Positions 1 to 64,000 of a stretch of DNA of 64,000 nucleotides are shown in pieces. This stretch comes from Candidatus Zixiibacteriota bacterium. Lineage in GTDB: Bacteria > Electryoneota > B3-LCP. Position numbers and translations under genes: made by a program. Within the stretch, counting starts at the first letter, position 1, and every line of letters begins with the position of its first letter. The notes beneath the pieces are model-generated. The model worked only from the letters and a program-made list of their open reading frames with translations. It searched no databases and was not told the DNA's origin. The stretch is from positions 48,837 to 112,836 of the forward strand of contig QZKQ01000033.1 of the NCBI GenBank assembly GCA_003599535.1, in the 5' to 3' direction.

Positions 1-378
1 GAAATGAGCTTCCAGCCCGGCGACGTGACCATCGAGCGCGCGCCGCTGGAAAACTGGGCCGCGTCCAGCGAAGAAGGTCTGACAGTGGCCCTGGACCTGA
101 ACATGACGGAAGAACTGCTGGACGAAGGCCGGGCCCGGGAGCTGGTGCACCTCATCCAGAACCTGCGTCGCGCCGCCGACCTGGAAGTCACCGACCGTAT
201 TCGGATCCACTACCAGACGGAATCGGAAATGGATCGCGCCGTGCAGGCCCACCGCAACTGGATCCAGACCGAGACTCTCGCGGTTGAACTGACGGCGGAC
301 GGTTACAAGAATTTAGGCGCTTCCAAACCTGAGAAAATTGACCGCTTCGACGTATATCTTACAATTGAACGAGTCTGA
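1..378 (+). CDS. ileS: isoleucyl-tRNA synthetase, C-terminal fragment (gene begins upstream of window)
   Basis: Frame-1 ORF is open from nt 1 to the stop at 376-378. The tail (..LDEGRARELVHLIQNLRRAADLEVTDRIRIHY..) looks like the IleRS C-terminus. lspA lies downstream, as in the classical ileS-lspA arrangement. Confidence 0.8.
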   Translation, partial: EMSFQPGDVTIERAPLENWAASSEEGLTVALDLNMTEELLDEGRARELVHLIQNLRRAADLEVTDRIRIHYQTESEMDRAVQAHRNWIQTETLAVELTADGYKNLGASKPEKIDRFDVYLTIERV

Positions 379-458
379 AGCGGCGCCGAAACACACTATT
401 GCCGGACCCCGGATCCACCCTGCTATTGGATGAACACCCGAATTTAATGGAGAAAGCG

Positions 459-872
459 ATGCCCAAGAATACAGCCAAAAAGCCCGTTCTGTTCAGCAAG
501 GACGACCTTCCCTACTTCGAAAAACTCATCCTCGTGAAGCGGGAGGAACTGCTGAAGGAACTGGGATACTTGAAGGAGAACTCCCTGGAACAGTCCTTCA
601 CCGACTACACCGGAGAAATCTCTACCTACTCCTATCACATGGCGGACCAGGGAACCGCGGCCCAGGAACGGGAGAAAGCATTCCTGTTCGCCTCGCGGGA
701 AGGCAAGTACCTGTCCTACCTGGACCGGGCCCTGGAGCGGATCAAGGCTGGGACGTACGGTTTCTGCCAGGAATGCGGCCAGCCCATTGCCAAGGCACGC
801 CTGGAAGCTGTGCCCACCGCCCGCATGTGCATCAACTGCAAGGCCAAGCAGGAAGAGTCCGGAACTCCCTGA
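459..872 (+). CDS. DksA/TraR-family C4 zinc-finger protein
   Basis: Lies within ORF 399-872. C-terminal four-Cys finger CQECGQPI...CINC. Start set at ATG 459 because GGAG lies 6 nt upstream; ATG 447 is an alternative. Confidence 0.8.
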   Translation: MPKNTAKKPVLFSKDDLPYFEKLILVKREELLKELGYLKENSLEQSFTDYTGEISTYSYHMADQGTAAQEREKAFLFASREGKYLSYLDRALERIKAGTYGFCQECGQPIAKARLEAVPTARMCINCKAKQEESGTP

Positions 873-906
873 TCCGGATCATTGCGGTAATACCTCGGGA
901 GTTCCG

Positions 907-1422
907 TTGAAACGCATCGTCACGTTGTTCTGGCCCGCGTTCCTGGTGCTGCTTCTGGATCAGATCACCAAGCTGAGCATTCGTCTAAGCCTGGCGCCGG
1001 GGGAATCCATCCCGGTGCTGGGGCCGGATTTCTTCCTGCTGACGCACGTCAGAAACACCGGAGTGGCCTTCGGATTGCAGCCGGGAGGCATCGTGTTCCT
1101 GGCCCTGTTCAATGCCGCCGCCTCTCTGGGACTGATATACCTGCTGCTGCGCTCCAGCCGCCAAACCACCGCCGAATCGCCCCGCCTGGTGCAGTTCGCC
1201 CTGGCGCTGATCCTGGGGGGCGCCTTGGGCAACCTGATAGACCGCGTGGCTTTCGGCCGCGTCACCGACTTTCTGGACTTCGACTTCCCCAACTTCATCA
1301 TGACCCGCTGGCCGGTGTTCAACATTGCCGATTCCGCGGTGCTCATCGGAGTAACCTTGTGGAGCTTCTACCTGCTGTTTGCGCCCCAACGCAAGCCGAG
1401 GGAAGACGCTTCGCAGGCCTGA
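907..1422 (+). CDS. lspA: lipoprotein signal peptidase II
   Basis: LspA motifs LLLDQITK, NTGVAFG, LGNLIDR and FNIADS. The ORF-track start at 787 overlaps the upstream gene. TTG 907 preceded by GGGAG is the likely start. Confidence 0.88.
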   Translation: MKRIVTLFWPAFLVLLLDQITKLSIRLSLAPGESIPVLGPDFFLLTHVRNTGVAFGLQPGGIVFLALFNAAASLGLIYLLLRSSRQTTAESPRLVQFALALILGGALGNLIDRVAFGRVTDFLDFDFPNFIMTRWPVFNIADSAVLIGVTLWSFYLLFAPQRKPREDASQA

Positions 1423-1501
1423 GCCCGGGCCTGTCCGGGTCCCGCCGCAGGGACCGGAAACAGATGCGCGGGAGAGACTTGGCGCGACCGGAGGCATCTT
1501 C

Positions 1502-1975
1502 ATGCCGTTCCAGGAACTCACCGCTCAATACGGCATTTACGCGGTCACCTTTCTCGTCTGCCTGGCCAGCGGAGTGGTGCCCGTCCTGAACGCCGAAGCC
1601 TACCTGATCTTCGCTTCCGCCGTGTCCCCTCCCGCCGCTATCCTCCCCCTTATCCTGCTCGCCACCATGGGTCAGATGTCGGCCAAGGCCGCGCTGTACA
1701 CCACCGGATTGGGCGTGGTCAAGCTACCCCTGCGCAACCACGCCGAACGCATGGAGCGCGTCCGGCGGAAGTTCGAGCGCTGGAAGGGCCGCACCAACAC
1801 CTTCGTGTTTCTCAGCGCCCTGACCGGGTTTCCCCCCTTCTACACCGTCAGTATGCTGGCCGGTGCGATTCGCATAAGCTTCAACCGCTTTATGGTCTTC
1901 GGGTTCGTGGGCCGCTTCTTACGGTTCGCGGCCTGCGTGCTGGGCCCGCAAATCGTGGCCTGGTGGATGAAATGA
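1502..1975 (+). CDS. YqaA/DedA-like (VTT/SNARE-associated domain) membrane protein
   Basis: Hydrophobic 157-aa product starting MPFQELTAQYGIYAVTFLVCLASGVVPVLNAEAYL. Start ATG 1502 inside ORF 1379-1975. Overlaps the PLD gene by 13 nt. Confidence 0.55.
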   Translation: MPFQELTAQYGIYAVTFLVCLASGVVPVLNAEAYLIFASAVSPPAAILPLILLATMGQMSAKAALYTTGLGVVKLPLRNHAERMERVRRKFERWKGRTNTFVFLSALTGFPPFYTVSMLAGAIRISFNRFMVFGFVGRFLRFAACVLGPQIVAWWMK

Positions 1976-3069
1976 ACGCCCGTCTGCTGGTAGACGCCCC
2001 GGAATTCATGGATCACTTGGAAGCGGACCTCCGCGCCGCCCGGGATCGCGCCTACATTCAGGCCATGACCTTCGAAGCCGACGCCGCCGGCCGGCGCCTG
2101 GCCGAGGCGCTGCTGGCCTGCCCGGCGCGGGACCGGCGCCTGCTGGTGGATTCCTTCATCCGCTACAAGATCAGCGACCGCTTTCTGTTCACCCCTGCCG
2201 GCCGGCTGAACCGGCCGCTGCGCCGGGAAGCGCGGGATACCCTCGCCCTGCTGGAACGCCTGCGGGCGGCGGGCGTAGACGTGCGCTTCACCAACACCGA
2301 CCGCCCTCTCCCCGTCCGCTTCCTGACCTGCAACCACAAGAAAATGGCCGTCCTGGATGGTCACGCGGCCTACTTCGGCGGGATCAACTTCAGCGACCAC
2401 AACTTCGCCTGGCACGACATGATGATCCGCCTGGAAGATGCCGCGGCGGCGGACTTCCTGGCCGGCGACTTCCTGGCTACGTGGGCAGGACGCACCGGCT
2501 GCCGCCGGGGACAGTTCGACGGGGTGGAGATCCACCTCCTGGACGGGCGCGGCAACGAGGCGGCTTTCGCGCCGCTCTTCGAGCGGCTGCGCGAGGCCCG
2601 GCGGGAAGTGTGGGTGGAGAGCGCCTACCTGACCTTTCCCTTCTTCGATCCCCTGCGGGACCTGCGCCGCCGGGGCGTGGCTGTCACCCTGATCACCCCT
2701 CGGGACAACAACAAGCGCTGGGTGGGGCATTACATTCGTTGGGAAGCGACCCGCTCGGGAGTGGACCTGAGGCTCTACTGCGGGCGAATGCTGCACCTGA
2801 AAGCCATGTTGATTGACGGCGACTGCCTGGTGGCGGGGTCGTCCAACTTCGATTACCTGAGCTACCGCACGCAGCCGGAAATCGTGGCGGTGGTCACGCA
2901 TCCCGGGGTGGTGGCCGACTTCCGCCGCCGGGTAATCGAGCGGGACCTGGCCTGCTGCGAAAACGGTGGGATCGAATTCTCCTGGCGGGGCCGGACGGTC
3001 CACTGGGGGATTCAATCCGTGGGGCGGGCGGTGACGGGATGGGGAAAGGGATCCGGGGCGCGTGAATGA
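1963..3069 (+). CDS. phospholipase D-family protein (cardiolipin/phosphatidylserine synthase-like)
   Basis: Two HKD motifs: NHKKMAVLDG..GGINFSD and LHLKAMLIDG..GSSNFD. Confidence 0.85.
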   Translation: MDEMNARLLVDAPEFMDHLEADLRAARDRAYIQAMTFEADAAGRRLAEALLACPARDRRLLVDSFIRYKISDRFLFTPAGRLNRPLRREARDTLALLERLRAAGVDVRFTNTDRPLPVRFLTCNHKKMAVLDGHAAYFGGINFSDHNFAWHDMMIRLEDAAAADFLAGDFLATWAGRTGCRRGQFDGVEIHLLDGRGNEAAFAPLFERLREARREVWVESAYLTFPFFDPLRDLRRRGVAVTLITPRDNNKRWVGHYIRWEATRSGVDLRLYCGRMLHLKAMLIDGDCLVAGSSNFDYLSYRTQPEIVAVVTHPGVVADFRRRVIERDLACCENGGIEFSWRGRTVHWGIQSVGRAVTGWGKGSGARE

Positions 3070-3101
3070 CAGTCAAGAATCCGTCGTGAGATGGACAAAT
3101 G

Positions 3102-3216
3102 CCTATCCCACCTCCCATCTTTCCATCTTCTAATTTTTCTTTTTCCTTTTTCCCTTTTCCAATTTCTTTCCCTTCCCTCTCCCCCACCCTCCTGTTATTC
3201 TCCTCACATTTCCCCC
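3102..3216 (+). repeat. about 115-nt polypyrimidine (CT-rich) low-complexity tract
   Basis: cctatcccacctcccatctttccatcttctaatttttctttttcc...ctcccccaccctcc. Almost purine-free on the plus strand. It is the complement of the purine-rich heptamer-type tracts seen in other spacers. Confidence 0.8.
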
Positions 3217-3311
3217 GCCGGATATTGCAATCCATTGATTTTTCTTGCATTCGCCGGATACGGAAACCATACCCCGCGGAATATGCGTATAATGCCCGAA
3301 TCAGGAAGCAC

Positions 3312-3340
3312 TTGATTCGGGTGTTGATTTGTATTACATT
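3312..3340 (+). promoter_or_regulatory. sigma70-like promoter upstream of kbl (TTGATT-17-TACATT)
   Basis: -35 TTGATT at 3312-3317, 17-nt spacer, -10 TACATT at 3335-3340, 48 nt before ATG 3389. Overlaps the CCCGAAT..ATTCGGG hairpin at 3295-3321. Confidence 0.45.
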
Positions 3341-3388
3341 AATAGGATTTCACTTCGGTATTTCCCCCTTCTCGTTATAGGGTTCACA

Positions 3389-4576
3389 ATGTACGCGAAA
3401 CTGAAAGACTTGCTGACTCAGGAACTGGACGCCTTCCGGGCTTCCGGGCTATACAAGGAAGAACGGGTCATCGAATCGCCCCAGGGGCCCCGGATTACGG
3501 TCAAGGGACGGCCCCTGCTGAACTTTTGCGCCAACAACTACCTGGGGTTGTCCTCCCACCCCAAAGTCATCGAAGCCGCCCACAAGGCGCTGGACGAGTG
3601 GGGTTACGGCATGTCCAGCGTACGCTTCATCTGCGGCACCCAGGAGATTCACAAGCAGCTCGAGCGCAAGGTGGCGGACTTCCTGCGCCAGGACGACGCC
3701 ATCCTCTACGCCGCCTGCTTCGACGCCAACGGCGGGGTGTTCGAACCATTCATGTCGGAAGACTGCGCCATCATCACCGACGCGCTGAACCACGCCTCCA
3801 TCATTGACGGGGTGCGCCTGACCAAGGCCCAGCGGCTGATCTACCAGCACGCCGACATGAATGACCTGGAAAACAAGCTGAAGCAGTCCCGGGACGCCAT
3901 GTTCCGCATGATCGTCACCGACGGGGTTTTCTCCATGGACGGCGACATCGCCCACCTGAAGGAGATCTGCATGCTGTCGGAATGGTACGAGGCCATCGTC
4001 ATGGTGGACGATTCCCACGCCACCGGGTTCATCGGGCCGACCGGGCGCGGCACCCCGGAATACTGGGATGTGGAGAGCAAGGTGGACGTCATCACCACCA
4101 CCTTCGGCAAGGCGCTGGGAGGCGCTTCCGGGGGCGCCACGGTGGGGCACCGGGAGATGATCGACATGCTGCGGCAGCGCAGCCGGCCCTACCTGTTTTC
4201 CAATACGCTGGCTCCGGCCGTCGTGGGCGCAACCCTGGCGGTCCTGGATCTGCTCTCGGAATCGGACGACCTGCGCAAGAAGCTGCAGCTTAACACCAAA
4301 TACTTCCGCGACGGCATGGCCCGCCTGGGCTTCGACATCCGGCCGGGAGTGCACCCGATTGTACCGATCATGCTCTACGAAGCCAAGGCGGCGGTGGAAC
4401 TGGCCTCCCGGCTGCTGGACGAGGGGATCTACGTTATCGCCTTCTCCTACCCGGTGGTGCCCAAGGGCCAGGCGCGCATCCGGGTGCAGATCTCGGCGGC
4501 GCACGAACAGGACCACTTGGACCGGGCGCTGGAAGCGTTCGGCAAGGTGGGAAGGGAACTGGGAGTGATCGGATAG
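3389..4576 (+). CDS. kbl: 2-amino-3-ketobutyrate CoA ligase (glycine C-acetyltransferase)
   Basis: N-terminus [42 protein letters not shown] and the alpha-oxoamine synthase PLP fold are typical of Kbl. Start ATG 3389 inside ORF 3329-4576. Confidence 0.9.
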
Positions 4577-4975
4577 CTTTCGCCTCGGGGGACTTGCCTT
4601 CTCCTCGCTTCAGAATCGCAGATTTTCGCTGACTTATCTGATTATGCAGATAACGTTGCCGCCAGGATTGAAGCGGGAATTCTTGCGCCGCTCCCGAAAA
4701 GAAGGAGGCGAAGTTATCTTGTGCAGATTGGTTAAGAGGTTAGAGTAGCGATTCCTGGCGGCGATGCTCTTTTGTCAGAATCACGGATTAAACGGTAGTA
4801 ACGGATTAAACGGATATGGTTCGACCCCGCTGGGTCGTGATGGAGGAGAGAGCCTTGTCTCCACCCTTGGGGGTGGCTACCCATGTTAATCCCCTTCGGG
4901 GATGGAATCTTCTGGCTCCTGGCTCCTGACTCCTGTTCTTCTGCCTTTTGACTCCCGAATTTTGGATTCTTTACC
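4577..4975 (-). repeat. modular hairpin-rich intergenic mosaic, copy A (inverted orientation)
   Basis: The reverse complement carries the same module order as copies C/D/G. Modules: heptamer tract CAGGAGTCAGGAGCCAGGAGCCAGAAG (4909-4950), CCCCGAAGGGG hairpin, AATCCGT repeats ending ..GTGATTCTGAC (4775-4789), GCCGCCAGGA/TCCTGGCGGC stem (4658-4762), and a second ATCTGCGATTCTGA-like end (4610-4623). Confidence 0.8.
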
Positions 4976-5680
4976 ATGCCACTGGTAGAACTGCGCGACG
5001 TTTATAAGACCTTCCAGAACGGGGTCGCTCCGGTGCCCGCGGTGCAGGGCGTCAGCCTGGCGCTGGAGCGGGGCGAATTCGCCGCTCTGGCCGGACCTTC
5101 GGGATCGGGCAAGACCACCGTGTTGAACCTGATCGGCGGCCTGGACCGGCCCACCGAAGGGCGGCTGTTTTTCGACGGCCGGGACATTTCCGAGCTCCCC
5201 GAGACGGAACGCACTCAACTGCGCCGCCGGCGCATCGGCTTCATTTTCCAGACCTTCAGCCTGATCCCGGTGCTGTCGTCGGTGGAAAACGTGGAGTTGT
5301 CCCTGGCCCTGCTGGGGTTCACCACCACCGACATGCGCCGGATGTCCCTGGAAATCCTCGAACATGTCGGATTGAAGGGGCTGGAAAACCGCCGCCCGGC
5401 GCAGCTTTCCGGCGGCCAGCAGCAGCGGGTGGCCATCGCTAGGGCGCTGGTCAAGGACCCCGAGATCGTTCTGGCCGACGAGCCCACCGCCAACTTGGAT
5501 CATGACACCGGCGCGGAGATCCTGGACTTGATGGCTGATCTGAACCGCACCCAGGGCACCACCTTCCTGTTCTCCACCCACGATCCCAAGGTCATGGAGC
5601 GCGCCCGCCGGTTGATTCTCCTGGACGACGGGCGCGTAGTGTCCGACCGGACGGTTCCTTCCCGCGGCGAAGGCACATGA
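4976..5680 (+). CDS. ABC transporter ATP-binding protein (LolD/MacB-type)
   Basis: Walker A GPSGSGKTT, signature LSGGQQQRVAIARAL, Walker B IVLADEPTANLD. Confidence 0.9.
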   Translation: MPLVELRDVYKTFQNGVAPVPAVQGVSLALERGEFAALAGPSGSGKTTVLNLIGGLDRPTEGRLFFDGRDISELPETERTQLRRRRIGFIFQTFSLIPVLSSVENVELSLALLGFTTTDMRRMSLEILEHVGLKGLENRRPAQLSGGQQQRVAIARALVKDPEIVLADEPTANLDHDTGAEILDLMADLNRTQGTTFLFSTHDPKVMERARRLILLDDGRVVSDRTVPSRGEGT

Positions 5681-6954
5681 GAGGCGACTGGATCTTCGCC
5701 GCGCGGCTGGCTTTCCGCAGCCTGGGACGCAACCGCAAGCGCAGCGCCATCACCCTGGCGGCGGTCGGCCTGTCGGTGGCCTTCCTGTTTCTCGAGCTGG
5801 GTTTTGTGGCCGGCCTGGAAGAGCAGTCGGTCAACACCCTGATTGACCAGGATTACGGCCACCTGAAGATCGTGCCGCCGGATTACGACCCCATGGAGCC
5901 GGTTTACGACAGCCTGCTGGCGGTGGACGATTTTCCCCCGTCCCTGCTGGACCTGCCCGGGGTGACCGCGGCGGCCCCCCGTCTGAAGTTTCCCTCCCTG
6001 GTGTCCGACGGCCTGGACCAGTTCCCCACCCTGGGGTATGGTCTCGACCTGGAGCGCGACGTGGAGGTATTCGCCCTGGATCAGACGCCGCTGATTGGGC
6101 GATTCTGGGCTCCGGGCGAGCGGGGGATCGTCATCGGCGGCGGGGTAGCGGAAACCTTCCGCCTGGACCCGGATTCCGTGGCCGCGGGCGGGGTTTTCCT
6201 GACGCTGGTGGGGCGCAGCGCGGCGGGCGCCTATGGGGCCTTCGACCTGCCGGTGCTGGGGGTCATCCGCACCGGTTACCCGCCCATTGACCGCAGCGGC
6301 GTGCTGGCCCCCCTGGAGCTGGCCCAGGAGCTGCTGGCGGCGCCGGGCCTGGTGTCGGAAATCACTCTGCGGATGGAGAGCGTATCCAGCGGTGACACGG
6401 ATCGTCTGCAGGCGGCCCAAAAGGCGTTGCAGGTGCGGTTGTCCCAAGCCGGCTTGCAGGCCGAAGTCTGGACTTGGCGGGAGCTGGCGGCCGACTACCT
6501 GGCCATCCTGAACGTGCGCAAGGTGTCGTCCAACATCGCCTCGTTGTTCTTCGTGTTGATCGCGGTCATGGGAGTGGCCAATTCCGTACTGATCGCGGCC
6601 TTTGAACGGACCAAGGAGGTGGGCATGCTGCGGGCCCTGGGCATGCGCTCCACGGAAATCATGTGGCAGTTCCTGTACGAAGGGGCGGTGTTGGGGCTGG
6701 TGGGGGGAATGATCGGGGGCGCCCTGGGCGGAGCGGCCGTGCTCTACCTGCAGCAGGTGGGCCTGAACCTGACCGCGCTGTACGGGGACATCGAGTTGGC
6801 CCTGCCCATCAAGGACGTGCTGTACGCCCATTTCCGGCTGGACCATTTGCTGGCCATGATCGCCGGCGCCACCCTGCTGTCGGCCCTGGCGGCGTACTTC
6901 CCCGCCCGGCGCACGGCGAAGCTGAATCCCGCGGACGCGCTAAGGGCGAAGTAA
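5677..6954 (+). CDS. ABC transporter permease, FtsX/MacB (LolC/E-like) family
   Basis: ATGA overlap with the ATPase gene. N-terminal TM, large periplasmic domain, and a C-terminal FtsX-type 3-TM bundle (..RTKEVGMLRALGM..). Confidence 0.85.
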   Translation: MRGDWIFAARLAFRSLGRNRKRSAITLAAVGLSVAFLFLELGFVAGLEEQSVNTLIDQDYGHLKIVPPDYDPMEPVYDSLLAVDDFPPSLLDLPGVTAAAPRLKFPSLVSDGLDQFPTLGYGLDLERDVEVFALDQTPLIGRFWAPGERGIVIGGGVAETFRLDPDSVAAGGVFLTLVGRSAAGAYGAFDLPVLGVIRTGYPPIDRSGVLAPLELAQELLAAPGLVSEITLRMESVSSGDTDRLQAAQKALQVRLSQAGLQAEVWTWRELAADYLAILNVRKVSSNIASLFFVLIAVMGVANSVLIAAFERTKEVGMLRALGMRSTEIMWQFLYEGAVLGLVGGMIGGALGGAAVLYLQQVGLNLTALYGDIELALPIKDVLYAHFRLDHLLAMIAGATLLSALAAYFPARRTAKLNPADALRAK

Positions 6955-6996
6955 AAAAATGAAAAGTGACAAAGTGCCTGCTTGCGTCAATTCCCC

Positions 6997-7038
6997 CGCC
7001 TCTCGCATCTCGGATCTCGCCTCTCGGATCGCGCATCT
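6997..7038 (+). repeat. heptanucleotide-periodic tract (CGNNTCT)x6
   Basis: cgcctct cgcatct cggatct cgcctct cggatcg cgcatct. A related tract lies at about 29400-29470. Confidence 0.75.
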
Positions 7039-7454
7039 TGAAAAAAAACTCCCCCCGCCCCAACCACCTGGAACGAGGGGATGCACCGAGATGAGCATCG
7101 CGAACCAACCACGCTATCAAATTACTCTTCTCCGGTGACGGTGTCAAGCCCTATTTGGGCTATTCTGGCCGGCGCCGTATTCCGCTTGGAGCGGCGCTGC
7201 CGGTTTCTTGCTTTGCCCGGTCTCAGGATACGGAAACCGGAAGTGCCGGGAAAGCGCTTCCGCCGGTTGCATCCCTTTCGCCCCGCCAAACAGGGATCCC
7301 GCCGCCCGGCAGCATTGTTTAACCATTGAATTCATCTTTCTTCCCGCCTCGCGCTAGGTCCCTGCAGCCATCGCTCGCAGTTTCCTTCAAGCCCTTTTCA
7401 GGGGCCCTTTCCGCAAGGCCGCGCCCGGGGGAGTAAAACCCCGAAAAAACCGTC

Positions 7455-8432
7455 ATGCATCAAGCCGAGTATTACCACCTCGAATCCTCCCGCCTGGTCT
7501 GCGACCTCTGCCCCCACGGCTGCAAGCTGCGGGAGGGGCAGGCGGGCGTCTGCCGGGTCCGGCGCCGCCAAGGCAACCGGCTGGAGGTGGACAACTACGC
7601 CCAGGTCGCTTCCCTGGCCCTGGACCCCATCGAGAAGAAGCCGCTGTACCACTTCCGCCCCGGATCGCTGATCCTGTCGGCTGGAGCCAACGGCTGCAAC
7701 CTGAAGTGCGCCTTCTGCCAGAACGCCGAAATCTCCCAAGGCAGCGTGCCCACCCGCCACCTGCCCGTGGAAGCGCTGGTGGAAGCGGCCGGAACCCGCG
7801 GTTCCATCGGAGTGGCCTTCACCTACAGCGAACCGCTGATGTGGTACGAGTACATCCTGGAGGCCGCCGCCGAACTGAAACGCCGGGACTATGCCGTGGT
7901 GCTGGTCACCAACGGCTACCTGTCGGAAGCTCCCTTCCGCCGCCTGCTGCCCCTGGTGGACGCCCTGAACGTGGACCTGAAGTCGCCGTCCCGCGATTTC
8001 TACCGCAAGCTGTGCAAGGCCGACCTGGAACCGGTGCAGCGTAACATCCGCCTGGCGCACGAAGCGGGGGTACACGTGGAAATCGCCCACCTGGTGGTCA
8101 CCGGCTGGAACGACAACGACGAATCCATCCAGCGTACGGCCGCCTGGATCGCCTCCGTCAGCGACGAGATTCCGTTGCATCTTTCGCGCTACTTCCCGCA
8201 TTACCGGTACGCGGAGCCGCCCACCTCGGAGGCCTTCCTGTTTCACGCTCTGGATTTAGCCCGGCGGGAACTGAAGTTCGCGTACCTGGGTAACATTGCG
8301 GGAGGCGGCAGCGACACGCTGTGCCCGGATTGCGGCGCGATAGTCATCGAGAGGCGCGCTTACCGCACCCGGGTCCTGAATCTGCGGGACGGGGCCTGCG
8401 CCCGCTGCGGCCGCTCACTGCCCGTGCGGTAG
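7455..8432 (+). CDS. AmmeMemoRadiSam-system-type radical SAM enzyme (PFL-activase-like)
   Basis: CNLKCAFCQN radical-SAM cluster preceded by CDLCPHGCKL..GVC. The N-terminus MHQAEYYH..LxDxxVxCxLCPHxC pattern is typical of this family. Confidence 0.75.
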   Translation: MHQAEYYHLESSRLVCDLCPHGCKLREGQAGVCRVRRRQGNRLEVDNYAQVASLALDPIEKKPLYHFRPGSLILSAGANGCNLKCAFCQNAEISQGSVPTRHLPVEALVEAAGTRGSIGVAFTYSEPLMWYEYILEAAAELKRRDYAVVLVTNGYLSEAPFRRLLPLVDALNVDLKSPSRDFYRKLCKADLEPVQRNIRLAHEAGVHVEIAHLVVTGWNDNDESIQRTAAWIASVSDEIPLHLSRYFPHYRYAEPPTSEAFLFHALDLARRELKFAYLGNIAGGGSDTLCPDCGAIVIERRAYRTRVLNLRDGACARCGRSLPVR

Positions 8433-8451
8433 CGAATCGCGCATTGCTTCC

Positions 8452-8480
8452 TTGCATCTTCCCCGCCGCTGTTGTACATT
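8452..8480 (+). promoter_or_regulatory. sigma70-like promoter (TTGCAT-17-TACATT)
   Basis: -35 at 8452-8457, -10 at 8475-8480, 28 nt before GTG 8508. Confidence 0.4.
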
Positions 8481-8507
8481 TAACCCGTTCTGTGGAGATA
8501 CCAGCCG

Positions 8508-9740
8508 GTGCATTCCACCATCTTGAAAATTCTGCTTCCCACGGTGTTGCTGGGGGGACTGATCCTGTCGGGCTGTACCCAGAAGGATACCGCCGTCGGC
8601 TCAGGACTGGCTCCGGGGCTGAATGATCTGTACCCCCAGGAGAAGATCATCTACCCGGAAGCGACCGCCTTCTACCAGGTGCTGTCCACCACCGGAACCA
8701 GCCCCTACCTGTACCTGGGAAAGGCCCAGGGGTACAGTTCCGACGCCCTGGTAAGGTTTTCCCCCGATTCCAGCGTCCTGCCTGACAGCTTCGCGGTAGA
8801 CAGCCTGAAGGTCCGGCTGTTCCTGGACAGCGTCGTCACCACCGGTACGGAACCGCTTCCGGTGGCGGTGCATTTCGTCAACCGGGCGCAGGAATGGACC
8901 GAAATCGGGGCCACCTGGAACACCCTGGATTCCCTGGAGCTGGACGGCTCCTTCACCACGTTCGAAATCGCCGCCACCCTGCCCGAAGACAGCTCCTACA
9001 GCTTCGCCTTGCCCGACAGCATCCTCGAGGCATGGGAATGGGTGGGCAACGGCGACAAGACGCTGCACTTCAACAACGGCCTGCTGCTGATGGCGCAGGG
9101 GGACGGCGATCACCTGGTCCGGCTGCGCTCTTCGGAACATGCCGGGATCAGCAAGCGGCCGCAGTTGGAGATGTACCTCACCATCTTCGATTCCACTGAC
9201 AGCCTGGGCGCCACGGCGGTGGACACCATGCTGGTACTCTACGCCACGGCGGACGCCTTTCTGGCGCAGGACAGCACCGAGCTGGACACCTCCTATCTCT
9301 ATCTCGGCAACGGCGCCGCCTACCGGAGCCTTTTCCGGTTTGACCTGGAAGACGCATTCGACACCTTCGGGACGGGCCTGCACCGCGCCGAACTGGTGCT
9401 GCACGCCGACACTACCCATCCTCTGAAATTCGACCAGATCACCAGCGCCTTCTACCTGACCATGGAAGACACCTCCTGGCTGGTGGATCCCGCCGCCGCG
9501 CCCATCGCGCCTAACAATTTCCCCGTGTTCGCGCCCTACGATGCGGAAAACGGCGTATTGACCCTGACCATGACCGCCCAGGTGGCGGACTGGATCGCCG
9601 AACCCGAAACCAATCTTGGCTTCCTGGTCCGGTCATCCAACGAGAATCACAACATTTCACGCGCAGTGTTCTACGGAACGGAAGCGGATTCCTCCCTGCG
9701 GCCGTATCTGCGGGTGGTTTACCTGGAGAATGAGCCATGA
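8508..9740 (+). CDS. lipoprotein of unknown function (two beta-sandwich-like halves, DNRLRE-like pattern?)
   Basis: Signal peptide with lipobox LILSGC. Repeated pattern ..LVRFSP..LKVRLFL.. and ..LFRFDL..AELVLH... GTG start. Confidence 0.6.
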   Translation: MHSTILKILLPTVLLGGLILSGCTQKDTAVGSGLAPGLNDLYPQEKIIYPEATAFYQVLSTTGTSPYLYLGKAQGYSSDALVRFSPDSSVLPDSFAVDSLKVRLFLDSVVTTGTEPLPVAVHFVNRAQEWTEIGATWNTLDSLELDGSFTTFEIAATLPEDSSYSFALPDSILEAWEWVGNGDKTLHFNNGLLLMAQGDGDHLVRLRSSEHAGISKRPQLEMYLTIFDSTDSLGATAVDTMLVLYATADAFLAQDSTELDTSYLYLGNGAAYRSLFRFDLEDAFDTFGTGLHRAELVLHADTTHPLKFDQITSAFYLTMEDTSWLVDPAAAPIAPNNFPVFAPYDAENGVLTLTMTAQVADWIAEPETNLGFLVRSSNENHNISRAVFYGTEADSSLRPYLRVVYLENEP

Positions 9741-10957
9741 TCCGCCGGGTGCTGTTCATCTGTTTACTGGGAAGCGCGCTGGCGGCGACCGGCAGCGCTT
9801 ACGCGGCGGGATCCCTGTTTTCCGGCCTGGGATACGGGATCATCGAGGATTTCACCACCTCCCGGGGCATCGGCATGGGTAACGCCGGCCTGGCCCTGCG
9901 GGATTCGACCGCCCTGAACTTCGCCAACCCGGCGCTGCTGGCCGACCTGCGGCGCGTGCACCTGTCGGTGGGCGGTTACGCCGCCCGGCAGTGGATCAAG
10001 GATACGCAGGCCAGCGACGTGGACGACTGGGCGCAGGTGGAATTCTTCGGCTTGGGCATTCCCCTGGCGCGCGGTTTGGCCGTCGGGTTGACCATGTCGC
10101 CCTATAGCCGGGTGGATTTCGAGTACGCCTGGGAAGACGACCTGCCCAACCTGCCTACCAGCTTTCAGACCTACCAGGGTTCGGGAGGATTGACTCGCGC
10201 GGCCCTGCAGGCCGCCTGGGCGCCCGGCTCCTGGGGACAGATCGGTGTGGCGGGATCGGCCATCTGGGGCGAGGTCGAGGAGGTCCGCGGCAGCTACATC
10301 AGCGAACCCGGGTACCAGGACCTGGAATTCGTCACTTCCAAGCAGTGGCTGGCGTTTTCCGGCCGGGTGGGCCTGTTGCTGACCCCTTCGCCGAAGCTCA
10401 ACATCGCCGCCACCTACGAACCGGAAGTGCCGGTTGACCTGAATCAGGAATACTCCATCAGCAACCAGGACACCCTGGTGACCAGCGAGGCGGAATTCCG
10501 TCTGGCCGCCCGTTACGGCCTGGGCGCTTCCTGGCAGGTGTCCCCCCAGTGGTTGACCGCGGCGCAGGTCTTCTACGGCGCCTGGGACGGCATTTCCGAC
10601 CTGCCGGTCAACTCCGCCAACTACCAGAATTCGCTCGAACTTGCTGTGGGCGCGGAATGGGCCCCGGGCGCTCCCGACGCCGACCGCTTTATGAACCGGT
10701 TGTCCTACCGCTTCGGCGCGCGCCGGGAATCAAGCTACCTGCTGGCGGACGGCGACCCGGTGGAAGCGTACTTCGGCACCGCCGGAATCAGCTATCCCTT
10801 CCACGGCGGCCGCGACCGGCTGGATCTGTCGCTGGAACTCGGCCGGCGGGGCAGCCTGTCGGCCAACACTGCGGAAGAAACGGTGCTGCGCTTCCGCCTG
10901 GGCCTGAACCTGGGCGAAACCTGGTTCCAGCGGACCAAGCCCGACTGGCAGAAATAG
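9737..10957 (+). CDS. putative outer-membrane beta-barrel protein (FadL/PorV-like N-terminal motif)
   Basis: ATGA overlap with the lipoprotein gene. Signal peptide ..ATGSAYA. GIGMGNAGLALRDSTALNFANPALLA resembles the FadL-family N-terminal motif. Alternating beta-strand pattern throughout. Confidence 0.5.
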   Translation: MIRRVLFICLLGSALAATGSAYAAGSLFSGLGYGIIEDFTTSRGIGMGNAGLALRDSTALNFANPALLADLRRVHLSVGGYAARQWIKDTQASDVDDWAQVEFFGLGIPLARGLAVGLTMSPYSRVDFEYAWEDDLPNLPTSFQTYQGSGGLTRAALQAAWAPGSWGQIGVAGSAIWGEVEEVRGSYISEPGYQDLEFVTSKQWLAFSGRVGLLLTPSPKLNIAATYEPEVPVDLNQEYSISNQDTLVTSEAEFRLAARYGLGASWQVSPQWLTAAQVFYGAWDGISDLPVNSANYQNSLELAVGAEWAPGAPDADRFMNRLSYRFGARRESSYLLADGDPVEAYFGTAGISYPFHGGRDRLDLSLELGRRGSLSANTAEETVLRFRLGLNLGETWFQRTKPDWQK

Positions 10958-11039
10958 CGCTGAGTATAAAGACGGTTCCGCCGCCGGGACCGTCCCGGCC
11001 CCGGCGCCAACTCCACGATTCCACGCCTTGGATCTTCCC

Positions 11040-11480
11040 ATGCGCCTCTCTCTGGCTTGCGACCATGCCGGCTTCGCCTTGAAGGAGCAGTTGAAAGCGC
11101 ACCTCCTGGACCACGGGCACGAGGTCCTTGACCGGGGGTGCTTCGATGAGGCCTCCGTGGATTACCCCGATCACGGCGTGCTGGCCGCCCGGGACGTGGC
11201 CGACGGCCTGGCGGACCGGGCGGTGCTGGTGTGCGGGTCGGGGATCGGCATGAGCATTGTAGCCAATAAAGTGCGCGGCGTCCGGGCCGCGCTTTGTTTT
11301 TCCCCGGAACTGGCGGAGATGAGCCGCCGCCACAACGACGCCAACGTCCTGGCCCTGGGCGCCCGCTTCACCGACCCGGACACCGCCCGGCGCATCCTGG
11401 ACGTCTGGCTGGACACCCCTTTCGAAGGCGGCCGCCACCAACGCCGCGTGGACAAGATCTCCGGCCTGGGCGATTATTAA
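11040..11480 (+). CDS. rpiB: ribose-5-phosphate isomerase B
   Basis: MRLSLACDHAGFALKEQL.., GSGIGMSIVANKVRGVRAA and ..ANVLALGAR.. are canonical RpiB/LacAB motifs. Confidence 0.9.
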   Translation: MRLSLACDHAGFALKEQLKAHLLDHGHEVLDRGCFDEASVDYPDHGVLAARDVADGLADRAVLVCGSGIGMSIVANKVRGVRAALCFSPELAEMSRRHNDANVLALGARFTDPDTARRILDVWLDTPFEGGRHQRRVDKISGLGDY

Positions 11481-11618
11481 AGAGGATTCGCGCGTTTCGT
11501 TTCCCCGGGCGCCAATCCGGAGAGCAATTCCAGGCAAAGGTGTTAGTCCTGATTAAATTCCTGCCGAATATTCCGTATCACTCGTAAAGCCTCCTCCATA
11601 TTACCCTGTGGAGATTTC

Positions 11619-12698
11619 ATGCCGGAGGACAACGAGAAGTACCGCGAACGCGTCATCGTTGATATCAGCACAATCGCCGTATTCAAGCTGCTGCTCTTCT
11701 TCCTGGTTATTGTTTTCCTCTATTTCATCCGGGAAGTGGTGGGGATCGTGTTCGCTTCCCTGGTATTTTCCCTGGCCCTGAATCCCTGGGTCAACTGGCT
11801 CCAGGCCCAGCGCATGCCCCGCATTCTGGCGATCTTCAGCATCTATCTGCTGATCCTTTCCGCCTTCACCCTGGCCCTGGTCCTGATCATTCCCCCCGTG
11901 GCCCAGCAAGTGGCCGATATCGCCGCCAAGTTCCCGGCATATTATCAGCAGGTGCTGGAGGCGATTCAGGATCTGCGGCTGTTCCGCGACCTGGATCTCG
12001 AACAGCAACTGGAAACCGGCCTGGGACGGGTGGGCGAACTGGCCAGCACCGCCGCGCCGGGCGTGGTCAGCATCCTGATGACGGTGTTCGGCGGAGTCTT
12101 CTCCCTGATCCTGATCCTGGTGCTGACACTGTACTTCATCCTGGAAGAGGCGGGATTCAAGCGCCTGGTCCGCAATGTGGCGCCGCGCCGCCACCGGGCC
12201 TACGTGTCCGGGCTGGTGGATCGCATGGAAAGCCGCATGAGTCTCTGGCTGCGCGGCCAGATCCTGCTCTCCTTAAGCATCTTCGTTTTGACCTTCATCA
12301 GCCTGGAAGTGGCCGGCATAAATTACGCCTTATTGATCGCTTTCATCGCGGGATTGTTTGAAATCATCCCCTTCCTGGGCCCCATCCTGGCAGGCATTCC
12401 GGCGGTGTTCTTCGCCCTGGCACAGTCGCCCGGCAAGGCGGTCCTGGTGGTGGTCATCTTCGTCATCGTCCAGCAGTTGGAAAATCACGTGCTGACGCCC
12501 AAAGTCCTGGGCGGATCGGTGCACATGAACCCGCTGGTGGTCATCGTCGTGGTGCTGGTCGGCGCCCAGTTGGGAGGCGTCCTGGGCATCCTGCTGTCGG
12601 TGCCGGTAGCCAGCGCACTGTCCATCCTGCTGCGCGACATTCTGGAAGCACGGGATGAGGCGACCACCAACGAAACCCCAGAGACGGCGCCGAAATAG
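11619..12698 (+). CDS. AI-2E family transporter (PerM/UPF0118)
   Basis: Membrane protein with 7-8 TM segments. Conserved C-terminal half ..EIIPFLGPILAGIPAV..QQLENHVLTPKVLG... Confidence 0.85.
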   Translation: MPEDNEKYRERVIVDISTIAVFKLLLFFLVIVFLYFIREVVGIVFASLVFSLALNPWVNWLQAQRMPRILAIFSIYLLILSAFTLALVLIIPPVAQQVADIAAKFPAYYQQVLEAIQDLRLFRDLDLEQQLETGLGRVGELASTAAPGVVSILMTVFGGVFSLILILVLTLYFILEEAGFKRLVRNVAPRRHRAYVSGLVDRMESRMSLWLRGQILLSLSIFVLTFISLEVAGINYALLIAFIAGLFEIIPFLGPILAGIPAVFFALAQSPGKAVLVVVIFVIVQQLENHVLTPKVLGGSVHMNPLVVIVVVLVGAQLGGVLGILLSVPVASALSILLRDILEARDEATTNETPETAPK

Positions 12699-12804
12699 CC
12701 TGCCGCTCATGGCCTTCGCTGCCGCCGGGAACAGGAAGGCCGGAAGTGACCAACCGCACAGCGAAAATATCTCACCTGCCATAGATTAACCCCTGGAGAC
12801 CGCC

Positions 12805-14094
12805 ATGAAAAGTTTAGCCGAAGTGGATCCTGAAATTAAAGACGTCATCCGCGGCGAACTGCACCGGCAGAGCTTCACGCTGGAAATGATCGCTTCGGAA
12901 AACTTTACCTCCCGCGCCGTCCTGGAAGCCATGGGATCGGTGCTGACCAACAAGTACGCCGAAGGCTACCCCCACAAGCGCTATTACGGCGGCTGCGAAT
13001 ACGTGGATACAGCCGAAGAACTGGCCCGGGAACGCGCCTGCCGGCTGTTCAAGTGCCGCTGGGCCAACGTACAGCCCCACGCCGGATCGCAGGCCAACAT
13101 GGCGGTTTACATGGCCCTGCTCCAGCCCGGCGATACCGTCATGGGTATGAATCTGTCCCACGGCGGCCACTTGACTCACGGCAGTCCGGTGAACTTCTCC
13201 GGCCGGCTGTACAAGATCATCCCCTACGGCGTGGGCGAGAAGACCGGCACCATTGATTTCGACCAGGTGCGGCAGCTGGCGCACGAACACAAGCCGAAGA
13301 TGATCATGACCGGCGCCTCGGCCTACCCGCGGATTATAGACTTCGCCCGCTTCCGGCAGATCGCCGACGAAGTGGGGGCCTACCTGGTGGCCGACATCGC
13401 CCACATCGCCGGGATGGTGGCCACCGACCTGCACCCCTCCCCCATCCCCCACTGCCACATGGTTACCACCACCACGCACAAGACCCTGCGAGGGCCGCGC
13501 GGCGGGGCCATCATGTCCGACTTCGAGGGCGGGGAAATCCTGCTCTCCGGCATGCCCAAGCCCAAGACCCTGACCGAAGCGGTGGATTCGCTGACCTTCC
13601 CCGGCATACAGGGCGGGCCGCTGATGCACGTCATCGCGGCCAAGGCGGTGGCCTTCAAGGAAGCGCTGCAGCCGGAATACACGGCCTACTGCGAGCAGAT
13701 CCTGAAGAACGCCCAGGCGCTGGCCGAAACTCTGGCCGGAGAAGGCTTCAACCTGGTGTCCGGCGGCACCGACAACCACCTGATGCTGGTGGACCTGCGC
13801 AACATGGACATCACCGGCAAGGACGCCGAAGCCGCCCTGGAAAAAGCCGGCATCACCGTGAACAAGAACACCGTACCTTTCGAAACCCGCAGCCCCTTTG
13901 TCACCTCCGGCATCCGCATCGGCACGCCGGCGCTGACCACCCGGGGCATGAAGGAAGCCGAAATGCGCACCATCGGCAAGTGGATCTCCCGGGTGATCCA
14001 TCATGCCGCCGACGAGAAAGTCATCGCCGAGGTCAAATCCCAGGTCGAAGAGCTGTGCAAGGGGTTCGTGATTTACGGGGATTTGATGGATTAG
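12805..14094 (+). CDS. glyA: serine hydroxymethyltransferase
   Basis: Full-length SHMT with the PLP-lysine motif [14 protein letters not shown]. Confidence 0.95.
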
Positions 14095-14115
14095 GGGCTG
14101 GGGGCTGGGGGCTGG
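14094..14115 (+). repeat. (GGGGCTG)x3 heptamer tract abutting the glyA stop codon
   Basis: ggggctg ggggctg ggggctg starts at the last base of the TAG stop. Confidence 0.85.
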
Positions 14116-14298
14116 AAAACCCCGACTGTTTCGTCAAGTCTTAGCCGCTGAGATTAGAGTCTGACCGGGAAGTGGTGAACGAAAATAAGCCTTCCTCGAC
14201 GGCGGCGTGACCTGACGCGGGGAAAAACCCTGCAAACAACGGAAAGTTAAGCATCAGTAAAATACGGGGGCGAGGCGAGGTATGTCTCGCCCTCTTGC

Positions 14299-14320
14299 GC
14301 ACCCGAATAAATTCGGGTGC
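14299..14320. repeat. 22-nt palindrome GCACCCGAAT-AA-ATTCGGGTGC
   Basis: 10-bp arms, 2-nt centre. Identical copy at 37389-37410. Near-identical copies at 23403-23424, 37499-37520 and 28601-28621. Confidence 0.9.
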
Positions 14321-14436
14321 TCCACGGTAGCAGGAAGTCGCTGAAAGCGACTGCCGAATGGCCAACGGTGACCCGGCGGCAATTAACAGATCAAAGGACT
14401 GCTCCTGCGTCTCTGCGTCTCTGCGAGAAACAAATC

Positions 14437-15024
14437 ATGGCTGATCCGGATAAACAAGGTTGCTTCTGGCCCACGCGCAGCGCCCTGCTGCAGGCCTACC
14501 ACGATACTGAGTGGGGCGTGCCACTGCACAACGACCGTACCTTGTTCGAGTACCTGGTGCTGGGCGGCGCCCAGGCGGGGTTGAACTGGGAGATCATCCT
14601 GAAGCGGCGCGAAGGCTACCGCCGGGCGTTCGACCATTTCGACCTCGCCAGGGTGGCGGCCTACGACGACGCCGACTTCGCCCGGCTGCTGGCGGACTCC
14701 GGCATCATCCGCAACCGGGCCAAGATCAGTTCGGCCATCCACAATGCCGGGAAGGTTATCGAAGTGCAGCAGGAATTCGGCTCCTTCGACCGCTACGTGT
14801 GGCAGTTCACCGGCGGGGTGACCATCCACCACCGTTGGACGGAAGAGGCGCAGATTCCCGCCACCTCGCCGGAATCCGACGCCCTGAGCCGGGATATGAT
14901 CCGGCGGGGGTTCAAGTTCGCCGGCTCGACCATCTGCTACGCCTTCATGCAGGCGGTGGGGATGGTGAACGATCACCTGGTGGGATGCCGTAGGTGGGCG
15001 GAATTGGGCGGGGATCAGAAATAA
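14437..15024 (+). CDS. tag: DNA-3-methyladenine glycosylase I
   Basis: ..CFWP..YHDTEWGVPLHNDRTLFEYLVLGGAQAGLNWEIILKRREGYRRAF.. is the Tag signature. Start ATG 14437 inside ORF 14317-15024. Confidence 0.9.
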   Translation: MADPDKQGCFWPTRSALLQAYHDTEWGVPLHNDRTLFEYLVLGGAQAGLNWEIILKRREGYRRAFDHFDLARVAAYDDADFARLLADSGIIRNRAKISSAIHNAGKVIEVQQEFGSFDRYVWQFTGGVTIHHRWTEEAQIPATSPESDALSRDMIRRGFKFAGSTICYAFMQAVGMVNDHLVGCRRWAELGGDQK

Positions 15025-15082
15025 TCCGTGCTCCACTCGTAGACGCTGCCATATCCTTAACTCATAGCCGCAAATTTCCGCC

Positions 15083-15949
15083 ATGTCCCTGGCCGCCCGA
15101 CGCTTTGATCCTTCCGCCTTCCTGGTTCTGACCCGGCCGGGCAACGTGGCTCTGACCGCGCTGTCGGTGGGGGTGGCGGGGGCCATTTCCAGCCCGGATT
15201 GGCCCGCCCGCGGCGGGGATCTACTGACGGCCATGGCCGCCGCCGCGCTGGTGGCCGCCGGCGGCAATGCCTACAACGACTGGCGCGACCGCGACCTGGA
15301 CCGCCTGCAGAAACCCCACCGGCCGCTGCCCGCCGGGAGGGTATCCCCGGGCGCGGCGCTGCTGCTGGCGCAATCTTGCCTGATCGCCGGCCTCATTCTG
15401 GCGGGGTGGGTGAATCCGGCCGCGCAGGGCGTGGCCCTGGCCGCCGGGATCACGCTGATCCTGTACAGCCGCTACTGGAAGGGCGTGCCCCTGGCGGGGA
15501 ACCTGGCCGTGGCCTTCGTGGCCGGGCTGGCCTTCGTCTTCGGCGGACTGGCGGTGGGCGAACCGGGCAACGCCCTGTGGGCCGCGGCGCTGGCCTTCGG
15601 CTTTCACCTGGGGCGGGAGATCATCAAGGATATGGAGGACGTGCCGGGAGATTCCGCCGCCGGGGTGGGAACTCTGCCGGTGCGCTATGGATTGCCCGCG
15701 GCGCGCGGCGCCGTCCTGTTGGTCTTCACCCTGCTGGCAGTCCTGTTGCCGTTACCGTATTACTTGGGAAACTACCGGTCGGCCTACCTGGCGGTGGCGT
15801 TGGCCGGCGTGCTCCCGGTACTGATCCTGGCTGCGGCGCTGGCTTGGCGGTGGTCCCGCCCGGAAGACCTGCACCGGCTGGGAGTCTTGCTGAAATGGGA
15901 TATGCTGGCAGGCCTGGGGGCGCTTTACCTGGGCCGGCCCGGAGGATGA
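15083..15949 (+). CDS. UbiA-family prenyltransferase
   Basis: Polytopic membrane protein with the Asp-rich motif NAYNDWRDRDLD followed by KPHRPLPAG. 288 aa. Confidence 0.8.
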   Translation: MSLAARRFDPSAFLVLTRPGNVALTALSVGVAGAISSPDWPARGGDLLTAMAAAALVAAGGNAYNDWRDRDLDRLQKPHRPLPAGRVSPGAALLLAQSCLIAGLILAGWVNPAAQGVALAAGITLILYSRYWKGVPLAGNLAVAFVAGLAFVFGGLAVGEPGNALWAAALAFGFHLGREIIKDMEDVPGDSAAGVGTLPVRYGLPAARGAVLLVFTLLAVLLPLPYYLGNYRSAYLAVALAGVLPVLILAAALAWRWSRPEDLHRLGVLLKWDMLAGLGALYLGRPGG

Positions 15950-15960
15950 GGATAATCTGC

Positions 15961-16563
15961 ATGGCGGACGCCATCGCCGAATTCTGGCGCCGGGCCGGCG
16001 TCAGCGAACCGTTGATTCTGGCTTCCAGTTCGCCGCGGCGGGCGGACCTGCTGCGCGCCGTCGGCTGCCCCTTCGAAGTGGTTCCGCCGGACTATGACGA
16101 AGGCAGCTACGGACCCTGGGACGGCGGGGAACATCTACGTTCCCTGGCTGTTGAAAAAGCGGAAAGAGTCCGCGCCCTGCGCCGCGGACGGACGGTGCTG
16201 GCGGCCGATACCGTGGTGCTGGTGGACAACCGGGTGCTGGGCAAACCGGCGGATCCGGTGGAAGCCGCCGCCATGCTGTCGCTGCTCTCCGGCCGCGAGC
16301 ACGAGGTCTGGACCGCCCTCTGCTACTTCCCGCCCGGCGGCGGACCCGCCCGCCAGGCTGCCGTCTCCACCCGGGTAACGTTCCGCGCGCTGAGCGCCGG
16401 GGAGATCGCGGCCTACGTCGCCACCGGCGAACCGCTGGACAAGGCCGGCGCCTACGGCATTCAGGGACTGGGCGGCTTATGGATTTCCCGTATCGAAGGA
16501 TGTTATTTCAACGTGGTCGGACTCCCGTTGTCAGCCCTATGGGACCTCGTGCAGTCCCGGTAG
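15961..16563 (+). CDS. maf: Maf-like nucleoside triphosphate pyrophosphatase (septum formation protein)
   Basis: LILASSSPRRADLL, ADTVV and GAYGIQG motifs. This is the real gene within the long artefactual ORF 15199-16563. ATG 15946 (ATGA overlap with ubiA) is an alternative start. Confidence 0.88.
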   Translation: MADAIAEFWRRAGVSEPLILASSSPRRADLLRAVGCPFEVVPPDYDEGSYGPWDGGEHLRSLAVEKAERVRALRRGRTVLAADTVVLVDNRVLGKPADPVEAAAMLSLLSGREHEVWTALCYFPPGGGPARQAAVSTRVTFRALSAGEIAAYVATGEPLDKAGAYGIQGLGGLWISRIEGCYFNVVGLPLSALWDLVQSR

Positions 16564-16575
16564 AGGTCGCTACGC

Positions 16576-17523
16576 ATGCCAAATTCATACGACGACATCA
16601 AAAAATTCGGGCAGGAGTTGATCCAGGCCCGGGAGCAACGAGGGATGTCCCTGGAGCAGATTTCGGACATCACCAAGGTGCACGAACGCTACCTCCGGGC
16701 CATGGAAGAGGGCCACTGGGATCTGCTCCCCCGGCCCTACATGGAATCCTTCCTGCACGCTTATGCCGAAGCCGTGGGGATGAACATCCCCAAGGTGATG
16801 CAGGAGTTCCATGACCTGATGCCGGGCGAGACCCGTCCTCCGGGCCGGGAACGCCTGGAGCCGGAGACGCCGGAAGAGGCCGCGGCGGACCGGCCGCCTC
16901 ACCGTCGGAGCCGGACCTGGTATATCCTGGGCGGCCTGGTGGTGCTGATCGTGGCCGCGGCCCTCATCGCCTACTTCGCCTGGAAGCCGGACCTGCAAAC
17001 ACTGCCGGTGCACCAGGTGCAGGGCGGGCGGATGATCGCGCCGACGGACACCCTGCAGCCCTTCCATCCCGACAGTGCGGCGCGAGCTGATTCCCTGCTG
17101 CCGGATACCCTCCGGCCCGACACCACCGTCATTGACACCGGGGCCACCCTGCAGGTGCCGGCCGACCCGAGGCTGTCGAATATTGCCGGCATGAACCTGG
17201 TGGCCCGGGCCTTCCAGCCCTGCTGGTTGCGCGCCACGCTGGACAATGCCGAGGTCCAGGAAGTCCTGCTGCAGGCCGGCGACAGCATCGCCTGGAAGGC
17301 CTCCGACGAGGTGATGATGGTCATCGGCAACGCCGGCGGCGTGCACCTGGAAATGGACGGGGAAGACTTGGGCGTCCTGGGGCCGGAAGGCAAGGTCGTC
17401 ACCGTGGTCATCACCCCCGACGGCATACAATCCCAGAGAATGGGCAAGGAAAAACTGACTCCCCCCATGGGTCCGGAATCCCTTCCGGATACCACCCGGG
17501 TCAACCAGGCCTCCAATACGTGA
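16576..17523 (+). CDS. rodZ: RodZ-like cytoskeleton protein (HTH + TM + DUF4115-like domain)
   Basis: N-terminal Cro/C1-type HTH (GQELIQAREQRGMSLEQISDITKV), single TM (WYILGGLVVLIVAAALIAYF) and a beta-rich C-terminus. GTGA overlap with ispG reproduces the known rodZ-ispG synteny. Confidence 0.75.
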   Translation: MPNSYDDIKKFGQELIQAREQRGMSLEQISDITKVHERYLRAMEEGHWDLLPRPYMESFLHAYAEAVGMNIPKVMQEFHDLMPGETRPPGRERLEPETPEEAAADRPPHRRSRTWYILGGLVVLIVAAALIAYFAWKPDLQTLPVHQVQGGRMIAPTDTLQPFHPDSAARADSLLPDTLRPDTTVIDTGATLQVPADPRLSNIAGMNLVARAFQPCWLRATLDNAEVQEVLLQAGDSIAWKASDEVMMVIGNAGGVHLEMDGEDLGVLGPEGKVVTVVITPDGIQSQRMGKEKLTPPMGPESLPDTTRVNQASNT

Positions 17524-18581
17524 TCCTGAGAAAACCGACCCGCCGTGTAGAGATCCGGGGGCTGGGGCTGGGCGGCTTCGAGCCGGTCCGGCTGCAGTCC
17601 ATGACCTGCACGGCGACCACAGATATCCCCGCCACCCTGGACCAGATCCGCCGCCTCGAAGCAGCCGGCTGCGAACTGGTGCGCCTGGCCATTCCCGACC
17701 ATGAGGCGGCCGCCGCCTTCGCTCAAATTCGCCGCCAGACCGACCTGCCCCTGGTGGCCGACATCCACTTCGATTACCGCCTGGCCCTGGAAGCGCTCCG
17801 GGCCGGCGCCGACAAGATCCGCCTGAATCCGGGCAACATCGGCGGGGAAGAGCGCGCCCTGACCGTGGCCCGCGAAGCCGCCGCCCGGGGCGTACCGATC
17901 CGCATCGGGGTCAATTCCGGGTCGGTGGAGAAGGACCTGCTGGCCAAGTACGGCGAACCGACTCCGCAGGCCCTGGTGGAATCGGCTCTGCGCCACGTGG
18001 ACCTGCTGTCCGCCGTGCCGGACCTCCAGCTTGTGCTCTCTCTGAAAGCCTCCGACGTGCTCACCACCATCGAAGCCTACCGCGCCGTTTCCGCGCAGAC
18101 CGACCTCCCCCTGCACCTGGGCGTAACCGAAGCCGGCACCCCCTTCACCGGGGCCATCCGCTCGGCGGTGGGCATCGGCACCCTGCTGGCGGAAGGCCTC
18201 GGCGACACCCTGCGCGTGTCCCTGACCGGCGACGTGGTCGAAGAGATCAAAGTGGGGTGGGAAATCCTGCGCTCGCTGGGGCTGCGCCGCCGCGGCGTGG
18301 AGCTGATCAGTTGCCCCACCTGCGGCCGCACCGAAGTGGACCTGGTGGGCATCGCCGTGCGGGTGGAAAAGGCGCTGGAGGACATCCAGCAGCCGCTGCG
18401 GGTGGCGGTGATGGGCTGCGCCGTTAACGGCCCGGGGGAAGCCCGCGGCGCCGACGTGGGGGTGGCCTGCGGCAAGGGCAAGGGGTTGATCTTCGTGCGG
18501 GGGGAGACCGTCCGAGCCGTCCCTGAAGAGCGCATCGTGGAAGAGCTGGTGGCGGAGGTGAGGAAATTTCTGGAGGGGTAA
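17520..18581 (+). CDS. ispG: 4-hydroxy-3-methylbut-2-en-1-yl diphosphate synthase
   Basis: Full-length GcpE/IspG (..RLQSMT..IRLNPGNIG..CPTCGR..VMGCAVNGPGE..). GTG start. Confidence 0.95.
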   Translation: MILRKPTRRVEIRGLGLGGFEPVRLQSMTCTATTDIPATLDQIRRLEAAGCELVRLAIPDHEAAAAFAQIRRQTDLPLVADIHFDYRLALEALRAGADKIRLNPGNIGGEERALTVAREAAARGVPIRIGVNSGSVEKDLLAKYGEPTPQALVESALRHVDLLSAVPDLQLVLSLKASDVLTTIEAYRAVSAQTDLPLHLGVTEAGTPFTGAIRSAVGIGTLLAEGLGDTLRVSLTGDVVEEIKVGWEILRSLGLRRRGVELISCPTCGRTEVDLVGIAVRVEKALEDIQQPLRVAVMGCAVNGPGEARGADVGVACGKGKGLIFVRGETVRAVPEERIVEELVAEVRKFLEG

Positions 18582-19154
18582 ATATTCACCACAGAGACAC
18601 GGAGAATAGAATCCAGAAGCCAGAATACAGGAGTCAGGAGCCAGAAGCTAGGAGAATCCGAGGGTGGAATGGGTGTTCCTGCCTGACGGAGGGCCGATGC
18701 CTCAGTGGCGCAAGCGTCCCCGCTTGCGGTTATCTGCGGCCAGCCACGAAGTGGTCACTGCGTGACAGAAACGCCGGCCTTACTGATCTAATCTTTGAGG
18801 GCATTGCATTGGGATGGCCATCTGCCGGCGGACGGATTGTGGCCACATGAATCCCCGCGTAGGGGCGGGGCTTAGCTTACCCCTTCGGGGACCCCGTCCG
18901 CGACTCCCCAGGAGTCGAATAATAGTAACATCGGGCGCCAGCCCGGGGTGGAGGCGACCTCGTCAATCCTCCCGACTCTGCCACGCAGTCCTGGGCGAGA
19001 CTCGTCCCGCGCCATAACACCAATACGACCACAATCCTCGGTTGACGAAAAGCCATCCATATACGATGAGCTCAACCCGATTCCCCACCGGGCTGTAACC
19101 TTTGTGAGAATGACAAACAGAGCCAGCAGCCAACAGCCAGCAGCCAGGAGCCAT
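18582..19154 (+). repeat. modular hairpin-rich intergenic mosaic, copy B
   Basis: Starts 1 nt after the ispG stop with ATTCACCACAGAGACACGG plus the heptamer tract 18589-18658. Also carries the GGCCATC..GATTGTGGCC module, the CGCAAGCG-TCCC-CGCTTGCG hairpin (18709-18728, also at 41494-41513), GTAGGGGCGGGGC words, and ends in the (AGCCARC)n tract 19121-19152. Confidence 0.75.
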
Positions 19155-19580
19155 ATGCAAGCACTTCAACACTCCGACGGCTACCTGATCCGTCTGGAAC
19201 GCGGCGAAGAGGTCACCGCCACGCTGACCGCTTTCCTGGAAGAGAAGGGCATCCACGCCGGGACCGTCATGGGCCTGGGCGGCATCGGCGACGCCGAACT
19301 GGGCTTCTACGACCTGCCCAACAAGACCTACCTGCGCCGCCAGGTCCCCGGCAACCTGGAACTGGTGCACTACTCCGGCAACATCACCCTGGTGGACGGC
19401 AAACCCTTCATCCACGCCCACGCAGTGGTATCCGGGGCGGACTACCAGGCGCTCTCCGGGCACTTCTTCAGCGCCAACGTCGTCATCACCGGCGAATTCA
19501 TCCTGCGACCTGCGCAGTGGGAAGTATCCCGCACGCTGGACGAATTCACCGGCCTGAAACTGATGGATCTCCCGAAGTGA
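19155..19580 (+). CDS. PPC (DUF296) domain protein, putative DNA-binding
   Basis: ..LELVHYSGNITLVDGKPFIHAHAVVSGADYQALSGHFFSANVVITGEFIL.. fits the PPC/DUF296 pattern. Start ATG 19155; ATG 19110 would translate the heptamer tract. Confidence 0.65.
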   Translation: MQALQHSDGYLIRLERGEEVTATLTAFLEEKGIHAGTVMGLGGIGDAELGFYDLPNKTYLRRQVPGNLELVHYSGNITLVDGKPFIHAHAVVSGADYQALSGHFFSANVVITGEFILRPAQWEVSRTLDEFTGLKLMDLPK

Positions 19581-20293
19581 ACTTCCCCACCTCCCGCCAG
19601 ACCGGCCGGGGCGACTTCTACGTGGACCCCCGCCCCCTGGCCGACCCGCCCGCCCGGGTGACCATTTCCGTGGCCGGCAACATCGGGTCGGGCAAGACCA
19701 CGCTGACCCAGCGCATCGGCGAGCTGCTGACCTTCAAGGCCTTCCTGGAACCGGTGGCCGCCAATCCTTACCTGGAAGATTTTTATCTCGAACCGCGCCG
19801 CTGGAGCTTTCCCCTGCAGGTGGTCTTCCTGTCGCAGAAGCTGAAGCTGATGCAGGAACTGCAGGCCAGCCCCCACCACCGCGTGCTGGACCGCACCCTG
19901 CAGGAGGACGCCGAGATCTTCGCCGCCACCCAGTTTCAGGCCGGGTACATGGACGAGCGCGACTGGCAAGCGTACTGGGATCTCTACCAGGCCGTGGAAC
20001 CGTCCATCCTGCTGCCTGATTTGGTGCTCTACCTGCAGGCGGACGTGGATTTCCTGCTTTACCGCATCCGCCGGCGCGAACGTGCGGCGGAAAAACCCCT
20101 CGCCCAGGACTACCTGGAACGGCTGAACCAGGCCTACGACCGCTGGATCGAATCCATAGCCGGTCGCACCCGGGTGCTGAAAATCCGGGCGCTGGATTAC
20201 GAGAGCGGCCCCGACTGGAAGCGGCTGGACTTCCTGGTGCGGGATATCGAACGGATGCTGGCGCGGACGATCCCGTTCCATTTCGGAAAGTAA
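19577..20293 (+). CDS. deoxynucleoside kinase
   Basis: P-loop VAGNIGSGKTTL followed by ..FLEPVAANPYLEDFY..WSFPLQVVFL.. typical of dNK/dCK/dGK. GTG 19577 overlaps the upstream stop (GTGA). GTG 19622 is an alternative. Confidence 0.82.
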   Translation: MNFPTSRQTGRGDFYVDPRPLADPPARVTISVAGNIGSGKTTLTQRIGELLTFKAFLEPVAANPYLEDFYLEPRRWSFPLQVVFLSQKLKLMQELQASPHHRVLDRTLQEDAEIFAATQFQAGYMDERDWQAYWDLYQAVEPSILLPDLVLYLQADVDFLLYRIRRRERAAEKPLAQDYLERLNQAYDRWIESIAGRTRVLKIRALDYESGPDWKRLDFLVRDIERMLARTIPFHFGK

Positions 20294-20730
20294 AATTCAC
20301 CGCAAAGACGCAGAGAACGCAGAGAAAATAGGATCCAGAAGCCGGCAGTCAGAAGAATAGGAGTCAGGAGTCAGGAGTCCGGAGATTCGGACGGCCATCC
20401 GTCAGCCGACGGATCGTGGCCCACACCCCGCAGGGGTGGTCCTTTAGTAGCCGTAGGTTTCAACCTACGGAGAAGGGGAATCCCATACCTCCTTTTCTAC
20501 AACCCTGAAGGGGTTGACCATAATCCGTTCAATCCGTTCCATCTGTTTCATCTGCGATTCTGACGTGGGGCCGCCAGGAATCGCTTCGCTTTCCCTAAGG
20601 GACCACTGCGTGGCAATCCTGGCGGTAACGAGGAATATTTCTCTGTAAGCCGTAGAGCACCCGCTTCAGCGGGTAGCATGATAGTAGCCCAGGAATTCAT
20701 TCCTGGGTGGGTTGCCAACCGCCACCTCCC
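20294..20730 (+). repeat. modular hairpin-rich intergenic mosaic, copy C (most complete)
   Basis: Module order: heptamer tract 20294-20385; GGCCATCCGTCAGCCGACGGATCGTGGCC; CACCCCGCAGGGGTG; CCGTAGGTTTCAACCTACGG; CCCTGAAGGGG; AATCCGT repeats ending ATCTGCGATTCTGAC (20550-20564); GCCGCCAGGA..TCCTGGCGG stem (20570-20625); ACCCGC-TTCA-GCGGGT; CCCAGGAAT-TC-ATTCCTGGG (20688-20707). Confidence 0.85.
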
Positions 20731-21912
20731 ATGACCGCTTCCACCCGCAAAACTCTGAATATCGCCCTGCTGGTCGTTCTGGCCGGATTCCTGGTGCACT
20801 ACAGCCTCTTCTCCATGCGGGAATACGCCGACTTCAAGCCGCTGTACCGGTCCGGGGAGCGGTTCCTCTGGGGGCGGGACCTGTACAACTTCGCCGACGG
20901 CCATTTTCTGTTCAAGTATGCCCCCTTCGCCGGAGCCATGTTCGCGCCGCTGGCGGCGCTGCCCTGGGCGTTGGCGTCGGTCATCTGGGTGACCGGCGCG
21001 TGGGCGCTGCTGGGAGTTACCTACGTGCAATCCCGCCGCTGGATCATGGGCCGCGAAACGCTGCCGCTGTGGGTGGGGCTGCTGGTGTTCCTGGGAGTGT
21101 CCAAGTTCACCTTGGCGGAAGTGCGGCTGGGGCAGGTGAACTATCCCCTGCTGTTCTTCGCGCTGGCGGCCATCATCAGCCTGGGGAAATCCTGGGAAGG
21201 CTGGGGGGGCGCCCTGCTGGCGGTGGCGACGCTTTTCAAGCCTCCCCTGGCGCTGCTGCTGGTAGTGGCCCTGTGGCGCCGCCGTCCCAAGTTCGTCCTG
21301 GGCTTTGCCGTGGGGTTGACGGCCGGACTTTTGCTTCCGATCCTGCGTTATGGCTGGATTGGTACTCTGGACCTGTACCGGGGCTGGTGGGAGGTGATGT
21401 GGGTGTCCTCGCCGGGGCAGATGGAAAGCGAAGTCAACCAGTCGCTGCCCGGAGCCCTGACGCGCTGGCTGGTGCATAACCCCTATGGATCGTCCTTTGC
21501 CACCCTGCCGCCGGAGGCGCCCATGATCATCACCGGGATCATTTTCGCGCTCTACCTGGCGCTGGCCTGGTGGATGGAACTGCGCTCGCGCACCAACCCG
21601 GAATTGGCCCCCGTGGCGCCGGTGCTGCTGCTGACCGGCACGGTGCTGTTCAATCCCCTGGGCTGGGTGCAGAACTACATCTTTCTGGCGCCGGCCCTGA
21701 TCCTGGCTTTTCGCTACGTCTTGCTGGAACGGGGGCGCGGCCGGACGCGGGTGGCGCTGGTGGCGCTGTTCTTCCTGGCGGCGGTGCTGCCCAACTACGA
21801 GATGATGGGCCGGCACCTGCACAATCACTACCTGGCGCAGTCATGGATTTTCCTGGGGGTGGCGGCGCTGATGGCCGCGCTCGTGGTTCCTTTACGTTAT
21901 CGCCATGCATGA
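20731..21912 (+). CDS. GT87/DUF2029-like polyprenol-dependent glycosyltransferase (membrane)
   Basis: About 11 TM segments. The N-terminal region ..DFKPLYRSGERFLWGRDLYNFADGHFLFKYAPFAGAMFAPL.. resembles DUF2029 mannosyltransferase-like proteins. Start ATG 20731. Confidence 0.65.
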   Translation: MTASTRKTLNIALLVVLAGFLVHYSLFSMREYADFKPLYRSGERFLWGRDLYNFADGHFLFKYAPFAGAMFAPLAALPWALASVIWVTGAWALLGVTYVQSRRWIMGRETLPLWVGLLVFLGVSKFTLAEVRLGQVNYPLLFFALAAIISLGKSWEGWGGALLAVATLFKPPLALLLVVALWRRRPKFVLGFAVGLTAGLLLPILRYGWIGTLDLYRGWWEVMWVSSPGQMESEVNQSLPGALTRWLVHNPYGSSFATLPPEAPMIITGIIFALYLALAWWMELRSRTNPELAPVAPVLLLTGTVLFNPLGWVQNYIFLAPALILAFRYVLLERGRGRTRVALVALFFLAAVLPNYEMMGRHLHNHYLAQSWIFLGVAALMAALVVPLRYRHA

Positions 21913-22207
21913 TGGCGCGGGGGTTAAATTCGTCAGCGCCGAGCTGGACATGCTGGAAACCGAGCCCGGCGGCCGGCCGGTACGCTTCCGCTATGAAGGC
22001 GCCGAGCACCGTGTGGAGGAGATTGTGCGGGAATGGCAGGACTACGGCTTTTCGGCGGCGGCCTTCCGGCGCGATTGGCGCACCCGGCGGCATCGCAACT
22101 ACTACGAAATCCGCACCGACCGGGGTCTGCATGGGCAGGTGTACTTTGACCGGGGAGTCAAACCCAGCAGCCCGCGGGCGTGGGTGCTGCTGGAAGTGTA
22201 TGAATAG
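21905..22207 (+). CDS. hypothetical protein (100 aa)
   Basis: ORF overlapping the GT87-like gene by 8 nt. Host-like composition. No motif recognised. Confidence 0.4.
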   Translation: MHDGAGVKFVSAELDMLETEPGGRPVRFRYEGAEHRVEEIVREWQDYGFSAAAFRRDWRTRRHRNYYEIRTDRGLHGQVYFDRGVKPSSPRAWVLLEVYE

Positions 22208-22256
22208 GGCTCTCGGCTGTCGGCTCTCGGCTCTCGGCTCTCGGCTATTAGCTCCT
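22208..22256 (+). repeat. (GGCTCTC)n heptamer tract, left inverted arm of the four-helix-bundle cassette
   Basis: ggctctc ggctgtc ggctctc ggctctc ggctctc ggctatt agctcct. Reverse-complementary to 22701-22731. Confidence 0.85.
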
Positions 22257-22305
22257 GGATACTGATAATTAATGCAGACATCAAATAATATCTTCGGAGG
22301 ATACA

Positions 22306-22695
22306 ATGGGCGATTATCGAAAGCTCGAAGTATGGCAATTGAGCCATGCTCTGGTGTTGGATATTTATAAAGTCACCTCTTCATATCCCAATCATGAAAT
22401 GTTTGGCTTGACCAGTCAAACTCGACGCGCCGCCATCTCGATTGCTGCGAATATTGTCGAAGGATGCGGCCGGGGGCGTGATGGCGAAATGTCCAGGTTT
22501 CTGATTATTTCTCTGGGGTCAGCCACCGAATTGGAATATCATCTCCTGGTGGCAAAGGATGTAGGTTATCTTCCCAACACGGAATATGATCGCCTGTCTG
22601 AATGCTTGAGCCGCATACTGCGCATGTTGAACACGTTTACGCAACGCGTAAGGAATAGCTTTGAAGCATCTAACAAAAAGATTGCAGCACGGTAA
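22306..22695 (+). CDS. four-helix-bundle protein (23S rRNA intervening-sequence protein family)
   Basis: MGDYRKLEVWQLSHALVLDIYKVTSSYPNHEMFGLTSQTRRAAISIAANIVEG.. matches the family signature. GC about 42% on a sampled line, against about 65% in flanking genes. Confidence 0.9.
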   Translation: MGDYRKLEVWQLSHALVLDIYKVTSSYPNHEMFGLTSQTRRAAISIAANIVEGCGRGRDGEMSRFLIISLGSATELEYHLLVAKDVGYLPNTEYDRLSECLSRILRMLNTFTQRVRNSFEASNKKIAAR

Positions 22696-22700
22696 CCGAT

Positions 22701-22731
22701 AGCTGAGAGCCGACAGCCGAGAGCCGAGAGC
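22701..22731 (+). repeat. (AGCCGAG)n heptamer tract, right inverted arm of the four-helix-bundle cassette
   Basis: agctgag agccgac agccgag agccgag agc. Pairs with 22208-22256 with about 3 mismatches in 28 nt. Confidence 0.85.
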
Positions 22732-22735
22732 GTTC

Positions 22736-22764
22736 TTGACTTCCGTCAAGAAAATCCGTACATT
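22736..22764 (+). promoter_or_regulatory. sigma70-like promoter (TTGACT-17-TACATT)
   Basis: -35 at 22736-22741, -10 at 22759-22764, 45 nt before ATG 22810. Confidence 0.45.
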
Positions 22765-22809
22765 ATATGCCTCCCGCGTGTTGACCCGCGTCATCAACCG
22801 GAGCCTCCC

Positions 22810-23295
22810 ATGAAGCGATATGAAGCCCCGCGCAAGGAATTGATCGAAGGCGTGGCGGTCAAGGATCTGAAGATCATCCCTGACGAGCGCGGCCGGCTGA
22901 TGGAAATCCTGCGCTCGGACGACCCCCTGTTCGTCAAGTTCGGCCAGGTGTACATGACCACCAACTACCCCGGCGTAGTCAAGGCCTGGCACTACCACAA
23001 GCAGCAGGTGGACCACGTGGCCTGCGTCAAGGGGATGATCAAGCTGGTCATGTTCGACGACCGCGAAGGCAGCCCCACCCGGGGGATCCTCAACGAATTC
23101 TTCCTGGGCGAGCATAACCCCAAGCTGGTGCGCATCCCTTCGGGGGTGTGGCACGGCTGGAAGGGGGTCAGCGAGACCGAGGCGCTGATCGTCAACACCA
23201 CCACCGAGCTGTACGACCCGGCCAATCCGGACGAATACCGGCTCCCCTTCGACACGGACAAGATCCCTTACGACTGGGCGATACGGATGGGGTGA
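22810..23295 (+). CDS. RmlC-like cupin (dTDP-4-dehydrorhamnose 3,5-epimerase-related sugar epimerase)
   Basis: ..IIPDERGRLMEILRSDD..GQVYMTTNYPGVVKAWHYHKQQVDHVACVKG.. is the small epimerase-like cupin pattern. Confidence 0.75.
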   Translation: MKRYEAPRKELIEGVAVKDLKIIPDERGRLMEILRSDDPLFVKFGQVYMTTNYPGVVKAWHYHKQQVDHVACVKGMIKLVMFDDREGSPTRGILNEFFLGEHNPKLVRIPSGVWHGWKGVSETEALIVNTTTELYDPANPDEYRLPFDTDKIPYDWAIRMG

Positions 23296-23424
23296 CCCCG
23301 GAATAAATTCCGGGGCTCTCCCGTAAAACCAAGTCACTGAAGTGACTGGCGATGTTTCGAAATCACGGCAGTCTCTTTAGAGACTTTCAATCCTAAAAGA
23401 GAGCACCCGAATTCATTCGGGTGC
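23296..23424 (+). repeat. about 130-nt four-hairpin composite element (copy J) upstream of gcvPB
   Basis: CCCCGGAAT-AA-ATTCCGGGG (23296-23315), AGTCAC-TGAA-GTGACT, AGTCTCT-TT-AGAGACT (23370-23385), GCACCCGAAT-TC-ATTCGGGTGC (23403-23424). Collinear with 37389-37520. Confidence 0.85.
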
Positions 23425-23514
23425 CAAGACCGGCGATCATCAACACTTGAAACCATCTCTGACCAGTTTCCGTTTAATATCAACCCGCATTTCCCCATAA
23501 ACCTTCGATGACCC

Positions 23515-24969
23515 ATGTACGACAAACTCATCTTCGATCTGTCCAAACCCGGCAAGACCGGCGTCTCTCTGCCCCAGACAGACGTTCCGCACCGCGATAA
23601 TCTGATCCCGGACCAATTGCGCCGCAAGGAACCCATTGGGCTGCCCGAAGTCAGCGAACCGGAAGTGATGCGCCATTTCCACAACCTCTCGATCAAGAAC
23701 CACCACATTGACAAGGGCTTCTACCCCTTGGGATCGTGTACCATGAAGTACAATCCCAAGATCAACGAAGTCACCGCGCGGCTGTCCGGCCTGGCCGACC
23801 TGCACCCCTTGCAGCCGGCCGAACAGGTCCAGGGGGCGCTGCGGCTGCTGGTGGAACTGGGCGAGGCGCTGCTGGAAGTATCCGGCATGGACGGCGTCAC
23901 CCTGCAGCCCGCCGCCGGGGCTCACGGCGAACTGACCGGCCTGCTCCTGATGCGCGCCTACCATGAATCCCAGGGGCACCCGCGCCGCAAGGTCATCATC
24001 CCCGACAGCGCCCACGGCACCAACCCGGCCTCCATCATCACCGCCGGCTACGAGGTGGTGCAGATCCCTTCCAATGCCGACGGGCTAATTGACGTCCAGG
24101 CTCTGAAGAACGTGCTGGACACCGAAGTCGCCGCCATGATGATCACCAACCCCAACACCTTGGGAATGTTTGAATCCAACATCCTGGAGGTGGCGGAACT
24201 GGTCCACAACGCCGGCGGGCTGCTGTACATGGACGGCGCCAACCTGAACGCCATGCTGGGCATCACCCGCCCGGGCGACATGAACTTCGACGTGGTGCAC
24301 ATCAACCTGCACAAGACCTTCTCGACGCCACACGGCGGCGGCGGCCCCGGAGCCGGCCCCGTGGCGGTCAAGCAGCACCTGGTCCCCTTCCTGCCCGGCC
24401 CCCTGCCGGTCAAGGATGGCGATAAGTACCACTGGCAGGAACCCGGGCCGCAGTCCATCGGCCGGGTGGGGAGCTTCTACGGCAACTTCGGCGTGCTGGT
24501 GCGGGCCTACACCTACATCCTGATGATGGGCGCCGAAGGCCTGCGCCAGGTCAGCGAACGCGCGGTCATCAACGCCAATTATCTGCGCGCCCTGCTGGAA
24601 CCGCACTACGAGCTGCCCTACAAGCGCCGCAGCCTGCACGAAGTGGTGTTCTCCGGCGACGGCCTGAAGCCCTACGGCGTCAAGACCACCGACGTGGCCA
24701 AGCGCCTGCTGGACTACGGCTATCACGCGCCCACCATTTACTTCCCGCTGATCGTTCATGAGGCGCTGATGATTGAGCCGACCGAGACGGAATCCAAGGA
24801 GACCCTGGACGCCTTCGCGCAGGCCATGATCAACATCGCGGAAGAGGCTCGGACCAACCCCGAGCTGCTGCACCGCGCGCCGATTGCGACTCCGGTGGGC
24901 CGCCTGGACGAGGCCGGCGCCGCTCGCGCTCTGAACGTCGTCTACAAGCCGGAAGCCGAGCAGAAATAG
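23515..24969 (+). CDS. gcvPB: glycine dehydrogenase (aminomethyl-transferring) subunit 2
   Basis: Full-length GcvPB with the PLP-lysine region [18 protein letters not shown]. No gcvPA/T/H adjacent. Confidence 0.95.
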
Positions 24970-25009
24970 CTTCTCCAGCCTGACATTGGATTACTTGGCA
25001 GCACCATCA

Positions 25010-25041
25010 CGGCGGGGGAAGCGATTCCCCCGCCGGCGTTT
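25010..25041 (+). terminator. possible rho-independent terminator after gcvPB
   Basis: CGGCGGGGGAA-gcga-TTCCCCCGCCG (11-bp stem) followed by GCGTTTGG. The T-tract is weak. Confidence 0.4.
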
Positions 25042-25442
25042 GGGGCCGGGATGGCAGAACCGGAAGTACTGCACATAAGTATAAGAGTAGTCAGGAGCCG
25101 GGAGTCAGGAGCCAGAAGTCTCGGAGGCATAGCACCCCTGGAGAACGTAACCTGTCCTCTCCTCTTTTCCCGAACGACATCCGCGAAATCTGTCAGATCT
25201 GAGCCAATCTGCGATTCAGAAAAGAGTAAAATTTCCGTGGAATCCGTGTGATCCGCTCGATCCGTGATTCTGACCATTTCCTGACCGTGAGATTGCTTCG
25301 GCCCGCCCTTTGGTGGTCTATTCTGACGGATGATGACAACCTCCAGGTCACAGACTCGTTCAGGCTTTATCTCCGGCGGGCCTCGCAATGACACTGCGAT
25401 TCGGGCGGAGTCAAGCCCCCCTACGCGAGCAGTCACCAGCGA

Positions 25443-25529
25443 GTAGGTTGGGTTAGCGAAGCGTAACCCAACAATTTGTTAAAGTGACCGCGGTGTTGGG
25501 TTACGCCCTGGCGGGCTAACCCAACCTAC
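25443..25529. repeat. 87-nt two-tier perfect hairpin
   Basis: Outer stem GTAGGTTGGGTTAGC/GCTAACCCAACCTAC (15 bp). Inner stem GTAACCCAACA/TGTTGGGTTAC (11 bp). 5/10-nt internal loop containing GCGAAGC. 20-nt apical loop. Confidence 0.9.
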
Positions 25530-25569
25530 CCAGCCAACAGCCAACAGCCAATAGCCAGCAGCCAATCCC

Positions 25570-28509
25570 ATGCCTCGCCGTTTCACCACACCGACCCTGC
25601 CTCTTGACCTGCTCCAGGACCTGTGCCTGGACCGCTGCGTCGCCTTGGGGCTCACCGCCACCGGGCCGGACCTGGAGTCCGACCGCGTGGTGGAAGTGGC
25701 CGCGATGCGCCTGGTGGAAGGCCGGGAGACGGAGTCTTACCACACGCTGCTGCGCCTTTCCGGCCGGAGGCCTCCCGACTGGGAGCAGACCACGGGACTA
25801 AGCGAGAAGGACCTGGCCGGCGCCCCTCGCCCGGCCGAGGCGCTGAAGGGGTTGCTCGAATTTATCGGCGAAGACCCGCTGGTGGGGCACGACCTGGTCC
25901 GCACCCTGGGCTTCCTGAAGGAGGCATTGCGCCGCGAGGGGCTGGACGACTTCGCTCTGGACCGCAAGGCCGCCGACACCGACCTGCTGGCCCGCGTGTT
26001 TCTTCCGACCCTGCCGTCGAGATCGCTGCCCGCCCTGGCGGATTACTTCAACCTGGGCGGGGAGGACTGCCTCCGGGCGCTGTCCCAGGCTCGCGCCTGC
26101 GCTCATATCCTGCTGCACGAACTATCCTACTTCATTCGCGTAGACCTGAAGGCCGTCGACCTGCTGCGCCGCGCCGCCGAAGGGCTGCGCCATCCCTCCG
26201 CCTGGATCTTCGGAGCCTGGCACGGCTACCTGATGCGTTCCGCCGCGCTGGAAGGCCGCTTCAAGCCCTACCAGATCCCCTTCCTGAAGGACAACGTCAT
26301 CGGCCGGCTGGCCTATCGCTTCGGCAAGGAGTTGGAGGAGGCGGATCCCGAAGCTCTGCCGGAGGCGATGAACGGAGCCCTGGTGGAGCAGTTTTTCTCC
26401 GGGCAGGGACGGCTGTCGCAGGCTCTGCCCGGGTTCGAATGCCGCCCCCAACAGGAGGAGATGGCTCAAGCCTGCGGCGAGATCTTCAACGCGGGCGGCG
26501 TCCTGGCGGTGGAAGCCGGCACCGGGGTGGGCAAATCGCTGGCCTACCTGGTGCCCTCCATCCTGTGGGCCGCGGCCAACCGCCACCGCGCCGAACGCGT
26601 GATCGTGTCCACCAATACCATCAACCTTCAGGAACAGCTTTTCCACAAGGACCTGCCTCTCCTGGTGGAGGCCTTACCGGAAGCCTTTTCCGCCGTATTA
26701 CTGAAAGGGCGGGGCAACTACCTGTGCCGCGGCCGCTGGGAGACGCTGGTCACCGAACACCCCCTGCGCCTGGGGCAGCCGGAACGCCTGGCCCTGCTTT
26801 CCCTGGCGCTGTGGGCCGGGCAAACTCGCACTGGGGACGTCACCGAGGTGGCCGCCTTCGACGGGGAGGGGTCCGACGCCCTGTGGGCGCGGCTGGCGTC
26901 CGAGCCGGGAAGTTGCCGGGGCAAGCGCTGCCAGGAACGGGGGCGCTGCTTCTACGCCAAGGCCCGCGCCGCCGCCCAGCGCACCGACGTTGTGGTGGTC
27001 AACCATGCCCTGCTGCTGTCCGACCTGGCCGCTGACCGGGCTCCCATCGGTCCCTACCGCGCCCTGGTGGTGGACGAAGCCCACCACCTGGAACGCGCCG
27101 CCGCCCAGCACCTGGGCCGGGAATTGAACTACTGGCAGTTCCGCGTCTGGACCGGGCGCATGTACGAGGTGGAAGGCCTGGCCACCGGTCTGCTGGCGCG
27201 GATCATGGTCAAGGCTTCGACCGCCGCCGACAGCCATCCCGCTCTGCCGGGAATCCTGAACGCCTTGCAGGAGGCGGGCGCCCGGGTGGTGGAACTGCGC
27301 CGCGTCGCCCTGGATTTCTTCCAGAACCTGACCGCCGCTGTGCGCGGCCATCTGGGCGACCGGGACAACGGCTACACCCCCAAGCTGCGCCTGCGTGACC
27401 CGGCCGGCTTCCTGCAGGTCGGCCCCCTGGCGCAGGTGCCGCTGCTCACGGTCATGATGGAGCTGGAAAAGCTCTTCGCCAGGCTGACCGCGGGGCTGGG
27501 GGAGATTCCCCTGGCAATCCTGCCCAAGGTGGAGGACTGGCGCGAGGAACTGGGCGCCGCCCTGGACGAGCTGCGATCCCTGCGCGAGACGTTCGTCTTC
27601 TACTTCATGCCGCCCGACGGCGATTGGGTCTACTGGACGGAACTGCCCCGCCGCCGCGATCAGTCCGCGCTGCTCTATGCCGCGCCGCTGAACGTGGCCG
27701 ACATCCTGCGCGACCAGCTCTTCGCGCCCCTGCGCACCGCCGTGCTGACCTCCGCGACGCTGACCGTGGCGGATCGCTTCCACTACTACCTGCGCAAGGT
27801 AGGGCTGGCCGGCCGCGACGACGTCCGCAGCCACAAGCTGGGCAGTCCCTTCGATTTTTCCCGGCAGATGCGCCTGGGCCTGCCCGCGTTCCTGCCATCA
27901 CCCCGGCAGCCGGAATTCGAGGAGCGTTTCATCGAAATGCTGCGGGACCTGGTCAAGCGCATCCCCCGGGGAACGCTGGGGCTGTTCACTTCGCACCGGG
28001 CGCTGAAGACGGCAGGCAAGGCGCTGGACCGGGAGATCCCCGCCCGCAGCCTGCTGGTGCAGGGCGCCGGCGGCAACCGCGACCAGCTCCTGCGCCGCTT
28101 CCGCGACGAACCGGGATCGGTGCTGTTGGGCACCGACAGCTTCTGGGAAGGCATTGACGTGGTGGGTGAAGCCCTGGAACTGCTGCTGGTCTCCAAGCTG
28201 CCCTTCGAAGTGCCGTCCGAACCGCTGGTGGAAGCCCGCCTGGAACGCCTGGAAGCCGAGGGGCGCGATCCCTTCATGTACTACACTGTGCCGGAGGCCA
28301 TCATTCGGTTGCGGCAGGGGGTGGGCCGGCTAATCCGCTCCAAGAGCGACCGCGGCGCCGCCATCATCTGCGATTCGCGCCTGACGCAGTCCCGCTACGG
28401 CCGGGCCTTCCTGGAATCCCTGCCCGCGCCGGTGACGGTGTACGAAACCTATGAAGCCATGATCCGGGACCTGGAGGCGTTCTTCGCGCCGGTGACTGTC
28501 CCGGATTAG
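25570..28509 (+). CDS. dinG: DnaQ-like 3'-5' exonuclease fused to DinG/Rad3-family ATP-dependent helicase
   Basis: N-terminal exonuclease-like domain (..ATGPDLESDRVVEVAAMRL..), helicase motif I AGTGVGKS, DEAH box VVDEAHHLE, and C-terminal helicase motifs (..GTDSFWEGIDV.., ..GRLIRS..). 979 aa. Confidence 0.85.
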   Translation: MPRRFTTPTLPLDLLQDLCLDRCVALGLTATGPDLESDRVVEVAAMRLVEGRETESYHTLLRLSGRRPPDWEQTTGLSEKDLAGAPRPAEALKGLLEFIGEDPLVGHDLVRTLGFLKEALRREGLDDFALDRKAADTDLLARVFLPTLPSRSLPALADYFNLGGEDCLRALSQARACAHILLHELSYFIRVDLKAVDLLRRAAEGLRHPSAWIFGAWHGYLMRSAALEGRFKPYQIPFLKDNVIGRLAYRFGKELEEADPEALPEAMNGALVEQFFSGQGRLSQALPGFECRPQQEEMAQACGEIFNAGGVLAVEAGTGVGKSLAYLVPSILWAAANRHRAERVIVSTNTINLQEQLFHKDLPLLVEALPEAFSAVLLKGRGNYLCRGRWETLVTEHPLRLGQPERLALLSLALWAGQTRTGDVTEVAAFDGEGSDALWARLASEPGSCRGKRCQERGRCFYAKARAAAQRTDVVVVNHALLLSDLAADRAPIGPYRALVVDEAHHLERAAAQHLGRELNYWQFRVWTGRMYEVEGLATGLLARIMVKASTAADSHPALPGILNALQEAGARVVELRRVALDFFQNLTAAVRGHLGDRDNGYTPKLRLRDPAGFLQVGPLAQVPLLTVMMELEKLFARLTAGLGEIPLAILPKVEDWREELGAALDELRSLRETFVFYFMPPDGDWVYWTELPRRRDQSALLYAAPLNVADILRDQLFAPLRTAVLTSATLTVADRFHYYLRKVGLAGRDDVRSHKLGSPFDFSRQMRLGLPAFLPSPRQPEFEERFIEMLRDLVKRIPRGTLGLFTSHRALKTAGKALDREIPARSLLVQGAGGNRDQLLRRFRDEPGSVLLGTDSFWEGIDVVGEALELLLVSKLPFEVPSEPLVEARLERLEAEGRDPFMYYTVPEAIIRLRQGVGRLIRSKSDRGAAIICDSRLTQSRYGRAFLESLPAPVTVYETYEAMIRDLEAFFAPVTVPD

Positions 28510-28569
28510 TCTGAAGCCCCCTATTCCGAACCCTGCCGCGCAGTGGTCTCTGAAGAAGTGTTGGGCTAC

Positions 28570-28621
28570 AGTGGTTTTAACCACTTGATTGTGCAAGAGA
28601 GCACCCGAATTTATTCGGTTG
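28570..28621 (+). repeat. short hairpin composite (copy L) upstream of the epimerase gene
   Basis: AGTGGTT-TT-AACCACT (28570-28585) then AGAGAGCACCCGAAT-TT-ATTCGGTTG (28601-28621), a degenerate member of the 22-nt palindrome family. Confidence 0.75.
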
Positions 28622-28641
28622 TCAAATCGCGGAGGTCCTGA

Positions 28642-29046
28642 ATGAAAAAACTCGACCATATCGCCATCGCCGTCCCTGACCTGGACGCCGCCGAAAGGAT
28701 CTGGCGGGAAGCGCTGCAGTTGGAATGGAAGGGTTGGGAGGAAGTCCCCGAACAGAAGGTGCTGACCAGCATCTTCCGCGCGGGGGTGACGCGCCTGGAA
28801 CTGATCACGCCCACGGCGGAAGATTCCCCCATCACCGGCTTCCTGGAGCGGCGCGGGCCGGGGCTGCACCATATCTGCTTTGAGGTGGACGACCTCGAGG
28901 CTGAAATGGAACGCCTGAAGGAGCAGGGCATCCGTCTGCTGAACGAGGCCCCGCGCGCCGGCGTGGGCGGATCCCGGGTTGTCTTTCTGCATCCCAAGGA
29001 CACCGGCGGAGTGCTGGTGGAGGTGATGGAGAAGAAGAAGGGGTAA
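28642..29046 (+). CDS. mce: methylmalonyl-CoA epimerase (VOC/glyoxalase fold)
   Basis: LDHIAIAV.., ..GPGLHHICFEVDD.. and ..FLHPKDTGGVLVEV.. are typical of MCE. Confidence 0.82.
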   Translation: MKKLDHIAIAVPDLDAAERIWREALQLEWKGWEEVPEQKVLTSIFRAGVTRLELITPTAEDSPITGFLERRGPGLHHICFEVDDLEAEMERLKEQGIRLLNEAPRAGVGGSRVVFLHPKDTGGVLVEVMEKKKG

Positions 29047-29080
29047 GTGATAAGTGTAAAGTTGTGAGTCATAACTATGA

Positions 29081-29245
29081 AGGGAGCGAGGCTTCGCGCC
29101 CGGGTCGCCCCAGCGCGAGGGGTGGGTGGAAGCCGGGTCGCATAAAGTCATCTTTGATGGGTCGGGCCTGCCTTCGGGCGTCTACCTGCTGCGGCTGGAA
29201 GCGGGGGACTTCACCCGGGTGCAGAAGCTCGTTCTGCTGAAATAG
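29081..29245 (+). pseudogene. orphan remnant of a T9SS C-terminal sorting domain
   Basis: Frame open only from 29081. Translates ..EAGSHKVIFDGSGLPSGVYLLRLEAGDFTRVQKLVLLK*, the last ~35-40 residues of a T9SS CTD. No start codon, signal peptide or passenger domain. Confidence 0.7.
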
Positions 29246-29638
29246 TCGTTGGTCGTTAGTAGGGGCGGCCCGGCGTGGCCGCCTCTTCTCTGTCGGTAGG
29301 ATAGGCGCTTGTCCGTCTCCCGACGGATTCCTGCCGGTCAGTGCCATGGCCCCGCCCCTACGCGTGTTTTTTTCCAGCACCAGGCACTGCGCATCAAGAC
29401 ACTCGTACCTCGCATCTGTCTTCTTTCATTTCGTCTCTCGGATCTAATTTCTCGCGTCCCGGATCCCGCTTCGACCCTTCCGGAACCCCGCCGTCCCCCG
29501 TGAAGTACTCTGCTAAAGCGCCCATTTTTACCTTGCTTTTGGCCTTCGCCGGGCGTATCTTTATTCTGACGGCCTCGCGCGTTGAACCGCTCGCCACAAA
29601 CCGCAGTCTCCCGCATACCATGACAGCCCTCAAAACCC

Positions 29639-29667
29639 TTGACCTGACCGGGCCAAAATAGTATATT
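29639..29667 (+). promoter_or_regulatory. sigma70-like promoter upstream of miaB (TTGACC-17-TATATT)
   Basis: -35 at 29639-29644, -10 at 29662-29667, about 70 nt before ATG 29739. Confidence 0.5.
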
Positions 29668-29738
29668 ATCTGCACATTGGGTCAACGGGACGGGAGCGGC
29701 TGCGCGGCTGTCCGTACCGATGACATGGCGTACCCGAC

Positions 29739-31061
29739 ATGATGACTGATCACCCCACAGTATTCCTGCACACCTACGGCTGCCAGATGAACGTCTACGA
29801 CAGTGAACTGGTCGGCAGCCTGTTGACCACCGACGGTTTCCGCCTGGTGTCGCATCCCGAAGCGGCCCAGGTGATCCTGATAAACACCTGCGCGGTCCGC
29901 GACCACGCCGAACAGCGCGTCCTGGGGCGTCTGAACGCCCTGGGCACTCTGAAACGCCGCCGGCCCGGCCTCCTGATCGGCGTGCTGGGCTGCATGGCCC
30001 AGCGGCTGGGCGAGGAGCTGAAGAACCGGGCTCCGGCCGTGGACCTGGTCCTGGGGCCCGACGCCTACCGCCGGCTGCCCGGCCTGCTGCGGGAACGCTT
30101 GGTGAGCGGGGCAACCGCGGCTTTCTGCGCCGGCGACCCCGGCGAAACCTACGGCGACGTGGCGCCCGCGCGCGGCGAGGGGGTCAATGCCTTCGTCGCC
30201 ATCATGCGCGGCTGCAACAACTTCTGCACCTACTGCATCGTCCCCTATGCCCGGGGCCGGGAGCGCAGCCGCCCCCCCGGGGAGCTGCTGGACGAAATTC
30301 GCCGGGCGGTGGAAAACGGCTTCCACGAAATCACCCTGCTGGGGCAGAATGTCAATTCCTACCGCTGGGATGAGACCGACTTCTCCGCCCTGCTGGACCG
30401 CGTGGCCCAAATTCCCGGCCTGCGGCGGTTGCGCTTCATGACTTCGCACCCCCGCGACCTGGGCGAGCGGCTGATCGAGCGGCTGGCCGGAGGCGGCGCC
30501 ATCTGCCCGTCACTGCACCTGCCCGCCCAGTCGGGGTCGGACCGGGTGCTGGAACAGATGAACCGGGGCTACACCCGCGCCCAGTACCTGGACAAGGTCC
30601 GCCGCCTGCGGGAACGGGTCCCCGGCCTGGCTCTGACCACCGACCTGCTCTGCGGCTTCCCCACGGAGAGCGAGGCGGATTTCGAGGCCACCCTGGAACT
30701 GATGCGCGAGGCGGCCTTCGACGACGCGTTCACCTTCAAGTATTCCCCCCGCCCGGGGACCCGGGCGGCGAAGATGAAGGACGACGTCCCCGAAGCCGTC
30801 AAACTGCAGCGGCTGGAACGGATGATCGCCCTGGCCCGGGAACAGGCCGACGCCTCGCGGCAACGGCTGCTCGGAGAAACCGCCGAAGTGCTGCTGGAGC
30901 ATCCCAGCCCCCGGGATGAGTCGGAATGGACCGGCCGGACCCGGTGCGGCCGGGTGGCCCTGGCGCCGGGGTCGTTCCAGCGCGGCGCGGAGGTCCGCAT
31001 TCGGGTGGAGGCCATTCGAGGCTTCTCCCTGTGGGGGAAGCCGGCAGCACCTAATACATGA
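29739..31061 (+). CDS. miaB: tRNA-2-methylthio-N6-dimethylallyladenosine synthase
   Basis: MTTase N-domain (..TYGCQMNVYDSE..), radical-SAM CNNFCTYCIVPYARG, C-terminal TRAM domain. Confidence 0.95.
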   Translation: MMTDHPTVFLHTYGCQMNVYDSELVGSLLTTDGFRLVSHPEAAQVILINTCAVRDHAEQRVLGRLNALGTLKRRRPGLLIGVLGCMAQRLGEELKNRAPAVDLVLGPDAYRRLPGLLRERLVSGATAAFCAGDPGETYGDVAPARGEGVNAFVAIMRGCNNFCTYCIVPYARGRERSRPPGELLDEIRRAVENGFHEITLLGQNVNSYRWDETDFSALLDRVAQIPGLRRLRFMTSHPRDLGERLIERLAGGGAICPSLHLPAQSGSDRVLEQMNRGYTRAQYLDKVRRLRERVPGLALTTDLLCGFPTESEADFEATLELMREAAFDDAFTFKYSPRPGTRAAKMKDDVPEAVKLQRLERMIALAREQADASRQRLLGETAEVLLEHPSPRDESEWTGRTRCGRVALAPGSFQRGAEVRIRVEAIRGFSLWGKPAAPNT

Positions 31062-31086
31062 TCTGTACCGCCCTTGGGAGGTCCCC

Positions 31087-31446
31087 ATGTGGGTCATTCG
31101 CTGGATTTTAATCACCATTCTGCTCCTGGCCCTGGTCGGATTCATGGGCCAGAACCAGGATGAACTGGTAGACATCCGCTTCTTCGCCTGGGAGTCGCCC
31201 GATATTGAGCTGGCCTACGCCCTGTTCATCGCCTTCGTGGCGGGCGTCTTCGTCCACCTGCTGTTTTCGGTGGTGCGCCAGTTCCAGCTCCAGGCCGAAA
31301 TCGGCCGCCTGAAGCGTCAGATCCGCAAGCTCCATGAAGAGGTGGAATCGCTACGCAATCTGGCCATCGAAGAAGATCTCTATCCCCCCAACATTACGGA
31401 CACTCCCGGCAGCGGGTATCCCCAGCCGGAAGACGGCTCCCGGTAA
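31087..31446 (+). CDS. lapA: LapA-family (DUF1049) lipopolysaccharide assembly protein
   Basis: Two TM helices followed by a coiled coil (..QLQAEIGRLKRQIRKLHEEVESLRN..). Immediately upstream of the lapB-like gene. Start ATG 31087 with GGAGG upstream. Confidence 0.7.
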   Translation: MWVIRWILITILLLALVGFMGQNQDELVDIRFFAWESPDIELAYALFIAFVAGVFVHLLFSVVRQFQLQAEIGRLKRQIRKLHEEVESLRNLAIEEDLYPPNITDTPGSGYPQPEDGSR

Positions 31447-31475
31447 CCTGAAGCCATCAACGTAGGAACACGCGC

Positions 31476-32615
31476 ATGGAATGGACCGTACCCCTTCTCC
31501 TGGCTGCCCTGATCATCCTGGCCGGCGTCTACTACTACCTCAAGGTGTATCAGCCGGTCAAACCGGTGGAGCGCTATTCGCCCTACGCCCTGGGGCTGAA
31601 CTACATCATCGCCGGCGAGCCGGAAAAGGCGCGGGAAAAACTGATGGAAGCAGTGCGCAAGGATTCCGAGAATTTCGACGCGTATCTGAAGCTGGGAACC
31701 CTGCTGCGCGACAAAGGCCAGGTGGTGCCGGCCATCAAGGTGCACCAGAGCCTGACGGTGCGTTCCGACCTGAAAGCCGCCGAGCGCATCGAAGTGCTGC
31801 GGGAGCTGGCGCTGGACTATGAGACCGCCGGAGCGTTGCGCCGCGCCGCGGAATTCGCCGACAAGATTCTGGCCCTGGCCTCCGACCACCGCTGGGCGCT
31901 GAACTTCCGCCTGCGCCTGGCCGAAAAGCTGCAGGATTGGGGCAGCGCGTTCGATTTCGCCCGGCGGCTGAACCTGCTGAACGGAGCCAAGGATCAGTCC
32001 AAGCTGGCCCTCTACCGGGTGGAGGAAGGCCGCGCGCTGATGGACCAGGGTAAGGGCAAGGACGGCCGCCTGAAATGCCGGGAAGCCCTGAAGCTGGACC
32101 GCAGTTGCGCTCACGCCTACCTCACGCTGGCGCAATCCTACAACATGGAAGGCCGGGAAGAGGACGCGGTCAAGGAGTTGCGCTGCCTGCTGGATACCAA
32201 TGCGGAGCAGGGTTACCTGGCCTACGATATGCTGGAGAACCTCTACTTCTCCCTGGGGCGGTTCGGCGACCTGGAAAAGCTCTACCGGCAGATCATCGAG
32301 AAGCGCCCCGACGACCTGCACGCTTCGCAGGCCCTGGCCCGCTTCCTGCGCAAGAAGGGCGAAGTAGACCGGGCGCTGACGGTCTGCCAGGTGGCCCTGG
32401 AACGCAACCCCGACGACCTCTGGTCGCGGCGCTTCATGATTCGCACCCTGCTGGAGACCAACCGCACCAACGAAATCGGGCCGCTGACCCTGGAGATTCT
32501 CGACCGGGTCATGGAAGACCGCACCCGTTACACCTGCTCCGTCTGCGGGTACCGCACGGATCAGCCGCTGTGGCGCTGTCCCCGCTGTTCGGCCCTGGGC
32601 GCTTTCAATTTGTAG
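31476..32615 (+). CDS. lapB: LapB/YciM-like TPR protein with C-terminal rubredoxin-type zinc finger
   Basis: N-terminal TM, TPR repeats, C-terminal CSVCGYRTDQPLWRCPRCSALGAF. Confidence 0.8.
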   Translation: MEWTVPLLLAALIILAGVYYYLKVYQPVKPVERYSPYALGLNYIIAGEPEKAREKLMEAVRKDSENFDAYLKLGTLLRDKGQVVPAIKVHQSLTVRSDLKAAERIEVLRELALDYETAGALRRAAEFADKILALASDHRWALNFRLRLAEKLQDWGSAFDFARRLNLLNGAKDQSKLALYRVEEGRALMDQGKGKDGRLKCREALKLDRSCAHAYLTLAQSYNMEGREEDAVKELRCLLDTNAEQGYLAYDMLENLYFSLGRFGDLEKLYRQIIEKRPDDLHASQALARFLRKKGEVDRALTVCQVALERNPDDLWSRRFMIRTLLETNRTNEIGPLTLEILDRVMEDRTRYTCSVCGYRTDQPLWRCPRCSALGAFNL

Positions 32616-32690
32616 CGGCGTGATCCGATGCTTTCCCCCTCCCGCGTCCAGTTACATGTATTCTCCTTCGCTGACAGGCATTACCCATAG

Positions 32691-32936
32691 ATGATCCGGA
32701 AAGTTGTGATATTCGTTATCGGTTCCACCGTGGTTCTCTTCGGAGTGGCGTTGTTGGTGCTGCCGGGCCCGGCGTTCATTGTGATCCCCGCGGGTCTGGC
32801 GATTCTGGCCACGGAATTTCTCTGGGCCAGAAAAATTCTCCACGGCATGAAGAACCAAGCCTCCCGGGTCGCCGGGAGTTTCTGGAAAAGGAAACCTCCG
32901 GAAACCGAACCTCCCCATGGGAAATCCGAATCCTGA
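32691..32936 (+). CDS. PGPGW-domain small membrane protein
   Basis: ..LLVLPGPAFIVIPAGLAILATEFLWARK.. matches the PGPGW transmembrane motif. Confidence 0.6.
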   Translation: MIRKVVIFVIGSTVVLFGVALLVLPGPAFIVIPAGLAILATEFLWARKILHGMKNQASRVAGSFWKRKPPETEPPHGKSES

Positions 32937-33654
32937 GGGCCGGCGGCCGGGGCTCCCGGCCCTGGCTCTGGCCCTGGCCCTGGCGGCGGCCGGGCCGTCG
33001 CCGCTCCCGGCGCAGACGAATGCGGAAAAGCCGTTTCGCGGCCTGGAGGCCTATGACCGGGGCGACCTGGACCAGGTCCGCACTCTCCTGGCCGGCAACA
33101 CCCTGGATCCCGCCGAGGCGGAATACCTGCACGCCGCGCTGGTCACTTCCGGGGACGAGGCCATGGAAATGTACCGCCAGGTGGTGCTGAAGTACCCGGA
33201 ATCCCCGCTCAGCTCCCGGGCCATGGACCGCGTCCGGCAGTACCATTACGCCCTGGGCCTCTACGCCAAGGCGGAGGAGCTGGCCGGCACTCTCCCGCAC
33301 TACCGGCCCCCGGAGAAAAAGCTGAGTCCGCCGGGGACAGCCCCGGCCGCCCTGGTTCCGGCGTCGGCCCGTACTGCAGAACCCGTCGCCGCCCCGGCCG
33401 TCCGCACGGCTCCCGCCACCGGGTACTCCCTGCAGGTGGGGGCCTTCTCCCTGGAGGCCAACGCGCGCAAGCTGGCTTCCAGCCTGGAAGCAGCCGGTTT
33501 CACCGTCCAGGTGCTGGACGCCGCCCACATGCACAACCGCCTGCACATGGTTCGGGTCACCGGATTTGACACTGAGCAGGACGCCCGGACCGCAGCGGCC
33601 GAACTGCAGCGCCGTTTCCAACTGCAACCCCTTCTGGTCCCCGATAATCCGTAG
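32917..33654 (+). CDS. SPOR-domain protein (peptidoglycan-binding) with TPR-like N-terminal part
   Basis: Signal-like N-terminus. C-terminal YSLQVGAFSLEANARKLASSLEAAGF..VRVTGFDTEQDARTAAAEL is a SPOR repeat. Confidence 0.72.
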   Translation: MGNPNPEGRRPGLPALALALALAAAGPSPLPAQTNAEKPFRGLEAYDRGDLDQVRTLLAGNTLDPAEAEYLHAALVTSGDEAMEMYRQVVLKYPESPLSSRAMDRVRQYHYALGLYAKAEELAGTLPHYRPPEKKLSPPGTAPAALVPASARTAEPVAAPAVRTAPATGYSLQVGAFSLEANARKLASSLEAAGFTVQVLDAAHMHNRLHMVRVTGFDTEQDARTAAAELQRRFQLQPLLVPDNP

Positions 33655-33661
33655 AGGCGCC

Positions 33662-36172
33662 ATGGGACATGCCTACCGCTTCTTGTTTGCCGGCTTGATG
33701 CTCGCCCTGTCCGCCCTGCCCGCCCGGGCTGTGGTGGACCTGAATTCCGCCCCTCTTGACCAGATCCAATCGTTACCTTTAAGCCCGGAGCAGGCCCGGG
33801 CGATCTGGGAGCGGGTGTACTACCAGGGGCCCCTGGGGAGTCTCTACGATCTCTTCGATCTGCCCGGCTTCGACACCCCCACGGTGGAAGCCCTGCGTCC
33901 CCTGGTGCGGGTGGAACCCCCGGTTTCCGGCGACCTGCGCGCCGCACGCCGGGAACGGCTCTCCCGGCGCCTCAGCGACCTGGGCACCGATGAAGGCTCC
34001 GGGGCCGCCTGGTCGGACGCCTGGTTCGACCGGCTGGTGGATCCCCTGAACGTCAACCGGGCCTCCGCCGAAGAGATGGCGGGACTGGAAAACCTCTCCC
34101 CGGTGGACGCGGTGGCCATCTACAACCAGGTCAGGTCTCAGGGCGAGCTGAAGAGCGTGCGCGAGCTGCGCACCGTCCCGGGGCTGTCCCGCTTCGGCTA
34201 CTATTCCGCCCGGGATTACCTGGTGTTCGAGGACGCGGCGGAGATCCGCGCCCTGCACGGGTCCTACCAGTTCCGCGCCTACAATATCCCCTACTTCCAG
34301 GATGAAGAAGACGTCATCCCCGCTGAAGCCCTGCGAAGTCCCGAACCGGATCTGACCCACAAGCTGCGCCTGAACTACGGCCGGCAGTGGCGCTTCGGCC
34401 TGTCCTATCACCGCAATTTCGGCGAACCGGATGCCTACTTCAATCCCGGCGCCGGATTCCAGATCCCCGAAGTAAAAGCCTACCTGGGGCTGGAAGATCG
34501 TCCTCTCGGTCCCGTGAAACTGGAGCGCGCTTACCTGGGCAATTTCCACGTGTCCGTGGGGCAGGGGTTGATCGTGGAGACGGGCGATTACTTCACGCCG
34601 CGCTATTCCGGCTACGATTTCGCCCAGCGGCCGTACGGCGTGATTGGGGACTTGTCGCGCACCCGGGAATACGGCTTCCGCGGTGTGGCGGCGCAGGCTG
34701 CGTGGAAGAAGCTCTCGGTCCTGGGCTTCGTGTCCCTGGACGAGAAGGACGCCGTGGTCAATCCCGACGGCTCCTTCAGCTATCTGGTCTCCCTGACGCC
34801 CCGGCAGGACTTCGACCTCTACCCCGCCGCCCTGGCCGATCCGGAAGACAGCAGCAGTTGGGTGGACCCCTATCCCGGTACGCAGAGCCCGCTGGAGGCG
34901 GTCAAGGAATTCGCCGCCGGCACCAACCTGCAGTACCGTTTCGCCCCGGGGTCGCACGTGGGCGTGACCTACTTCGAGACCCTGTACGATCGGGAGCTGC
35001 ACCCCGACATCTACGCCCTGGTGGATTCGGCCGAATACGACGAGATCAACGACGACTACGCCAACGCGGAAATCCTGAACTCCTACTCGTCCCTGGCGCG
35101 GTCGTCCATCTGGGGTCCGGCGCAGTCGCTGCGGCGCATCTACGGCCTGGAAGGACGCTGGGTGGTCAATAACCTGGCCTTCCAGGGGGAAGTGGCTGAA
35201 CTGGAGGTGGACGGGTCGCCCTTCAAGTTCGGCGACGACCCCAAGGCCATGGTCTTTTCTGCCTTCGCCCAGTGGAACAGCGTGAATCTGCTGGCTCTCT
35301 ACCGCCACTACGACGTGGCCTACGACAACCCCTACAATCGCGGCTTCGCCAACTACTCCCGCTACAAGGGCACCATTTTCGAAGATTACTACTACCTGAA
35401 CGATCCGACGTTGGGATCGCTCTACACCAACGCCGCCGCGCCCCAGGCCGAGGACGGAGTGTTCCTGAAATCGCGGGTGCAGTGGAGCCGCCAGGTGACT
35501 TCACAGGTGGAACTGGACAACTGGACCCGCCTGGCCGACGGGCAGGACTACCACCGCTGGGTGGTGAAACTCTACTACCGGCCGGTCTACCCGGTACAGT
35601 TCAACCTGCGGCAGAAGTTCCAGGCCCGCGCGGCGCTGAATCCGTTCGACAAGCAGTACTACGACAGCCGGGAAAGCCGCCTGACCCTGCGCCTGCTGCT
35701 GTCCCGCCGCGACCGGGTGGAACTGTTCTACGCCGCGGGGTACACCCAGTGGCCGCCCCGCCCGCGCTTCAGCGGCGACCCTGCGCCCACCGGGAATTAC
35801 ACCTCCATCGGCAACAACGCCGTGCACAACGAGGCGCTGGGAATCACCCTGGAACACCACTTCAGCAACCGCTTGCAGGCTTCCGCCTTCTGGGGGATGT
35901 ACCAGGGCTTCCTGTGGACCTTCGAGGACACCGATTTCATCATCCTGGACGGGGAAGCGACCCGCGCCTGGTTCGCCCTGGCCTCGCGGCTTTCCGACCA
36001 GATTTCCGTGCGCCTGAAGTACGCCTTCGAAGACGGCCTGCCGGTGACCAACGTCCAGGCCCGCGATAACAACGAGTGGCCTGTCCAGCAGCCGGTCGGC
36101 CAGCCCACCTCCGCCTGGAACGTGACCGACCACACTGATTCCTTCCGGGTGCAGGTGGATTGGTATTTTTAA
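33662..36172 (+). CDS. helix-hairpin-helix (ComEA-like) motif protein fused to a large predicted outer-membrane beta-barrel
   Basis: Signal peptide MGHAYRFLFAGLMLALSALPARA. HhH-like motifs VDLNSAPLDQIQSLPLSPEQARAI and VNRASAEEMAGLENLSPVDAVAIYNQV. About 600 aa of amphipathic beta-strand pattern ending ..FRVQVDWYF (terminal aromatic OMP signal). Confidence 0.62.
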   Translation: MGHAYRFLFAGLMLALSALPARAVVDLNSAPLDQIQSLPLSPEQARAIWERVYYQGPLGSLYDLFDLPGFDTPTVEALRPLVRVEPPVSGDLRAARRERLSRRLSDLGTDEGSGAAWSDAWFDRLVDPLNVNRASAEEMAGLENLSPVDAVAIYNQVRSQGELKSVRELRTVPGLSRFGYYSARDYLVFEDAAEIRALHGSYQFRAYNIPYFQDEEDVIPAEALRSPEPDLTHKLRLNYGRQWRFGLSYHRNFGEPDAYFNPGAGFQIPEVKAYLGLEDRPLGPVKLERAYLGNFHVSVGQGLIVETGDYFTPRYSGYDFAQRPYGVIGDLSRTREYGFRGVAAQAAWKKLSVLGFVSLDEKDAVVNPDGSFSYLVSLTPRQDFDLYPAALADPEDSSSWVDPYPGTQSPLEAVKEFAAGTNLQYRFAPGSHVGVTYFETLYDRELHPDIYALVDSAEYDEINDDYANAEILNSYSSLARSSIWGPAQSLRRIYGLEGRWVVNNLAFQGEVAELEVDGSPFKFGDDPKAMVFSAFAQWNSVNLLALYRHYDVAYDNPYNRGFANYSRYKGTIFEDYYYLNDPTLGSLYTNAAAPQAEDGVFLKSRVQWSRQVTSQVELDNWTRLADGQDYHRWVVKLYYRPVYPVQFNLRQKFQARAALNPFDKQYYDSRESRLTLRLLLSRRDRVELFYAAGYTQWPPRPRFSGDPAPTGNYTSIGNNAVHNEALGITLEHHFSNRLQASAFWGMYQGFLWTFEDTDFIILDGEATRAWFALASRLSDQISVRLKYAFEDGLPVTNVQARDNNEWPVQQPVGQPTSAWNVTDHTDSFRVQVDWYF

Positions 36173-36598
36173 GCAAGAATCCAGAAGCCAGAATACAGGA
36201 GCCAGGAGGTCCGGAGGGTGGGATAGGCATTCTTGCCTGTCGGAGGGCAATCCGTCTCCTGACGGATCGTGGCCAACACCCCGAAGGGGTGATCTTTTTG
36301 TAGCCGTAGGTTTCAACCTACGGAGAGGATCAGCCTCCTCCCCTTCTCGACCCCGTAGGGGTCGAACCATGTAATCCGCGTAACCTGCTAAATCGTTGAA
36401 AATCTGCGATTCTGACGGGGAGAGGAAGCGACCCCCGCCGCCAGGAATCGCCACTTAAGGGCGGGCTTAAGTCCCACTTCGCTCCAATCCTGGCGGCAAC
36501 GTGAAGCACCCGGCACACTCTGGATCCCATGGTTCGCTGGGAGGACATCGCCGAGAACCGAGAGCCGAGAGCCAACAGCCAAGCGCCAACAGCCATAC
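36173..36598 (+). repeat. modular hairpin-rich intergenic mosaic, copy D
   Basis: Same module order as copy C: heptamers AATCCAGAAGCCAGAATACAGGAGCCAGGAG, GATCGTGGCC module, CACCCCGAAGGGGTG, CCGTAGGTTTCAACCTACGG, GACCCCGTAGGGGTC, ATCTGCGATTCTGAC (36402-36416), GCCGCCAGGA/TCCTGGCGGC (36437-36497), (AGCCRAS)n 36556-36594. Confidence 0.85.
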
Positions 36599-37360
36599 AT
36601 GACCACCCTGCAACTGCAAACCCATATCGTCTACGGTCCGGTACGATCCCGGCGCCTGGGGAAATCCCTGGGCGTCAACCTGAGCCCCATTCCCTACAAG
36701 CTGTGCCCGTATAACTGCGTCTACTGCCAGTACGGCTGGACCCGGGTGCTATCCACCGAAGCGGAACCTTACCTCGACGACTTTCCCCGCGTGGACGAGC
36801 TGTCCCGAGCTCTGGAAGAATTCCCCGCATCCCTGGACGACCTGGACCACATCACCTTCTCGGGCAACGGGGAAGCCACGCTGCACCCCGACTTCAACCG
36901 GGCTGTGGACCTCGTCACGGACTTCCGCGACCGCCGCGCCCCGCGCGCCCGGACGGCCATCCTGTCCAATGCCGCCCTGGTGGACCGGCCGGAGGTGCGC
37001 CATGCCCTGATGCGGCTCGACCGCCGCATCATGAAGCTGGACGCCGGCGACGAAACCACCTGGAAGCGCCTCAACCGCGCACCGGCCCGTATCACCTTTC
37101 CCGCCCTGGTGGAAGGCCTGCAAGCGCTGAAAGATTACGAGATTCAGGCCCTCTTCCTGGACGGTCCCTTCAGCAACAGCACGCCCCCGGCGGTGGAAGC
37201 CTGGGTCCGGCTGGCGGCGGAACTGAAGCCGCTGCGGGCGCAGATCTACACCCTGGACCGAGTTCCCGCCGACGCCACGCTCCTGCCGGTGTCCCCCCAG
37301 CGGCTGCTGGAAATCCGCGACTTGGCCCGGGCGGCGGGGTTGGAAGTAGAGGTGTACTGA
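36599..37360 (+). CDS. radical SAM protein (function unknown)
   Basis: CPYNCVYCQYG CxxxCxxC cluster near the N-terminus. About 250-aa single-domain enzyme. Confidence 0.75.
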   Translation: MTTLQLQTHIVYGPVRSRRLGKSLGVNLSPIPYKLCPYNCVYCQYGWTRVLSTEAEPYLDDFPRVDELSRALEEFPASLDDLDHITFSGNGEATLHPDFNRAVDLVTDFRDRRAPRARTAILSNAALVDRPEVRHALMRLDRRIMKLDAGDETTWKRLNRAPARITFPALVEGLQALKDYEIQALFLDGPFSNSTPPAVEAWVRLAAELKPLRAQIYTLDRVPADATLLPVSPQRLLEIRDLARAAGLEVEVY

Positions 37361-37388
37361 AGCTGGGCAGAATTCAGCGTCCGCCGTC

Positions 37389-37520
37389 GCACCCGAATAA
37401 ATTCGGGTGCTCTCTGAAAGCCAAGTAATTGAAACCACTAAAGCCAGTGGTCTTGAATCACTATATTTCAGTCTCTTTAGAGACTTTATTCCTATGGAGC
37501 ACTCGAATTTATTCGGGTGT
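37389..37520 (+). repeat. about 130-nt four-hairpin composite element (copy K) upstream of ltaE
   Basis: GCACCCGAAT-AA-ATTCGGGTGC (37389-37410), CCACT-AAAGCC-AGTGG, AGTCTCT-TT-AGAGACT (37470-37485), GCACTCGAAT-TT-ATTCGGGTGT (37499-37520). Collinear with 23296-23424. Confidence 0.85.
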
Positions 37521-37538
37521 CATCACCGGACCCATGCC

Positions 37539-38573
37539 ATGAAACCCATCGACCTGCGTTCCGATACCGTGACCCGCCCCACGCCCGCCATGCGCGAAGC
37601 CATGGCCCGGGCCGAAGTGGGCGACGACGTTTTCGGGGAAGATCCCACCGTCAACCGGCTGCAGGAGACCACGGCCGCGCTGCTGGGCAAGGAAGCCGCC
37701 CTGTACGTGCCCTCCGGCACCATGGCCAACCAGTTGGCCGTGAAATCTCACACCCAGGCCGGCGACGAGGTCATCCTGGAAGCCAATTCCCACGTCTTCA
37801 ACTATGAATCCGGCGGGCCGGCGGTGCTGTCGGCCGTGCAGATCAATCCGCTGCCGGGGGTGCGCGGCGTGTTCACCGCCGAACAGGTGGAAGCCGCCAT
37901 CCGCCCCACCGACCACCACTTCGCCCAGACCCGGCTGGTGGTCATCGAGAACACCCACAACCGCGCCGGCGGCGCCATCTTCCCGGTCGAGGAGATGCGC
38001 CGCATCCGCGAGACGGCCGACCGCCGCGGCCTGGCCCTCCACCTGGACGGGGCGCGCCTGTGGAACGCCTCGGCCGCCACCGGGCTGGCCCTGCGCGCCT
38101 GGGCGGATCTGGCCGATTCCGTCTCCTGCTGCTTCTCGAAGGGCCTGGGTGCGCCGGTGGGTTCCTGCCTCGCCGGGACGAAGGCGTTCATTGACCGCGC
38201 CCACCGCTTCCGCAAGGTGTTCGGCGGCGGCATGCGCCAGGCGGGCATTCTGGCCGCAGCGGCGCTATACGCGGTTGAAAACCACCGCGCCCGGCTGGCC
38301 GACGACCACGCCCACGCCAGGCTGCTGGCCGAAACCATTTCCGCCCTGCCCGGCGCCCTCCTCGACCCGGCCCACGTGCAGACCAACATCCTGATCGTGG
38401 AACTGGGCCCCGAAGCCCCTTTCGATGCGAAGGAACTGGTTCGGCGCCTGAAGGACTCGGGAGTATTGTGCCTGGACACCGCCCCGCGAAAAATCCGCCT
38501 GGTGACTCACCTGGACGTTTCCCGCGAGCAGGTGCTGGATGCCTGCGAGCGGATTCGCCAGGTGTGGAAATAG
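37539..38573 (+). CDS. ltaE: low-specificity L-threonine aldolase
   Basis: [34 protein letters not shown].. is the canonical LtaE N-terminus. Start ATG 37539 inside ORF 37407-38573. Confidence 0.9.
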
Positions 38574-38852
38574 GATTAGCCACAGATTGCACAGATAAAA
38601 GCTATTTCTCGCAAAGACGCAAATACATCTCCACGCAAAGGGCGCAAAGAAGGGGTTAGGGGTCGGGGGGGATTAGAGGTTGGGAGATAGCGCGTAGAGG
38701 CGGGGCTTGCCCCCGCCCGGTTGGGGATCAGAGTGTAAGGCGGACTAAACGGCAGAGCACCAACCTCTCCCTGCCACTATCCTCGATCCGCCGCGCAGTC
38801 CGCCGGGTACTGGCGTAGGGTTGCGTAGAGGCCCGGAAATAGTTTTCCACCC
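38574..38852. repeat. intergenic mosaic, copy E (variant module set)
   Basis: Heptamer-like words CCACAGATTGCACAGATAAAAGC..CGCAAAGACGCAAAT..GGGGTTAGGGGTCGGGGGGG. GGCGGGGCTTGCCCCCGCC hairpin. GGCGGACT..AGTCCGCC stem (38739-38804), homologous in inverted orientation to 41400-41467. Confidence 0.7.
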
Positions 38853-39623
38853 ATGAATACCCAACAGAGCATCGCCTACACCCTGGGCGCCACCCCGGAA
38901 GTCATGCCCTACCTGGGGCGGCTCCTGGCGGACCTGCAGGCGCTGGGATCGTCTCCCAGCCTGATCGTGGATCTGCTCCGCCCCCTGGGCCTGCCCCCGG
39001 ACAGCCGCGTCCTGGACCTGGGGTGCGGCAAGGGCGCTGTGGCCCTGGAAATCGCCCAGAGGCTGGGCTTTCAGGTAGAGGGAGTGGACGGCTTCAGGCC
39101 GTTCATTCAGGCGGCGCGGCGGCGGGCCAAGCGGTTGAGGCTGTCCGGTCTCTGCCGGTTTGAATGCGCCGACCTGCGGGACGTGTTCCGCCGGCCGGAA
39201 ACATACGACGTGATCGTCCTGGCCGCCATCGGGCCGGTGCTGGGGGACATGGCGCAGACCGTGGGGACGCTGCGGCAGAGAGTGCGTCCCGGCGGGTACC
39301 TGGTGCTGGATGACGGCTTCCTGGATCCGGGCGAAGGCACCGTACCGGACAGCTACACGGCCTATCTTCCCTACCGGGAAACGGTAGCACAGATGACTTC
39401 CTTCGGCGACCGGGTGATCCACGAACGGATCTTTTCGCCGGACGAGATCCGCGCCACCAACGCCGCGATATACGCGAAAATCCGCCGCCGCGCCGCGAGC
39501 ATCATCCGCCGCCACCCGGCAGCGGCAGAGGCCATCCAGGAATACCTCCGCGGCCAGGAAGATGAGAACCTGGCCCTGGAAACCCGGGTGCGGTCGGCGC
39601 TGTGGGTGGTGAAAATAAAGTAA
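38853..39623 (+). CDS. class I SAM-dependent methyltransferase
   Basis: Motif I VLDLGCGKGAVALEIA, motif post-I ..GVD.., motif II ..YDVIVLAA... Confidence 0.8.
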   Translation: MNTQQSIAYTLGATPEVMPYLGRLLADLQALGSSPSLIVDLLRPLGLPPDSRVLDLGCGKGAVALEIAQRLGFQVEGVDGFRPFIQAARRRAKRLRLSGLCRFECADLRDVFRRPETYDVIVLAAIGPVLGDMAQTVGTLRQRVRPGGYLVLDDGFLDPGEGTVPDSYTAYLPYRETVAQMTSFGDRVIHERIFSPDEIRATNAAIYAKIRRRAASIIRRHPAAAEAIQEYLRGQEDENLALETRVRSALWVVKIK

Positions 39624-39935
39624 AGACCCTCACCTCCGTTTTAGCGTTGTCAGAATCGCAGATGGAACGGAGGGAACGGATGTTGGTCCACCCCTTCAGG
39701 GTGGCACAGGAGGGTGGGGTATCCTTCTCCGGGGGTTACCACGCAGTGGTCCCTTCGGGAAAACACCCCGGCTACTAAAAGACCACCCTTCCAGGGTGAA
39801 GGCCACGATCCTTCGGTAGACAGATGGCCTTCCCAATCTCCTGGCTCCTGACTCCTATTCTTGTGCCTTTTGTATTCTTTTCTTCGTTCATCTGTGTCCA
39901 TCTGTGTGATCTGTGGCTTCCCAACTCATCCCCTC
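39624..39935 (-). repeat. modular hairpin-rich intergenic mosaic, copy F (inverted); left arm of the inverted pair around the YhaM-like gene
   Basis: The reverse complement of 39649-39788 aligns with 41059-41200 with about 8 differences in 142 nt. Outer end GTCAGAATCGCAGAT (39649-39663). Heptamers CTCCTGGCTCCTGACTCCTATTCTTGTGCC face the gene. Confidence 0.88.
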
Positions 39936-39947
39936 ATGGAGCCTCCC

Positions 39948-40949
39948 ATGTCCTCCGCCCTCACCGACAAATTCCTTCGAGAGCTGGCCGAAAACGAGCG
40001 TTTCGCCGGGTTCGTGGTACTGCGCAGCATCCATGTGCGCCAGAAGAAGGATGGGTCCCCCTTCCTGACCCTCGAATTCGGCGACCGGTCGGGCCGCATG
40101 CCCGGCAAGCTGTGGGATCACGTGGAAGAGTACCGCAAGATCCTGGAACCGGGCAAGATCGTCAAGCTGCTGGGCAGCGTAACCACCTACCAGGATCAGA
40201 AGGAGATCCAGATCGAGCGGCTGCGGCTGACCACGCCCGAAGATCCCGTGGACCGTTCCCGCCTGATTGCCGTCAGCGAACGCCCGGTCGAGGAGATGCG
40301 CCGCCACCTGCGCCGGTTGATCGAAGCGGTGGTTCAGCCCGGGTTACGCTCCTTCCTGCGCCGCTTCTTTGACGACCCCGCCATCGCCGGCCCCTGGCTG
40401 GAAGCGCCCGCCGGAAAGCTCTGGCACCACTGCTACCTGGGCGGCCTGGCCGAACATTCCCTGAATATGGCGGAAATCCTGCTGAAGGTGGCGGAACTGT
40501 ACCCCCACGCGGATAAGGACCTGCTCATCGCCGGCGCCCTGCTGCACGACGTGGGCAAAATCGAGGAGCTGTCCTGGGACACGGACATTGACTACACCGA
40601 TCGCGGCCGGCTGGTGGGGCACATCGTTCTGGGGCAGGAAATCCTGCTGCGCCACCGCCAGGACGGCGAAATGCCGGAAGAGACCTGGAACTGCCTCCTG
40701 CACCTGCTGCTGGCCCACCAGGGCAACGGCGAACAGGGGTCGCCGGTGAAGCCGCAGACCCTGGAAGCCATCCTGCTGTACTACGCCGACGAAATGGATT
40801 CCAAGGCCAACGCCTTCAACCGCATCATCCAGCGCGCGCGGGAACAGGGCGACCGCTGGTCGGAATATATCAAGCTGATGGAACGCTTCCTGTACGCCGG
40901 ATCAAAGCCGCAGGAGGGGGGGGAGGTCAAGGAAGGGGATCTGTTTTAG
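39948..40949 (+). CDS. YhaM-like 3'-5' exoribonuclease (OB-fold + HD domain)
   Basis: N-terminal OB-fold (..VVLRSIHVRQKKDGSPFLTLEFGDRSGRMPGKLWD..) and HD domain (..LLHDVGKIEE.., ..LLAHQGNGE..). ATG 39948 has GGAG 6 nt upstream. ATG 39936 is an alternative. Confidence 0.8.
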   Translation: MSSALTDKFLRELAENERFAGFVVLRSIHVRQKKDGSPFLTLEFGDRSGRMPGKLWDHVEEYRKILEPGKIVKLLGSVTTYQDQKEIQIERLRLTTPEDPVDRSRLIAVSERPVEEMRRHLRRLIEAVVQPGLRSFLRRFFDDPAIAGPWLEAPAGKLWHHCYLGGLAEHSLNMAEILLKVAELYPHADKDLLIAGALLHDVGKIEELSWDTDIDYTDRGRLVGHIVLGQEILLRHRQDGEMPEETWNCLLHLLLAHQGNGEQGSPVKPQTLEAILLYYADEMDSKANAFNRIIQRAREQGDRWSEYIKLMERFLYAGSKPQEGGEVKEGDLF

Positions 40950-41608
40950 CCACGGAAATAGAATTCAGAAGCCAGAATTCAGAAGCCAGAAGAAGAATAC
41001 AGGAGCCAGGCGTCAGGAGCCAGGAGCCGGGAGTCAGGAGCCAGAATATCACCCCGCAGGGGTGGTCTTTTAGTAGCCGGGGCGTTTTCCCGAAGGGACC
41101 ACTGCGTGGTAACCCCCGGAGAACGGATTCCCCACCCTCCTGTGCCACCCTGAAGGGGTGGACCATAATCCCCTCCCTCCGTTCTATCTGCGATTCTGAC
41201 CATGAGATTGCTTCGGCCGCTGAAAAAACGCGGCCTCGCAATGACACTGCCGGGCGATGGGCGGAGATTGCTTCGGCCGCTGAAAACCGCGGGCCTCGCA
41301 ATGACACTGCCGGGCGATGGGCGGAGATTGCTTCGGCCGCTGAAAACCGCGGGCCTCGCAATGACACTGTTAGTTAAGCATCAAGCGTCAAGAACCCCCG
41401 GCGGACTGCGCGGCGGGTTAATGAATTGAGCGAAGGATGGGTTCGGCGCTCCGCCGCTTAGTCCGCCCTACAACACTCCCCACATGAAGGTGGCGCAAGC
41501 GTCCCCGCTTGCGATTGTTTCCACCGGCAGAGACGCCGGCGCTATCCTCTTTTACTTATTACTTATTACTTTATACTTCTTTTATCTCTGACTTCAAAGG
41601 AGCTTTTC
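40950..41608 (+). repeat. modular hairpin-rich intergenic mosaic, copy G; right arm of the inverted pair around the YhaM-like gene
   Basis: 12-unit heptamer tract 40961-41044; arm 41059-41200 ending ATCTGCGATTCTGAC; tandem 60-mers 41204-41369; GGCGGACT..AGTCCGCC stem 41400-41467; CGCAAGCG-TCCC-CGCTTGCG 41494-41513; TACTTAT-type heptamers 41550-41590. Confidence 0.88.
41204..41369 (+). repeat. tandem direct repeat, 60-nt unit x 2.8
   Basis: Units 41204-41263, 41264-41323 and 41324-41369 of GAGATTGCTTCGGCCGCTGAAAACCGCGGGCCTCGCAATGACACTGCCGGGCGATGGGCG. Units 2 and 3 are identical. Unit 1 differs in the AAAAAACGCGG loop. Each unit carries an ATTGC..GGCCGC/GCGGCC..GCAAT hairpin. Confidence 0.92.
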
Positions 41609-42658
41609 ATGGATCTGATCTCAACTTTACGCACCCTGAGCCAGGCCTTCGGGCCGCCGGGGTTCGAAGACGAGGTCCGCGCGCTGGTGCGCGACGCCGC
41701 CCAACCGTTGGCCGACCGCCTGGACGAGGACGCCCTGGGCAACCTGACTGCCTGGCGCGACGGCGCCTCGGACAAAATCGTCATGCTGGACGCCCACACC
41801 GACGAGGTGGGACTGATCGTTTCCCATGTCAGCGACAAGGGCTTCCTGCGCTTCGCGCCGCTGGGCGGCTGGGACGGGCGGCTCTTCCCCGGGTCGCGCG
41901 TCACCCTGAAGGGCAAGGACGGCTACGTGCCCGCGGTGGTGGGTTTCCCGCCGCCGCACATCACCACGCCGGAACAACGCAGCAAGGCGCTGCCGCCCGA
42001 AGAGCTGTTCCTGGACGCCGGCATCACCAACCGCGATCAGGCCGCTGAACTGGGTCTGGGGCCGGGCACGCCGGGAGTGCTGGACGGTCCCTTCCACACG
42101 CTGCCGGGCAACCTCATCCTGGGCAAGGCCTTCGACGACCGGTGCGGCTGCGCCGCCGCCCTGAATATCCTGGAAACCCTGCAGGGGAAGGATCTCCCCT
42201 TCACCCTGGCGGTGAATTTCGCCACGGGCGAAGAGCTGGGCCTGCGCGGAGCCAAGGTAGCCGGATACCGCATCGCACCGCAGGTGGCCCTGGTGCTGGA
42301 AACCACCACCGCGGGCGACTTCCCCGGAGTGGCCGAACACCAGTCTCCCTGCCGCATGGGCGGAGGCGTGGCCGTAACCGTGGCCGATCGTACCATGGTG
42401 ACTTCGCCGCGCATGGTGCGCTTCCTGCAGGAAACGGCCCAGGAAGCGGGCCTCCCCTACCAGTTGAAGCAGCCGTTGTTCGGCGGCACCAATGCGGGGG
42501 AAATCCACCTGTCGCGATCCGGGGTGCTGACCGGCGTGCTGGCGGTGCCGGCACGCTACATCCACAGTCCCTCCTCCATCCTGGACACGAACGACTTGGA
42601 CGCCATGATCCGCCTGGCCCTGGCGGCGCTGGAAAGAATGCCGGGGAAGTTGATCTGA
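41609..42658 (+). CDS. M42-family metallopeptidase (glutamyl aminopeptidase/FrvX-like)
   Basis: ..FGPPGFEDEV.., ..MLDAHTDEVGL.., ..GKAFDDRCGC.., ..EELGLRGA... Confidence 0.88.
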   Translation: MDLISTLRTLSQAFGPPGFEDEVRALVRDAAQPLADRLDEDALGNLTAWRDGASDKIVMLDAHTDEVGLIVSHVSDKGFLRFAPLGGWDGRLFPGSRVTLKGKDGYVPAVVGFPPPHITTPEQRSKALPPEELFLDAGITNRDQAAELGLGPGTPGVLDGPFHTLPGNLILGKAFDDRCGCAAALNILETLQGKDLPFTLAVNFATGEELGLRGAKVAGYRIAPQVALVLETTTAGDFPGVAEHQSPCRMGGGVAVTVADRTMVTSPRMVRFLQETAQEAGLPYQLKQPLFGGTNAGEIHLSRSGVLTGVLAVPARYIHSPSSILDTNDLDAMIRLALAALERMPGKLI

Positions 42659-42676
42659 GAGCAAGCTGGCACAGTG

Positions 42677-42705
42677 AAAAATGCCTCCGGGGTGGAGGCA
42701 TTTTT
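42677..42705. terminator. bidirectional rho-independent terminator between convergent genes
   Basis: AAAAATGCCTCC-ggggt-GGAGGCATTTTT. Perfect 12-bp stem with an A-tract and a T-tract. Lies between the M42 gene (+) and the NTF2-like gene (-). Confidence 0.8.
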
Positions 42706-42793
42706 AATTAATGTCTGGAAACAAATCTTCGATATCGGCAAGCAGGGACGCTTACCCTACCCTCATAAGTAGGGCCGTCGTCCCTGCCGGTCC

Positions 42794-43249
42794 TTATTCT
42801 TCCCGCTCCAGCGCCACATTCTCGAACAGCGCCTTCAGGTGGTACTGGAAGCTGGTGATGAGCCAGGCGTTGCCGCGGCGGATCAGCTCGAAATCATAGC
42901 TGCCGATGAAGGTGCGGACTTTGTTGCCGGATTGGGTGGGCTGGTAATGGGTGGCGGTGGCGTAGCAGAACGCGGTAGCCTGGTCGCCGGTGACCTCCAC
43001 AAGGTAATTGCCCGCCTGGTGAAAAACCACCGGTATGGCCCGCAGGCCCTCTTCCCATCCGGCCGCGATCTGCTCCGGAGTCATCGTTTGCGGTTCCCCT
43101 CCGGCCAAGGAAGTCACGTCGAAGTGGACGCTTTTGGCGAAGCAGGCCCTCACGGCGGGCCAGTCGCGGTCGTCCGTGCTGATGAACAGCCGGTTGAGCA
43201 ATTCGATGATGCGGTCCTTGGCAAGCAGGAGAGAAAGGGAAACCGGCAT
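42794..43249 (-). CDS. NTF2-like (SnoaL/DUF4440-type) domain protein
   Basis: 151 aa, ..RLFISTDDRDWPAVRACFA..VHFDVTS.. pattern of the SnoaL-like fold. Confidence 0.65.
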   Translation of the reverse strand: MPVSLSLLLAKDRIIELLNRLFISTDDRDWPAVRACFAKSVHFDVTSLAGGEPQTMTPEQIAAGWEEGLRAIPVVFHQAGNYLVEVTGDQATAFCYATATHYQPTQSGNKVRTFIGSYDFELIRRGNAWLITSFQYHLKALFENVALEREE

Positions 43250-43335
43250 AAAAACCTCCCGGCAATGGTATCAGGCTGAATTTCATTAGTTGGTACGCAG
43301 GAATAAACGATTTCGACAACGCCGCGGAGATGATA

Positions 43336-43361
43336 TAAAAGAGGCGCGATCGCTCGCGCCT
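43336..43361 (-). terminator. rho-independent terminator of the 43418-45346 gene
   Basis: The minus strand reads AGGCGCGA-gcga-TCGCGCCT followed by CTTTTAT, about 60 nt after the stop codon. Confidence 0.65.
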
Positions 43362-43417
43362 TGGTACTTTACCGGCAGAAATGCTTACCCTGCCTACGGC
43401 CGGCAGGGACACCGGTC

Positions 43418-45346
43418 CTACTTGATTAGTACCATCTTCCAACTGAGCGTCTGTCCTGCCGTCTGCAGGCGGTAGAGGTACATTCCTGAAGCCAATCCCG
43501 ACCCGTCGAAGGTTGCCCGGTGAGTCCCCGCTTCCCGCCAGCCGTCCACCAGGGTGGCAACTTCCCGCCCGGCGGTATCGTAAACCTTCAGGCTGACGCG
43601 GCTGAAGGCGGTAAGCTGATAACGGATCGCCGTCGCGGGATTGAAGGGATTGGGGTGGTTGCCCATTAAGGAGGTCGCCTGGCGTAAGGCCGTTCCCGGC
43701 AGCTCGAAGCTCCGGCTGACCTCCCCGTCGGACAGGGTAGCGATGACCGGGCCGCCGGTTCCGTCTCCCGCTGTCGCCGATTTTTCAAAGGTGAAGCTGT
43801 CGAAGCTTTCAATTCCCATGGGGTGTTCGCCCACATAGGCCGTGACGGTGTAGGTTCCGGCCATGGCCGTGCCGGGCAGAGTTAACCCCAGCACGCGAGC
43901 CAGGGTACCGCCGGCCGGCAGGTACAGGTCTTCCCGCAGCACCATGGGAACGACCTGGCTGTCGGGCTGCTGCAGGGTGTACCAGGCGTCGTACAGGTTG
44001 AAGTAGTCGGGGGAGTTGGTGATGGCCAGGCCGAATTCCACCGTGCCTCCGGCGGGCGGCAGGACGATGGGGCTGCCGAACGGCGTCAGGCTGATGGTGC
44101 AGGTGCCCTGCGGCTGGTTCTGGTCGAAGTAGTGGGCGCCCACGTCGGCGAGGGTGCTGTCGGGGTCCGGCGAAGCCAGGGGGCTGCCGGTGTCAATGCA
44201 GGGGCTGTAGGGCATCAGGTTGAAATTGATCCCGCCGACGAAACAGGGGTTGGCGTCGAAATTCCCCGCCCCCGGATACATACCCTCCACGTCGCTGTAG
44301 GTCAGGACCAGGCTGCTGCCGGTTTCGACGTAGATCCCGAAGATGTTGTTGCGCAGGATGTTGTTGCGTCCGAAGGGATGGGAATTCTGCCACACCCGCA
44401 ACCCGTGGGCCCCGTTCCACATAATGGTACAGTTGTCAATCAACGGAGAGCTCTGGTTGTAGCAACTGACGGCCACGTTACCGTTCAGGCAGAGTTCCGC
44501 GTACATCACTTCGGGACTGGAGAAGTTCCGGCAGTAGAGTCCTGAGCCGGACATTCCGACAGACATGTTCTCGCTGATGGCGCCGTAGTGGATTGCGGGC
44601 GAACTGTGATCCAGCAGAATTCCTCCTCCGTTGGCGGTCTCGGCGGCATTGTGGTGAATGAAGTTGTTCTCGAACAGGCCGTGGGTGTAGGTGCAGTGAA
44701 TGCCGCCGCCGTTATCCGCCCGGTTGTTCCAGATGATGTTGTCATGCAGGTAGGGGTTGGCGCAATCGTCCAGGAACAGGCCGCCGCCGTCGCTTTCGCA
44801 GAAGTTCTGGGTGATGACGCAATGGTCAATTTCCGCGTTGCACTTGCGCAGGTAAACACCCCCGCCCTTGACGTCGGCGTTATTCTGTTTGATGGTGCAA
44901 TAGCGCAAAACCAGCATGCAACTGTCGGCGTGGATGCCGCCGCCGCGGCTGTCCGGCTGACCGACGGTGCCCTGGGCGTGGCCCCGTTCGATGGTGCAGT
45001 AGACCAGCTCGGAGGTACCCTGTGATTGCAGGAAGCGGAGCCCCGCCCAGGAGCCGGCCGAGCCGACGGCGTAGGACATCAGGATCATCTCCTGCTCGGT
45101 GCCCAACGCCCTCAGGACGCCGTGCACCAGAAAGCGGTAGTGGCCGGTGAAGCACACCTCCACGCCCGGCTGAATGACCAGGCTGTCACCGGCGGGCACG
45201 TCAATGTCCGACACCACCAGGTAGGGCGACCCGGCGGCGGTCCAGGCGCCGGTGACGACGCCGGAAACGATGGTATCTGCGCGTAGCGCCGGCACGGTCA
45301 GGATCAGGATCGCCAGCACAGCGCAACCGAAGCGTAGTCTTTTCAT
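43418..45346 (-). CDS. secreted right-handed parallel beta-helix repeat protein with T9SS C-terminal sorting domain
   Basis: Signal peptide MKRLRFGCAVLAILILTVPALRA. PbH1-type repeats (..GGGIHA.., ..GGGVYL.., ..GGGLFL.., ..GGGIHC..). CTD ..HPNPFNPATAIRYQL..VSLKVYDTAGREVATL..SGMYLYRLQ..KMVLIK. Start ATG at 45346. Confidence 0.8.
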   Translation of the reverse strand: MKRLRFGCAVLAILILTVPALRADTIVSGVVTGAWTAAGSPYLVVSDIDVPAGDSLVIQPGVEVCFTGHYRFLVHGVLRALGTEQEMILMSYAVGSAGSWAGLRFLQSQGTSELVYCTIERGHAQGTVGQPDSRGGGIHADSCMLVLRYCTIKQNNADVKGGGVYLRKCNAEIDHCVITQNFCESDGGGLFLDDCANPYLHDNIIWNNRADNGGGIHCTYTHGLFENNFIHHNAAETANGGGILLDHSSPAIHYGAISENMSVGMSGSGLYCRNFSSPEVMYAELCLNGNVAVSCYNQSSPLIDNCTIMWNGAHGLRVWQNSHPFGRNNILRNNIFGIYVETGSSLVLTYSDVEGMYPGAGNFDANPCFVGGINFNLMPYSPCIDTGSPLASPDPDSTLADVGAHYFDQNQPQGTCTISLTPFGSPIVLPPAGGTVEFGLAITNSPDYFNLYDAWYTLQQPDSQVVPMVLREDLYLPAGGTLARVLGLTLPGTAMAGTYTVTAYVGEHPMGIESFDSFTFEKSATAGDGTGGPVIATLSDGEVSRSFELPGTALRQATSLMGNHPNPFNPATAIRYQLTAFSRVSLKVYDTAGREVATLVDGWREAGTHRATFDGSGLASGMYLYRLQTAGQTLSWKMVLIK

Positions 45347-45476
45347 GGTACGTCCTTTGGATGGGAGAGCGGCGCAGATCCGGGGGCCGGAGTGCGCAAA
45401 ACGGGCGAAGAGGCGGACCGGATGATCCGCCCCTTCGGTTACTACCACACCATGGCGAGGGGCATGGAATCGCAGG

Positions 45477-47411
45477 TTACTTCATCAGGGTCATCTTGCC
45501 GACGGAGCGGACCTCGCCCGCCTGCAACACGTACAGGTACAGTCCCGAGGCCAAACCGGAGGCGTCGAAGGTGACTTCGTGCGAACCGGCCGCCCGCCAG
45601 CCGTCCACCAGGTCCGCCACCTGCCGCCCCTGCAGATCATAGACTGCCAGGCGCACCGGGGCGGCCTGGGCCAGGTCGAAGGCGATGGTGGTGGTGGGAT
45701 TGAACGGATCAGGGTAGTTGCCCTTCAAGGCGGTCGCCTGGGGCAGGGCCGTTCCCGGCAGCTCGAAGGTCTCGCTGACTTCGCCGTCGGACAGGGTGAC
45801 CGTGGCCGGACCTTCGGGGAGACCGTCGGTCGCGGACTTTTCGAACGTGAAGCTGTCGAAGTCCTCGATCACCGTGGGATGCTCGCCCGTGTACGCCGTC
45901 ACGGTGTAGGTTCCGGGCATGGTCGTGGAGGAGAGGGTCAGGCTGAGGGTCCGGGACAGGTTGCCTCCGGCCGGCAGGTACAGGTTGGTCCGCAGCACCA
46001 TGGGGATGATCTGGCCGTCCGGCTGCTGCAGGTTGTACCACCCGTCGAACAGGTTGAAGTAGAGCGGCGAATTCATGATGGACAAGCCGAACCATACCGT
46101 GCCCCCGGTGGGCGGCAGGACGATGGGGCTGCCGAACGGAGTCAGGGTAATGGCGCTGGTGCCCTGCGGCTGGTTCTGGTCGAAGTAGTGGGCGCCCATG
46201 TCGGCGATGGTGCCGTCGGGGTCCAGCGGCGCCTGGGGGCTGCCGGCGTCAATGCAGGGGCTGAAGGGCATCAGGTTGAAGTCGTCGCCGTAGGGGTTCA
46301 CGAAGAATGGCTGGACGTTGATGTTGCCGGCCCCGCTCCAGTAGACTTGGATATTGCTGTAGGTCAGGTAAATGCTGCATCCCGAGCTGACGTAGAAGGC
46401 GTAGCTGTTGCCGGTGATGATGTTGTTCCGGCCGAAAGGATTGGAGCTCAGGTAGGTGCGGATGGCGTAGCTGCCGTTGCCGTGGATGGTGTTATTGTCA
46501 ATGGTGGGAGAACAGTTGTCCCCGCAGTAGATGGCGGTGTAGTTGTTGAAGCAGATCTCGTTGTACATCAACAGGGGGCTGGCGAAATGCTGGCAGTACA
46601 CCCCGGCGCCATAGCTGGAGGAGGCGGTATTATGGTTGATCTTGCAGTTCTGTATCAGCGGCGAGCTGTGGTCCAGGAGAATGCCGCCGCCGTTGCTGGA
46701 AGTGGCGGAATTATAGTTGATCACATTGTCCGACAGCACGCCCCCGGTGTAGACCAGGAATAGGCCACCGCCGTTGTCGGCGCTGTTGGAAGTGATCACG
46801 TTGTCGTGAATGTCGGCGTTGTTGGTGTATTCCACGAACATACCGCCGCCGTCGCCGTTACAGGTGTTGTTAGTGATGAGATTGTCATGAATCGCGCCGG
46901 TGATATTATGGGCGAAGATGGCCCCGCCCTTGGTGTCCGCCTTATTCTGATAGAAACGGCAGTTGTGGATGCTGAGCGCGGCGCTGAGGGCGTGCACTCC
47001 GCCCCCCTTGCTGGAGGTCTGGCCCACCTGGCCCTGGGCGTAACCCCACTCGATCACACAGTAGGCCAATTCACTGGAGCCCACGGTATTTTCGAAGAAC
47101 AAACCCGCCCAGGTGTAGTTGGGGTAGGGAAGGTGGTGCGTGAAACGGATGGAATCCGTAGGGGTGCCGACCGCGGTCATGGGGCCGTGAGCGATGAGCT
47201 TGAACTGGCCGGTGAACTTGACTTCCACGCCGGGCTGAATCGTCAGACTCAGGGCCGCGGGAATTTCCACGTCCGCCAGCACCACGTAGGGCGATCCGGC
47301 GGTGGTCCAGGTGCCGCTGACCTGGCCGGCGACGTAGGTGTCGCACAGGGCCGGTTGCGTCCAGAAGGACAACAGGATCAACAGGCTGCCAAGGGGAATG
47401 AGTCGCTTCAT
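45477..47411 (-). CDS. secreted parallel beta-helix repeat protein with T9SS CTD (tandem paralog of 43418-45346)
   Basis: Signal peptide MKRLIPLGSLLILLSFWTQPALC. Collinear with its neighbour along the full length. CTD ..YPDPFNPTTTIAFDL..LAVYDLQGRQVADL..SGLYLYVLQ..KMTLMK. Start ATG at 47411. Confidence 0.8.
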   Translation of the reverse strand: MKRLIPLGSLLILLSFWTQPALCDTYVAGQVSGTWTTAGSPYVVLADVEIPAALSLTIQPGVEVKFTGQFKLIAHGPMTAVGTPTDSIRFTHHLPYPNYTWAGLFFENTVGSSELAYCVIEWGYAQGQVGQTSSKGGGVHALSAALSIHNCRFYQNKADTKGGAIFAHNITGAIHDNLITNNTCNGDGGGMFVEYTNNADIHDNVITSNSADNGGGLFLVYTGGVLSDNVINYNSATSSNGGGILLDHSSPLIQNCKINHNTASSSYGAGVYCQHFASPLLMYNEICFNNYTAIYCGDNCSPTIDNNTIHGNGSYAIRTYLSSNPFGRNNIITGNSYAFYVSSGCSIYLTYSNIQVYWSGAGNINVQPFFVNPYGDDFNLMPFSPCIDAGSPQAPLDPDGTIADMGAHYFDQNQPQGTSAITLTPFGSPIVLPPTGGTVWFGLSIMNSPLYFNLFDGWYNLQQPDGQIIPMVLRTNLYLPAGGNLSRTLSLTLSSTTMPGTYTVTAYTGEHPTVIEDFDSFTFEKSATDGLPEGPATVTLSDGEVSETFELPGTALPQATALKGNYPDPFNPTTTIAFDLAQAAPVRLAVYDLQGRQVADLVDGWRAAGSHEVTFDASGLASGLYLYVLQAGEVRSVGKMTLMK

Positions 47412-47560
47412 GATTGCTCCTCCGATGAGGGTAAGAACTGGATTGAGGGATTCTTTAGTGATCAAGCGAAAACCAGTGGAGGAATAGCATCTCATGCAGC
47501 CATAATGATCGTGGATTACACAATGCTTCCGTCGTAAGCACCGCCGAGACTACCGGCCAT

Positions 47561-49837
47561 TCATTTCAGCAGCAGCATCTTGGCGCTGACCCGGCCCAGA
47601 GGGGTAGTCAGGACCGCCAGGTACAGGCCCGAACTCAAGCTGCGGCCGTCGAAAGTCACGCTGATGATTCCCGCCTGGGCGGGTAGGGAAGCAACGGAAA
47701 TCCGCCGCCCGGCCAGATCATAAATTTCCAACTGCGCCTCGCCTCCGGGCGGCAGGGTGATATCCAGCCGGGCTTCCGCGTTGAAGGGGTTGGGCGACAC
47801 CCGCACGCCCCCTTCCCCCGGGACCGGCAGGCGGTCATCCCCGGCTTCCAGTCCCAGGGGAAGGTCCGTGTTCGTCTCCGGCCAAATGTCATCGCTGTGC
47901 CCGGGGCCTGTCTTCTGGAAATAGAGGTAAGCCAGGTCCGTGACCACATTGGGATAGTCCCCCAGCCGGACGTCGAAGCGATAAAATCCGGGCGGAGCGC
48001 CGCCGGGGACCATCTGGGTGAGGGTCACGAGAAAGGAATCCTGGGGACTCAGGGTGCGGTTCTGGCGCAGCAGCAGCGGCCCCACCACCGCTCCGCTGGG
48101 CATCACGACGGAGGTCCAGGCGTCCACCACGGCGGCCGAGGCCAGTTCGTTGCCCAGGGTGACATACATGGGCAGTTCGCCTCCCGAAGACGGCACCTGG
48201 AGCGGAACTGCGGCGGGATCAATGCGGACGAACACTTGGGGCTGGAAATATCCCGCCGAGTTGGCTCCGCCGGGCGTGGGAGCGCCGGCGGCGCCGTTCA
48301 GGTGCCAGTCGCTGCCGTAGCCGGTATCCAGGGATTGGGCGTTGCGGCCGTAGGTCTGCCCCACCCCGGGCTCGGGAAGGGTGAAGCCGGCCACGTGGTT
48401 GCCTCCCCAGGAGAGCGCATCGGTGATGGAGGTGTTGGTCATGGGGGCCGGCGCCGCGGTGTTGATCAGGGCGCACCCGTCCACGTCGTCATGCAGGGTG
48501 AAAAAACCCGCGCCGGTGAGGACCCGGGCGCCGGTGCCGCCCGTGACTTCAAAATCGGGGCGGAGACCGTAGCGGTTGCGGAAGAGGGATCCGTTGTGCG
48601 CCGCGACCAGGTGCTCGAAGGGGCCCAGCCAACTGGAAGGGGGAAACTGCCAGTGCTCCGGCGCTCCCAGCAGCCCGTTGGTGAACTTGTACCCGCCGAG
48701 GTTGAGCCATTGCGCCGTGGGATTGTACACCTCGACCCACTCCGATCCCTGGGTGAGATCCTGGGGAATGATCATGGCTTCGTTGATCAGGGGGACCTGG
48801 GGGTAGGGATGGATATAAGAGAAGGAGGACTGCCCCGGGTGTGAGGCTTCCCAGTCCAGGTATTCGCTGACCACCTCGCGGCACGTGCTGTAGCGGGCGA
48901 TGAGGTTGTTGCGGGGGGTGTAATGCCCCACGAAATTCGCCTCGATAAAATCCATGAAGGTGCTGATCTGTTGCTGGTAGTAGGGACTGAACAGCCAGAG
49001 ATGGGTCAGGAAACCGAAGGTCCAGACCTTGTAATTCAGCGAGTCGCCCTGCATCATCTCCTGAACCAGCCATTCCTGGTAGCACTGGTTCAGCGCCGCC
49101 TCCATGGCCGGCTCGGTGCAGTTGTAACCGTGGGCTTCGGGATTGCCGATCTGGGCGTAGTGGTCAATGTAGATGAAGGGACTGCTTAAATTCTCTTCCA
49201 GCTCGTGGCCCAGCCGGTTGTCGCTGCCCGGACGGAAGGGGTGGCGGATCAGGCGCCCCAGGTAATCCAGGCCCTTTTCCGACCGGTTGCCCGGGCCGGA
49301 CAGGAACCCGAACTGATTCATGAACTGCCCTTCGTCGCTGCACAGGAAGGGGAAGGCGCACATGGTGAGGTTGGAATCCGTCAATTGGTCCACCCAGTAT
49401 GTCGCATCGTTCCAGATCTGCTGGGTCCAGAGGGGATCATAGTTGGGGATACCGTACCGGCCGGTGGAATCCGTCACGTCCAGCCAGTTGAAGGGGCCCT
49501 GGTAGACCACGCTGTGGGCGTGGGTCCCCAACTCGTGGCCGTCGGCTTCCAGATCGCGGAACAGTTGCTGATCGCCGTAGTGCAGCACCCACTCGGCGAA
49601 ACTGCCGTTCATCAGGATGGTCATCTTGAAGGGGAAGGGGCGGCTGGCGGCTTCCTGCCGAAGCCATTGGAGAAAGGCGATGCGCGCCGCGTACCCCGTG
49701 GAATCGGGCGTCACCGGCTCAACGTGGATGATAAAAGCAATGTTGATGGGGGGTTCATACTGTACCGCACGGCCGGGGGAGCAAAGCGCTCCGACACCAG
49801 CCATTAGCAGAATCATCATCAGACTATATCGTCGCAT
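47561..49837 (-). CDS. secreted multidomain T9SS cargo (polysaccharide-deacetylase-like N-domain, lamin-tail domain, Ig-like module, CTD)
   Basis: Signal peptide MRRYSLMMILLMAGVGALCSPGRA. LTD-like ..INEAMIIPQDLTQGSEWVEVYNPTAQWLNLGGYKF... CTD ..VSPNPFNAEARLDITL..LEIYDLAGRRI..SGLYLAVL..KMLLLK. Start ATG at 49837. Confidence 0.72.
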   Translation of the reverse strand: MRRYSLMMILLMAGVGALCSPGRAVQYEPPINIAFIIHVEPVTPDSTGYAARIAFLQWLRQEAASRPFPFKMTILMNGSFAEWVLHYGDQQLFRDLEADGHELGTHAHSVVYQGPFNWLDVTDSTGRYGIPNYDPLWTQQIWNDATYWVDQLTDSNLTMCAFPFLCSDEGQFMNQFGFLSGPGNRSEKGLDYLGRLIRHPFRPGSDNRLGHELEENLSSPFIYIDHYAQIGNPEAHGYNCTEPAMEAALNQCYQEWLVQEMMQGDSLNYKVWTFGFLTHLWLFSPYYQQQISTFMDFIEANFVGHYTPRNNLIARYSTCREVVSEYLDWEASHPGQSSFSYIHPYPQVPLINEAMIIPQDLTQGSEWVEVYNPTAQWLNLGGYKFTNGLLGAPEHWQFPPSSWLGPFEHLVAAHNGSLFRNRYGLRPDFEVTGGTGARVLTGAGFFTLHDDVDGCALINTAAPAPMTNTSITDALSWGGNHVAGFTLPEPGVGQTYGRNAQSLDTGYGSDWHLNGAAGAPTPGGANSAGYFQPQVFVRIDPAAVPLQVPSSGGELPMYVTLGNELASAAVVDAWTSVVMPSGAVVGPLLLRQNRTLSPQDSFLVTLTQMVPGGAPPGFYRFDVRLGDYPNVVTDLAYLYFQKTGPGHSDDIWPETNTDLPLGLEAGDDRLPVPGEGGVRVSPNPFNAEARLDITLPPGGEAQLEIYDLAGRRISVASLPAQAGIISVTFDGRSLSSGLYLAVLTTPLGRVSAKMLLLK

Positions 49838-49969
49838 CCCGTATTTCTCCGGAAAAAAGATGGTGAGGTGTCCATTTGCACGCACCCTCACGCTGCCTGG
49901 TGATACGAAGCGAACCGTGCGGGTGGTATCCCGTGGCGGACTGCGCCCGAGACTCGGTCAGGCGGGGAC

Positions 49970-49999
49970 AATATAGGAAGTTTCCCCCAGGCAAATCAA
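49970..49999 (-). promoter_or_regulatory. sigma70-like promoter for the 47561-49837 gene (TTGATT-18-TATATT on minus strand)
   Basis: The minus strand reads TTGATT tgcctgggggaaacttcc TATATT, with an AT-rich UP-like tract immediately upstream (50000-50100). Confidence 0.4.
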
Positions 50000-50126
50000 G
50001 CGCAATTTTTTGCATATTATGCATTCCGTTGCATTTATATGTGATTATTGAGTTTGTGAATATTATTATTTTATATTTGCTTCATCCGGCGATAAACTCA
50101 CCCATGATATGCCTTTCGTCTGGTAG

Positions 50127-50381
50127 GGCGCTTCAGCCAACGGCGAGACCGTCATCCCCCTGGAGCTGCCGCAACGCTCGCAAGTGAAGATCGAGCTGTT
50201 CAACGTGCGCGGGCAGTCCCTGGGTGTCATTCATGACGGAATCGAAAACGCCGGTTGGCCCAAGATCCGCTACGATGCCTCAGCCCTGTCCTCCGGAGTA
50301 TACTTCTACCGAGTTATGGTGGAAGGGCTAGAGCGCAGCGGCAAGCACCAGAATACCGGAAAAATGCTCTTGCTGAAGTGA
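50127..50381 (+). pseudogene. orphan T9SS C-terminal sorting domain without passenger
   Basis: Frame open only from 50127. Translates ..NGETVIPLELPQRSQVKIELFNVRGQSLGVIHDGIENAGWPKIRYDASALSSGVYFYRVMVEG..GKMLLLK*, a complete CTD. No signal peptide or upstream domain. Preceded by about 25% GC DNA. Confidence 0.7.
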
Positions 50382-50444
50382 GATGACGTGATTATATTGG
50401 GAGGGCGGAGATTTCCCCGCCCTCCCTTCTGCTTGGAGACGACC

Positions 50445-52502
50445 ATGAGATGGCTGATGATACTATTGGGGTTATTGCCGATCCTGGCCACCGCCCAGGA
50501 TTTCACCTTTGAGTTGCAGCCGGAAGCGTTTCCCGTTGAGATAGAGGGCTGGGAACTCTTCCAACCATGGGCAGGCGGCTTGAACACCACCACGCCGGAA
50601 TGTTGCGACCTGGATGGAGATGGCGATCTGGATTATCTCAGTGGTGGTTCTGGTGATTACTACTACGCCTACTTCACAAATATCGGGACGGAAACAGATC
50701 CGGATTTTCAATATCTCACCCACCAACTGGATTCCCTGCGGGCCATGGATGTGGATCTGGTGGATATGGATCATGACGGGGATCAGGATGCGGTCATGAG
50801 TGGCCTATGCTATCGCAACCTGGGCTCATCCAACCAATACAATTTTGCCGCTGTAGCGGATACCCTCTACGACCCTGCCGGCAACCAACTTATCTGCCCA
50901 CGCACCGCGGCGGTGGACATTGATGCCGATGGGGATTATGACATCTTGGCGGGGCAGATGAATGGCACCCTGCGCTTCTATCAAAATATGGGCTCCCCCG
51001 AAATTTACCTTTTTCAGCGCGGTGTTGGCAATTGGCAGAACATTCAAGTCTGGCCTGATCCCTATCACTACACCGATCCCTGCTTTGCCGATCTGGATGG
51101 CGATGGCGACCTGGACCTGCTGGTGGGGGCGGGGGACGGCACGCTCTCCTACTACCGCAACGACGGCACCCCCCAGAATGCGGCCATGACATTGGTATCC
51201 AGCAGCTACCTGAACCTGGACGTGCAGTTTGACGCCTCGCCGGAACTGGCCGACATCGACTCTGACGGGGATCTGGACTTATTCGTGGGCCGCAGTCCCG
51301 CCGGAGGCCAGGATCGCACCCCGGGCGATGTGTACTTCTTCCGCAATGAAGGTACGACTCAAAACCCCGCTTTCCAGTGGGTCACCACCAACTACCTGAC
51401 CTGGGATAACGGCGCCGAAGCCCGACCCCGGCTGGTGGACATTGACACCGACGGTGATCCTGATCTGTTCTCCCCCATCGGCGGCCGCCTCTTTTTCTAC
51501 CGCAACCAAGGCAGCGCACCATCCCCCCGCTTCGTCTTCGAGACCGACACTTTCCAGAATATCGCGGTCTTTGATAATGAACCCTGGTTTGTGGATCTGG
51601 ACGGGGATGGGGACTACGACCTGTTGGCCGGGGAAAGCGCCTTCCCGCCGCCCGGACCGGGCTTGCACCTGTATCTCAACCAAGGCACGCCCCAGGAACC
51701 AGATTTTGTCCTGTATAGCGATGATCTTCTGCCCGGCTGCTTCAACGATGAAATTGTGCTTAGTCCCTGGACAGCCGATATAGATGCCGATGGAGATCAA
51801 GACCTGTTCGTCAGCACCGGACGATTGTGGTACTTTGAGAATGTCGGCACTTCCGCGCACTTCCGGTTTGAACTGGACAGCAACAACTGGCAGAATATCG
51901 GCGCGCCCAATTACGGGTTGGCCTGGGGCTGCTTCTGGGATATCGATGGGGATCTGGATCTAGATCTGTTCATCAACAGCGAGAATTACGGCTGGTTTCC
52001 CTGGGAGAAGAACCTGACCTTCTACCGCAACACCGGCACGGCGCAGAATGCCGTGATGGTGCTGGAGGACGATGACCTCTTCCCGGAGCTGATGATCTGG
52101 CAGGCAGCGCCCTTTCTCTATGATATGGACTTAGATGGGGATGGGGATCTGTTTGTGGGAGACGAGTGGGGCGGGATCCGTTACTTCGAGAACACCACCG
52201 GGGACACGGCCTACAGCCCCTACACCAAACCCCGCCCGCAGCGGGTGATGGATTTGTCGCTGTCACCCCAACCCGGCAACCCCACCACGGCCATCTCCTT
52301 CCAACTGCCCTACGCTCAGGAGGTGGACTTGGCGGTGTACAATCTCCTGGGGGCAAGGGTGGCGACACTGGCCTCGGGGAGGATGAACGCGGGGAGCTAT
52401 TCCCTGCCGTGGGCCTCCGACGGGTACGCCTCCGGGATCTACTTCGTGCGGCTGACCACCCCCACCGAAACCCTCACCCGGAAGCTGGTGATCCTGCAGT
52501 AA
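50445..52502 (+). CDS. FG-GAP/VCBS repeat protein with T9SS CTD
   Basis: Signal peptide MRWLMILLGLLPILATAQ. At least 10 repeats of D(L/I/M)DGDGD(L/Y/Q)D(L/Y)L-type calcium-binding loops (..DLDGDGDLDLLVGAGDGTLSYYRNDG..). CTD ..PQPGNPTTAISFQLP..VDLAVYNLLGARVATL..SGIYFVRL..KLVILQ. Confidence 0.85.
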   Translation: MRWLMILLGLLPILATAQDFTFELQPEAFPVEIEGWELFQPWAGGLNTTTPECCDLDGDGDLDYLSGGSGDYYYAYFTNIGTETDPDFQYLTHQLDSLRAMDVDLVDMDHDGDQDAVMSGLCYRNLGSSNQYNFAAVADTLYDPAGNQLICPRTAAVDIDADGDYDILAGQMNGTLRFYQNMGSPEIYLFQRGVGNWQNIQVWPDPYHYTDPCFADLDGDGDLDLLVGAGDGTLSYYRNDGTPQNAAMTLVSSSYLNLDVQFDASPELADIDSDGDLDLFVGRSPAGGQDRTPGDVYFFRNEGTTQNPAFQWVTTNYLTWDNGAEARPRLVDIDTDGDPDLFSPIGGRLFFYRNQGSAPSPRFVFETDTFQNIAVFDNEPWFVDLDGDGDYDLLAGESAFPPPGPGLHLYLNQGTPQEPDFVLYSDDLLPGCFNDEIVLSPWTADIDADGDQDLFVSTGRLWYFENVGTSAHFRFELDSNNWQNIGAPNYGLAWGCFWDIDGDLDLDLFINSENYGWFPWEKNLTFYRNTGTAQNAVMVLEDDDLFPELMIWQAAPFLYDMDLDGDGDLFVGDEWGGIRYFENTTGDTAYSPYTKPRPQRVMDLSLSPQPGNPTTAISFQLPYAQEVDLAVYNLLGARVATLASGRMNAGSYSLPWASDGYASGIYFVRLTTPTETLTRKLVILQ

Positions 52503-52618
52503 ACTTCTCTCGCTCGCCCCGTAACTTCCCCCACGAAAAAGCCCCTGAAGGCCCACCATCGCCGGGTGAGATCCGGAGGCCACGCCCGAAATCCGGGAAT
52601 TGCCTGCCTGTACGCGTG

Positions 52619-52671
52619 TGGGCCCAGCAGGATTCGAACCCGCGACCCACGGATTAAAAGTCCGTTGCTCT
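52619..52671 (-). tRNA. 3'-terminal fragment of tRNA-Lys(UUU); 5' acceptor strand and D-arm missing
   Basis: The reverse complement is AGAGCAACGGACTTTTAATCCGTGGGTCGCGGGTTCGAATCCTGCTGGGCCCA. It contains the anticodon arm ACGGA-CTTTTAA-TCCGT, the T-arm GCGGG-TTCGAAT-CCTGC, and the acceptor 3' strand plus discriminator A. Adjacent sequence has no GGGCCCA or GCTC D-stem. Confidence 0.75.
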
Positions 52672-52699
52672 TGTGCGGGAAAAGGGGCAAAATCGGGCG

Positions 52700-52721
52700 T
52701 TTTGCAGTAGTTTTGCAGTAG
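52700..52721 (+). repeat. tandem direct 11-mer TTTTGCAGTAG x2 next to the tRNA fragment
   Basis: ttttgcagtag ttttgcagtag begins 28 nt from the truncated end of the tRNA fragment. Candidate recombinase arm-type sites. Confidence 0.6.
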
Positions 52722-53273
52722 TCGCATGAAAACGGGCCGGACTTGCGTCCGCGTGAGTCCGGTCCGGCCGTTAACGCAACGGTCGCTGGGCCTGCCTGAG
52801 AAATCCCTTGCTCTTTGAAATAGGTTAGCTATCTACACTTTTTCGGCACTATCCTACGCGGGCCGTGCGCCAGGTAGGTATGGCAGCGTTGCGCCGGAAA
52901 ACCGGCAGCAAGCAACTGTGTTTTCGTGAAGGAAGCACTTTCCTGACGGGCGGCGCGGTCGGTGGATGCTGAGCTGGCTTCTCTCATTGAATCAGGCTTC
53001 CCTCGCCCACCTGCTGGGAGAGGTCAACACGTTCCCAGGCTTATAGAGCCTTCCCGACCAGAATGCGCTTGACGCTGCCCCGAAAATATTCTGTCGGGTA
53101 GGGGGGGGTATGTTTCTCCTGAAACCGAAATCCCGAATCCAAGGTGGGGGGCTTTGCCGCCGACGGGAGGTTTTAACTTCGCCCCCTCCCAGAAGCCGGT
53201 CAGGGACGGACTTCAGAATGCTGCCTCAATCAGGAGTGACAAGGGATAAAGATCCAGAAATTGAAGAAATTAC

Positions 53274-53302
53274 TTGACTTTGGGAGAAAGTTGCTCTATA
53301 TT
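53274..53302 (+). promoter_or_regulatory. sigma70-like promoter (TTGACT-17-TATATT)
   Basis: cTTGACTttgggagaaagttgctcTATATTa, 156 nt before ATG 53459. Near-twin of the promoter at 59897-59925. Confidence 0.55.
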
Positions 53303-53458
53303 AGAATTGAGTTCTAACCTGTGGGGGTTAGCGTGCCAGGATCTTCCCAAGCGCTAAGGACATTCCCCTCCCAAAATGGCTGCCCGAAGCCGGAGCGCGG
53401 TGATGCCCCGGAACGGGCGCTTTACGTTTGACCACCCCAAGCTGAAAAGAGACCAACG

Positions 53459-55141
53459 ATGAAGAAGCTGCCGTTACTGCTGATAAGCCTGGTTATACTG
53501 GCTGCCCTAGTAGCCCCCGCCCCCGCCCAAGCCCAGTGGCCTACCACCCCCCGCGAATTCCTCTCTGTGTCCGCTATTCCCGATACCATGGAGGCCTATC
53601 CTTCCATCTTTTCCCTGGCCGGCGGTAGGACCATAATAACCTTTTTTAAAGATGGGGCGGGGCAATGCTATCAGGTCCTAAGCGCGGACGGTTATACGAT
53701 GTTCACCGTGCCCCCTCTGATCGCCACCACCGCAGCCGGTCCCTATTCTTATTCAACCAAAATGCTTCCCACCCCTGATGGTGGGGTTTACGTGGTGTGG
53801 CAGAATATCTATGGCAGCCCTTTCCCCGGCACCTATGCCCAGCGCCTGGATTCCCTGGGCAACCGCCTGTGGGGAGATGCCGGAGTGTTGATCCATCCCG
53901 CGCATTGGAACGATTTCGACATCTGCCCCGATGGCCAGGGCGGGTTCTTCGCCGCCGTCAACACTCTCCCCTTGACCCCCACGATGGACCTGGCGGGGCA
54001 ACACGTTTCCCTGGCCGGGGAGCTGCTGTGGGGCGCCGCCGGCTTGCCTCTGATCACTTATCTTGAGGCGCAGCAGTTTCCCGCCGTCGCCCCTGACGAG
54101 CAGGGAGGTCTCTATGTCATCTGGGAGGACCGCCGCCCCCCCAACCCTGGTTTCGGCCGGATCTTCAGTCAACGCTTCGACGGGCAAGCCCAACCGTTAT
54201 GGGCACCGGCCACGGGAAGAGAGATCTGGCCCGGCAGCGGCTCCTTCCGCCAGATTTTCCCTGACGGGCAGCACGGCTTCATTGTCTACCACGGCGGGGG
54301 GACCAACTGGAACCACTTGGCTCGCTACAGCCCGGAGGGCCGGCTGCGGTGGAGAAACGATGAGGCTGGGGCGGGCGATCCTGCCAAGATGGTGGCCGGG
54401 GAGCCCGGCTACTTCTACTTCGCTTGGGTGGAGCATTTCCATTGGAAGACGATCTACGGCCAGCGCGTGGACTTGCAGGGACGTTTTCACTGGTCGGGGC
54501 CTTCCGGCGGCGCCCAGGTCATCTCGCCACTAGAAGGGGCCTGGCAGATTATCTACCCGGAGCTGGATTGTTTCTACCGGGACAGCAGTTTCTGGGTGGC
54601 GGAGGCTTACAAGGTATCGCATAGCCCCAGCCTGAGGTTTCCTTTCCGAATCTATGTGCAGGCTCTGGATGCCCAAGCTAATCCCCGCTTTGGTTCCCAA
54701 GGACTATATATCTGTTCCCAAGCCTTATCCAGCCACACCGTGGCGAATCTGAGCGCCGCCACTGATGGATCGGATGGCATTGTGACCGTTTGGGCGGATC
54801 GCTTGATAGGATCGGTATCAGAGGAAGATGTGTTCGCCAGTCATACCAATGCCGACGGAAGCTTCGGCATTCCGCCTGCAATGACTGTCGGCGCTTACTC
54901 TGTGCAAATTAAACGGTCTGATTCAGCTAGCATAGTCTATCAGATCAATGCCCCCGGCATCGTGAGTGTAACTCTCTTCGATCTTCTGGGGAGAAAAATC
55001 AATTCTCTACAAGACGGTCTACAAGCGCCTGGCAATCATTCATTATCTCTAAGTCACCTCTCCTTGCCTTCTGGGGTATATATAGTCACGATCAGAGTGG
55101 ATAACCAGATCATCGCCGGTAAGGTTGCACTGATTAAATAA
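53459..55141 (+). CDS. secreted DGxGG-repeat (beta-propeller-like) protein with T9SS CTD
   Basis: Signal peptide ..APAPAQA/QWPTTP. Repeats PDGGVYVVWQN..YAQRLDSLGNRLWG, PDGQGGFFAA, DEQGGLYVIWEDRR..FSQRFDGQAQPLW, ..YGQRVDLQGRFHW. CTD ..VSVTLFDLLGRKINSL..SGVYIVTIRV..KVALIK. Confidence 0.75.
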   Translation: MKKLPLLLISLVILAALVAPAPAQAQWPTTPREFLSVSAIPDTMEAYPSIFSLAGGRTIITFFKDGAGQCYQVLSADGYTMFTVPPLIATTAAGPYSYSTKMLPTPDGGVYVVWQNIYGSPFPGTYAQRLDSLGNRLWGDAGVLIHPAHWNDFDICPDGQGGFFAAVNTLPLTPTMDLAGQHVSLAGELLWGAAGLPLITYLEAQQFPAVAPDEQGGLYVIWEDRRPPNPGFGRIFSQRFDGQAQPLWAPATGREIWPGSGSFRQIFPDGQHGFIVYHGGGTNWNHLARYSPEGRLRWRNDEAGAGDPAKMVAGEPGYFYFAWVEHFHWKTIYGQRVDLQGRFHWSGPSGGAQVISPLEGAWQIIYPELDCFYRDSSFWVAEAYKVSHSPSLRFPFRIYVQALDAQANPRFGSQGLYICSQALSSHTVANLSAATDGSDGIVTVWADRLIGSVSEEDVFASHTNADGSFGIPPAMTVGAYSVQIKRSDSASIVYQINAPGIVSVTLFDLLGRKINSLQDGLQAPGNHSLSLSHLSLPSGVYIVTIRVDNQIIAGKVALIK

Positions 55142-55180
55142 ATTTTCCATGAACTACCAATTTAATGAAGAGAGGTCATC

Positions 55181-58100
55181 ATGCAGCGCTCAATTCTCGC
55201 TAGTGTGCTACTGGCCGCGCTTTTTACCACCTCCATCCAGGCACAACCGATCCCTTGGGAGTATCACCGCATGCCCGGCGGTTCGGAGGAGGAAACCATC
55301 ATTGTGGATGAAACTCTGGGCCAAGAAGCGGTTAAGGGGCTCTGGATAACCGAGAAACAAGGCGGCATGTATTGGACAGAGTGGAATTCGACTTCAAACA
55401 GCTTCGACCCATGCGATGCGAATAGCGAATTTGATGCCCATTATCCCTGGTGCATGGGCGCTGATGTGCATTCTGTTGGAGGAACATATTCCGGGCTGTA
55501 CACCGTAGCCGCCACCTATAATGCGACTCAATGGTATAAACACTTCACAGGAGAACCATCAAATTGGGGCTACGAAAGTAACTTACCCATTCGTTCCAAC
55601 AATCTTTATCGTTGGCATGACGCTCTGCTGGTCGCCGATGGAAGCGGCAACTTTCTTCCCGATCAATACGTCGTCTCCGCCATGCAGGAATGGTCATCGG
55701 CCGCCGCTTCCCTACGTAAAGGCCTATATGTGTGCCGAACAGGTAATTCAACTCCCGTCCTTCTTACAGATTCGGATTACCACTATGATTACCGTTCGTT
55801 TTATCGTGATTTAGACGATGGGAAAGTCTTTTACACGTTTTACAATGCCACTACGCATCCTACTGACCCAAGCTGCGCGTTTCAGAAGTGGACCATGAGC
55901 GGCACTGGGCCATCACTAACTGGGAGTTCTGTCTCAGACTTTGCTTCCGGTTACGTGCTTAAGGAGGTCGGCGATTTCTATCAGTACATTGAGCCGGACC
56001 CGTCACCGGGAGACAACGATGTCCGTCACCAATTCCTGGAAGCCGAATCCAAACCCACTGGAGGCGATTATACTTGGGATGTCTGGCACCGCGAGAAAAT
56101 CGGTTCGACCGGAACTTACACGACGTGGACGAAAATTTTATCGGATTTAGGCAACATTAATGCAATCAGAGGCACGAAGAATGCGGACATCGTGGCCTAT
56201 CGACCGATCGGTGGAGATTATCATATCTACTTGGGTATCGGTCTGCGCGGATTAGTTTTAGTGAAAGGATTGCCGTCATCGACTTGGTCATATACCCTGC
56301 TGAATGGTTCCATCTCCAATGGTTTTCTGTACAGAAGCGGCACCCGCAGCCTGAACTTGCGGCCGCGATCATGGGTGACAGGTAGCAGCCCACCTGATCA
56401 AGTGATCGTAGGTGGGGTTCACGGCGGCCTCCAAGTCGCCAAAATCAGCCTGGCTGGTCCATCGGTTGATAGCTATGTGTCTTTAGATAACTGGGGAGGA
56501 GGGGTACGCGGAACTGCCCAAAAAGCGGGCTCCTATGTCTTTGATGTGGTAGCAAATGGACCAAATTATTACTTTTTCCATGACGCCTTGGGCGTTTTCA
56601 AGGCCGCTACCAGCTCTGATCCGGATGATTGGGTAACATATACTAGGTTAGGACTAAGCACTACCGACCTTACCGCCCGGACTGATTTCAACATCTGCTT
56701 GAGAAACGGGTGTTTTTCTCCTTTTCCCGGGGAGAGCAATATCCTTTATCTGGGAGGCCAAGACAGACAGTACATTAACGGTTTATCTTCAACCACTCAG
56801 CTGCATCGAGGGGGCATGTGGAAACTGGATATTTCAAGTCCCACAAATTCCCTGACGCGGCCTGCAGATATATCGCTTCTGGTGGAAACTGGAAAACTGT
56901 CTGCCATCGTCACAGAAGATGCAGGGGCTGGGGAACCGATCCTGTATTATGCCTCACCAAGTAACTCGAGGAGTGATGATGAATCGTTAAGGGATGAAGG
57001 CCCCTACAACATTTATCGATACAAGCAGGGAAGTCCTTCTACTGTAGAGGATATTTGGGATACTGACGCAATTGAGTATACGGTTTATCACTGGTTAGCT
57101 GGACCTCTAGGCGAGAACATGCATGCCGGCATTTTTTGCCTGGAGGCGCATCCCACCGTCAAGGGGGTCGTATATGGATTAAGTATGCCGGCACCGCCCC
57201 TGGACTGGGATGATCTTTACCAAGGTACAGAAAACGGTGGTGGTTTGGGATATGTCTACCGGTCGGTCGTTGGTCCTCCTGAAGTTTGGACACCAGAACC
57301 GGTAGTGCAGTGTCATAACGCACCAGATTATTTCCAGAATGTGGTAGACATGGTAGCGGAGTACCCTTTATCACCAGCCGGTGCTGACCATCAGAAGGTG
57401 GATATGCTGGTGGCTTGTGCTGCTTTCGAATTATCGCATAAGAGTGAGGACCCATTCCGCTATGGTGGTCTTTTTAAGGTGCACTATGGCGGCAGTGCCT
57501 GGCAAGTAACTGATGTTACTCCCCCCGTAGGCAGTGATTATAGGCTGTCTCCCGCTTCCGGCGCGTTTTCCCATCCGGCAGTTGTGGGGGTGGATAGTGT
57601 GGCGCTGAGTGCATCCAGTAGAATTTATGTTTGTGTGACTAGCGGCGAGGACAACAGCGTTGTCGGGCTTGATGAATGGACCAGCCATGTGTGGTACCAA
57701 CGGGCCGCCGGTATTGCAAACCTTACGGCATCGGGTTGGAGGAAATTCCCCAGCCCCATCCCCTCCATAGCTAATGGCATAATACCGTATACAAACTCCG
57801 CGGGGGAGACCAAGCCGTTGGTGTCATGGGGCCCTGTCATCGTCAACAAGTACCACAACAATGCCATTGATCTCTTTGTGGGAGGTGTTAGCGGCATCCG
57901 GTACACGATGACCACCGGGCCTGTGGATCAGAGCCAGGCTTGGGAAGGGATGGTGATCCTTGATGATAATGTGACCGTAAATAACGGCGCTACCCTGACC
58001 CTGAATCCTGGCTGCCAGATTGTAGCGAACGGCGACTTCGGCATCACCGTGGATTCGGGCTACATCAAGGTGGCCTACCCCGACAGCGACCGGGTGGTGT

Positions 58101-59785
58101 TCACCGCCGCCGAAGGGGTGCGCTGGGAAGGCCTCACCTTCAAGAACATGCACCCCGACAGCACCCCCACGGTCGAGAACCTGGAGATCCGCAACGCCGA
58201 CGTGGGGATCTACATCGACGACAACGCCACCCACTCGGTGCGCCTGACGGTGCAGAACTGCCTCTTCGACGGCAACAGCACCGCCATCGCCGCCTCCCAG
58301 GCCGACCGCCTCCGCATCGCCAACTGCACCATCCGGAATTGCGTCAAGGACAGCGTCGGCAACGGCGACGGGATCTACCTGTTCAATCCCTCCGCCGGCG
58401 TCAACCATATCGTTGAGAACAACGAGATCTACGGCAACGACGGCTGCGGGGTGCGCCTGTCCAGTTGCCCGGCCACGGTGGTCGTGCGCAACAACGCCAT
58501 CCACGACAACCTGGAGCAGAACAGCGCCGGCTACACCACCTGGGCGGGGGTGTACTGCTACAACAGCTCGCCCAAGGTCCTGACTACCGAAGTCAGCGAA
58601 GCGAACGGCTACCCCCTGGCGGCCTTCAACTCGGCGGCGCCCTACCTGTGCCCCGGCCCGGACTCCACCAACCGCTTCGAGCTGACCATGAGCCCGCCGG
58701 ATACCTACGCCGTGATTTTCGCCGACGGCGGCTTCCCGGTGATGAACAACGCCCACAACAACTTCAGCCACGCTGGCAGCGGCAGCGCCCTCCTAATCCG
58801 GGACGTCACCTCATCGCCGCCGCTGCGCACCGTGAAGTACAACTGGTGGGGCGTCTCTTCCCCGGCCACCGACCAGTACAGCCCCACCAGCATAGATTAC
58901 ACCCCCTGCCTGACCAGCGCCGAAGGGTTCCCCACGGGCCTGCCGGCGCGGGGCATCTACACGGAGGATTCCACCGCCTACGGGCTGCTGGCCGACGCGC
59001 TGGCCGCCGCCGAAGTCGAGAACTACGCCCTGGCCTACCAGCTTCTGGTCACGTTAATGGAGACCTATCCCAATGAAGGCGATGCCGTCTGCCAGGCGCT
59101 GCCCCACCTGTACAACAACGGCCTGCTGGCTTCGATTCCAGCAACGACACTCTATGCTTACTTAGACAACCTCTATCTAGAGAATCCCGGCACCCTGGTG
59201 GGCAAGACCGCCCGCAAGGTGCGCAACGACTGCGCCGTGTACCAGGGCAACTACCAGGCGGCGTTGAACGACTACCAGGCGATCATGGCTGACCCTGAGA
59301 CCCTGGCCGATTCGGTGTATGCGGCCATTGACGCCAATCAGGTCAACCTGATCCTTTCCGGCTCGGGGATGCCGGGCATCATGGCGGTCGGACCGTTGAA
59401 CCCCGGCAGCGCCCAGGAGTGCATGAAGCGGGAAGCACAGCTCATGGCCCTGCTGTACGGCAGCGGCGGCCCGGCCGGCCCGGCCTTGCCCCAGAGCTTC
59501 GCCCTGCACCAGAACTTCCCCAACCCCTTCAACCCTGTGACCACCATCCAGTATGACCTGCCGGAGTTGTCCCAGGTGAAGATCACCATCTATAACATGC
59601 TGGGGCAGAAGGTGGTGACGCTGGCGGACGGGCTGCAGACGGCCGGGTACAAGAAGGTGATGTGGGACTCGCAGCGCGCCGGGGTAGTGCTGGCCAGCGG
59701 GATCTACGTCTATCACTTCGAGGCCACGGGAAAAGTCACAGGCAAGACCTTCACCACAGCCAAGAAGATGTTGCTGCTGAAGTAG
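55181..59785 (+). CDS. giant (1534 aa) secreted protein: unknown N-terminal about 920 aa + parallel beta-helix (PbH1) repeats + TPR-like segment + T9SS CTD
   Basis: Signal peptide MQRSILASVLLAALFTTSIQA. Beta-helix repeats from about 58000 (..LEIRNADVGIYID.., ..LFDGNSTAIAA.., ..NNEIYGNDGCGVRL.., ..NNAIHDN..). CTD ..NFPNPFNPVTTIQYDLPELSQVKITIYNMLGQKVVTL..SGIYVYHFE..KKMLLLK. Confidence 0.8.
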   Translation: MQRSILASVLLAALFTTSIQAQPIPWEYHRMPGGSEEETIIVDETLGQEAVKGLWITEKQGGMYWTEWNSTSNSFDPCDANSEFDAHYPWCMGADVHSVGGTYSGLYTVAATYNATQWYKHFTGEPSNWGYESNLPIRSNNLYRWHDALLVADGSGNFLPDQYVVSAMQEWSSAAASLRKGLYVCRTGNSTPVLLTDSDYHYDYRSFYRDLDDGKVFYTFYNATTHPTDPSCAFQKWTMSGTGPSLTGSSVSDFASGYVLKEVGDFYQYIEPDPSPGDNDVRHQFLEAESKPTGGDYTWDVWHREKIGSTGTYTTWTKILSDLGNINAIRGTKNADIVAYRPIGGDYHIYLGIGLRGLVLVKGLPSSTWSYTLLNGSISNGFLYRSGTRSLNLRPRSWVTGSSPPDQVIVGGVHGGLQVAKISLAGPSVDSYVSLDNWGGGVRGTAQKAGSYVFDVVANGPNYYFFHDALGVFKAATSSDPDDWVTYTRLGLSTTDLTARTDFNICLRNGCFSPFPGESNILYLGGQDRQYINGLSSTTQLHRGGMWKLDISSPTNSLTRPADISLLVETGKLSAIVTEDAGAGEPILYYASPSNSRSDDESLRDEGPYNIYRYKQGSPSTVEDIWDTDAIEYTVYHWLAGPLGENMHAGIFCLEAHPTVKGVVYGLSMPAPPLDWDDLYQGTENGGGLGYVYRSVVGPPEVWTPEPVVQCHNAPDYFQNVVDMVAEYPLSPAGADHQKVDMLVACAAFELSHKSEDPFRYGGLFKVHYGGSAWQVTDVTPPVGSDYRLSPASGAFSHPAVVGVDSVALSASSRIYVCVTSGEDNSVVGLDEWTSHVWYQRAAGIANLTASGWRKFPSPIPSIANGIIPYTNSAGETKPLVSWGPVIVNKYHNNAIDLFVGGVSGIRYTMTTGPVDQSQAWEGMVILDDNVTVNNGATLTLNPGCQIVANGDFGITVDSGYIKVAYPDSDRVVFTAAEGVRWEGLTFKNMHPDSTPTVENLEIRNADVGIYIDDNATHSVRLTVQNCLFDGNSTAIAASQADRLRIANCTIRNCVKDSVGNGDGIYLFNPSAGVNHIVENNEIYGNDGCGVRLSSCPATVVVRNNAIHDNLEQNSAGYTTWAGVYCYNSSPKVLTTEVSEANGYPLAAFNSAAPYLCPGPDSTNRFELTMSPPDTYAVIFADGGFPVMNNAHNNFSHAGSGSALLIRDVTSSPPLRTVKYNWWGVSSPATDQYSPTSIDYTPCLTSAEGFPTGLPARGIYTEDSTAYGLLADALAAAEVENYALAYQLLVTLMETYPNEGDAVCQALPHLYNNGLLASIPATTLYAYLDNLYLENPGTLVGKTARKVRNDCAVYQGNYQAALNDYQAIMADPETLADSVYAAIDANQVNLILSGSGMPGIMAVGPLNPGSAQECMKREAQLMALLYGSGGPAGPALPQSFALHQNFPNPFNPVTTIQYDLPELSQVKITIYNMLGQKVVTLADGLQTAGYKKVMWDSQRAGVVLASGIYVYHFEATGKVTGKTFTTAKKMLLLK

Positions 59786-59817
59786 CGCATGAGGCCTTCC
59801 CTGACGGGAGAAATACC

Positions 59818-59847
59818 AGGGGCAGGCCGGTGGACCTGCCCCTTTAT
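59818..59847 (+). terminator. rho-independent terminator after the giant gene
   Basis: AGGGGCAGG-ccggtgga-CCTGCCCCT followed by TTAT. Confidence 0.6.
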
Positions 59848-59896
59848 GCGGGTGCTGTCCATCAATAATCAAAATGCCCCGCTCTGATCATTGTTC

Positions 59897-59925
59897 TTGA
59901 CTTGGGCAGTTTTTGTCAGTATATT
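59897..59925 (+). promoter_or_regulatory. sigma70-like promoter (TTGACT-17-TATATT)
   Basis: cTTGACTtgggcagtttttgtcagTATATTa, 35 nt before ATG 59961. The TTG start at 59913 in the ORF track lies inside this promoter. Confidence 0.55.
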
Positions 59926-59960
59926 ATTTCCGAAACTCCTACCCTGACATGGAGCCTCCC

Positions 59961-61640
59961 ATGCGCACTTTACTTTTGCTGATAATCCTGACCCTGCTGG
60001 CCACTGTGTGGCTGGCCGCCCCCGCCTTCGCCCAGTGGTCCACCACGCCTTATGGCGACCTGACGATTTACGCCGGTCCGTTTTCGTACAATCAGGTTTG
60101 GTTAATCCCGGATCCCTGCCAACTGGGAAACGGCGATTTTCTGGTGTTTTACCAGGTAGCAACCGCCGGCAACACCTATCATGTCTATCTCCAGTTGATT
60201 GATCCTCAAGGCGCCAAGCAGTGGGGCGGGGACGGCATTCCGATCAGCACGGCGGATGATTCCACCCAGTACGGTGGGCACATGATCCCCGACGGGCAGG
60301 GCGGGGCATTTCTGGTCTGGTGGGTGGCGCGCGAGACCGGACCCGACTACGAGCTGTACGGCCAGCATCTCGGACCCGAGGGCCAATTCCTGTGGGATTC
60401 GGCCGGGGTGTTGTTGGTCACGCCGGGACAGGACATCACCTGGTATGAGATAGACCTGTGCGGAGACGGGGAAGGGGGCTTCTACCTGGCCTGGAGCCAG
60501 GAGGAATCGGCCACCTGCTCCAACTCCGATCCCTACCTGCAGCGCTTCGACAGCCTGGGGCAGGCCCTGTGGCCCCAGCCGGCAGCCCTGTGCCTCTATC
60601 CCGACAGGGACCAGGTGGAGCCCAAAGTGTGTCTGCGGGAACGGGGCGGATGCTTCGCCACCTGGTCGGACATGCGCAGCGGGTGGTACTACACCCAGGC
60701 CCGGCAGAAGGTCACCGCCGAGGGCCAGATCCTGTGGGGTCCCACCGGTATCTATCAGAACGATGCCGGCACCGCCCAAGCGCAGTTGCAGGCCCATCCG
60801 GCGGGGGGATTCCTCTATCTCGACGGCGCCTGTATCTATCATTTCGGGGAGGAGGGGCAGATTCTCTGGGAGGTGGAGATCGGCGGCGATATGCCCGGCG
60901 TCTCTGCCAACCAATTTGCCGTATCGCCCAGCGGACGGCTGTACACCCCCTTCTTTTCGGATTACTTCAACACCGGCGACGACGATTGGGACATCTTTGC
61001 CCAGTGCCTGAACTTCAGCGGGGACCATCTCTGGAGCCCCCGGTATCCGCTGCTGGCGCGGGAACCTGGCGATTGGCAAGTGGAGCCACTCATCGCCCTG
61101 ACACCCGACGGCTTCCTTACCGCCTATGAGCAGCCTCGTCATGGATTGTATCACGGCAACATTTTCTTTCAGATCGCCGACAGCCTGGGGCAGCCGCAGT
61201 TGAACCGGCACGGGGCGCCGCTGCGCATCTCGCACCGCGAGAAGCAGTTGAAGGCTCTGATCCCGGATGGCACAGGCGGGGCCATCGCCTTTTGGGAAAA
61301 AACGGGTTCACCCTATACTTTGCACGCCAACCGCATCCTGTCGGATGGGTCGCTGGGGTATCCGGAACCGGCGCCGGCAGTGAAGCGGGAGCAGCAAGAA
61401 ACCGCTGAGCTGTCGGTGGGTGGCAACTTCGTGCAAGTGAAATTACCCCAAGCCGGGGAAGTGAGGGCGGCGCTATATAATCTCCTGGGGCAACAGGTGA
61501 AGCTGATAATGGACGGTGGGCAGGAAGCGGGCCGGCACCATTATACTATAGACACTCGGGGACTGGCCTCGGGAGTGTATTTCGTAAGGTTGCAATATCA
61601 GGGAGAGGTACGCACCACCAAGATCATTCTGTCGCGGTAG
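59961..61640 (+). CDS. secreted DGxGG-repeat protein with T9SS CTD (paralog of 53459-55141)
   Basis: Signal peptide MRTLLLLIILTLLATVWLAAPAFA/QWSTTP. Repeats PDGQGGAFLVWWVARE..YGQHLGPEGQFLW, GDGEGGFYLAWSQEE..YLQRFDSLGQALW, ERGGCFATWSDMR, PDGTGGAIAFWEK. CTD ..VRAALYNLLGQQVKLI..SGVYFVRLQ..KIILSR. GGAG lies 6 nt before ATG 59961. Confidence 0.75.
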   Translation: MRTLLLLIILTLLATVWLAAPAFAQWSTTPYGDLTIYAGPFSYNQVWLIPDPCQLGNGDFLVFYQVATAGNTYHVYLQLIDPQGAKQWGGDGIPISTADDSTQYGGHMIPDGQGGAFLVWWVARETGPDYELYGQHLGPEGQFLWDSAGVLLVTPGQDITWYEIDLCGDGEGGFYLAWSQEESATCSNSDPYLQRFDSLGQALWPQPAALCLYPDRDQVEPKVCLRERGGCFATWSDMRSGWYYTQARQKVTAEGQILWGPTGIYQNDAGTAQAQLQAHPAGGFLYLDGACIYHFGEEGQILWEVEIGGDMPGVSANQFAVSPSGRLYTPFFSDYFNTGDDDWDIFAQCLNFSGDHLWSPRYPLLAREPGDWQVEPLIALTPDGFLTAYEQPRHGLYHGNIFFQIADSLGQPQLNRHGAPLRISHREKQLKALIPDGTGGAIAFWEKTGSPYTLHANRILSDGSLGYPEPAPAVKREQQETAELSVGGNFVQVKLPQAGEVRAALYNLLGQQVKLIMDGGQEAGRHHYTIDTRGLASGVYFVRLQYQGEVRTTKIILSR

Positions 61641-61664
61641 GGAAACCGCGATTGTTTTTATCCG

Positions 61665-62546
61665 ATGGAGGCGATCATGCGAGGCAGGAAATTCCGTTTC
61701 TCCGGGATCCTCTTGGGGATTATTCTGGCCGGATGGCTGGGCTTGGTGCAGCAGGCTTGGGGCACCAATTGGGATCGTATCGTCGCCGAGCGGGAGGGCG
61801 GCGTGATCTGCGACTTCGCCTATTTTAATCACGGCACCGGCCAGGAAGTGCTTTATGCCGTGAGCATGGAGAATGGGGTCTGGTATCGCACCTACGACGC
61901 AACGTATGGCTGGTTGAACTCGGCGGTTTGGTCCTGTCTGTTGCCCGCACGCCAGTGCTACGGGGTGGACGTGCAGCGCATCGGCTCCGGCACCACCAGT
62001 GATTACATTTTGGTGGCCACAGAATTTCACGGCATCTATCGTGGCATCCGCGACGGTTCGGGGACCTACGGCAACTGGATCAACAGAAGACAGCATGGGG
62101 ACAATACGAATGGATATCCTATGCACTGGGAGGATGTGGCCTTCTGGGGGACGACCAGTGCGGACCAGTATTTCGCCATCGGGGATGAACTGTGGGACAG
62201 CTATAAGACCAAGCTGTACCTTTGGAACGCTGCGCCCAGCAATACTTGGTCTGCTGTCCAATATAACGGTAATGCCATTGAAGCCAACAAACTCTACCGG
62301 GACGCCGATGCCTCCTACAGCACCACGTTGTACGCCACCGCGGACAACGCCATCTACCAATCCAATGCCACTTCTTACATTGCAGACTGGACCAACATTA
62401 AATCCAGCTTCACTAGCGATACCTGGTACGGCGTGCACGGCTTCTATCAGGACCCGACCACCCGGACCCTGTATGTCATCGCGGAAACCAACCCCAGCAC
62501 CCACACCTGTGCCGTTTACGACAATGTTCGGGTGACACCATCGTGA
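61665..62546 (+). CDS. secreted hypothetical protein; probably the 5' part of a gene interrupted by a 1-nt indel
   Basis: Signal peptide ..LGLVQQAWG/TNW. The ORF stops at 62544-62546, while the adjacent frame is open from 62417 to the window end. Confidence 0.6.
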   Translation: MEAIMRGRKFRFSGILLGIILAGWLGLVQQAWGTNWDRIVAEREGGVICDFAYFNHGTGQEVLYAVSMENGVWYRTYDATYGWLNSAVWSCLLPARQCYGVDVQRIGSGTTSDYILVATEFHGIYRGIRDGSGTYGNWINRRQHGDNTNGYPMHWEDVAFWGTTSADQYFAIGDELWDSYKTKLYLWNAAPSNTWSAVQYNGNAIEANKLYRDADASYSTTLYATADNAIYQSNATSYIADWTNIKSSFTSDTWYGVHGFYQDPTTRTLYVIAETNPSTHTCAVYDNVRVTPS

Positions 62547-64000
62547 CCTTCACGCCGCCTAGGGAAACCGATGATTTATTTTTCGACGCCCGCGCCAAAC
62601 ATGTCTCCGGATTGGTCGTGTACTATGATGAAACTAATGACAAGTACCATATCTGGATCGGCACCAATGACTACGGTCTTTTGCATTGGTACACCGGTTG
62701 GAGTGACTGGGTGCAGACCGAGGACCCTGGCGAAGGAGTGCGCCCCTGGAAAGCGCGGGCGTTGCTCATGGATCCGATGGAAACCACGGATGTCAGCCTG
62801 TTTTACGGCACGTGGCAGGCTGGCTTGGCTCATTATACCCTTGAATTTTCCTCTGGGGACTGCACTTGGGTAACCCCCATGTGGGGGCTCTACGGCGGCA
62901 ACGGGCCGGGTGGACGCGGCGGATACCTGGACTCCGGGGTTTTGCCCGGAACGGGAGATGTTCTGGGCAGCAGCTATCAACACGGCCTCTACAAGATGGC
63001 ATTATCAGGAAGCGCCTTTTCTGGGATCGGTAATACCAATGGGACCGCCCGGGAAAAATCCAACTGGAGCAAATGCTTCAACGACGTCATCCGCGGCCCG
63101 GAGACCGTCAGCTCGATCTACTACGGCGGCTGCCGCCCCTTCACCCGGTTCGCCTATCCCAGTGGAACCGATTACGCCACCGGGGGCATCTACTATGTGG
63201 ACGCCACTGACAATTGCAATTGGCTCAACGCGGATTGGCACGGCATCCCTAACTTGACTGACCACAAGGCGCCGGACGCCGTGCGTATGGTGAAGGATCC
63301 GGATGGAAGTTTCTATGTGGCCACCGGCGAGTACGGCATCAACTGTTACGGTAGCGGAATCGACCGGCATGTAGTGCGGAGGGCTTACCTAAATGGCGCC
63401 CTTCAGTGGACCAGTGCTGCCAGCTTTGATGTCACAAACTACAGCTTCATCAGCTATTCGGCGCCGCTGGGCATTGATCCATATCCCAACAACAACCCAA
63501 CGAATCACCAGATCGTTGTTGGCATCGGGAATTACTCCAATTGGAATCTTGATGGCGCCTCCCCCCTTGGAATTGGTAGAATCTACGGCCCGGATCCCGA
63601 CAACAGCTATCAGAATGTGAATCCAGTCTTACTGGCTCCCACCGGCAGCCAGAGCTTCTACTCCTTCCATGACGTGGAAGCGATGCCACGACCTTCCACC
63701 CCTTCCAATGACGATTATGTGGTCTTTGCCGCCGAAGCGAATCATTTCCCACCGGGGAAATCGCAGACTTACGTGAAGGAGGGAGGCATCTGGGCTCTTG
63801 AAGTCTATACCGGCACCCCACCCTATACTGCCACGGATGTGACCCCGCCCACCTCCGTGCTTCCCTACGCTTCGGACTATGGATTCGCCAGCCTGCATCA
63901 CGTGAACTATAATAACCGCATGCAGTTGCTAGCCGCCATTGCCCAAGGCTACAGACTGAATAACCCCGATGTAGACATTTATGAGTCCATCTTCCTGATT
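62543..64000 (+). CDS. hypothetical protein, partial (runs off the window end); probably the continuation of 61665-62546
   Basis: Stop-free frame, not in the supplied ORF track because there is no stop within the window. It translates ..VTFTPPRETDDLFFDARAKHVSGLVVYYDETNDKYHIWIGTNDYGLLHWYTGW... The only candidate start is GTG 62543 (GTGA overlap). No signal peptide. Confidence 0.6.
   Translation, partial: MTFTPPRETDDLFFDARAKHVSGLVVYYDETNDKYHIWIGTNDYGLLHWYTGWSDWVQTEDPGEGVRPWKARALLMDPMETTDVSLFYGTWQAGLAHYTLEFSSGDCTWVTPMWGLYGGNGPGGRGGYLDSGVLPGTGDVLGSSYQHGLYKMALSGSAFSGIGNTNGTAREKSNWSKCFNDVIRGPETVSSIYYGGCRPFTRFAYPSGTDYATGGIYYVDATDNCNWLNADWHGIPNLTDHKAPDAVRMVKDPDGSFYVATGEYGINCYGSGIDRHVVRRAYLNGALQWTSAASFDVTNYSFISYSAPLGIDPYPNNNPTNHQIVVGIGNYSNWNLDGASPLGIGRIYGPDPDNSYQNVNPVLLAPTGSQSFYSFHDVEAMPRPSTPSNDDYVVFAAEANHFPPGKSQTYVKEGGIWALEVYTGTPPYTATDVTPPTSVLPYASDYGFASLHHVNYNNRMQLLAAIAQGYRLNNPDVDIYESIFLI

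Follow-up and report, generated by a model that had tools for sequence, protein, structure and literature searches.

The intervening sequences (IVSs) of bacterial 23S rRNA that carry an S23p open reading frame (ORF) are already known, as is the widespread occurrence outside rRNA of genes for the same protein family, PF05635. The origin and mobility of the IVSs have nevertheless been an open question since about 1990, and the 'four helix bundle protein' (4HB protein) itself, a very large family whose function is open, has no name, or only a generic one, in almost every genome. In a 64-kb stretch of DNA from a Candidatus Zixiibacteriota bacterium (the whole of which is called the window here), one such gene lies between two ordinary protein-coding genes and is enclosed by two arrays of a heptamer in inverted orientation. 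The locus thus raises the question of what an IVS-like arrangement represents when it is found outside rRNA. The reading favoured here, with a probability of about 0.7, is that the segment 22208-22731 is an insertion cassette of about 0.52 kb, of the IVS type and mobile in nature.

A 4HB gene enclosed in a stem of inverted heptamer arrays

The features of the locus are collected in Table 1; the matches to PF05635 and TIGR02436, together with the arrays reported by TRF, agree with the position at which the initial annotation had placed a 4HB gene between inverted heptamer arrays. The left array (22208-22246; period 7, 5.6 copies, 93% matches, score 71, unit GGCTCTC) has its first base directly after the TAG stop codon of the DUF6504 gene (22205-22207), and the right array (22696-22731; 5.1 copies, 82% matches, unit reported as CCGAGAG) ends 4 nt before a TTGACT-17-TACATT site, so that the cassette does stand, as had been described, right after a stop codon and right before a promoter-like site. 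The right arm begins at the stop codon of the 4HB gene itself.

Table 1. Coordinates of the cassette, of its neighbouring host features and of the other period-7 tracts of the window
Feature	Position	Strand	Evidence
Upstream host gene, DUF6504, 100 aa	21905..22207	+	PF20114, E 1.9e-8
Left arm, (GGCTCTC)n, 5.6 clean copies ending at 22246, degenerate units beyond	22208..22256	+	TRF, inverted-repeat pairs, RNA fold
AT-rich spacer with weak sigma-70-like site and Shine-Dalgarno	22257..22305	+	
Four-helix-bundle gene (PF05635 / TIGR02436, '23S rRNA IVS protein' family), 129 aa	22306..22695	+	Profile matches
Right arm, (GAGAGCC / GACAGCC)n, reverse complement of left arm	22693..22731	+	TRF, inverted-repeat pairs, RNA fold
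Host promoter of the cupin gene, TTGACT-17-TACATT; outside the cassette, marks the right edge of the insertion	22736..22764	+	
Downstream host gene, RmlC-like cupin, 161 aa	22810..23295	+	PF00908, E 6e-17
Other period-7 tracts	18608-18654 with 19121-19163; 20359-20384; 25089-25120 with 25531-25565		
Further period-7 tracts	36171-36205 with 36550-36595; 40960-41046; 4912-4935; 39838-39856		

The two arms are complementary over 33 nt at 91% (22216-22248 with 22699-22731), over 39 nt at 87% (22209-22247 with 22693-22731) or over 30 nt at 93% (22208-22237 with 22696-22725), depending on the pair considered, so that the pairing first estimated at about 28 nt with about 3 mismatches is real and somewhat better than thought. 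The ungapped inverted-repeat score of the cassette was 26.5, compared to a mean of 8.3 and a maximum of 14 in 500 shuffles and to a maximum of 13.5 at 300 random positions of the window. When the region 22200-22740 was folded as RNA (minimum free energy, MFE, of -192 kcal/mol, z -4.95), the arrays formed a terminal stem of about 40 bp, which was present in both the MFE fold and the centroid. Two features that define IVSs are therefore found here, an enclosing stem of at least 20 bp made by terminal inverted repeats and arms of tandem heptamers with an ORF of the S23p family in the loop; another, insertion in a helix of 23S rRNA (9, 25 or 45), is not, as the cassette sits between the DUF6504 and cupin genes. 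Rfam gave no family match at the cassette and no rRNA in 18000-26000, and PADLOC gave no match at the cassette.

The G+C content was 0.472 for the gene and 0.489 for the cassette, compared to 0.640 for 5 kb on each side, a composition that looks foreign; the low GC that had been noted is thus real, although the 42% then set against about 65% fits only the lowest 200-nt window (0.44). Inside the loop, a weak sigma-70-like site (CTGATA-16-AATAAT, 22262-22289) is followed by a Shine-Dalgarno sequence, GGAGG, at 22296-22300, five bases 5' of the ATG of the 4HB gene.

The encoded protein matched PF05635 with an E value of 4e-36 (123.9 bits, cut-off 33.8; residues 5-109 on a model of 106 positions) and TIGR02436 with 118.2 bits (cut-off 24). 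The motif RxxxSxxxNxxE(G), as quoted for four-helix-bundle proteins in PMC3936711, is present as RxxxSxxxNxxEG in the stretch RRAAISIAANIVEG. Next to its own database entry, a singleton, the closest relative in the databases was 61% identical, and similarity, in sequence only, was detected to a solved pentamer, XCC0516 (PDB 2gsc; E 1.3e-17). The gene is the sole copy of its family in the 64-kb window.

The neighbours are housekeeping genes, namely those of IspG/GcpE, a deoxynucleoside kinase (dNK), a GT87 glycosyltransferase, DUF6504, the RmlC-like cupin, glycine dehydrogenase subunit 2 (GcvP) and a DinG-like helicase-exonuclease. No transposase or integrase was found in the 5 kb to the left or in the 5 kb to the right of the cassette, and neither a reverse transcriptase nor a template/variable repeat pair was found among its neighbours.

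About 10 to 18 period-7 arrays are present in the window (0.16 per kb by the array detector), and those other than the cassette arms mostly bracket non-coding mosaic intergenic repeats instead of genes. The arms had been proposed to be related to these mosaic tracts, and a common AGCC/GGCT core, together with the GAGAGCC unit carried at 36550-36573, supports the relationship; however, the mosaic tracts have their two ends in direct orientation, which precludes pairing, and they are thus related tracts and not equivalent stems. No remnant 4HB pseudogenes were found inside the mosaic repeats of the window.

The cassette is absent from the same site in relatives

The closest relatives available for the host locus carry cupin orthologues 75-79% identical to that of the window, a scan of metagenomes having given none closer than 79%. 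Their gene order is DUF296 - (GT87 or dNK) - DUF6504 - cupin - gcvPB, and the adjacency of DUF6504 and cupin is kept in five loci (L081, L082, L163, L164 and L165), with a gap of 109-157 nt. In all five the site is empty, with neither a 4HB gene nor heptamers in the gap, and the DUF6504 orthologues stop at the same C-terminal position. In two of them (L081 and L082), a TTGACT-17-TAAATT site was detected at the place of the TTGACT-17-TACATT site of the window. The 524-bp segment therefore fits precisely into the interval from the stop codon of DUF6504 to a conserved promoter of the host, where it replaces a spacer of about 45 nt.

As the segment is absent from the five relatives and the cupin promoter is kept in L081 and L082, it reads as an insertion. 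Given the distance of these relatives, the preference for insertion over loss rests on parsimony and on GC, and an insertion in the lineage of the window appears as the parsimonious polarity. The empty sites and the low GC thus uphold the insertion cassette that had been proposed for this locus, but the label 'autonomous' given to it is unsupported because the cassette has no recognisable recombinase.

The gene-in-stem design recurs across the family

The family was sampled at 80 loci taken from genome representatives, whose proteins are 36-59% identical to that of the window and which belong to at least eight phyla (Gemmatimonadota, Chloroflexota, Thermodesulfobacteriota/'Deltaproteobacteria', Verrucomicrobiota, Acidobacteriota, Actinomycetota, Planctomycetota, Pseudomonadota and others). 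An upstream/downstream inverted repeat was detected in 52 of the 79 testable loci (score of at least 16; shuffle maxima 9-14), so the expectation that other 4HB genes would be flanked by inverted heptamer arrays, or by other long inverted repeats, was borne out. Counting the window with the 80 loci, a period-7 array was found within 250 nt upstream in 40 of 81, downstream in 23 and on both sides in 17. In the latter group, the downstream unit was the exact reverse complement of the upstream one in 13 loci and deviated by one or two mismatches in three, the remaining locus (L073) having both in direct orientation. The pairs of units differ between loci (GGCTATT/AATAGCC, AGCGGTC/GACCGCT, GGCTTGA/TCAAGCC, GGCTGTA/TACAGCC, GGCTCTC/GAGAGCC), and this covariation is the main evidence suggesting that complementarity itself is maintained. 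In six loci of this set, a repeat finder confirmed the arms, which were 31-53 nt long and 407-480 nt apart.

The arrays are concentrated beside the gene: 77 were found within 250 nt of it (1.97 per kb), compared to three in 183 kb farther out in the same loci (0.016 per kb) and to 0.025 per kb in 564 kb of unrelated control loci, an enrichment of about 100-fold. In sense orientation, the upstream unit has the consensus RGCTNTY, with GCT in 34 of 40; the rule used to choose the rotation favours GCT, although by chance no more than about 0.1 would be expected per heptamer. No rRNA was present in any of the 20 strongest loci. The GC of the gene was below that of its flanks in 79 of the 80 homologous loci, with a mean difference of -0.083.

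The type of unit follows the similarity of the proteins, in one clear case across phyla: a locus of Planctomycetota (L049) and one of Actinomycetota (L061) encode 62% identical proteins and both use GGCTTGA. Such tracking would fit gene and arms travelling together as well as a specificity of the protein for its repeat, two possibilities that it does not separate. The reverse association is much weaker, as only one of 120 loci with (GGCTCTC)3 contained a 4HB gene and most arrays were solitary. A gene is thus a good predictor of an array but an array a poor one of the gene, and the arrays are not confined to the cassette.

When the mismatches in the stems of the family were counted, G-U (66) did not exceed A-C (74), without a bias towards wobble pairs on the sense strand. 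Nothing therefore marks an RNA duplex, as opposed to complementarity at the DNA level, as the selected form, and this result is uninformative or mildly against selection at the RNA level. Internal sigma-70 promoters were detected in four of 41 spacers between left arm and ATG versus 1.1 expected, a weak signal that is not family-wide, and motifs resembling a Shine-Dalgarno in only 14 of 52 loci; the start codons used for both counts were taken from tblastn matches and may be imprecise.

IVSs of 23S rRNA are built on the same design

The IVS of Coxiella has a terminal stem of 28 bp, its S23p ORF is preceded by a tandem array of two to four GACAGAT heptamers, and RNase III cuts it at the start of the first heptamer repeat (Warrier et al. 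2016, PMC4990558). When genomes were searched for (GACAGAT)n, a 4HB gene was present in seven of 120 loci, in six of them directly beside the array. Two of these elements are true IVSs, located by Rfam inside LSU rRNA in Rhodospirillales (L363, 1511-1915, between 'GCACCGAAGCTGCGG' and 'GGTAGCGGAGCGTT') and in Burkholderiales (L410, 3925-4287). Both contain a 4HB ORF within inverted (GACAGAT)n arms, which in L363 are 92% complementary over 36 nt and lie 419 nt apart, and their proteins are 26-32% identical to that of the window. The likeness to 23S rRNA IVSs seen from the window alone is thus found again, with the same ORF-in-heptamer-stem anatomy, in IVSs that are really inside rRNA. Three further loci (L468, L409 and L377) have the GACAGAT unit and an IVS-like anatomy but lie outside rRNA. 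As unit and anatomy are the same inside and outside rRNA, IVSs in rRNA and free-standing cassettes share one design, which suggests that ORF-containing 23S rRNA IVSs are members of the cassette class that landed in rRNA.

Cassettes vary in presence and appear to be exchanged and to decay

In Actinomycetes, two loci with flanks 88% identical in DNA differ by the presence of a cassette. The empty site (L042) reads 'TAG attccgaca aaagctagtggag' and contains no heptamers, whereas the filled site (L061) reads 'TAA aatta' followed by an AGGCTTG arm, the 4HB gene, a CAAGCCT arm, 45 nt and 'aaagctagtggag'; no target-site duplication was found at these junctions. L042 has a cassette of its own, which flanks the same gene at its opposite end. 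In another pair (L003 and L006), with flanks 95-97% identical, each locus carries one cassette and the two occupy alternate adjacent stop-to-start slots, the other slot being taken by an ORF-less filler of about 110 nt ended by heptamer tracts, which are inverted at site B of L003. As DNA identity between the two cassettes is no more than about 70%, the contents of the slots were exchanged and not simply moved.

Forms without the ORF were also found. A single Gemmatimonadaceae contig carries a cassette with its ORF (L054) and another with a loop of 120 nt and no ORF (L275), and both have in common the left terminus AACGTCAAC...TGACGGCnGCC(GGCTCTC)n and the right terminus (GAGAGCC)nGGCAnCCGTCnGTTGnCGTT, their right-hand ends being 82% identical over about 110 nt; a terminal palindrome, AACGTCAAC...GTTGACGTT, lies outside the heptamers in both. 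In another genome, a hairpin that has (GGCTCTC)n arms but no ORF is present in multiple copies (L252, L262, L306, L316), among which the loop is conserved.

Other cassettes are orthologous and have been inherited stably, with their neighbouring genes unchanged (L005/L007, L015/L018/L026, L022/L023, L048/L050/L055, L035/L041 and L036/L053). In vertically inherited cassettes of Chloroflexota, only the upstream array persists, at -56 across species and without the downstream arm, indicating that this array has some role independent of the stem. Taken together, these comparisons of sequences suggest that the cassette, together with its arms, is gained and lost between genomes as a single unit and probably decays into ORF-less hairpins with heptamer arms.

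Proposed mechanism and alternative explanations

In the model proposed for the cassette of the window, read-through transcription from the GT87-DUF6504 genes would give an RNA in which the arms form a duplex of about 40 bp and the loop contains the entire ORF. Such a duplex would resemble those cleaved by RNase III in the IVSs of rRNA. A cut here would free the RNA of the cassette and separate it from the host message, leaving the host genes insulated, and an insertion between genes would for this reason be tolerated, like those in the helices of rRNA. The cupin gene downstream would keep its own promoter. The weak promoter-like site within the loop speaks against this model, since its use would give the 4HB gene an mRNA without the left arm. 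Cassettes would spread and be exchanged as a unit, and would degenerate to ORF-less hairpins. For the processing by RNase III of this particular cassette we would give about even odds.

Two alternatives deserve attention, and neither is exclusive of an insertion cassette. The arrays could be cis-regulatory sites of the 4HB gene and not signals for insertion or excision, either as operator or UTR repeats bound by the pentameric product or as 5' and 3' UTR segments whose pairing sets the stability of the mRNA. We hold this somewhat improbable, even if several of the above data speak for it: across phyla the core of the upstream unit is conserved and its orientation fixed, about four to five units make up the median array while the homologue of solved structure is pentameric, the Chloroflexota orthologues keep the upstream array alone and the type of unit tracks the protein even across phyla. 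It leaves unexplained, however, the ORF-less elements with the same arms, the presence/absence polymorphism and the identical design in rRNA, where the S23p of Coxiella is apparently untranslated (PMC4990558).

Alternatively, the arms could act as DNA, that is, as hairpin or terminal-inverted-repeat ends mobilised in trans by a single-strand transposase in the style of REPIN/RAYT or IS200/IS605, or as substrates of recombination in the exchange of cassettes, with pairing in the RNA being incidental. This is likewise a tentative reading, to which we attach a similar, rather low likelihood, but a serious rival. The lack of a G-U over A-C bias, the absence of target-site duplications at the resolved junctions, the hairpins without an ORF that a single genome carries in multiple copies with conserved loops and the terminal palindrome of L054 and L275 are in its favour, whereas the absence of a transposase or integrase near the cassette of the window is not, and the variation of the units between genomes is awkward for a single conserved enzyme. 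Moreover, the arms of the fillers in the alternative slots of L003 and L006 are unrelated, and exchange at these sites therefore resembles ordinary recombination within the genes that flank them.

That a resident gene came by coincidence to lie between two of many intergenic heptamer microsatellites might be thought of because the window is rich in period-7 arrays, but is effectively excluded by the mutual complementarity of the two arrays, which the mosaic tracts bracketing non-coding repeats lack, by their score relative to random positions of the window and by the recurrence of the arrangement, with its local enrichment, beside homologues in at least eight phyla. Equally untenable is a remnant of a diversity-generating retroelement (DGR) with the gene as its accessory protein Avd, as the matches of the protein to bAvd (17.8 bits, cut-off 40) and to NF033474 DivGenRetAVD (16.6 bits, cut-off 80) are far below the cut-offs and the housekeeping neighbours include neither a reverse transcriptase nor a TR/VR pair.

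An IVS-type insertion cassette thus remains the favoured reading for the segment. With respect to its protein, the most economical guess, which must be taken as tentative, is that it binds the heptamer arms or their RNA, because the core of the unit is conserved, its orientation is fixed, four to five units compare with a pentameric fold and the upstream array is kept in old copies.

Significance of the cassette class

In the literature consulted, whose coverage was incomplete so that a prior mention is possible, no description was found of heptamer or inverted flanks, or of an IVS stem, around PF05635 genes outside rRNA, nor any account of arms with conserved heptamer units or of filled/empty or ORF-positive/ORF-negative pairs. 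The class thus appears to be widespread and, outside rRNA, apparently undescribed. An ORF in a heptamer stem that lies between ordinary genes, is present or absent in near-identical genomes and decays puts the IVSs in a new light: rRNA appears as one of the places where a general cassette has landed. It would also explain why PF05635 genes are found inside unrelated operons such as cas loci, into whose operons they have been noted to be wedged (PMC3936711). It bears on annotation as well, because the arrays can mimic short repeat loci. The main interest is that the origin of the IVSs and the function of a large orphan protein family become testable, the material for this being the filled/empty site pairs, the conserved unit RGCTNTY and a candidate partnership of protein and repeat.

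A wider proposal, speculative and in our opinion unlikely as a whole, is that heptamer-armed cassettes form a hitherto unrecognised superfamily of mobile elements occupying rRNA helices, as IVSs, and stop-to-start slots between ordinary genes in many bacterial phyla. Their only encoded factor, the Avd-like 4HB protein, would bind the arms or their RNA and promote propagation or maintenance, possibly by way of an RNA intermediate with the help of reverse transcriptase recruited in trans, and ORF-less heptamer-armed repeats, including the mosaic family of the window, would be non-autonomous derivatives.

Comparison with known systems

Two known types of element do not correspond to the cassette. 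In an integron gene cassette the repeat halves would lie together, as a single attC palindrome 3' of the ORF in an array beside an integrase; here they flank the ORF, and no integrase was found among the neighbours; a CRISPR-like array is excluded because the units are of 7 nt without spacers between them. Cyanobacterial STRRs are intergenic tandem arrays of 7-nt units, abundant in certain genomes, and by this description they resemble the mosaic tracts of the window; to our knowledge, they have not been described as inverted pairs that enclose a gene.

MITEs and REPINs are marked by terminal inverted repeats, multiple copies, no coding capacity and a target-site duplication. The cassette has terminal inverted repeats and, in other genomes, a multi-copy state with ORF-less derivatives; it encodes a protein, is present as one copy in the 64-kb window and shows no target-site duplication at the resolved junctions. 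The likeness to REPIN/RAYT systems lies in a protein gene that has a short repeat in inverted orientation on its two sides, with further copies of this repeat scattered over intergenic regions of the genome. The protein, however, is a four-helix bundle of 129 aa without a known catalytic motif and not a Y1 transposase, and the reverse association is weak, the gene being found at 1-6% of arrays.

The ORF-less IVSs of the Salmonella type and the Correia elements of Neisseria, which are MITE-like palindromic repeats, are substrates of RNase III; the IVSs of Campylobacter are generally ORF-less also, and the example of this genus offered in the initial annotation is doubtful. Like the cassette, these are short inverted-repeat elements tolerated in transcribed DNA, and related ORF-less hairpins with heptamer arms do exist (L275, L252, L262, L306 and site B of L003). 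They differ from the cassette of the window in that the latter has a conserved and intact protein gene, no target-site duplication seen and arms of tandem heptamers instead of a unique terminal inverted repeat.

Avd (bAvd) belongs to a homologous four-helix-bundle fold family and is a pentamer that binds nucleic acid and reverse transcriptase; the gene of the window has no reverse transcriptase or TR/VR nearby, and the Avd-specific models remain below cut-off.

The system that the cassette resembles most is the ORF-containing 23S rRNA IVS, as found in Leptospira, Coxiella burnetii, L363 and L410. The location is different, between protein-coding genes in the window and in helix 45, 25 or 9 of 23S rRNA for the IVSs, and so is the unit, GGCTCTC (of the RGCTNTY class) versus GACAGAT. 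The cassette has its own Shine-Dalgarno and a 59-nt spacer, whereas the start codon of the IVSs is in or beside the arm, and excision by RNase III without religation, a property of rRNA IVSs, is only a prediction for the cassette. The distance from arm to arm is 380-420 nt in the IVSs compared to 445 nt in the cassette. Both encode a protein of the same family, with the ORF in the loop of a terminal inverted-repeat stem whose arms are tandem heptamers, and both are elements of about 0.45-0.55 kb.

The cupin-gcvPB spacer and the cupin promoter-like site

The spacer between the cupin gene and gcvPB measures 219 nt in the window, and other small inserts are found at this place in relatives (L081, L082 and L161). 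The L081 insert holds a candidate HicB/HicA-type toxin-antitoxin pair, judged by eye from the sequence, that of L082 several unannotated ORFs, and that of L161 two low-GC ORFs, also unannotated. The neighbourhood appears to be a hot spot of small selfish modules. The promoter-like site of the cupin gene, TTGACT-17-TA(A/C)ATT, was found in the window, L081 and L082, being kept across genomes with only about 75% protein identity and a GC content differing by 10-18 points.

Coordinates of repeats, spacer inserts and promoter-like sites
Feature	Locus	Positions	Details
60-nt tandem repeat	window	41204-41369	2.8 copies, 97% identity, GAGATTGCTTCGGCCGCTGAAAACCGCGGGCCTCGCAATGACACTGCCGGGCGATGGGCG; within one mosaic region
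Mosaic intergenic repeat family	window	18582-19156, 20294-20706, 24970-25569, 36173-36598, 40950-41608	
Mosaic intergenic repeat family	window	4560-4976, 39620-39950	reverse orientation
Cupin-gcvPB spacer insert	L081	2585-3184	
Cupin-gcvPB spacer insert	L082	4487-7900	
Cupin-gcvPB spacer insert	L161	2987-4283	
Cupin promoter-like site	window	22736-22764	
Cupin promoter-like site	L081	2005-2033	
Cupin promoter-like site	L082	3945-3973	

Mosaic intergenic repeats of the window

The mosaic repeats are built from common short modules, such as gtagccgtaggtttcaacctacgg, ccgcaggggtggtc, gcgcaagcgtccccgcttgcg and aatctgcgattctgac, and end in purine-rich heptamer tracts in direct orientation to each other, with the AGCCAGR type adjoining the upstream stop codon and a tract of the AGCCAAC/AGCCAGC/AGCCGAG type the downstream start codon. 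One related copy of the 60-nt repeat unit was present at 25290-25395. Directly upstream of the GT87 gene, a sub-threshold Rfam match to the Acido-Lenti-1 RNA was detected (20675-20707, minus strand; 26.3 bits at E = 0.0094, with the gathering score set at 37 bits).

Overlap of heptamer arms with coding sequences

In the actinomycete four-helix-bundle (4HB) cassette of L042, the TGA stop of the upstream host gene falls within the first AGGCTTGA unit of the left arm (1395-1440); where a tandem heptamer includes a stop triplet, three units are enough to place a stop in every reading frame. In the cassettes of L003 (1838-1875) and L006 (1845-1885), the 3' end of the 4HB reading frame (C-terminus ..KKLKADR*) overlaps with the right arm, which ends 4-19 nt before the ATG of the next gene; the ribosome-binding site of that gene is probably supplied by this purine-rich arm.

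In the true 23S rRNA intervening sequence of the Burkholderiales locus L410, the ATG of the ORF lies within the last heptamer of the left arm (3887-3925), and the outer heptamers of that arm (ATTCAGG AATCAGA ATTCAGA) are similar to the mosaic tract at 40960-40991 of the window (AGAATTCAGAAGCC).

Follow-up and report, generated by a model that had tools for sequence, protein, structure and literature searches.

Gene content and position of yhaM

Within the 64-kb stretch of DNA analyzed here (hereafter, the window), a yhaM-like gene on the plus strand (39948–40949) encodes a protein of 333 amino acids, in which an OB fold (PF01336, residues 34–98, E = 2e-8) and an HD domain (PF01966, residues 172–288, E = 1e-15) were identified. 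This domain pair agrees with the OB/HD nuclease type that the first-pass annotation of the locus had assigned to the gene, and homologues are named 3'-5' exoribonuclease YhaM in their source annotations; judged by domain make-up and homologue names, the product is a predicted YhaM-type 3'-5' exoribonuclease. The gene belongs to a conserved array that extends over more than 12 kb in the order MiaB-LapA-LapB-SPOR-rSAM-lyase-yhaM-M42 peptidase. In particular, a beta-eliminating lyase, yhaM, and the M42 peptidase follow one another in seven LCP-89-like relatives at 63–75% amino acid identity (L118, L165, L166, L167, L181, L182, and L183), all of which carry yhaM in the same orientation as the window. 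Five of these relatives have no intervening gene on either the lyase or the M42 side, and L118 and L165 resemble the window in having an additional gene between lyase and yhaM. The upstream MiaB, LapA, LapB, SPOR, and rSAM genes are annotated in L166, L167, L181, and L182, and the same set is present in the window. At the protein level, the nearest relative is only 75% identical, and the GC3 of the gene (0.82) lies within the range of its neighbors (0.80–0.85). Taken together, yhaM is a resident, vertically inherited chromosomal gene.

In the window, this gene is enclosed by two inverted arms 1.25 kb apart, the left arm (copy A, 39649–39799, plus strand) and the right arm (copy B, 41049–41200, minus strand), and the left arm is ~93% identical to the reverse complement of the right over ~151 nt. 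The inverted-repeat search recovered the pair as two blocks, 39649–39735/41114–41200 and 39725–39799/41049–41123, with one indel between them, and a global alignment gave 141 of 151 identical positions and a longest perfect run of 40 nt. Inverted repeats of ~140 nt and ~94% identity around the yhaM-like gene had been reported beforehand, and a blastn comparison of the arms within the window bore them out (92.8% over 152 columns, E = 1e-59); the accompanying figure of ~8 differences in 142 nt was essentially right, although slightly optimistic against the 10 mismatches and one gap found here. The arms are non-coding, because a 1-nt indel between them breaks the frame of the only ORF that they share.

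The spacers beside yhaM in the relatives are mostly 22–88 nt long, and a search of these flanking spacers found no arms; likewise, inverted repeats longer than 21 nt flanked yhaM in none of 28 relatives. It had been asked in the first-pass annotation whether orthologous yhaM genes are flanked by the arms, and finding the same gene in place with independently placed, non-inverted repeats had been named there as speaking against arms and gene forming one unit. The relatives do keep yhaM in place, either without arms or with unrelated insertions nearby, namely a four-helix-bundle cassette that lies upstream of the gene in L118 and downstream of it in L182.

Architecture of the arms and their repeat family

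Both arms begin at their outer ends with exactly the family 15-mer GTCAGAATCGCAGAT, as had been noted from the sequence. In copy A, this terminus is followed by GGAACGGAG-type periodic repeats and then by three plus-strand hairpins, all within 39649–39799: hairpin 1, with the stem CCACCC/GGGTGG and then an AGGAGGG spacer; hairpin 2, whose loop contains a long insert; and hairpin 3, with the stem CACCCT/AGGGTG. Copy A continues through a fourth hairpin (GGCCACGATCC..GATGGCC; 39801–39829, plus strand), in collinearity with copies C and D; copy B carries the same hairpin-2 insert and lacks hairpin 4. On the gene-facing side of copy A lies a CTCCTGR heptamer array (39838–39856, plus strand), and three ATCTGTG motifs with a 10-nt spacing can be read just 5' of the yhaM start (39890–39916, plus strand). 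On the opposite side, arrays that read CTTCTGR/CTCCTGR on the minus strand (40965–41047) begin 15 nt past the yhaM stop codon, and the complementary heptamer arrays described earlier for the inner sides of the arms are indeed present (39838–39856 versus 41008–41049). Copy B also provides a terminator-like site on the plus strand (41048–41066), composed of hairpin 3 and TCTTTT.

These arms are members of a modular extragenic repeat family that is genome-specific. With two or fewer mismatches allowed, the 15-mer occurs at eight sites in the window against 0.05 expected, and six full copies of the mosaic repeat were found in the ~22 spacers of at least 60 nt, two of them in plus and the other four in minus orientation. 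At least six spacers are thus occupied in the 64 kb of genome covered. All six copies sit between plus-strand genes. Their alignment gave a common module order of 15-mer terminus, 9–10-nt periodic repeats, three to four GC-rich hairpins, and heptamer array, with the CTCCTGR array always directed toward the nearest gene. Because single copies stand alone in other spacers of the window, the arm, and not the bracket, is the repeating unit; by simple arithmetic from copy number and orientation, ~0.6 adjacent inverted pairs are expected by chance.

The hairpin stems differ between copies in a compensatory manner. Hairpin 1 occurs as CCACCC/GGGTGG, CAACCC/GGGTTG, and CGACCC/GGGTCG, hairpin 2 as CCGTAGG/CCTACGG versus CCGGGGG/CCCCCGG, and hairpin 3 as CACCCT/AGGGTG in copy A versus CACCCC/GGGGTG in copy B. 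In an RNAalifold analysis of five copies, covariation was limited (six pairs with double changes, covariation term ~0), and the hairpin-2 insert disturbed the alignment.

Further repeats adjoin the arms. Abutting the outer end of copy B, another hairpin repeat (GAGATTGCTTCGGCC..GGCCTCGCAATGACACTG) is present as three 60-nt units in tandem (41204–41383, plus strand), and a related unit abuts copy F (~25291–25398). A second hairpin family contributes a plus-strand copy at 38734–38808 (GTAA-GGCGGACT...) and an inverted partner at 41397–41472 (minus strand, with a GTAG tag in that reading), and this pair brackets a methyltransferase gene together with yhaM. Thus, the bracket formed by the arms is not unique, since an inverted pair from an unrelated hairpin family spans the same region as well.

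No Rfam family matched the arms, either in the whole window at the gathering threshold or in 39550–41650 at E ≤ 1. In genome and metagenome contig collections, from which the source genome is absent, the family pattern CGGCTACWAAARGAYCACCC returned only 20-nt chance matches, as checked by blastn; the inner-module pattern had no matches in the public collections, where the source genome is likewise absent, and an over-specific 26-mer of copy C had none in the genome contig collection. The mosaic family is absent from Rfam, and its diagnostic patterns had no related match in the public collections of genomes and metagenomes covered by these searches.

The bare 15-mer gave mostly chance matches in genome contigs, with a real enrichment in Poribacteria. 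The terminal 15-mer-plus-decamer module was also observed in Poribacteria and Saprospirales, where it may interest researchers of REP/RAYT evolution.

Origin of the inverted pair

Counted per alignment column, copies A and B are 92.8% identical, and every other pair of copies is 51–76% identical; the formal alignment thus upheld the earlier claim that the arms are more alike than either is to other copies (92.8% versus at most 76%). Both also share the insert in the loop of hairpin 2, the core of which (AAGGGACCACTGCGTGG) recurs in a separate hairpin at 20597–20613. Because they share this derived insert and are mutually closest in identity, A and B form a recent copy or gene-conversion pair, in keeping with the recent duplication or gene conversion first suggested for them, and the shared derived variant implies that one was copied from the other or both from a common master. 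We proposed, with a probability of roughly 0.7, that, of all copies of the repeat, A and B are the two most recently related and occupy the spacers on either side of the resident yhaM gene. Their route may have been either a transposition-like spread of non-autonomous DNA in the style of REP/BIME elements or gene conversion between older copies. What mobilizes the repeat is a guess, because no RAYT or other transposase occurs among the 25 window proteins scanned. The repeat would have spread at the DNA level as largely selfish or neutral DNA, and the bracket around yhaM would be a by-product of repeat density and not a mobile unit. For yhaM, a probable role of copy B is that of a 3' stem-loop or terminator, since hairpin 3 and TCTTTT read in the sense direction ~100 nt past the stop codon.

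Gene conversion without any new insertion offers a tentative alternative, which we consider possible but not likely. Both spacers would have held older, diverged copies, and a non-reciprocal tract would have homogenized them from the 15-mer terminus to hairpin 3. This would account for two observations: copy A keeps its collinearity with C and D across hairpin 4 and the heptamers, whereas copy B lacks hairpin 4, and the high A-B identity breaks off precisely where hairpin 3 ends, leaving only part of the canonical element shared. However, the same pattern is explained if B is a partial copy or later lost hairpin 4 through a 29-nt deletion.

It is improbable that the inverted pair, which we read as two recently related repeat copies, is a functional bracket that either flips yhaM reversibly or controls the RNase mRNA through a 146-bp RNA duplex; if this were true, an uncultured phylum of the FCB group would have turned a selfish extragenic repeat into a switch acting on a single gene. 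In the RNA version, a read-through transcript running from upstream of copy A to beyond copy B would fold into a ~146-bp duplex enclosing the yhaM mRNA, with RNase III cutting or message protection as the outcome. The inter-arm duplex is predicted at -310 kcal/mol versus -63 and -57 kcal/mol for the arms alone, 146 arm positions are paired in the predicted minimum free energy structure of the 1.57-kb RNA, and read-through is plausible because all local genes are co-directional with short spacers. Such a prediction, however, is no evidence of function, because any inverted repeat yields such folding; moreover, the local hairpins would form first while the RNA is being transcribed, the terminator-like hairpin of copy B with its T-rich tail (41048–41066) would stop transcripts ~20 nt into the arm, and Rfam contained no match. 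Since none of the 28 relatives has the bracket, it does not qualify as a regulatory design conserved for yhaM, and we regard an RNA device of this kind as improbable.

An invertible segment, in which homologous recombination between the 151-nt arms would flip yhaM out of its co-directional unit and yield a phase-variable RNase, appeared similarly remote. Inverted repeats 1.25 kb apart with 93% identity and a 40-nt perfect run would suit such an exchange, and repeats of this order of length and identity are within the range usable by RecA. Yet the present orientation of yhaM is the ancestral one and is that of the single assembly, no invertase gene occurs among the tested neighbors, and the 7% divergence of the arms argues against frequent exchange, which would homogenize them.

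The composite mobile cassette put forward in the first-pass annotation, in which the arms are terminal inverted repeats and a 1.55-kb arm-yhaM-arm unit transposes or excises with yhaM as cargo, is highly improbable and is largely refuted by synteny: although the inverted arms share 93% identity and have outer ends sharply set at the family terminus, and a small four-helix-bundle gene of foreign, low GC (22306–22695) also lies within inverted heptamer arrays, yhaM keeps its place and orientation in the conserved array of seven relatives and has the GC3 of its neighbors, the 1.55-kb unit is single-copy in the window, repeat copies occur singly elsewhere in it, and arm-specific patterns are without matches in the genome and metagenome collections, from which the source genome is absent. 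No transposase or recombinase Pfam domain was found in the tested genes between 18.9 and 50 kb (25 proteins, part of the window), and none within ~10–20 kb of yhaM. The outer flanks, TTTTAGCGTT before copy A and CATGAGATTG after copy B, share no direct repeat, as had been observed at the outset, and this absence of a target-site duplication is not fully conclusive at the inner ends, which are loosely defined in the repeat copies. The proposal that the unit has the same design as the four-helix-bundle cassette fared no better, since yhaM is fixed in position and native in composition, whereas the four-helix-bundle gene is AT-rich and variably placed.

Several other candidates were also rejected for this region. 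The arms lack the RYYYAAC/GTTRRRY cores of integron attC sites and occur in mixed orientations; they are not a TR/VR pair of a diversity-generating retroelement (DGR), as the differences between A and B show no adenine specificity, an RT is absent, and neither arm is coding; the frame-breaking indel precludes a small ORF in the arms; a sigma-70 promoter had one weak match, no more than in shuffled sequences; and a CsrB-like GGA sponge does not suit the heptamer arrays, the sequence of which varies among relatives.

A mobile yhaM cassette would have been a notable find, but the evidence speaks against one. The locus is a well-delimited case of a repeat-rich genome, from an LCP-89-like uncultured member of the FCB group, that fills its spacers with mosaics of hairpins, periodic decamers, and heptamers, and these spacer mosaics generate long inverted repeats flanking housekeeping genes. 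Such inverted pairs break or mis-join assemblies, can drive inversions, and yield long dsRNA if transcribed.

Comparison with known repeat systems

REP elements often exceed 100 copies per genome, are located mostly between genes that are unidirectional or convergent, and flank their cognate RAYT (Y1 transposase) genes; Y1_Tnp had no match among the 25 window proteins scanned. Hairpins 1–3 of each mosaic copy are short (20–40 bp), GC-rich imperfect palindromes of the REP kind, apart from hairpin 2 of A and B, which is larger because of its loop insert; CCGTAGG-TTTCAA-CCTACGG, at 20451–20470 and 36304–36323, is an example of such a palindrome. Six of six mosaic copies are extragenic, in spacers between unidirectional, plus-strand genes. 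AGTAG or TGTAG stands immediately 5' of hairpin 2 in copies A–D, and hairpins 1, 3, and 4 are untagged; across the window, GTAG tags accompany 6 of 37 perfect intergenic hairpins versus 1.1% expected per hairpin (p ~4e-6). The alternating orientation of BIMEs was not found within an arm, where different palindromes follow in fixed order and one orientation, and an alternating doublet occurs only outside the arms, as an inverted GTAG-REP doublet at 25443–25529. Neither the terminal inverted repeats of MITEs, given GTCAGAATCGCAGAT at one end and hairpin 3/4 with the heptamer array at the other, nor their target-site duplications, given the differing outer flanks, were observed. Taken as a whole, the mosaic is none of the classical types REP, BIME, or MITE, because only one hairpin is GTAG-tagged, the hairpins do not alternate, and the ends are not mutual inverted repeats.

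Among the closest known systems are the GTAG-tagged REPs and BIME mosaics of Di Nocera et al. (2013; PMC3733652) and Nunvar et al. (2010; PMC2817692), and in the former, REP palindromes are described as carrying at one end a GTAG (or CGTC) tag that stays unpaired. Both those elements and the present repeats are extragenic, multicopy, and built from short GC-rich imperfect palindromes, with one hairpin per unit carrying a 5' unpaired GTAG; both lie between unidirectional genes, often just 3' of coding regions, and in both, palindrome families combine into mosaics. The present element differs in being an ordered mosaic of ~150–230 nt with a non-palindromic 15-mer terminus, 9–10-nt periodic repeats, and a heptamer array, in having its hairpins in one direction where those of BIMEs alternate, and in residing in an LCP-89-like FCB-group host, a lineage that is not known to feature in REP surveys. 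It also differs in that no RAYT gene was found among the 25 window proteins scanned.

Pneumococcal BOX (boxA-boxB-boxC), enterobacterial ERIC, and Neisseria Correia elements are modular, non-coding spacer repeats of 100–200 nt that occur in either orientation, can fold as RNA, and affect adjacent genes. The mosaic resembles them as a modular non-coding spacer repeat found in either orientation and has no sequence relationship to them; in addition, the mosaic unit lacks the terminal inverted repeats and target duplications that characterize Correia elements and MITEs. Composite transposons and cassettes flanked by inverted repeats, including the 23S_rRNA_IVP four-helix-bundle cassette of the window, likewise hold one gene within inverted repeats that include heptamer arrays, but the gene of that cassette is AT-rich and changes position between relatives, being found on either side of yhaM, whereas yhaM is native and fixed. 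Cyanobacterial STRR sequences are heptanucleotide tandem repeats limited to intergenic DNA, and the likeness lies in the 7-nt tandem arrays in such DNA, although the unit sequence differs. Here, the heptamer arrays come joined to hairpin mosaics or four-helix-bundle cassettes, and their sequence shifts with genome GC between relatives, from ATTCTGA/CATAACT in L118 to CTCCTGR in the window.

Inverted repeat arms around the yhaM gene

The resident RNase gene yhaM carries a genome-specific mosaic repeat copy in each flanking spacer, and these two copies, which are inverted with respect to one another, are also the most closely related pair. A repeat search of the window returned the inverted arms as 39649-39735/41114-41200 and 39725-39799/41049-41123, which are pieces of one repeat with a single indel between them. 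When positions 39649-39800 were compared with the window by blastn, a reverse-strand match to 41200-41049 was obtained with 92.8% identity across 152 columns (E=1e-59), including 10 mismatches and a single gap, and global alignment of the left arm (copy A, 39649-39799) with the right arm (copy B, 41049-41200) gave 141 identical positions out of 151, the longest perfect run being 40 nt. In both arms, homology starts at the outer G of the 15-mer GTCAGAATCGCAGAT and ends directly past the third hairpin; this 15-mer occurs at eight window sites with at most two mismatches, compared with 0.05 expected. The inner sides carry complementary heptamer arrays (39838-39856 and 41008-41049), and comparison of the outer flanks showed no direct repeat. 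The first-pass annotation, which had described inverted arms at 39649-41200 with the family 15-mer as outer termini, complementary inner heptamers and no obvious target-site duplication, was therefore borne out in these respects. The arms had no Rfam match, and a coding role was rejected because their sole shared ORF is frame-shifted by the single indel.

The arms belong to a modular repeat family with six copies in the window: A (39649, plus strand), B (41200, minus), C (20564, minus), D (36416, minus), E (4774, plus), and F (25221, minus). Alignment showed a fixed module order, consisting of the terminus GTCAGAATCGCAGAT, two to four periodic repeats of 9-10 nt (GGAACGGAT and similar), hairpin 1 with a purine-rich spacer, hairpin 2 followed by TAAAAGA, hairpin 3, an optional hairpin 4 (in A, C, and D, absent in B), and a CTCCTGR heptamer array. 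Stem differences among copies are compensatory, as in hairpin 1 (CCACCC/GGGTGG, CAACCC/GGGTTG, CGACCC/GGGTCG), hairpin 2 (CCGTAGG/CCTACGG versus CCGGGGG/CCCCCGG), and hairpin 3 (CACCCT/AGGGTG in A, CACCCC/GGGGTG in B). Each copy is intergenic, with a plus-strand gene on either side; two copies run in one direction and four in the other, and it is always the heptamer end that points toward the nearer gene. Given six copies and ~22 usable spacers, chance would be expected to yield ~0.6 adjacent inverted pairs; thus, the bracket geometry alone is unremarkable. Inverted copies in adjacent spacers are common in this genome, and an unrelated second hairpin repeat (GGCGGACT...) forms an inverted pair (38734-38808/41397-41472) spanning the same region. 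Searches of genome and metagenome collections with arm-specific patterns returned nothing related.

Several other repeats were observed. Three tandem 60-nt hairpin units, GAGATTGCTTCGGCC...GGCCTCGCAATGACACTG, adjoin copy B (41204-41383) and produce a spurious ORF (41202-41429), and a longer-looped relative adjoins copy F (~25291-25398). The only DNA-level similarity found between window repeats and a relative is the module GGATAGGCATTCTTGCCTGTC around copy D (36210-36250), which is 89% identical over 35 nt to a spacer following the M42 gene in the LCP-89 bacterium B3_LCP (locus L167, 7090-7124). Followed by 10-nt periodic CGGATT-type repeats, GTCAGAATCGCAGAT also makes up complete palindromic units of ~85 nt, GTCAGAATCGCAGATT...AATCCGTGATTCAGAC, in at least 10 Poribacteria MAG loci, one Saprospirales MAG, and one unclassified MAG (loci L055, at 2043-2110 and 3999-4073, L052, L002, L096, L102, and L066). 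In L055, a unit ends 12 nt upstream of an SD and ATG; the unit is a small repeat common to several phyla.

Residence of yhaM and the variable lyase-yhaM slot

The enclosed ORF (39948-40949, 333 aa) has the OB fold (PF01336) and HD domain (PF01966) noted in the first reading, and its homologues are labeled 3'-5' exoribonuclease YhaM; the nearest are only 63-75% identical, and their clade takes in candidate division LCP-89. In seven relatives (L118, L165, L166, L167, L181, L182, and L183), yhaM lies between a beta-eliminating lyase and an M42 peptidase in the same orientation, and the upstream array of MiaB-like rSAM, LapA, LapB, SPOR, and rSAM is shared by the window with L166, L167, L181, and L182. 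Both the 15-mer and CTCCTGR arrays are absent from the yhaM-adjacent spacers of relatives, most of which measure 22-88 nt; a longer one, in L183, holds CACTGATT decamer arrays and hairpins. When 800 nt upstream of yhaM was compared with 800 nt downstream by blastn in 28 relatives, no inverted repeat >21 nt was found. The GC3 of yhaM (0.82) equals that of its neighbours, and no transposase or recombinase domain was detected among the genes tested in the 18.9-50 kb interval. We concluded that yhaM is a resident gene and not cargo, which rules out a composite transposon. The proposal that arms and gene form a composite element moving or inverting as one unit was unsupported given the synteny, the arm-free flanks of yhaM in relatives, and the lack of a transposase domain among the tested genes.

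The lyase-yhaM interval (38574-39623 in the window) varies among relatives and looks like an insertion hot spot: the window has a SAM methyltransferase there, L118 a four-helix-bundle cassette, L165 a 290-aa ORF lacking Pfam matches, and L183 a repeat-filled spacer of 626 nt, and nothing occupies it in L166, L167, and L181. Elsewhere, inverted arrays of the heptamer GCTCTCG (22208-22254 and 22692-22731) enclose a low-GC four-helix-bundle gene, 23S_rRNA_IVP (PF05635; 22306-22695). L118 has an equivalent cassette upstream of yhaM and L182 a decayed one downstream, both with AT-rich heptamers; the cassette looks genuinely mobile, targeting or creating heptamer arrays. The region 43418-62546, in part of lower GC (0.52-0.55 at 54-58 kb), encodes a cluster of very large secreted proteins that have beta-helix/NosD repeats and T9SS C-terminal sorting domains (Por_Secre_tail). 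A tRNA-like fragment (52627-52676, minus strand) was barely above the Rfam threshold, with no ARAGORN call.

Derivation of the arms and their putative RNA

Per alignment column, A and B are 92.8% identical, compared with 51-76% for every other pair, and among copies only these two carry a hairpin-2 loop insert of ~23-30 nt. These features indicate that one was derived from the other, or both from a common master, in agreement with the earlier suggestions that the arms are closer to each other than to copies C and D and may have arisen by recent duplication or gene conversion. Past hairpin 3, A continues collinearly into hairpin 4 like C and D, and B passes directly into the heptamers, a pattern equally compatible with incomplete copying, with deletion at a later time, or with gene conversion over a tract that ends at hairpin 3. 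The insert core AAGGGACCACTGCGTGG otherwise occurs in a different hairpin module beside copy C (20597-20613). That module, GCCGCCAGGAATCGC...GCAATCCTGGCGGC (20567-20625, 36430-36500, 4657-4770, and 18735-18780), is found just outside the 15-mer terminus of C, D, and E, and the identity of its inner core with the A/B insert indicates inter-module recombination.

We proposed that the repeat most likely spreads at the DNA level as a non-autonomous, REP/BIME-like element, or is homogenised by gene conversion, and that repeat density produced the inverted arrangement as a by-product. On the opposite strand, which bears the GTAG tag, hairpin 3 is followed by TCTTTT with a terminator-like score; in copy B this is sense with yhaM, ~100 nt beyond the stop codon, and copy B is a probable 3' stem-loop or terminator of yhaM. 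If both arms were on one RNA, a duplex of ~146 bp is predicted (-310 kcal/mol, versus about -60 for each arm alone); such a modeled duplex is a trivial consequence of the repeat and provides no argument for a function. Homologous recombination would be a mechanistically possible route to inversion.

Comparison with REP and BIME elements

A MITE was ruled out because single copies have no terminal inverted repeats and no target duplication was seen. Read on the opposite strand, copies A-D have an unpaired GTAG directly before hairpin 2 (AGTAG preceding CCGTAGG... or CCGGGG...). Across the whole window, the tag was found on 6 of 37 perfect intergenic hairpins, where 1.1% of hairpins would be expected to carry it (p about 4e-6, with copies only partly independent), and GTAG-GTTGGGTTA palindromes form an inverted, head-out doublet at 25443-25529. 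An identical GTGG-tagged hairpin, CGCAAGCGTCCCCGCTTGCG, was observed in two spacers (18709-18728 and 41494-41513), the latter with a T-rich tail and terminator-like score, though upstream of the M42 peptidase gene. GTAG-tagged short extragenic palindromes are the signature of the REP superfamily, and RAYT transposases are thought to mobilise them (PMC3733652, PMC2817692). The closest known kind is therefore GTAG-tagged REPs combined into BIME-like mosaics, with which the repeat shares short palindromes, the GTAG tag, and extragenic location; unlike a BIME, it lacks alternating REP orientation. We therefore label it REP/BIME-like and not a proven member. The repeat is an extragenic palindromic mosaic of an already known kind, in a poorly studied host phylum.

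Follow-up and report, generated by a model that had tools for sequence, protein, structure and literature searches.

Heptanucleotide tracts in the spacers of an uncultured bacterium as candidate arms of small foldback cassettes

The intergenic spacers of an uncultured bacterium carry many short tracts of degenerate heptanucleotide repeats. In the 64-kb stretch of DNA analysed here (the window), these tracts probably derive from small, selfish foldback cassettes of the IVS kind, which would act as RNA stems; they would be either arms or orphaned remnants of these cassettes. The window would then contain one complete cassette (22208-22731), seven ORF-less composite derivatives and several solo arms. 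A systematic link between heptamer arms and TIGR02436 genes appears to be undescribed, whereas heptamer repeats themselves are known. If the pattern is genome-wide, STRR-type repeats, rRNA IVSs and stand-alone four-helix-bundle genes would be connected, and the pairing of heptamers in many other bacteria provides a testable lead on the nature of STRR-type repeats.

Period-7 tracts in the window

The tracts quoted in a first-pass annotation are present in the window, in place or displaced by a few bases, as established by a check of the sequence and by TRF. The latter reports period 7 at 3134, 4912, 6997, 14094, 18608, 19121, 20359, 22208, 22696 and 25089, and again at 25531, 36171, 36550/36570, 39838, 40966 and 41552. 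Each of these 16 sites holds 2.7-11.7 copies, in line with the tandem criterion for STRRs and long SSRs (at least three copies). A lag scan, in which at least 16 of 21 comparisons had to match, finds 15 tracts at lag 7, as opposed to three at lag 6, four at lag 9 and three at lag 12. The multiples of 7, lags 14 and 21, give ten and six tracts, and all remaining lags give none. TRF and the lag scan together yield about 16-17 short period-7 tracts in the window, 22-87 nt long. Their proposed likeness to STRRs holds, as they are tandem, degenerate heptamers at many, mostly intergenic, loci and are over-represented relative to other unit lengths.

Across the intergenic DNA (8,462 nt), self-matching is raised at lags 7, 14 and 21 (z = 6.4, 6.0 and 4.2 versus shuffles), with z no higher than 2.4 at every other lag of at least 5, and the same test on the coding DNA of the window gives period 3 only. 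The period-7 spectral signal is clear by autocorrelation, but coherent Fourier power is marginal (0.98 versus 0.65-0.94). Power over whole spacers is barely raised because the tracts are short and mutually out of phase, which also makes autocorrelation the fitting statistic. The window has 2.3 tracts per 10 kb, about ten-fold the density of a background of unrelated bacterial loci (0.23 per 10 kb over 1.28 Mb). This background is a control set of 80 loci from an IspG scan in which, among the matches listed, no relative exceeds 61% identity. The periodicity had been called strict; the period is indeed 7, but the strictness was overstated, as the units are degenerate (TRF gives 72% matches at 40966-41046, for example).

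All of the tracts are within 3-42 kb of the window, and 42-64 kb has none. They are non-coding, as had been stated, and occur in spacers or abut gene ends (Table 1). Their reported placement relative to genes was borne out as well: seven tracts begin at offsets of -2 to +36 nt relative to a stop codon, five stop 0-33 nt short of a start codon and two inverted tract pairs surround genes. The AT-rich tracts at 3134 and 41552 are not clearly members of the same family, and they misfit the R-G-C-T unit. That the pyrimidine-type tract at 6997-7038 belongs with the others is plausible, with a weaker case.

Table 1. Heptamer tracts, composite elements and associated genes, in window coordinates
Feature	Position	Strand	Description
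Element G	4774..4946	-	Inverted; heptamers 4909-4942 end 33 nt ahead of ABC-transporter start codon
(CGCMTCT/CGGATCT)x6	6997..7038	+	42 nt past stop codon; pyrimidine-type
(GGGGCTG)x3, = (GGCTGGG)n	14094..14115	+	Abuts glyA stop codon
Element A, heptamer tract	18603..18655	+	21 nt past ispG stop codon
Solo tract (AGCAGCC/AACAGCC/AGGAGCC)x5	19118..19153	+	Ends at ATG of PCC-domain gene
Element B	20294..20564	+	Directly after stop codon; heptamers 20330-20384, hairpins, 9-mer arrays
Cassette, upstream arm	22208..22256	+	Starts at first base after preceding gene's stop codon
Cassette, four-helix-bundle ORF	22306..22695	+	129 aa; TIGR02436 / PF05635; 23S rRNA IVS protein, Avd-like
Cassette, downstream arm	22696..22731	+	Starts at first base after ORF stop codon; reverse complement of upstream arm
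Element C	25086..25274	+	Heptamers 25086-25120, divergent core, 9-mers, GTGATTCTGAC
Solo tract (CAGCCAA)x5	25530..25566	+	Ends 3 nt ahead of exonuclease-helicase gene ATG
Element D	36171..36416	+	Heptamers 36171-36208 overlap upstream gene's stop codon
Solo tract (GAGAGCC)x3 then (AACAGCC)x3	36546..36595	+	Ends 3 nt ahead of radical-SAM gene ATG
Element E	39649..39868	-	Inverted copy of F, 93% identity over 151 nt
YhaM-like 3'-5' exoribonuclease gene	39948..40949	+	OB fold + HD domain; housekeeping; between E and F
Element F	40960..41200	+	Heptamer tract, terminator-like hairpin, more hairpins, terminus ATCTGCGATTCTGAC
Reported tract	40960..41046	+	5' arm/module of element F; 10 nt past exoribonuclease stop codon

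Composite elements and solo tracts

The first-pass annotation treated the tracts as independent simple repeats. Instead, each tract of the main family forms part of a larger dispersed composite, about 240 nt in length (170-280 nt), of which the window has seven copies (A-G) and in which a heptamer tract is joined to hairpins, 9-mer arrays and a conserved terminus. The first module of all seven is an (AGAAGCC/AGGAGYC)n tract, and there is no ORF inside. The run AGAATCC AGAAGCC AGAATAC AGGAGYC AGGAG has the same order of variants at 18608 and at 36176 (97% identical), and the initial 33 nt of element D are 97% identical to those of A. The heptamer run is followed by common hairpin modules and a common terminus in five to seven copies. 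Since both the order of variant units and the adjoining modules recur, these tracts are dispersed copies and not independent products of slippage.

The copies differ in detail, and the core of A downstream of its tract is unlike the cores of B, D and F. Element B carries (ACGCAGAGA)x2 before the heptamers and (AATCCGTTC/ATCTGTTNC)x4, then CTGCGATTCTGAC, after the hairpins; its predicted RNA fold (z = -4.2) pairs the 5' 9-mer array with the 3' array. Terminator-like hairpins are found in D at 36277-36291 and in F at 41048-41066, where CACCCCGCAGGGGTG is followed by a T-run. The heptamers of G read CTTCTGG CTCCTGG CTCCTGA CTCCTGT on the + strand. The tract originally reported, which opens element F, consists of two blocks separated by a 1-nt phase slip: (AGAATTCAGAAGCC)x2.3 at 40960-40991, that is (AGAATTC AGAAGCC)x2.3, and (AGGAGYC)x6 at 41001-41046. 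Within F, the 3' partner of these heptamers amounts to only about 1.5 units, GATTCTGAC, and the fold of the element has z = -1.5.

Elements E and F enclose the exoribonuclease gene as an inverted pair. The heptamers of E read CTCCTGG CTCCTGA CTCCTAT on the + strand (39838-39868) and are located 79 nt ahead of the start codon of that gene. The predicted E:F RNA duplex has an energy of -385 kcal/mol versus -132 +/- 8 for shuffles. To judge from the synteny kept in relatives, the exoribonuclease gene is native. The spacers on its two sides measure 324 and 659 nt in the window versus 22-88 nt in syntenic relatives, and tract-bearing elements inflate the spacers of this genome several-fold.

No target-site duplication is evident at the ends of the composite copies, no empty site came to light, and Pfam annotation of the genes scanned in the 64-kb window identified no transposase, RT or RAYT. 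An Rfam search, at the gathering threshold and at E <= 1, returned no family for the composites, so that they are not a known RNA. Their core modules are present in none of the 1.6 Mb of other loci compared. Taken whole, the composites are therefore specific to this lineage, and what extends to other genomes is the heptamer arms alone; equally, there is no tie of the core modules to four-helix-bundle genes.

The solo tracts bring a regulatory alternative into view. Three tracts end 0-3 nt ahead of start codons, and in that at 19118-19153 the final unit, AGGAGCC, is the AGGAG-containing Shine-Dalgarno (SD) of the PCC-domain gene. The tracts might thus be cis-regulatory RNA sites in 5' or 3' UTRs, either arrays bound by proteins (S1, cold-shock or CsrA-like) or SD/anti-SD mimics, which tune translation or mRNA stability of adjacent housekeeping genes and have a secondary link to the cassette. 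The main unit, CAGGAGY, includes GGA and a motif that resembles an SD, and CTCCTG, its complement, looks like an anti-SD; the sense strand is purine-rich in most copies, the + copies place the tract between a stop codon and a terminator-like hairpin, and there is a like proposal for TAACTGA ahead of start codons (PMC4679880). However, the tracts occur in either orientation (inverted in E and G), unit sequence varies widely within this genome and between genomes, and orthologous spacers in relatives at 71-75% identity have no tracts or have a different unit. In addition, there is no regulon-like theme among the flanking genes, and the strongest association is with a mobile ORF and not with a class of host genes. 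A cis-regulatory function as the general explanation is therefore rather improbable. If the tracts are instead arms of foldback cassettes, some could have been co-opted locally, one as a Shine-Dalgarno and others just 5' of a terminator hairpin. The solo tract at 36546-36595 is complementary (83%) to the cassette arm at 22208-22255.

Two narrower readings were also considered. A CsrB-like sponge (CAGGAGC resembles CAGGAUG) was dropped, as GGA is missing from many tracts and the tracts run in both directions. A G-quadruplex reading is applicable to (GGGGCTG)x3 alone.

The ORF-bearing cassette and its relatives in other genomes

The sole complete cassette of the window consists of an arm, an AT-rich leader, an ORF and a complementary arm, with a DUF6504 gene on one side and a sugar-epimerase-like gene on the other. 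Its upstream arm reads GGCTCTC GGCTGTC GGCTCTC x3 GGCTATT AGCTCCT, and the downstream arm mirrors the variant units too (…GAGAGCC GACAGCC GAGAGCC GAGAGC). The arms, of six and four units, are 83-93% complementary and are predicted to form a closing stem of about 45 bp in both MFE and centroid folds (z = -4.0). The ORF matches Pfam at 4e-36, TIGR02436 with 118 bits versus a cut-off of 24, and PDB 2GSC at 1.3e-17. It is compositionally foreign, with a GC3 of 0.49 versus 0.77-0.89 in neighbour genes and a leader of 33% GC. A promoter-like site lies inside the cassette at 22262-22289 and, if used, would yield an ORF transcript that lacks the upstream arm. There is no rRNA in the window; hence, the cassette is not in helix 25 or 45 of 23S rRNA. 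T9SS cargo genes are also present in the window.

Only two of the approximately 17 tracts flank the ORF, which is a point against the cassette reading. For the remaining tracts, the presumed link to the cassette is based on the similarity of their units, on pairing in inverted orientation and on co-occurrence. The architecture of the cassette itself is general, as seen in a survey of 71 metagenome loci with relatives of the ORF (42-65% identity) and 12 finished replicons. An inverted upstream-versus-downstream score of at least 40 was reached at 25 of the 71 metagenome loci, compared with none for shuffles, two for same-orientation comparisons and 2 of 780 control genes, where heptamer-periodic arms were found in 0 of 780. 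The best self-lag of the arms in the metagenome loci is 7 in nearly all cases. Within 350 nt of the ORFs there are 14.9 period-7 tracts per 10 kb, as against 1.18 elsewhere in the same loci and 0.23 in unrelated loci. The first-pass annotation had named the four-helix-bundle protein as a candidate for binding to the tracts, and this choice was apt, since across many genomes its gene family shows a statistical association with heptamer arms.

The arms covary. Over 29 distinct cassettes they are about 93% Watson-Crick paired despite cassette-specific units, and among 17 strict cases 15 have the same unit in both arms. The logo of the units reads R-G-C-T-W-T-N, with a median of 4-5 units per arm. 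Covariation of arm unit with ORF sequence is modest (rho = 0.30), and the polarity of the arms, with the purine-rich arm first or last, varies by lineage. Mismatches of the G.U type do not significantly outnumber those of the A.C type (18 versus 10, p = 0.18), so that a sense-strand RNA stem is not favoured. Inverted heptamer pairs that lack an ORF are common near the cassettes. Cassettes are also found inside operons, cas operons included, where the usual annotation is as unrelated hypothetical genes. On pANA02 of Anabaena sp. 90, for example, the ORF is placed between cas6 and cas4; other culturable carriers are Nostoc punctiforme PCC 73102 (NPUN_RS35280 on pNPUN02) and Xanthomonas campestris (XCC0516).

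Period-7 tracts adjoin the ORF in 11 of the 12 finished isolate replicons. The cassettes of Nostoc punctiforme and Aulosira use the unit TCAGGAG/TCAGAAG, which is the unit of the reported tract. In an Azospirillum 23S rRNA IVS (Rfam LSU, 1140 bits) the heptamer arms are the closing stem (z = -8.3), as they are in the Nostoc edaphicum cassette (z = -7.0). ORF relatives in the plasmid collection come mainly from cyanobacterial genera of the Calothrix/Anabaena/Nostoc type and are flanked by STRR-like heptamers. The window is from an uncultured organism, and its tracts could be assembly artefacts of a metagenome contig; however, the architecture, and even the unit, is present in finished isolates (Nostoc punctiforme, Aulosira, Nostoc edaphicum, Azospirillum and Geobacter), the architecture recurs in dozens of metagenome assemblies that are independent of one another, and tracts of 22-87 nt are well under read length. 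The chance of an artefact is close to negligible. At five unrelated loci that carry clear heptamer tracts, no four-helix-bundle ORF lies within 10-21 kb.

These data also bear on polymerase slippage in place, by which the tracts would be plain long SSRs, tolerated in non-coding spacers and with neither element structure nor function. Mrazek et al. 2007 reportedly proposed that slippage favours a 7-base unit. According to passages in PMC4679880 and PMC4692102, heptamers are the commonest class of long SSR in many bacteria, for which slippage was the proposed cause. Copy numbers of partner arms are unequal (6 versus 4 in the window, 17 versus 4 at locus L125 and 3.7 versus 24 at locus L154), and the copy number in Coxiella is strain-variable (PMC4990558). 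Slippage does not, however, account for a multi-unit variant order that recurs at distant loci joined to the same non-repetitive modules, for complementary inverted pairs at 25/71 loci versus 0/780 heptamer-armed controls, or for an enrichment of about 65-fold beside one gene family. Identical cassettes from different samples are likewise without length change: tract length did not vary in 11 identical-ORF pairs, the one difference being a truncation at a contig end. Slippage alone is thus very unlikely to have produced the tracts.

The favoured explanation is that cassettes and their derivatives colonised transcribed spacers, where they would abut stops and starts and would have caused the spacers to grow relative to those of related genomes. 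Each arm would be an array of about 4-6 degenerate heptamers, and paired arms that remain complementary would form a transcript stem of 28-45 bp or, for the E/F pair, a duplex of about 240 bp around a whole gene. Such stems would be the type of substrate that is cut by RNase III in rRNA IVSs and, by likeness to these, the window cassette may be excised by the same enzyme. Cleavage would excise the insert from the host transcript, or insulate it therein, leaving the flanking cistrons unharmed. As the arms would be built from one short unit, pairing could tolerate register shifts, and slipped-strand events would change arm length in 7-nt steps; it is proposed that these steps explain the unequal copy numbers of partner arms. 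The scheme supposes that the arms are transcribed and that the cassettes move.

A broader proposal, which is considered unlikely, is that bacterial heptamer arrays are the footprint of one unrecognised class of mobile or self-maintaining element, STRR, GGGAATC, MTYCTGA and TAACTGA repeats included. Its sole protein would be the pentameric TIGR02436 bundle, which would recognise the arms and drive or protect propagation, and most tracts, being ORF-less, would be mobilised or maintained in trans. Because arms typically have 4-5 units, one heptamer unit per subunit of the pentamer could then be envisaged.

Comparison with known systems

IVSs that contain an S23p ORF are known from the 23S rRNA of Leptospira, Coxiella and Brucella (PMC4990558). 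The stem of the Coxiella IVS is cut by RNase III in vitro and includes tandem GACAGAT heptamers, whose number is strain-variable (PMC4990558). The cassette ORF belongs to the same family, PF05635/TIGR02436, and in both cases terminal inverted repeats close a long stem. In contrast to the IVSs, the window cassette is between protein-coding genes and not in helix 25 or 45, and many derivatives that lack the ORF, as well as solo arms, occur alongside it.

STRRs, which are heptanucleotide repeats of intergenic DNA, have been on record since 1990, and the canonical units are reportedly CCCCAGT, TTGGTCA and CAACAGT (Mazel et al. 1990). The window tracts resemble them as tandem degenerate heptamers at many loci. 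They differ in their units (AGGAGYC, AGCCAAC and GAGAGCC) and in their host, which is not a heterocystous cyanobacterium and has a candidate division LCP-89 bacterium as its nearest named relative. No description of STRRs as the arms of gene cassettes was found in the literature searched. STRRs and the heptamer repeats GGGGA(C/T)T and GGGAATC of Anabaena and Xanthomonas are about 90% intergenic, occur near the upstream stop codon and often form convergent inverted pairs, and repeat length differs among species (PMC4692102). Their function and origin have been called unknown (PMC4692102, PMC4679880). STRRs had been offered as the nearest precedent for the window tracts; the likeness stands, but other precedents, some of them with an identical unit, exist in Geobacter metallireducens, Xanthomonas, Beggiatoaceae and the Coxiella 23S IVS.

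Geobacter metallireducens, a member of another phylum, has two comparable classes of repeat: class 3, (MTYCTGA)x5 in eight inverted pairs, and class 2, the 9-mers (TCTCCGTS[Y])x3 in 21 inverted pairs (PMC2700814). The reverse complement of MTYCTGA, TCAGRAK, is virtually the window heptamer, about 30 nt of the reported tract can be matched to the Gmet_I302A sequence, and 7-mer and 9-mer arrays are arranged in intergenic inverted pairs in both organisms. The Geobacter sites were read as DNA sites for IHF/HU or a global regulator, and no ORF was reported between the pairs (PMC2700814). By extension, the window tracts could be DNA-level sites, either arrays for binding or bending by nucleoid proteins (IHF/HU) or hairpin landing pads for the ORF module, with the arms belonging to the host. 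The essentially identical unit in Geobacter is consistent with this, as are the common ORF-less pairs near cassettes, the GC-rich, host-like arms of the window beside an AT-rich leader and ORF, and a G.U test that gives no sign of RNA-strand selection. However, the arms of rRNA IVSs are carried by the insert itself and function at the RNA level (PMC4990558; Azospirillum), and a generic host site leaves the modest covariation of arm units with the ORF (rho = 0.30) unexplained. The DNA-level explanation is, on these grounds, quite improbable.

TAACTGA repeats of marine Beggiatoaceae, cyanobacteria and Bacteroidetes are patchy across phyla, form arrays of 2-6 copies immediately 5' of start codons and have been proposed as a translational regulatory site (PMC4679880). 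The short heptamer arrays right ahead of start codons in the window are similar in position, and (TAACTGA)x4 is found near one four-helix-bundle locus (L102). TAACTGA differs in that its unit is invariant and mostly points the same way; neither inverted partners nor a cassette have been reported for it.

Eukaryotic foldback elements have arms of short tandem repeats. The composites resemble these, as well as MITEs and BIME/REP elements, in being shorter than 300 nt, modular, non-coding and multi-copy, in their intergenic location and, as copy B suggests, perhaps in their inverted ends. They differ from MITEs and REPs in that no target-site duplication, cognate transposase or RAYT was identified in the window, and the one protein that goes with them is a four-helix bundle for which no catalytic activity is known.

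The ORF is of the same fold and family as Avd of diversity-generating retroelements (PMC10053308; PDB 2GSC). Unlike in the Avd loci, neither a reverse transcriptase, among the genes scanned, nor a template or variable repeat accompanies the ORF, and the repeats that flank it are heptamer arms only. Readings as integron attC sites or as a DGR were rejected: neither integrase nor reverse transcriptase is present, and the ORF has an arm on each side. With its DGR partners missing from the window, the Avd-like ORF is a stand-alone copy. One small gene family unites the ORFs of 23S rRNA IVSs, retroelement Avd and the heptamer-armed cassettes.

Period-7 tracts in the window

The window has a GC content of ~62% with a GC3 of ~0.8, and nearly every gene in its first 42 kb lies on the + strand. 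The first-pass annotation had described a strict 7-nt period in many of the spacers. Tandem Repeats Finder lists a period-7 array at every site it named, and the sequence of 40950-41050 agrees with its description. "Strict" is too strong a word, as the units are degenerate and the tract at 40960-41046 consists of two blocks separated by a 1-nt phase slip. A lag scan of the window returned 15 tracts at lag 7, 10 at lag 14, 6 at lag 21 and 0-4 at lags that are not multiples of seven. The gene map, made from GC3 and Pfam, leaves 8,462 nt of intergenic DNA, in which an excess of self-matches occurs at lags 7, 14 and 21 (z = 6.4, 6.0 and 4.2) while every other lag from 5 upwards stays at z <= 2.4; period 3 is the sole periodicity of the coding DNA. 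Taken over whole spacers, the Fourier power at period 7 is only just elevated, since short tracts that are out of phase with one another contribute little to it. Tract density is 2.3 per 10 kb, as compared with 0.23 per 10 kb when the identical criterion is applied to unrelated bacterial loci (1.28 Mb). This excess, together with the lag statistics, confirms the original observation.

The tracts were also said to follow stop codons, precede start codons or form inverted pairs around cassettes, and each type of placement was recovered (Table). The genes of the tract region are housekeeping (glyA, ispG, rodZ, a miaB-like gene, gcvP and lapB), while the last 21 kb of the window encode T9SS-sorted surface proteins. 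That stretch (42794-64000) contains zero heptamer tracts and has a lower GC (0.52-0.62). Its large beta-helix and FG-GAP products carry T9SS C-terminal sorting domains, and it holds two tandem paralogues (43418-45448 and 45477-47495) whose common segments are 70-79% identical. A weak partial tRNA match on its - strand (Rfam 30.6 bits, gathering score 29, covering positions 10-63 of the model), for which ARAGORN makes no call, may come from a tRNA fragment or be fortuitous.

Composite elements and an ORF-bearing cassette

Once all spacers were read and their repeats mapped, the AGAAGCC/AGGAGYC tracts proved to open a larger composite element (170-280 nt) as its first module. The heptamers are followed by several short hairpins rich in GC, by a 9-mer array (AATCCGTNN)n and finally by the terminus CTGCGATTCTGAC; the hairpins include a terminator-like one, CACCCCGNAGGGGTG then a T-run. 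Seven copies (A-G), modular and dispersed, were aligned; the + strand carries five and the - strand two. Polymerase slippage has been proposed for heptamers, the most frequent long SSRs in many bacteria (Mrazek 2007, as cited in PMC4679880), and pure slippage explains part of the data. Over their first 33 nt, copies A and D share 97% identity, with non-identical units in matching order, which indicates copy dispersal rather than independent slippage. Copy B has a further 9-mer array on its 5' side, (ACGCAGAGA)n, whose pairing partner is the 3' array (fold z = -4.2). Such arrays form the inverted ends of composites: 5' ends carry (ACGCAGAGA)n and 3' ends (AATCCGTTC/ATCTGTTNC)n. The most alike pair, E and F (93% over 151 nt), flanks the native exoribonuclease gene on both sides as inverted repeats and, if co-transcribed, would form a duplex of ~240 bp (predicted -385 kcal/mol vs -132 +/- 8 for shuffles).

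Relatives of this exoribonuclease are only 65-75% identical, one being from 'candidate division LCP-89 bacterium'. Two syntenic relatives share the gene order of the window with spacers of 22-88 nt vs 324 and 659 nt, and therefore the spacers of the window genome are inflated by insertions. The closest of these (L081, 75% identity) has one period-7 tract only in its 19-kb locus. It has a different unit, (TGAATGA)n, and sits in the orthologous exoribonuclease-peptidase spacer, which suggests that this spacer has been occupied long-term or repeatedly.

Three start codons are preceded, at a distance of 0-3 nt, by tracts of a second type, (AGCCAAC)n/(GAGAGCC)n, which also occurs as an inverted pair. 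Both arms of the pair begin at the base directly 3' of a stop codon and are predicted to form a ~45 bp stem (z = -4.0) enclosing a 129-aa ORF. The ORF belongs to PF05635/TIGR02436 ('four helix bundle protein', 23S-rRNA-IVS or S23p protein, Avd-like; the Avd family is PF05635 (PMC10053308)) and is homologous to PDB 2GSC. It is compositionally foreign, with a GC3 of 0.49 vs 0.77-0.89 and a leader GC of 33%. No transposase, reverse transcriptase or RAYT was found in the 64-kb window, and neither the composites nor the cassette match any Rfam family.

Other modules accompany these elements. The 60-nt unit, which looks REP-like, was not found in any other fetched locus and has no Rfam match. Several copies of the 22-nt palindrome overlap or sit just 5' of start codons; it may represent a lineage-specific family of putative protein-binding operators or bidirectional terminators. 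The hairpin common to two spacers is another small dispersed module. As GGAGCC is a heptamer-tract unit, the start contexts shared by two unrelated genes may be single-unit tract remnants now acting as ribosome-binding sites.

Coordinates of tracts and modules in the window and in comparison loci
Feature	Position	Remarks
Tracts starting -2 to +36 nt from stop codons	14094, 18603, 20330, 22208, 22696, 36171, 40960	
Tracts ending 0-33 nt ahead of start codons	4909, 19118, 25530, 36546, 41552	
Inverted tract pair	22208-22256 and 22696-22731	encloses 129-aa ORF
Copies E and F	39649-39868 (-) and 40960-41200 (+)	enclose exoribonuclease gene; F holds the 40960 tract
9-mer arrays	20308-20326, 20522-20555, 4783-4815, 25234-25266, 18590-18602	
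60-nt unit GAGATTGCTTCGGCCGC…GCGGGCCTCGCAATGACACTG	41204-41369	imperfect hairpin, 2.8 tandem copies, 97% matches
Extra copy of 60-nt unit	25289-25392	~75-nt insertion in loop
22-nt palindrome GCACCCGAATWWATTCGGGTGC	14298, 23294, 23402, 28600, 37388, 37498	six copies; 23402-23425 (-) terminator-like
Hairpin GTGGCGCAAGCGTCCCCGCTTGCG	18715-18745 and 41486-41513	41494-41513 terminator-like
Start context GGAGCCTCCC then ATG	22797-22812 and 39935-39950	
Partial tRNA match	52627-52676 (-)	
L081 tract	11011-11045	
ispG-adjacent tracts	L004 187-398 and 2690-2758; L019 11062-11171; L022 11075-11120; L001 11051-11095	hosts: Desulfacinum MAG, Nitrospirota MAG, 'Deltaproteobacteria' MAG, Petroclostridium
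L102 tracts	1194-1236 and 599-636	(TAACTGA)x4 and (CTTCTGA)n
Nostoc edaphicum arms		TAGGGAG x8 and TCCCTAC x5
Nostoc sp. C052 arms		GGGAACA and TGTTCCC
Geminocystis arms		GGGAAAA and TTTTCCC
Anabaena sp. 90 arms		ACAGGTG and TCACCTG
CRISPR-Cas operon inserts	L164, L173, L169	Pseudanabaena, Anabaena sp. 90, Picosynechococcus

Heptamer arms of four-helix-bundle genes in other genomes

A metagenome scan with the window ORF gave 80 loci with relatives 42-65% identical. The 260 nt upstream of each ORF were compared with the reverse complement of the 260 nt downstream, and 25 of the 71 testable loci reached the inverted-arm cut-off score of 40, as did no shuffle maximum and two same-orientation comparisons. 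Control ORFs from IspG loci (780, >=200 aa) gave two inverted hits, none with heptamer-periodic arms. Self-lag of the four-helix-bundle arms is best at 7 in almost all cases, and these loci hold 139 period-7 tracts vs 20 or fewer for every other period. Close to the ORFs (up to 350 nt away) their density is 14.9 per 10 kb, vs 1.18 elsewhere in the loci, where many tracts are ORF-less inverted pairs. The arms are complementary and covary, being ~93% Watson-Crick complementary in 29 distinct cassettes although the unit varies by cassette; under a strict criterion, both arms share one unit in 15 of 17. By median, the downstream arm lies 8 nt past the stop codon, the upstream arm ends 80 nt before the ORF and arm length is 4-5 units. 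The unit logo, R-G-C-T-W-T-N, is matched on the appropriate strand by window units GGCTCTC, GGCTCCT, GGCTTCT, GGCTGTT and GGCTGGG.

Finished replicons behave similarly. A tblastn search of a plasmid collection with the ORF gave 26 records, mostly from Nostoc, Calothrix, Trichormus/Anabaena, Scytonema and Aulosira, reportedly the group of the original STRR reports. Period-7 tracts lie within 200 nt of the ORF in 11 of the 12 loci fetched, with inverted arms in at least 8. In Nostoc punctiforme and Aulosira laxa, (TCAGGAG/TCAGAAG)x4-5, the unit of the 40960 tract, runs up to the start codon and CTTCTGRATTCT lies past the stop. The Azospirillum hit is within 23S rRNA (Rfam LSU, 1140 bits) and is therefore a genuine IVS; its heptamer-periodic arms make the closing stem (fold z = -8.3), and the Nostoc edaphicum cassette folds alike (z = -7.0). 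The four-helix-bundle protein had earlier been picked as a candidate binder of the tracts, and the association of its gene family with heptamer arms is strong and replicated across loci, one genuine rRNA IVS included. The replicon ORF is a small insert in unrelated operons, including between ribonucleotide-reductase subunit genes. Inserts in CRISPR-Cas operons of cyanobacterial plasmids (cas6-ORF-cas4 in two genera, cas10-ORF-cmr3 in a third) may stem from a preferred insertion site or from a functional link to CRISPR.

Heptamer tracts also lie directly 3' of the ispG stop codon in several unrelated bacteria, some as inverted pairs, and that of L022 has the window's unit, CTGACTC/AGTCAGG. No four-helix-bundle gene lies in these loci of 10-21 kb. 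The metagenome contig L102, which has a four-helix-bundle relative, carries further tracts, of which TAACTGA is the Beggiatoaceae/cyanobacterial repeat of PMC4679880.

Proposed cassette origin and known heptamer repeats

On the evidence, the tracts are best read as arms and remnants of foldback cassettes of the IVS type. The arms would act as RNA stems cut by RNase III, a property that would let transcribed spacers and operons tolerate an insertion. Slippage probably alters arm length by 7-nt steps, as partner arms differ in unit number, yet no difference in tract length was seen between identical cassettes of different samples. Some tracts may have been co-opted: the Shine-Dalgarno sequence at 19155 is an AGGAGCC unit, and terminator-like hairpins closely follow several tracts. 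A role as cis-regulatory RNA sites would likewise explain part of the data. The weak points of a cassette origin are that most window tracts are not adjacent to the four-helix-bundle ORF, that the composite cores are lineage-specific, that G.U and A.C mismatches in the arms (18 vs 10, p = 0.18) do not differ significantly and that a promoter-like site lies within the 22208-22731 cassette.

In Geobacter metallireducens, (MTYCTGA)x5 occurs as 8 inverted pairs and the 9-mer array (TCTCCGTS[Y])x3 as 21 pairs, which were read as IHF/HU sites (PMC2700814). The Gmet_I302A sequence of this species and the reverse complement of window 40960-40991 are almost the same, and the composite 9-mers of the window resemble the Geobacter 'class 2' 9-mers, likewise in inverted pairs. 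Protein sites or landing pads at the DNA level would explain part of the data, but neither these, cis-regulatory RNA nor slippage accounts at once for the gene association and for the dispersed-copy signature. The Coxiella IVS has a 28-bp closing stem that RNase III cuts in vitro and contains GACAGAT heptamers whose count varies by strain (PMC4990558).

Among other heptamers, Xanthomonas GGGAATC and Anabaena GGGGAYT repeats are ~90% intergenic, a mean of 28 nt from the upstream ORF, frequently in convergent pairs and of lengths that differ by species, with no function assigned (PMC4692102). The TAACTGA repeats of Beggiatoaceae lie just 5' of start codons (PMC4679880). A general link between heptamer arrays and the PF05635/TIGR02436 family is stated nowhere in the literature searched in full text, which is no proof that it is unpublished; the connection exposed here is testable and apparently undescribed. 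The feature itself is real and of a known kind, that of STRR-like heptamer repeats and S23p-type IVSs, for which the setting and the lineage are new.
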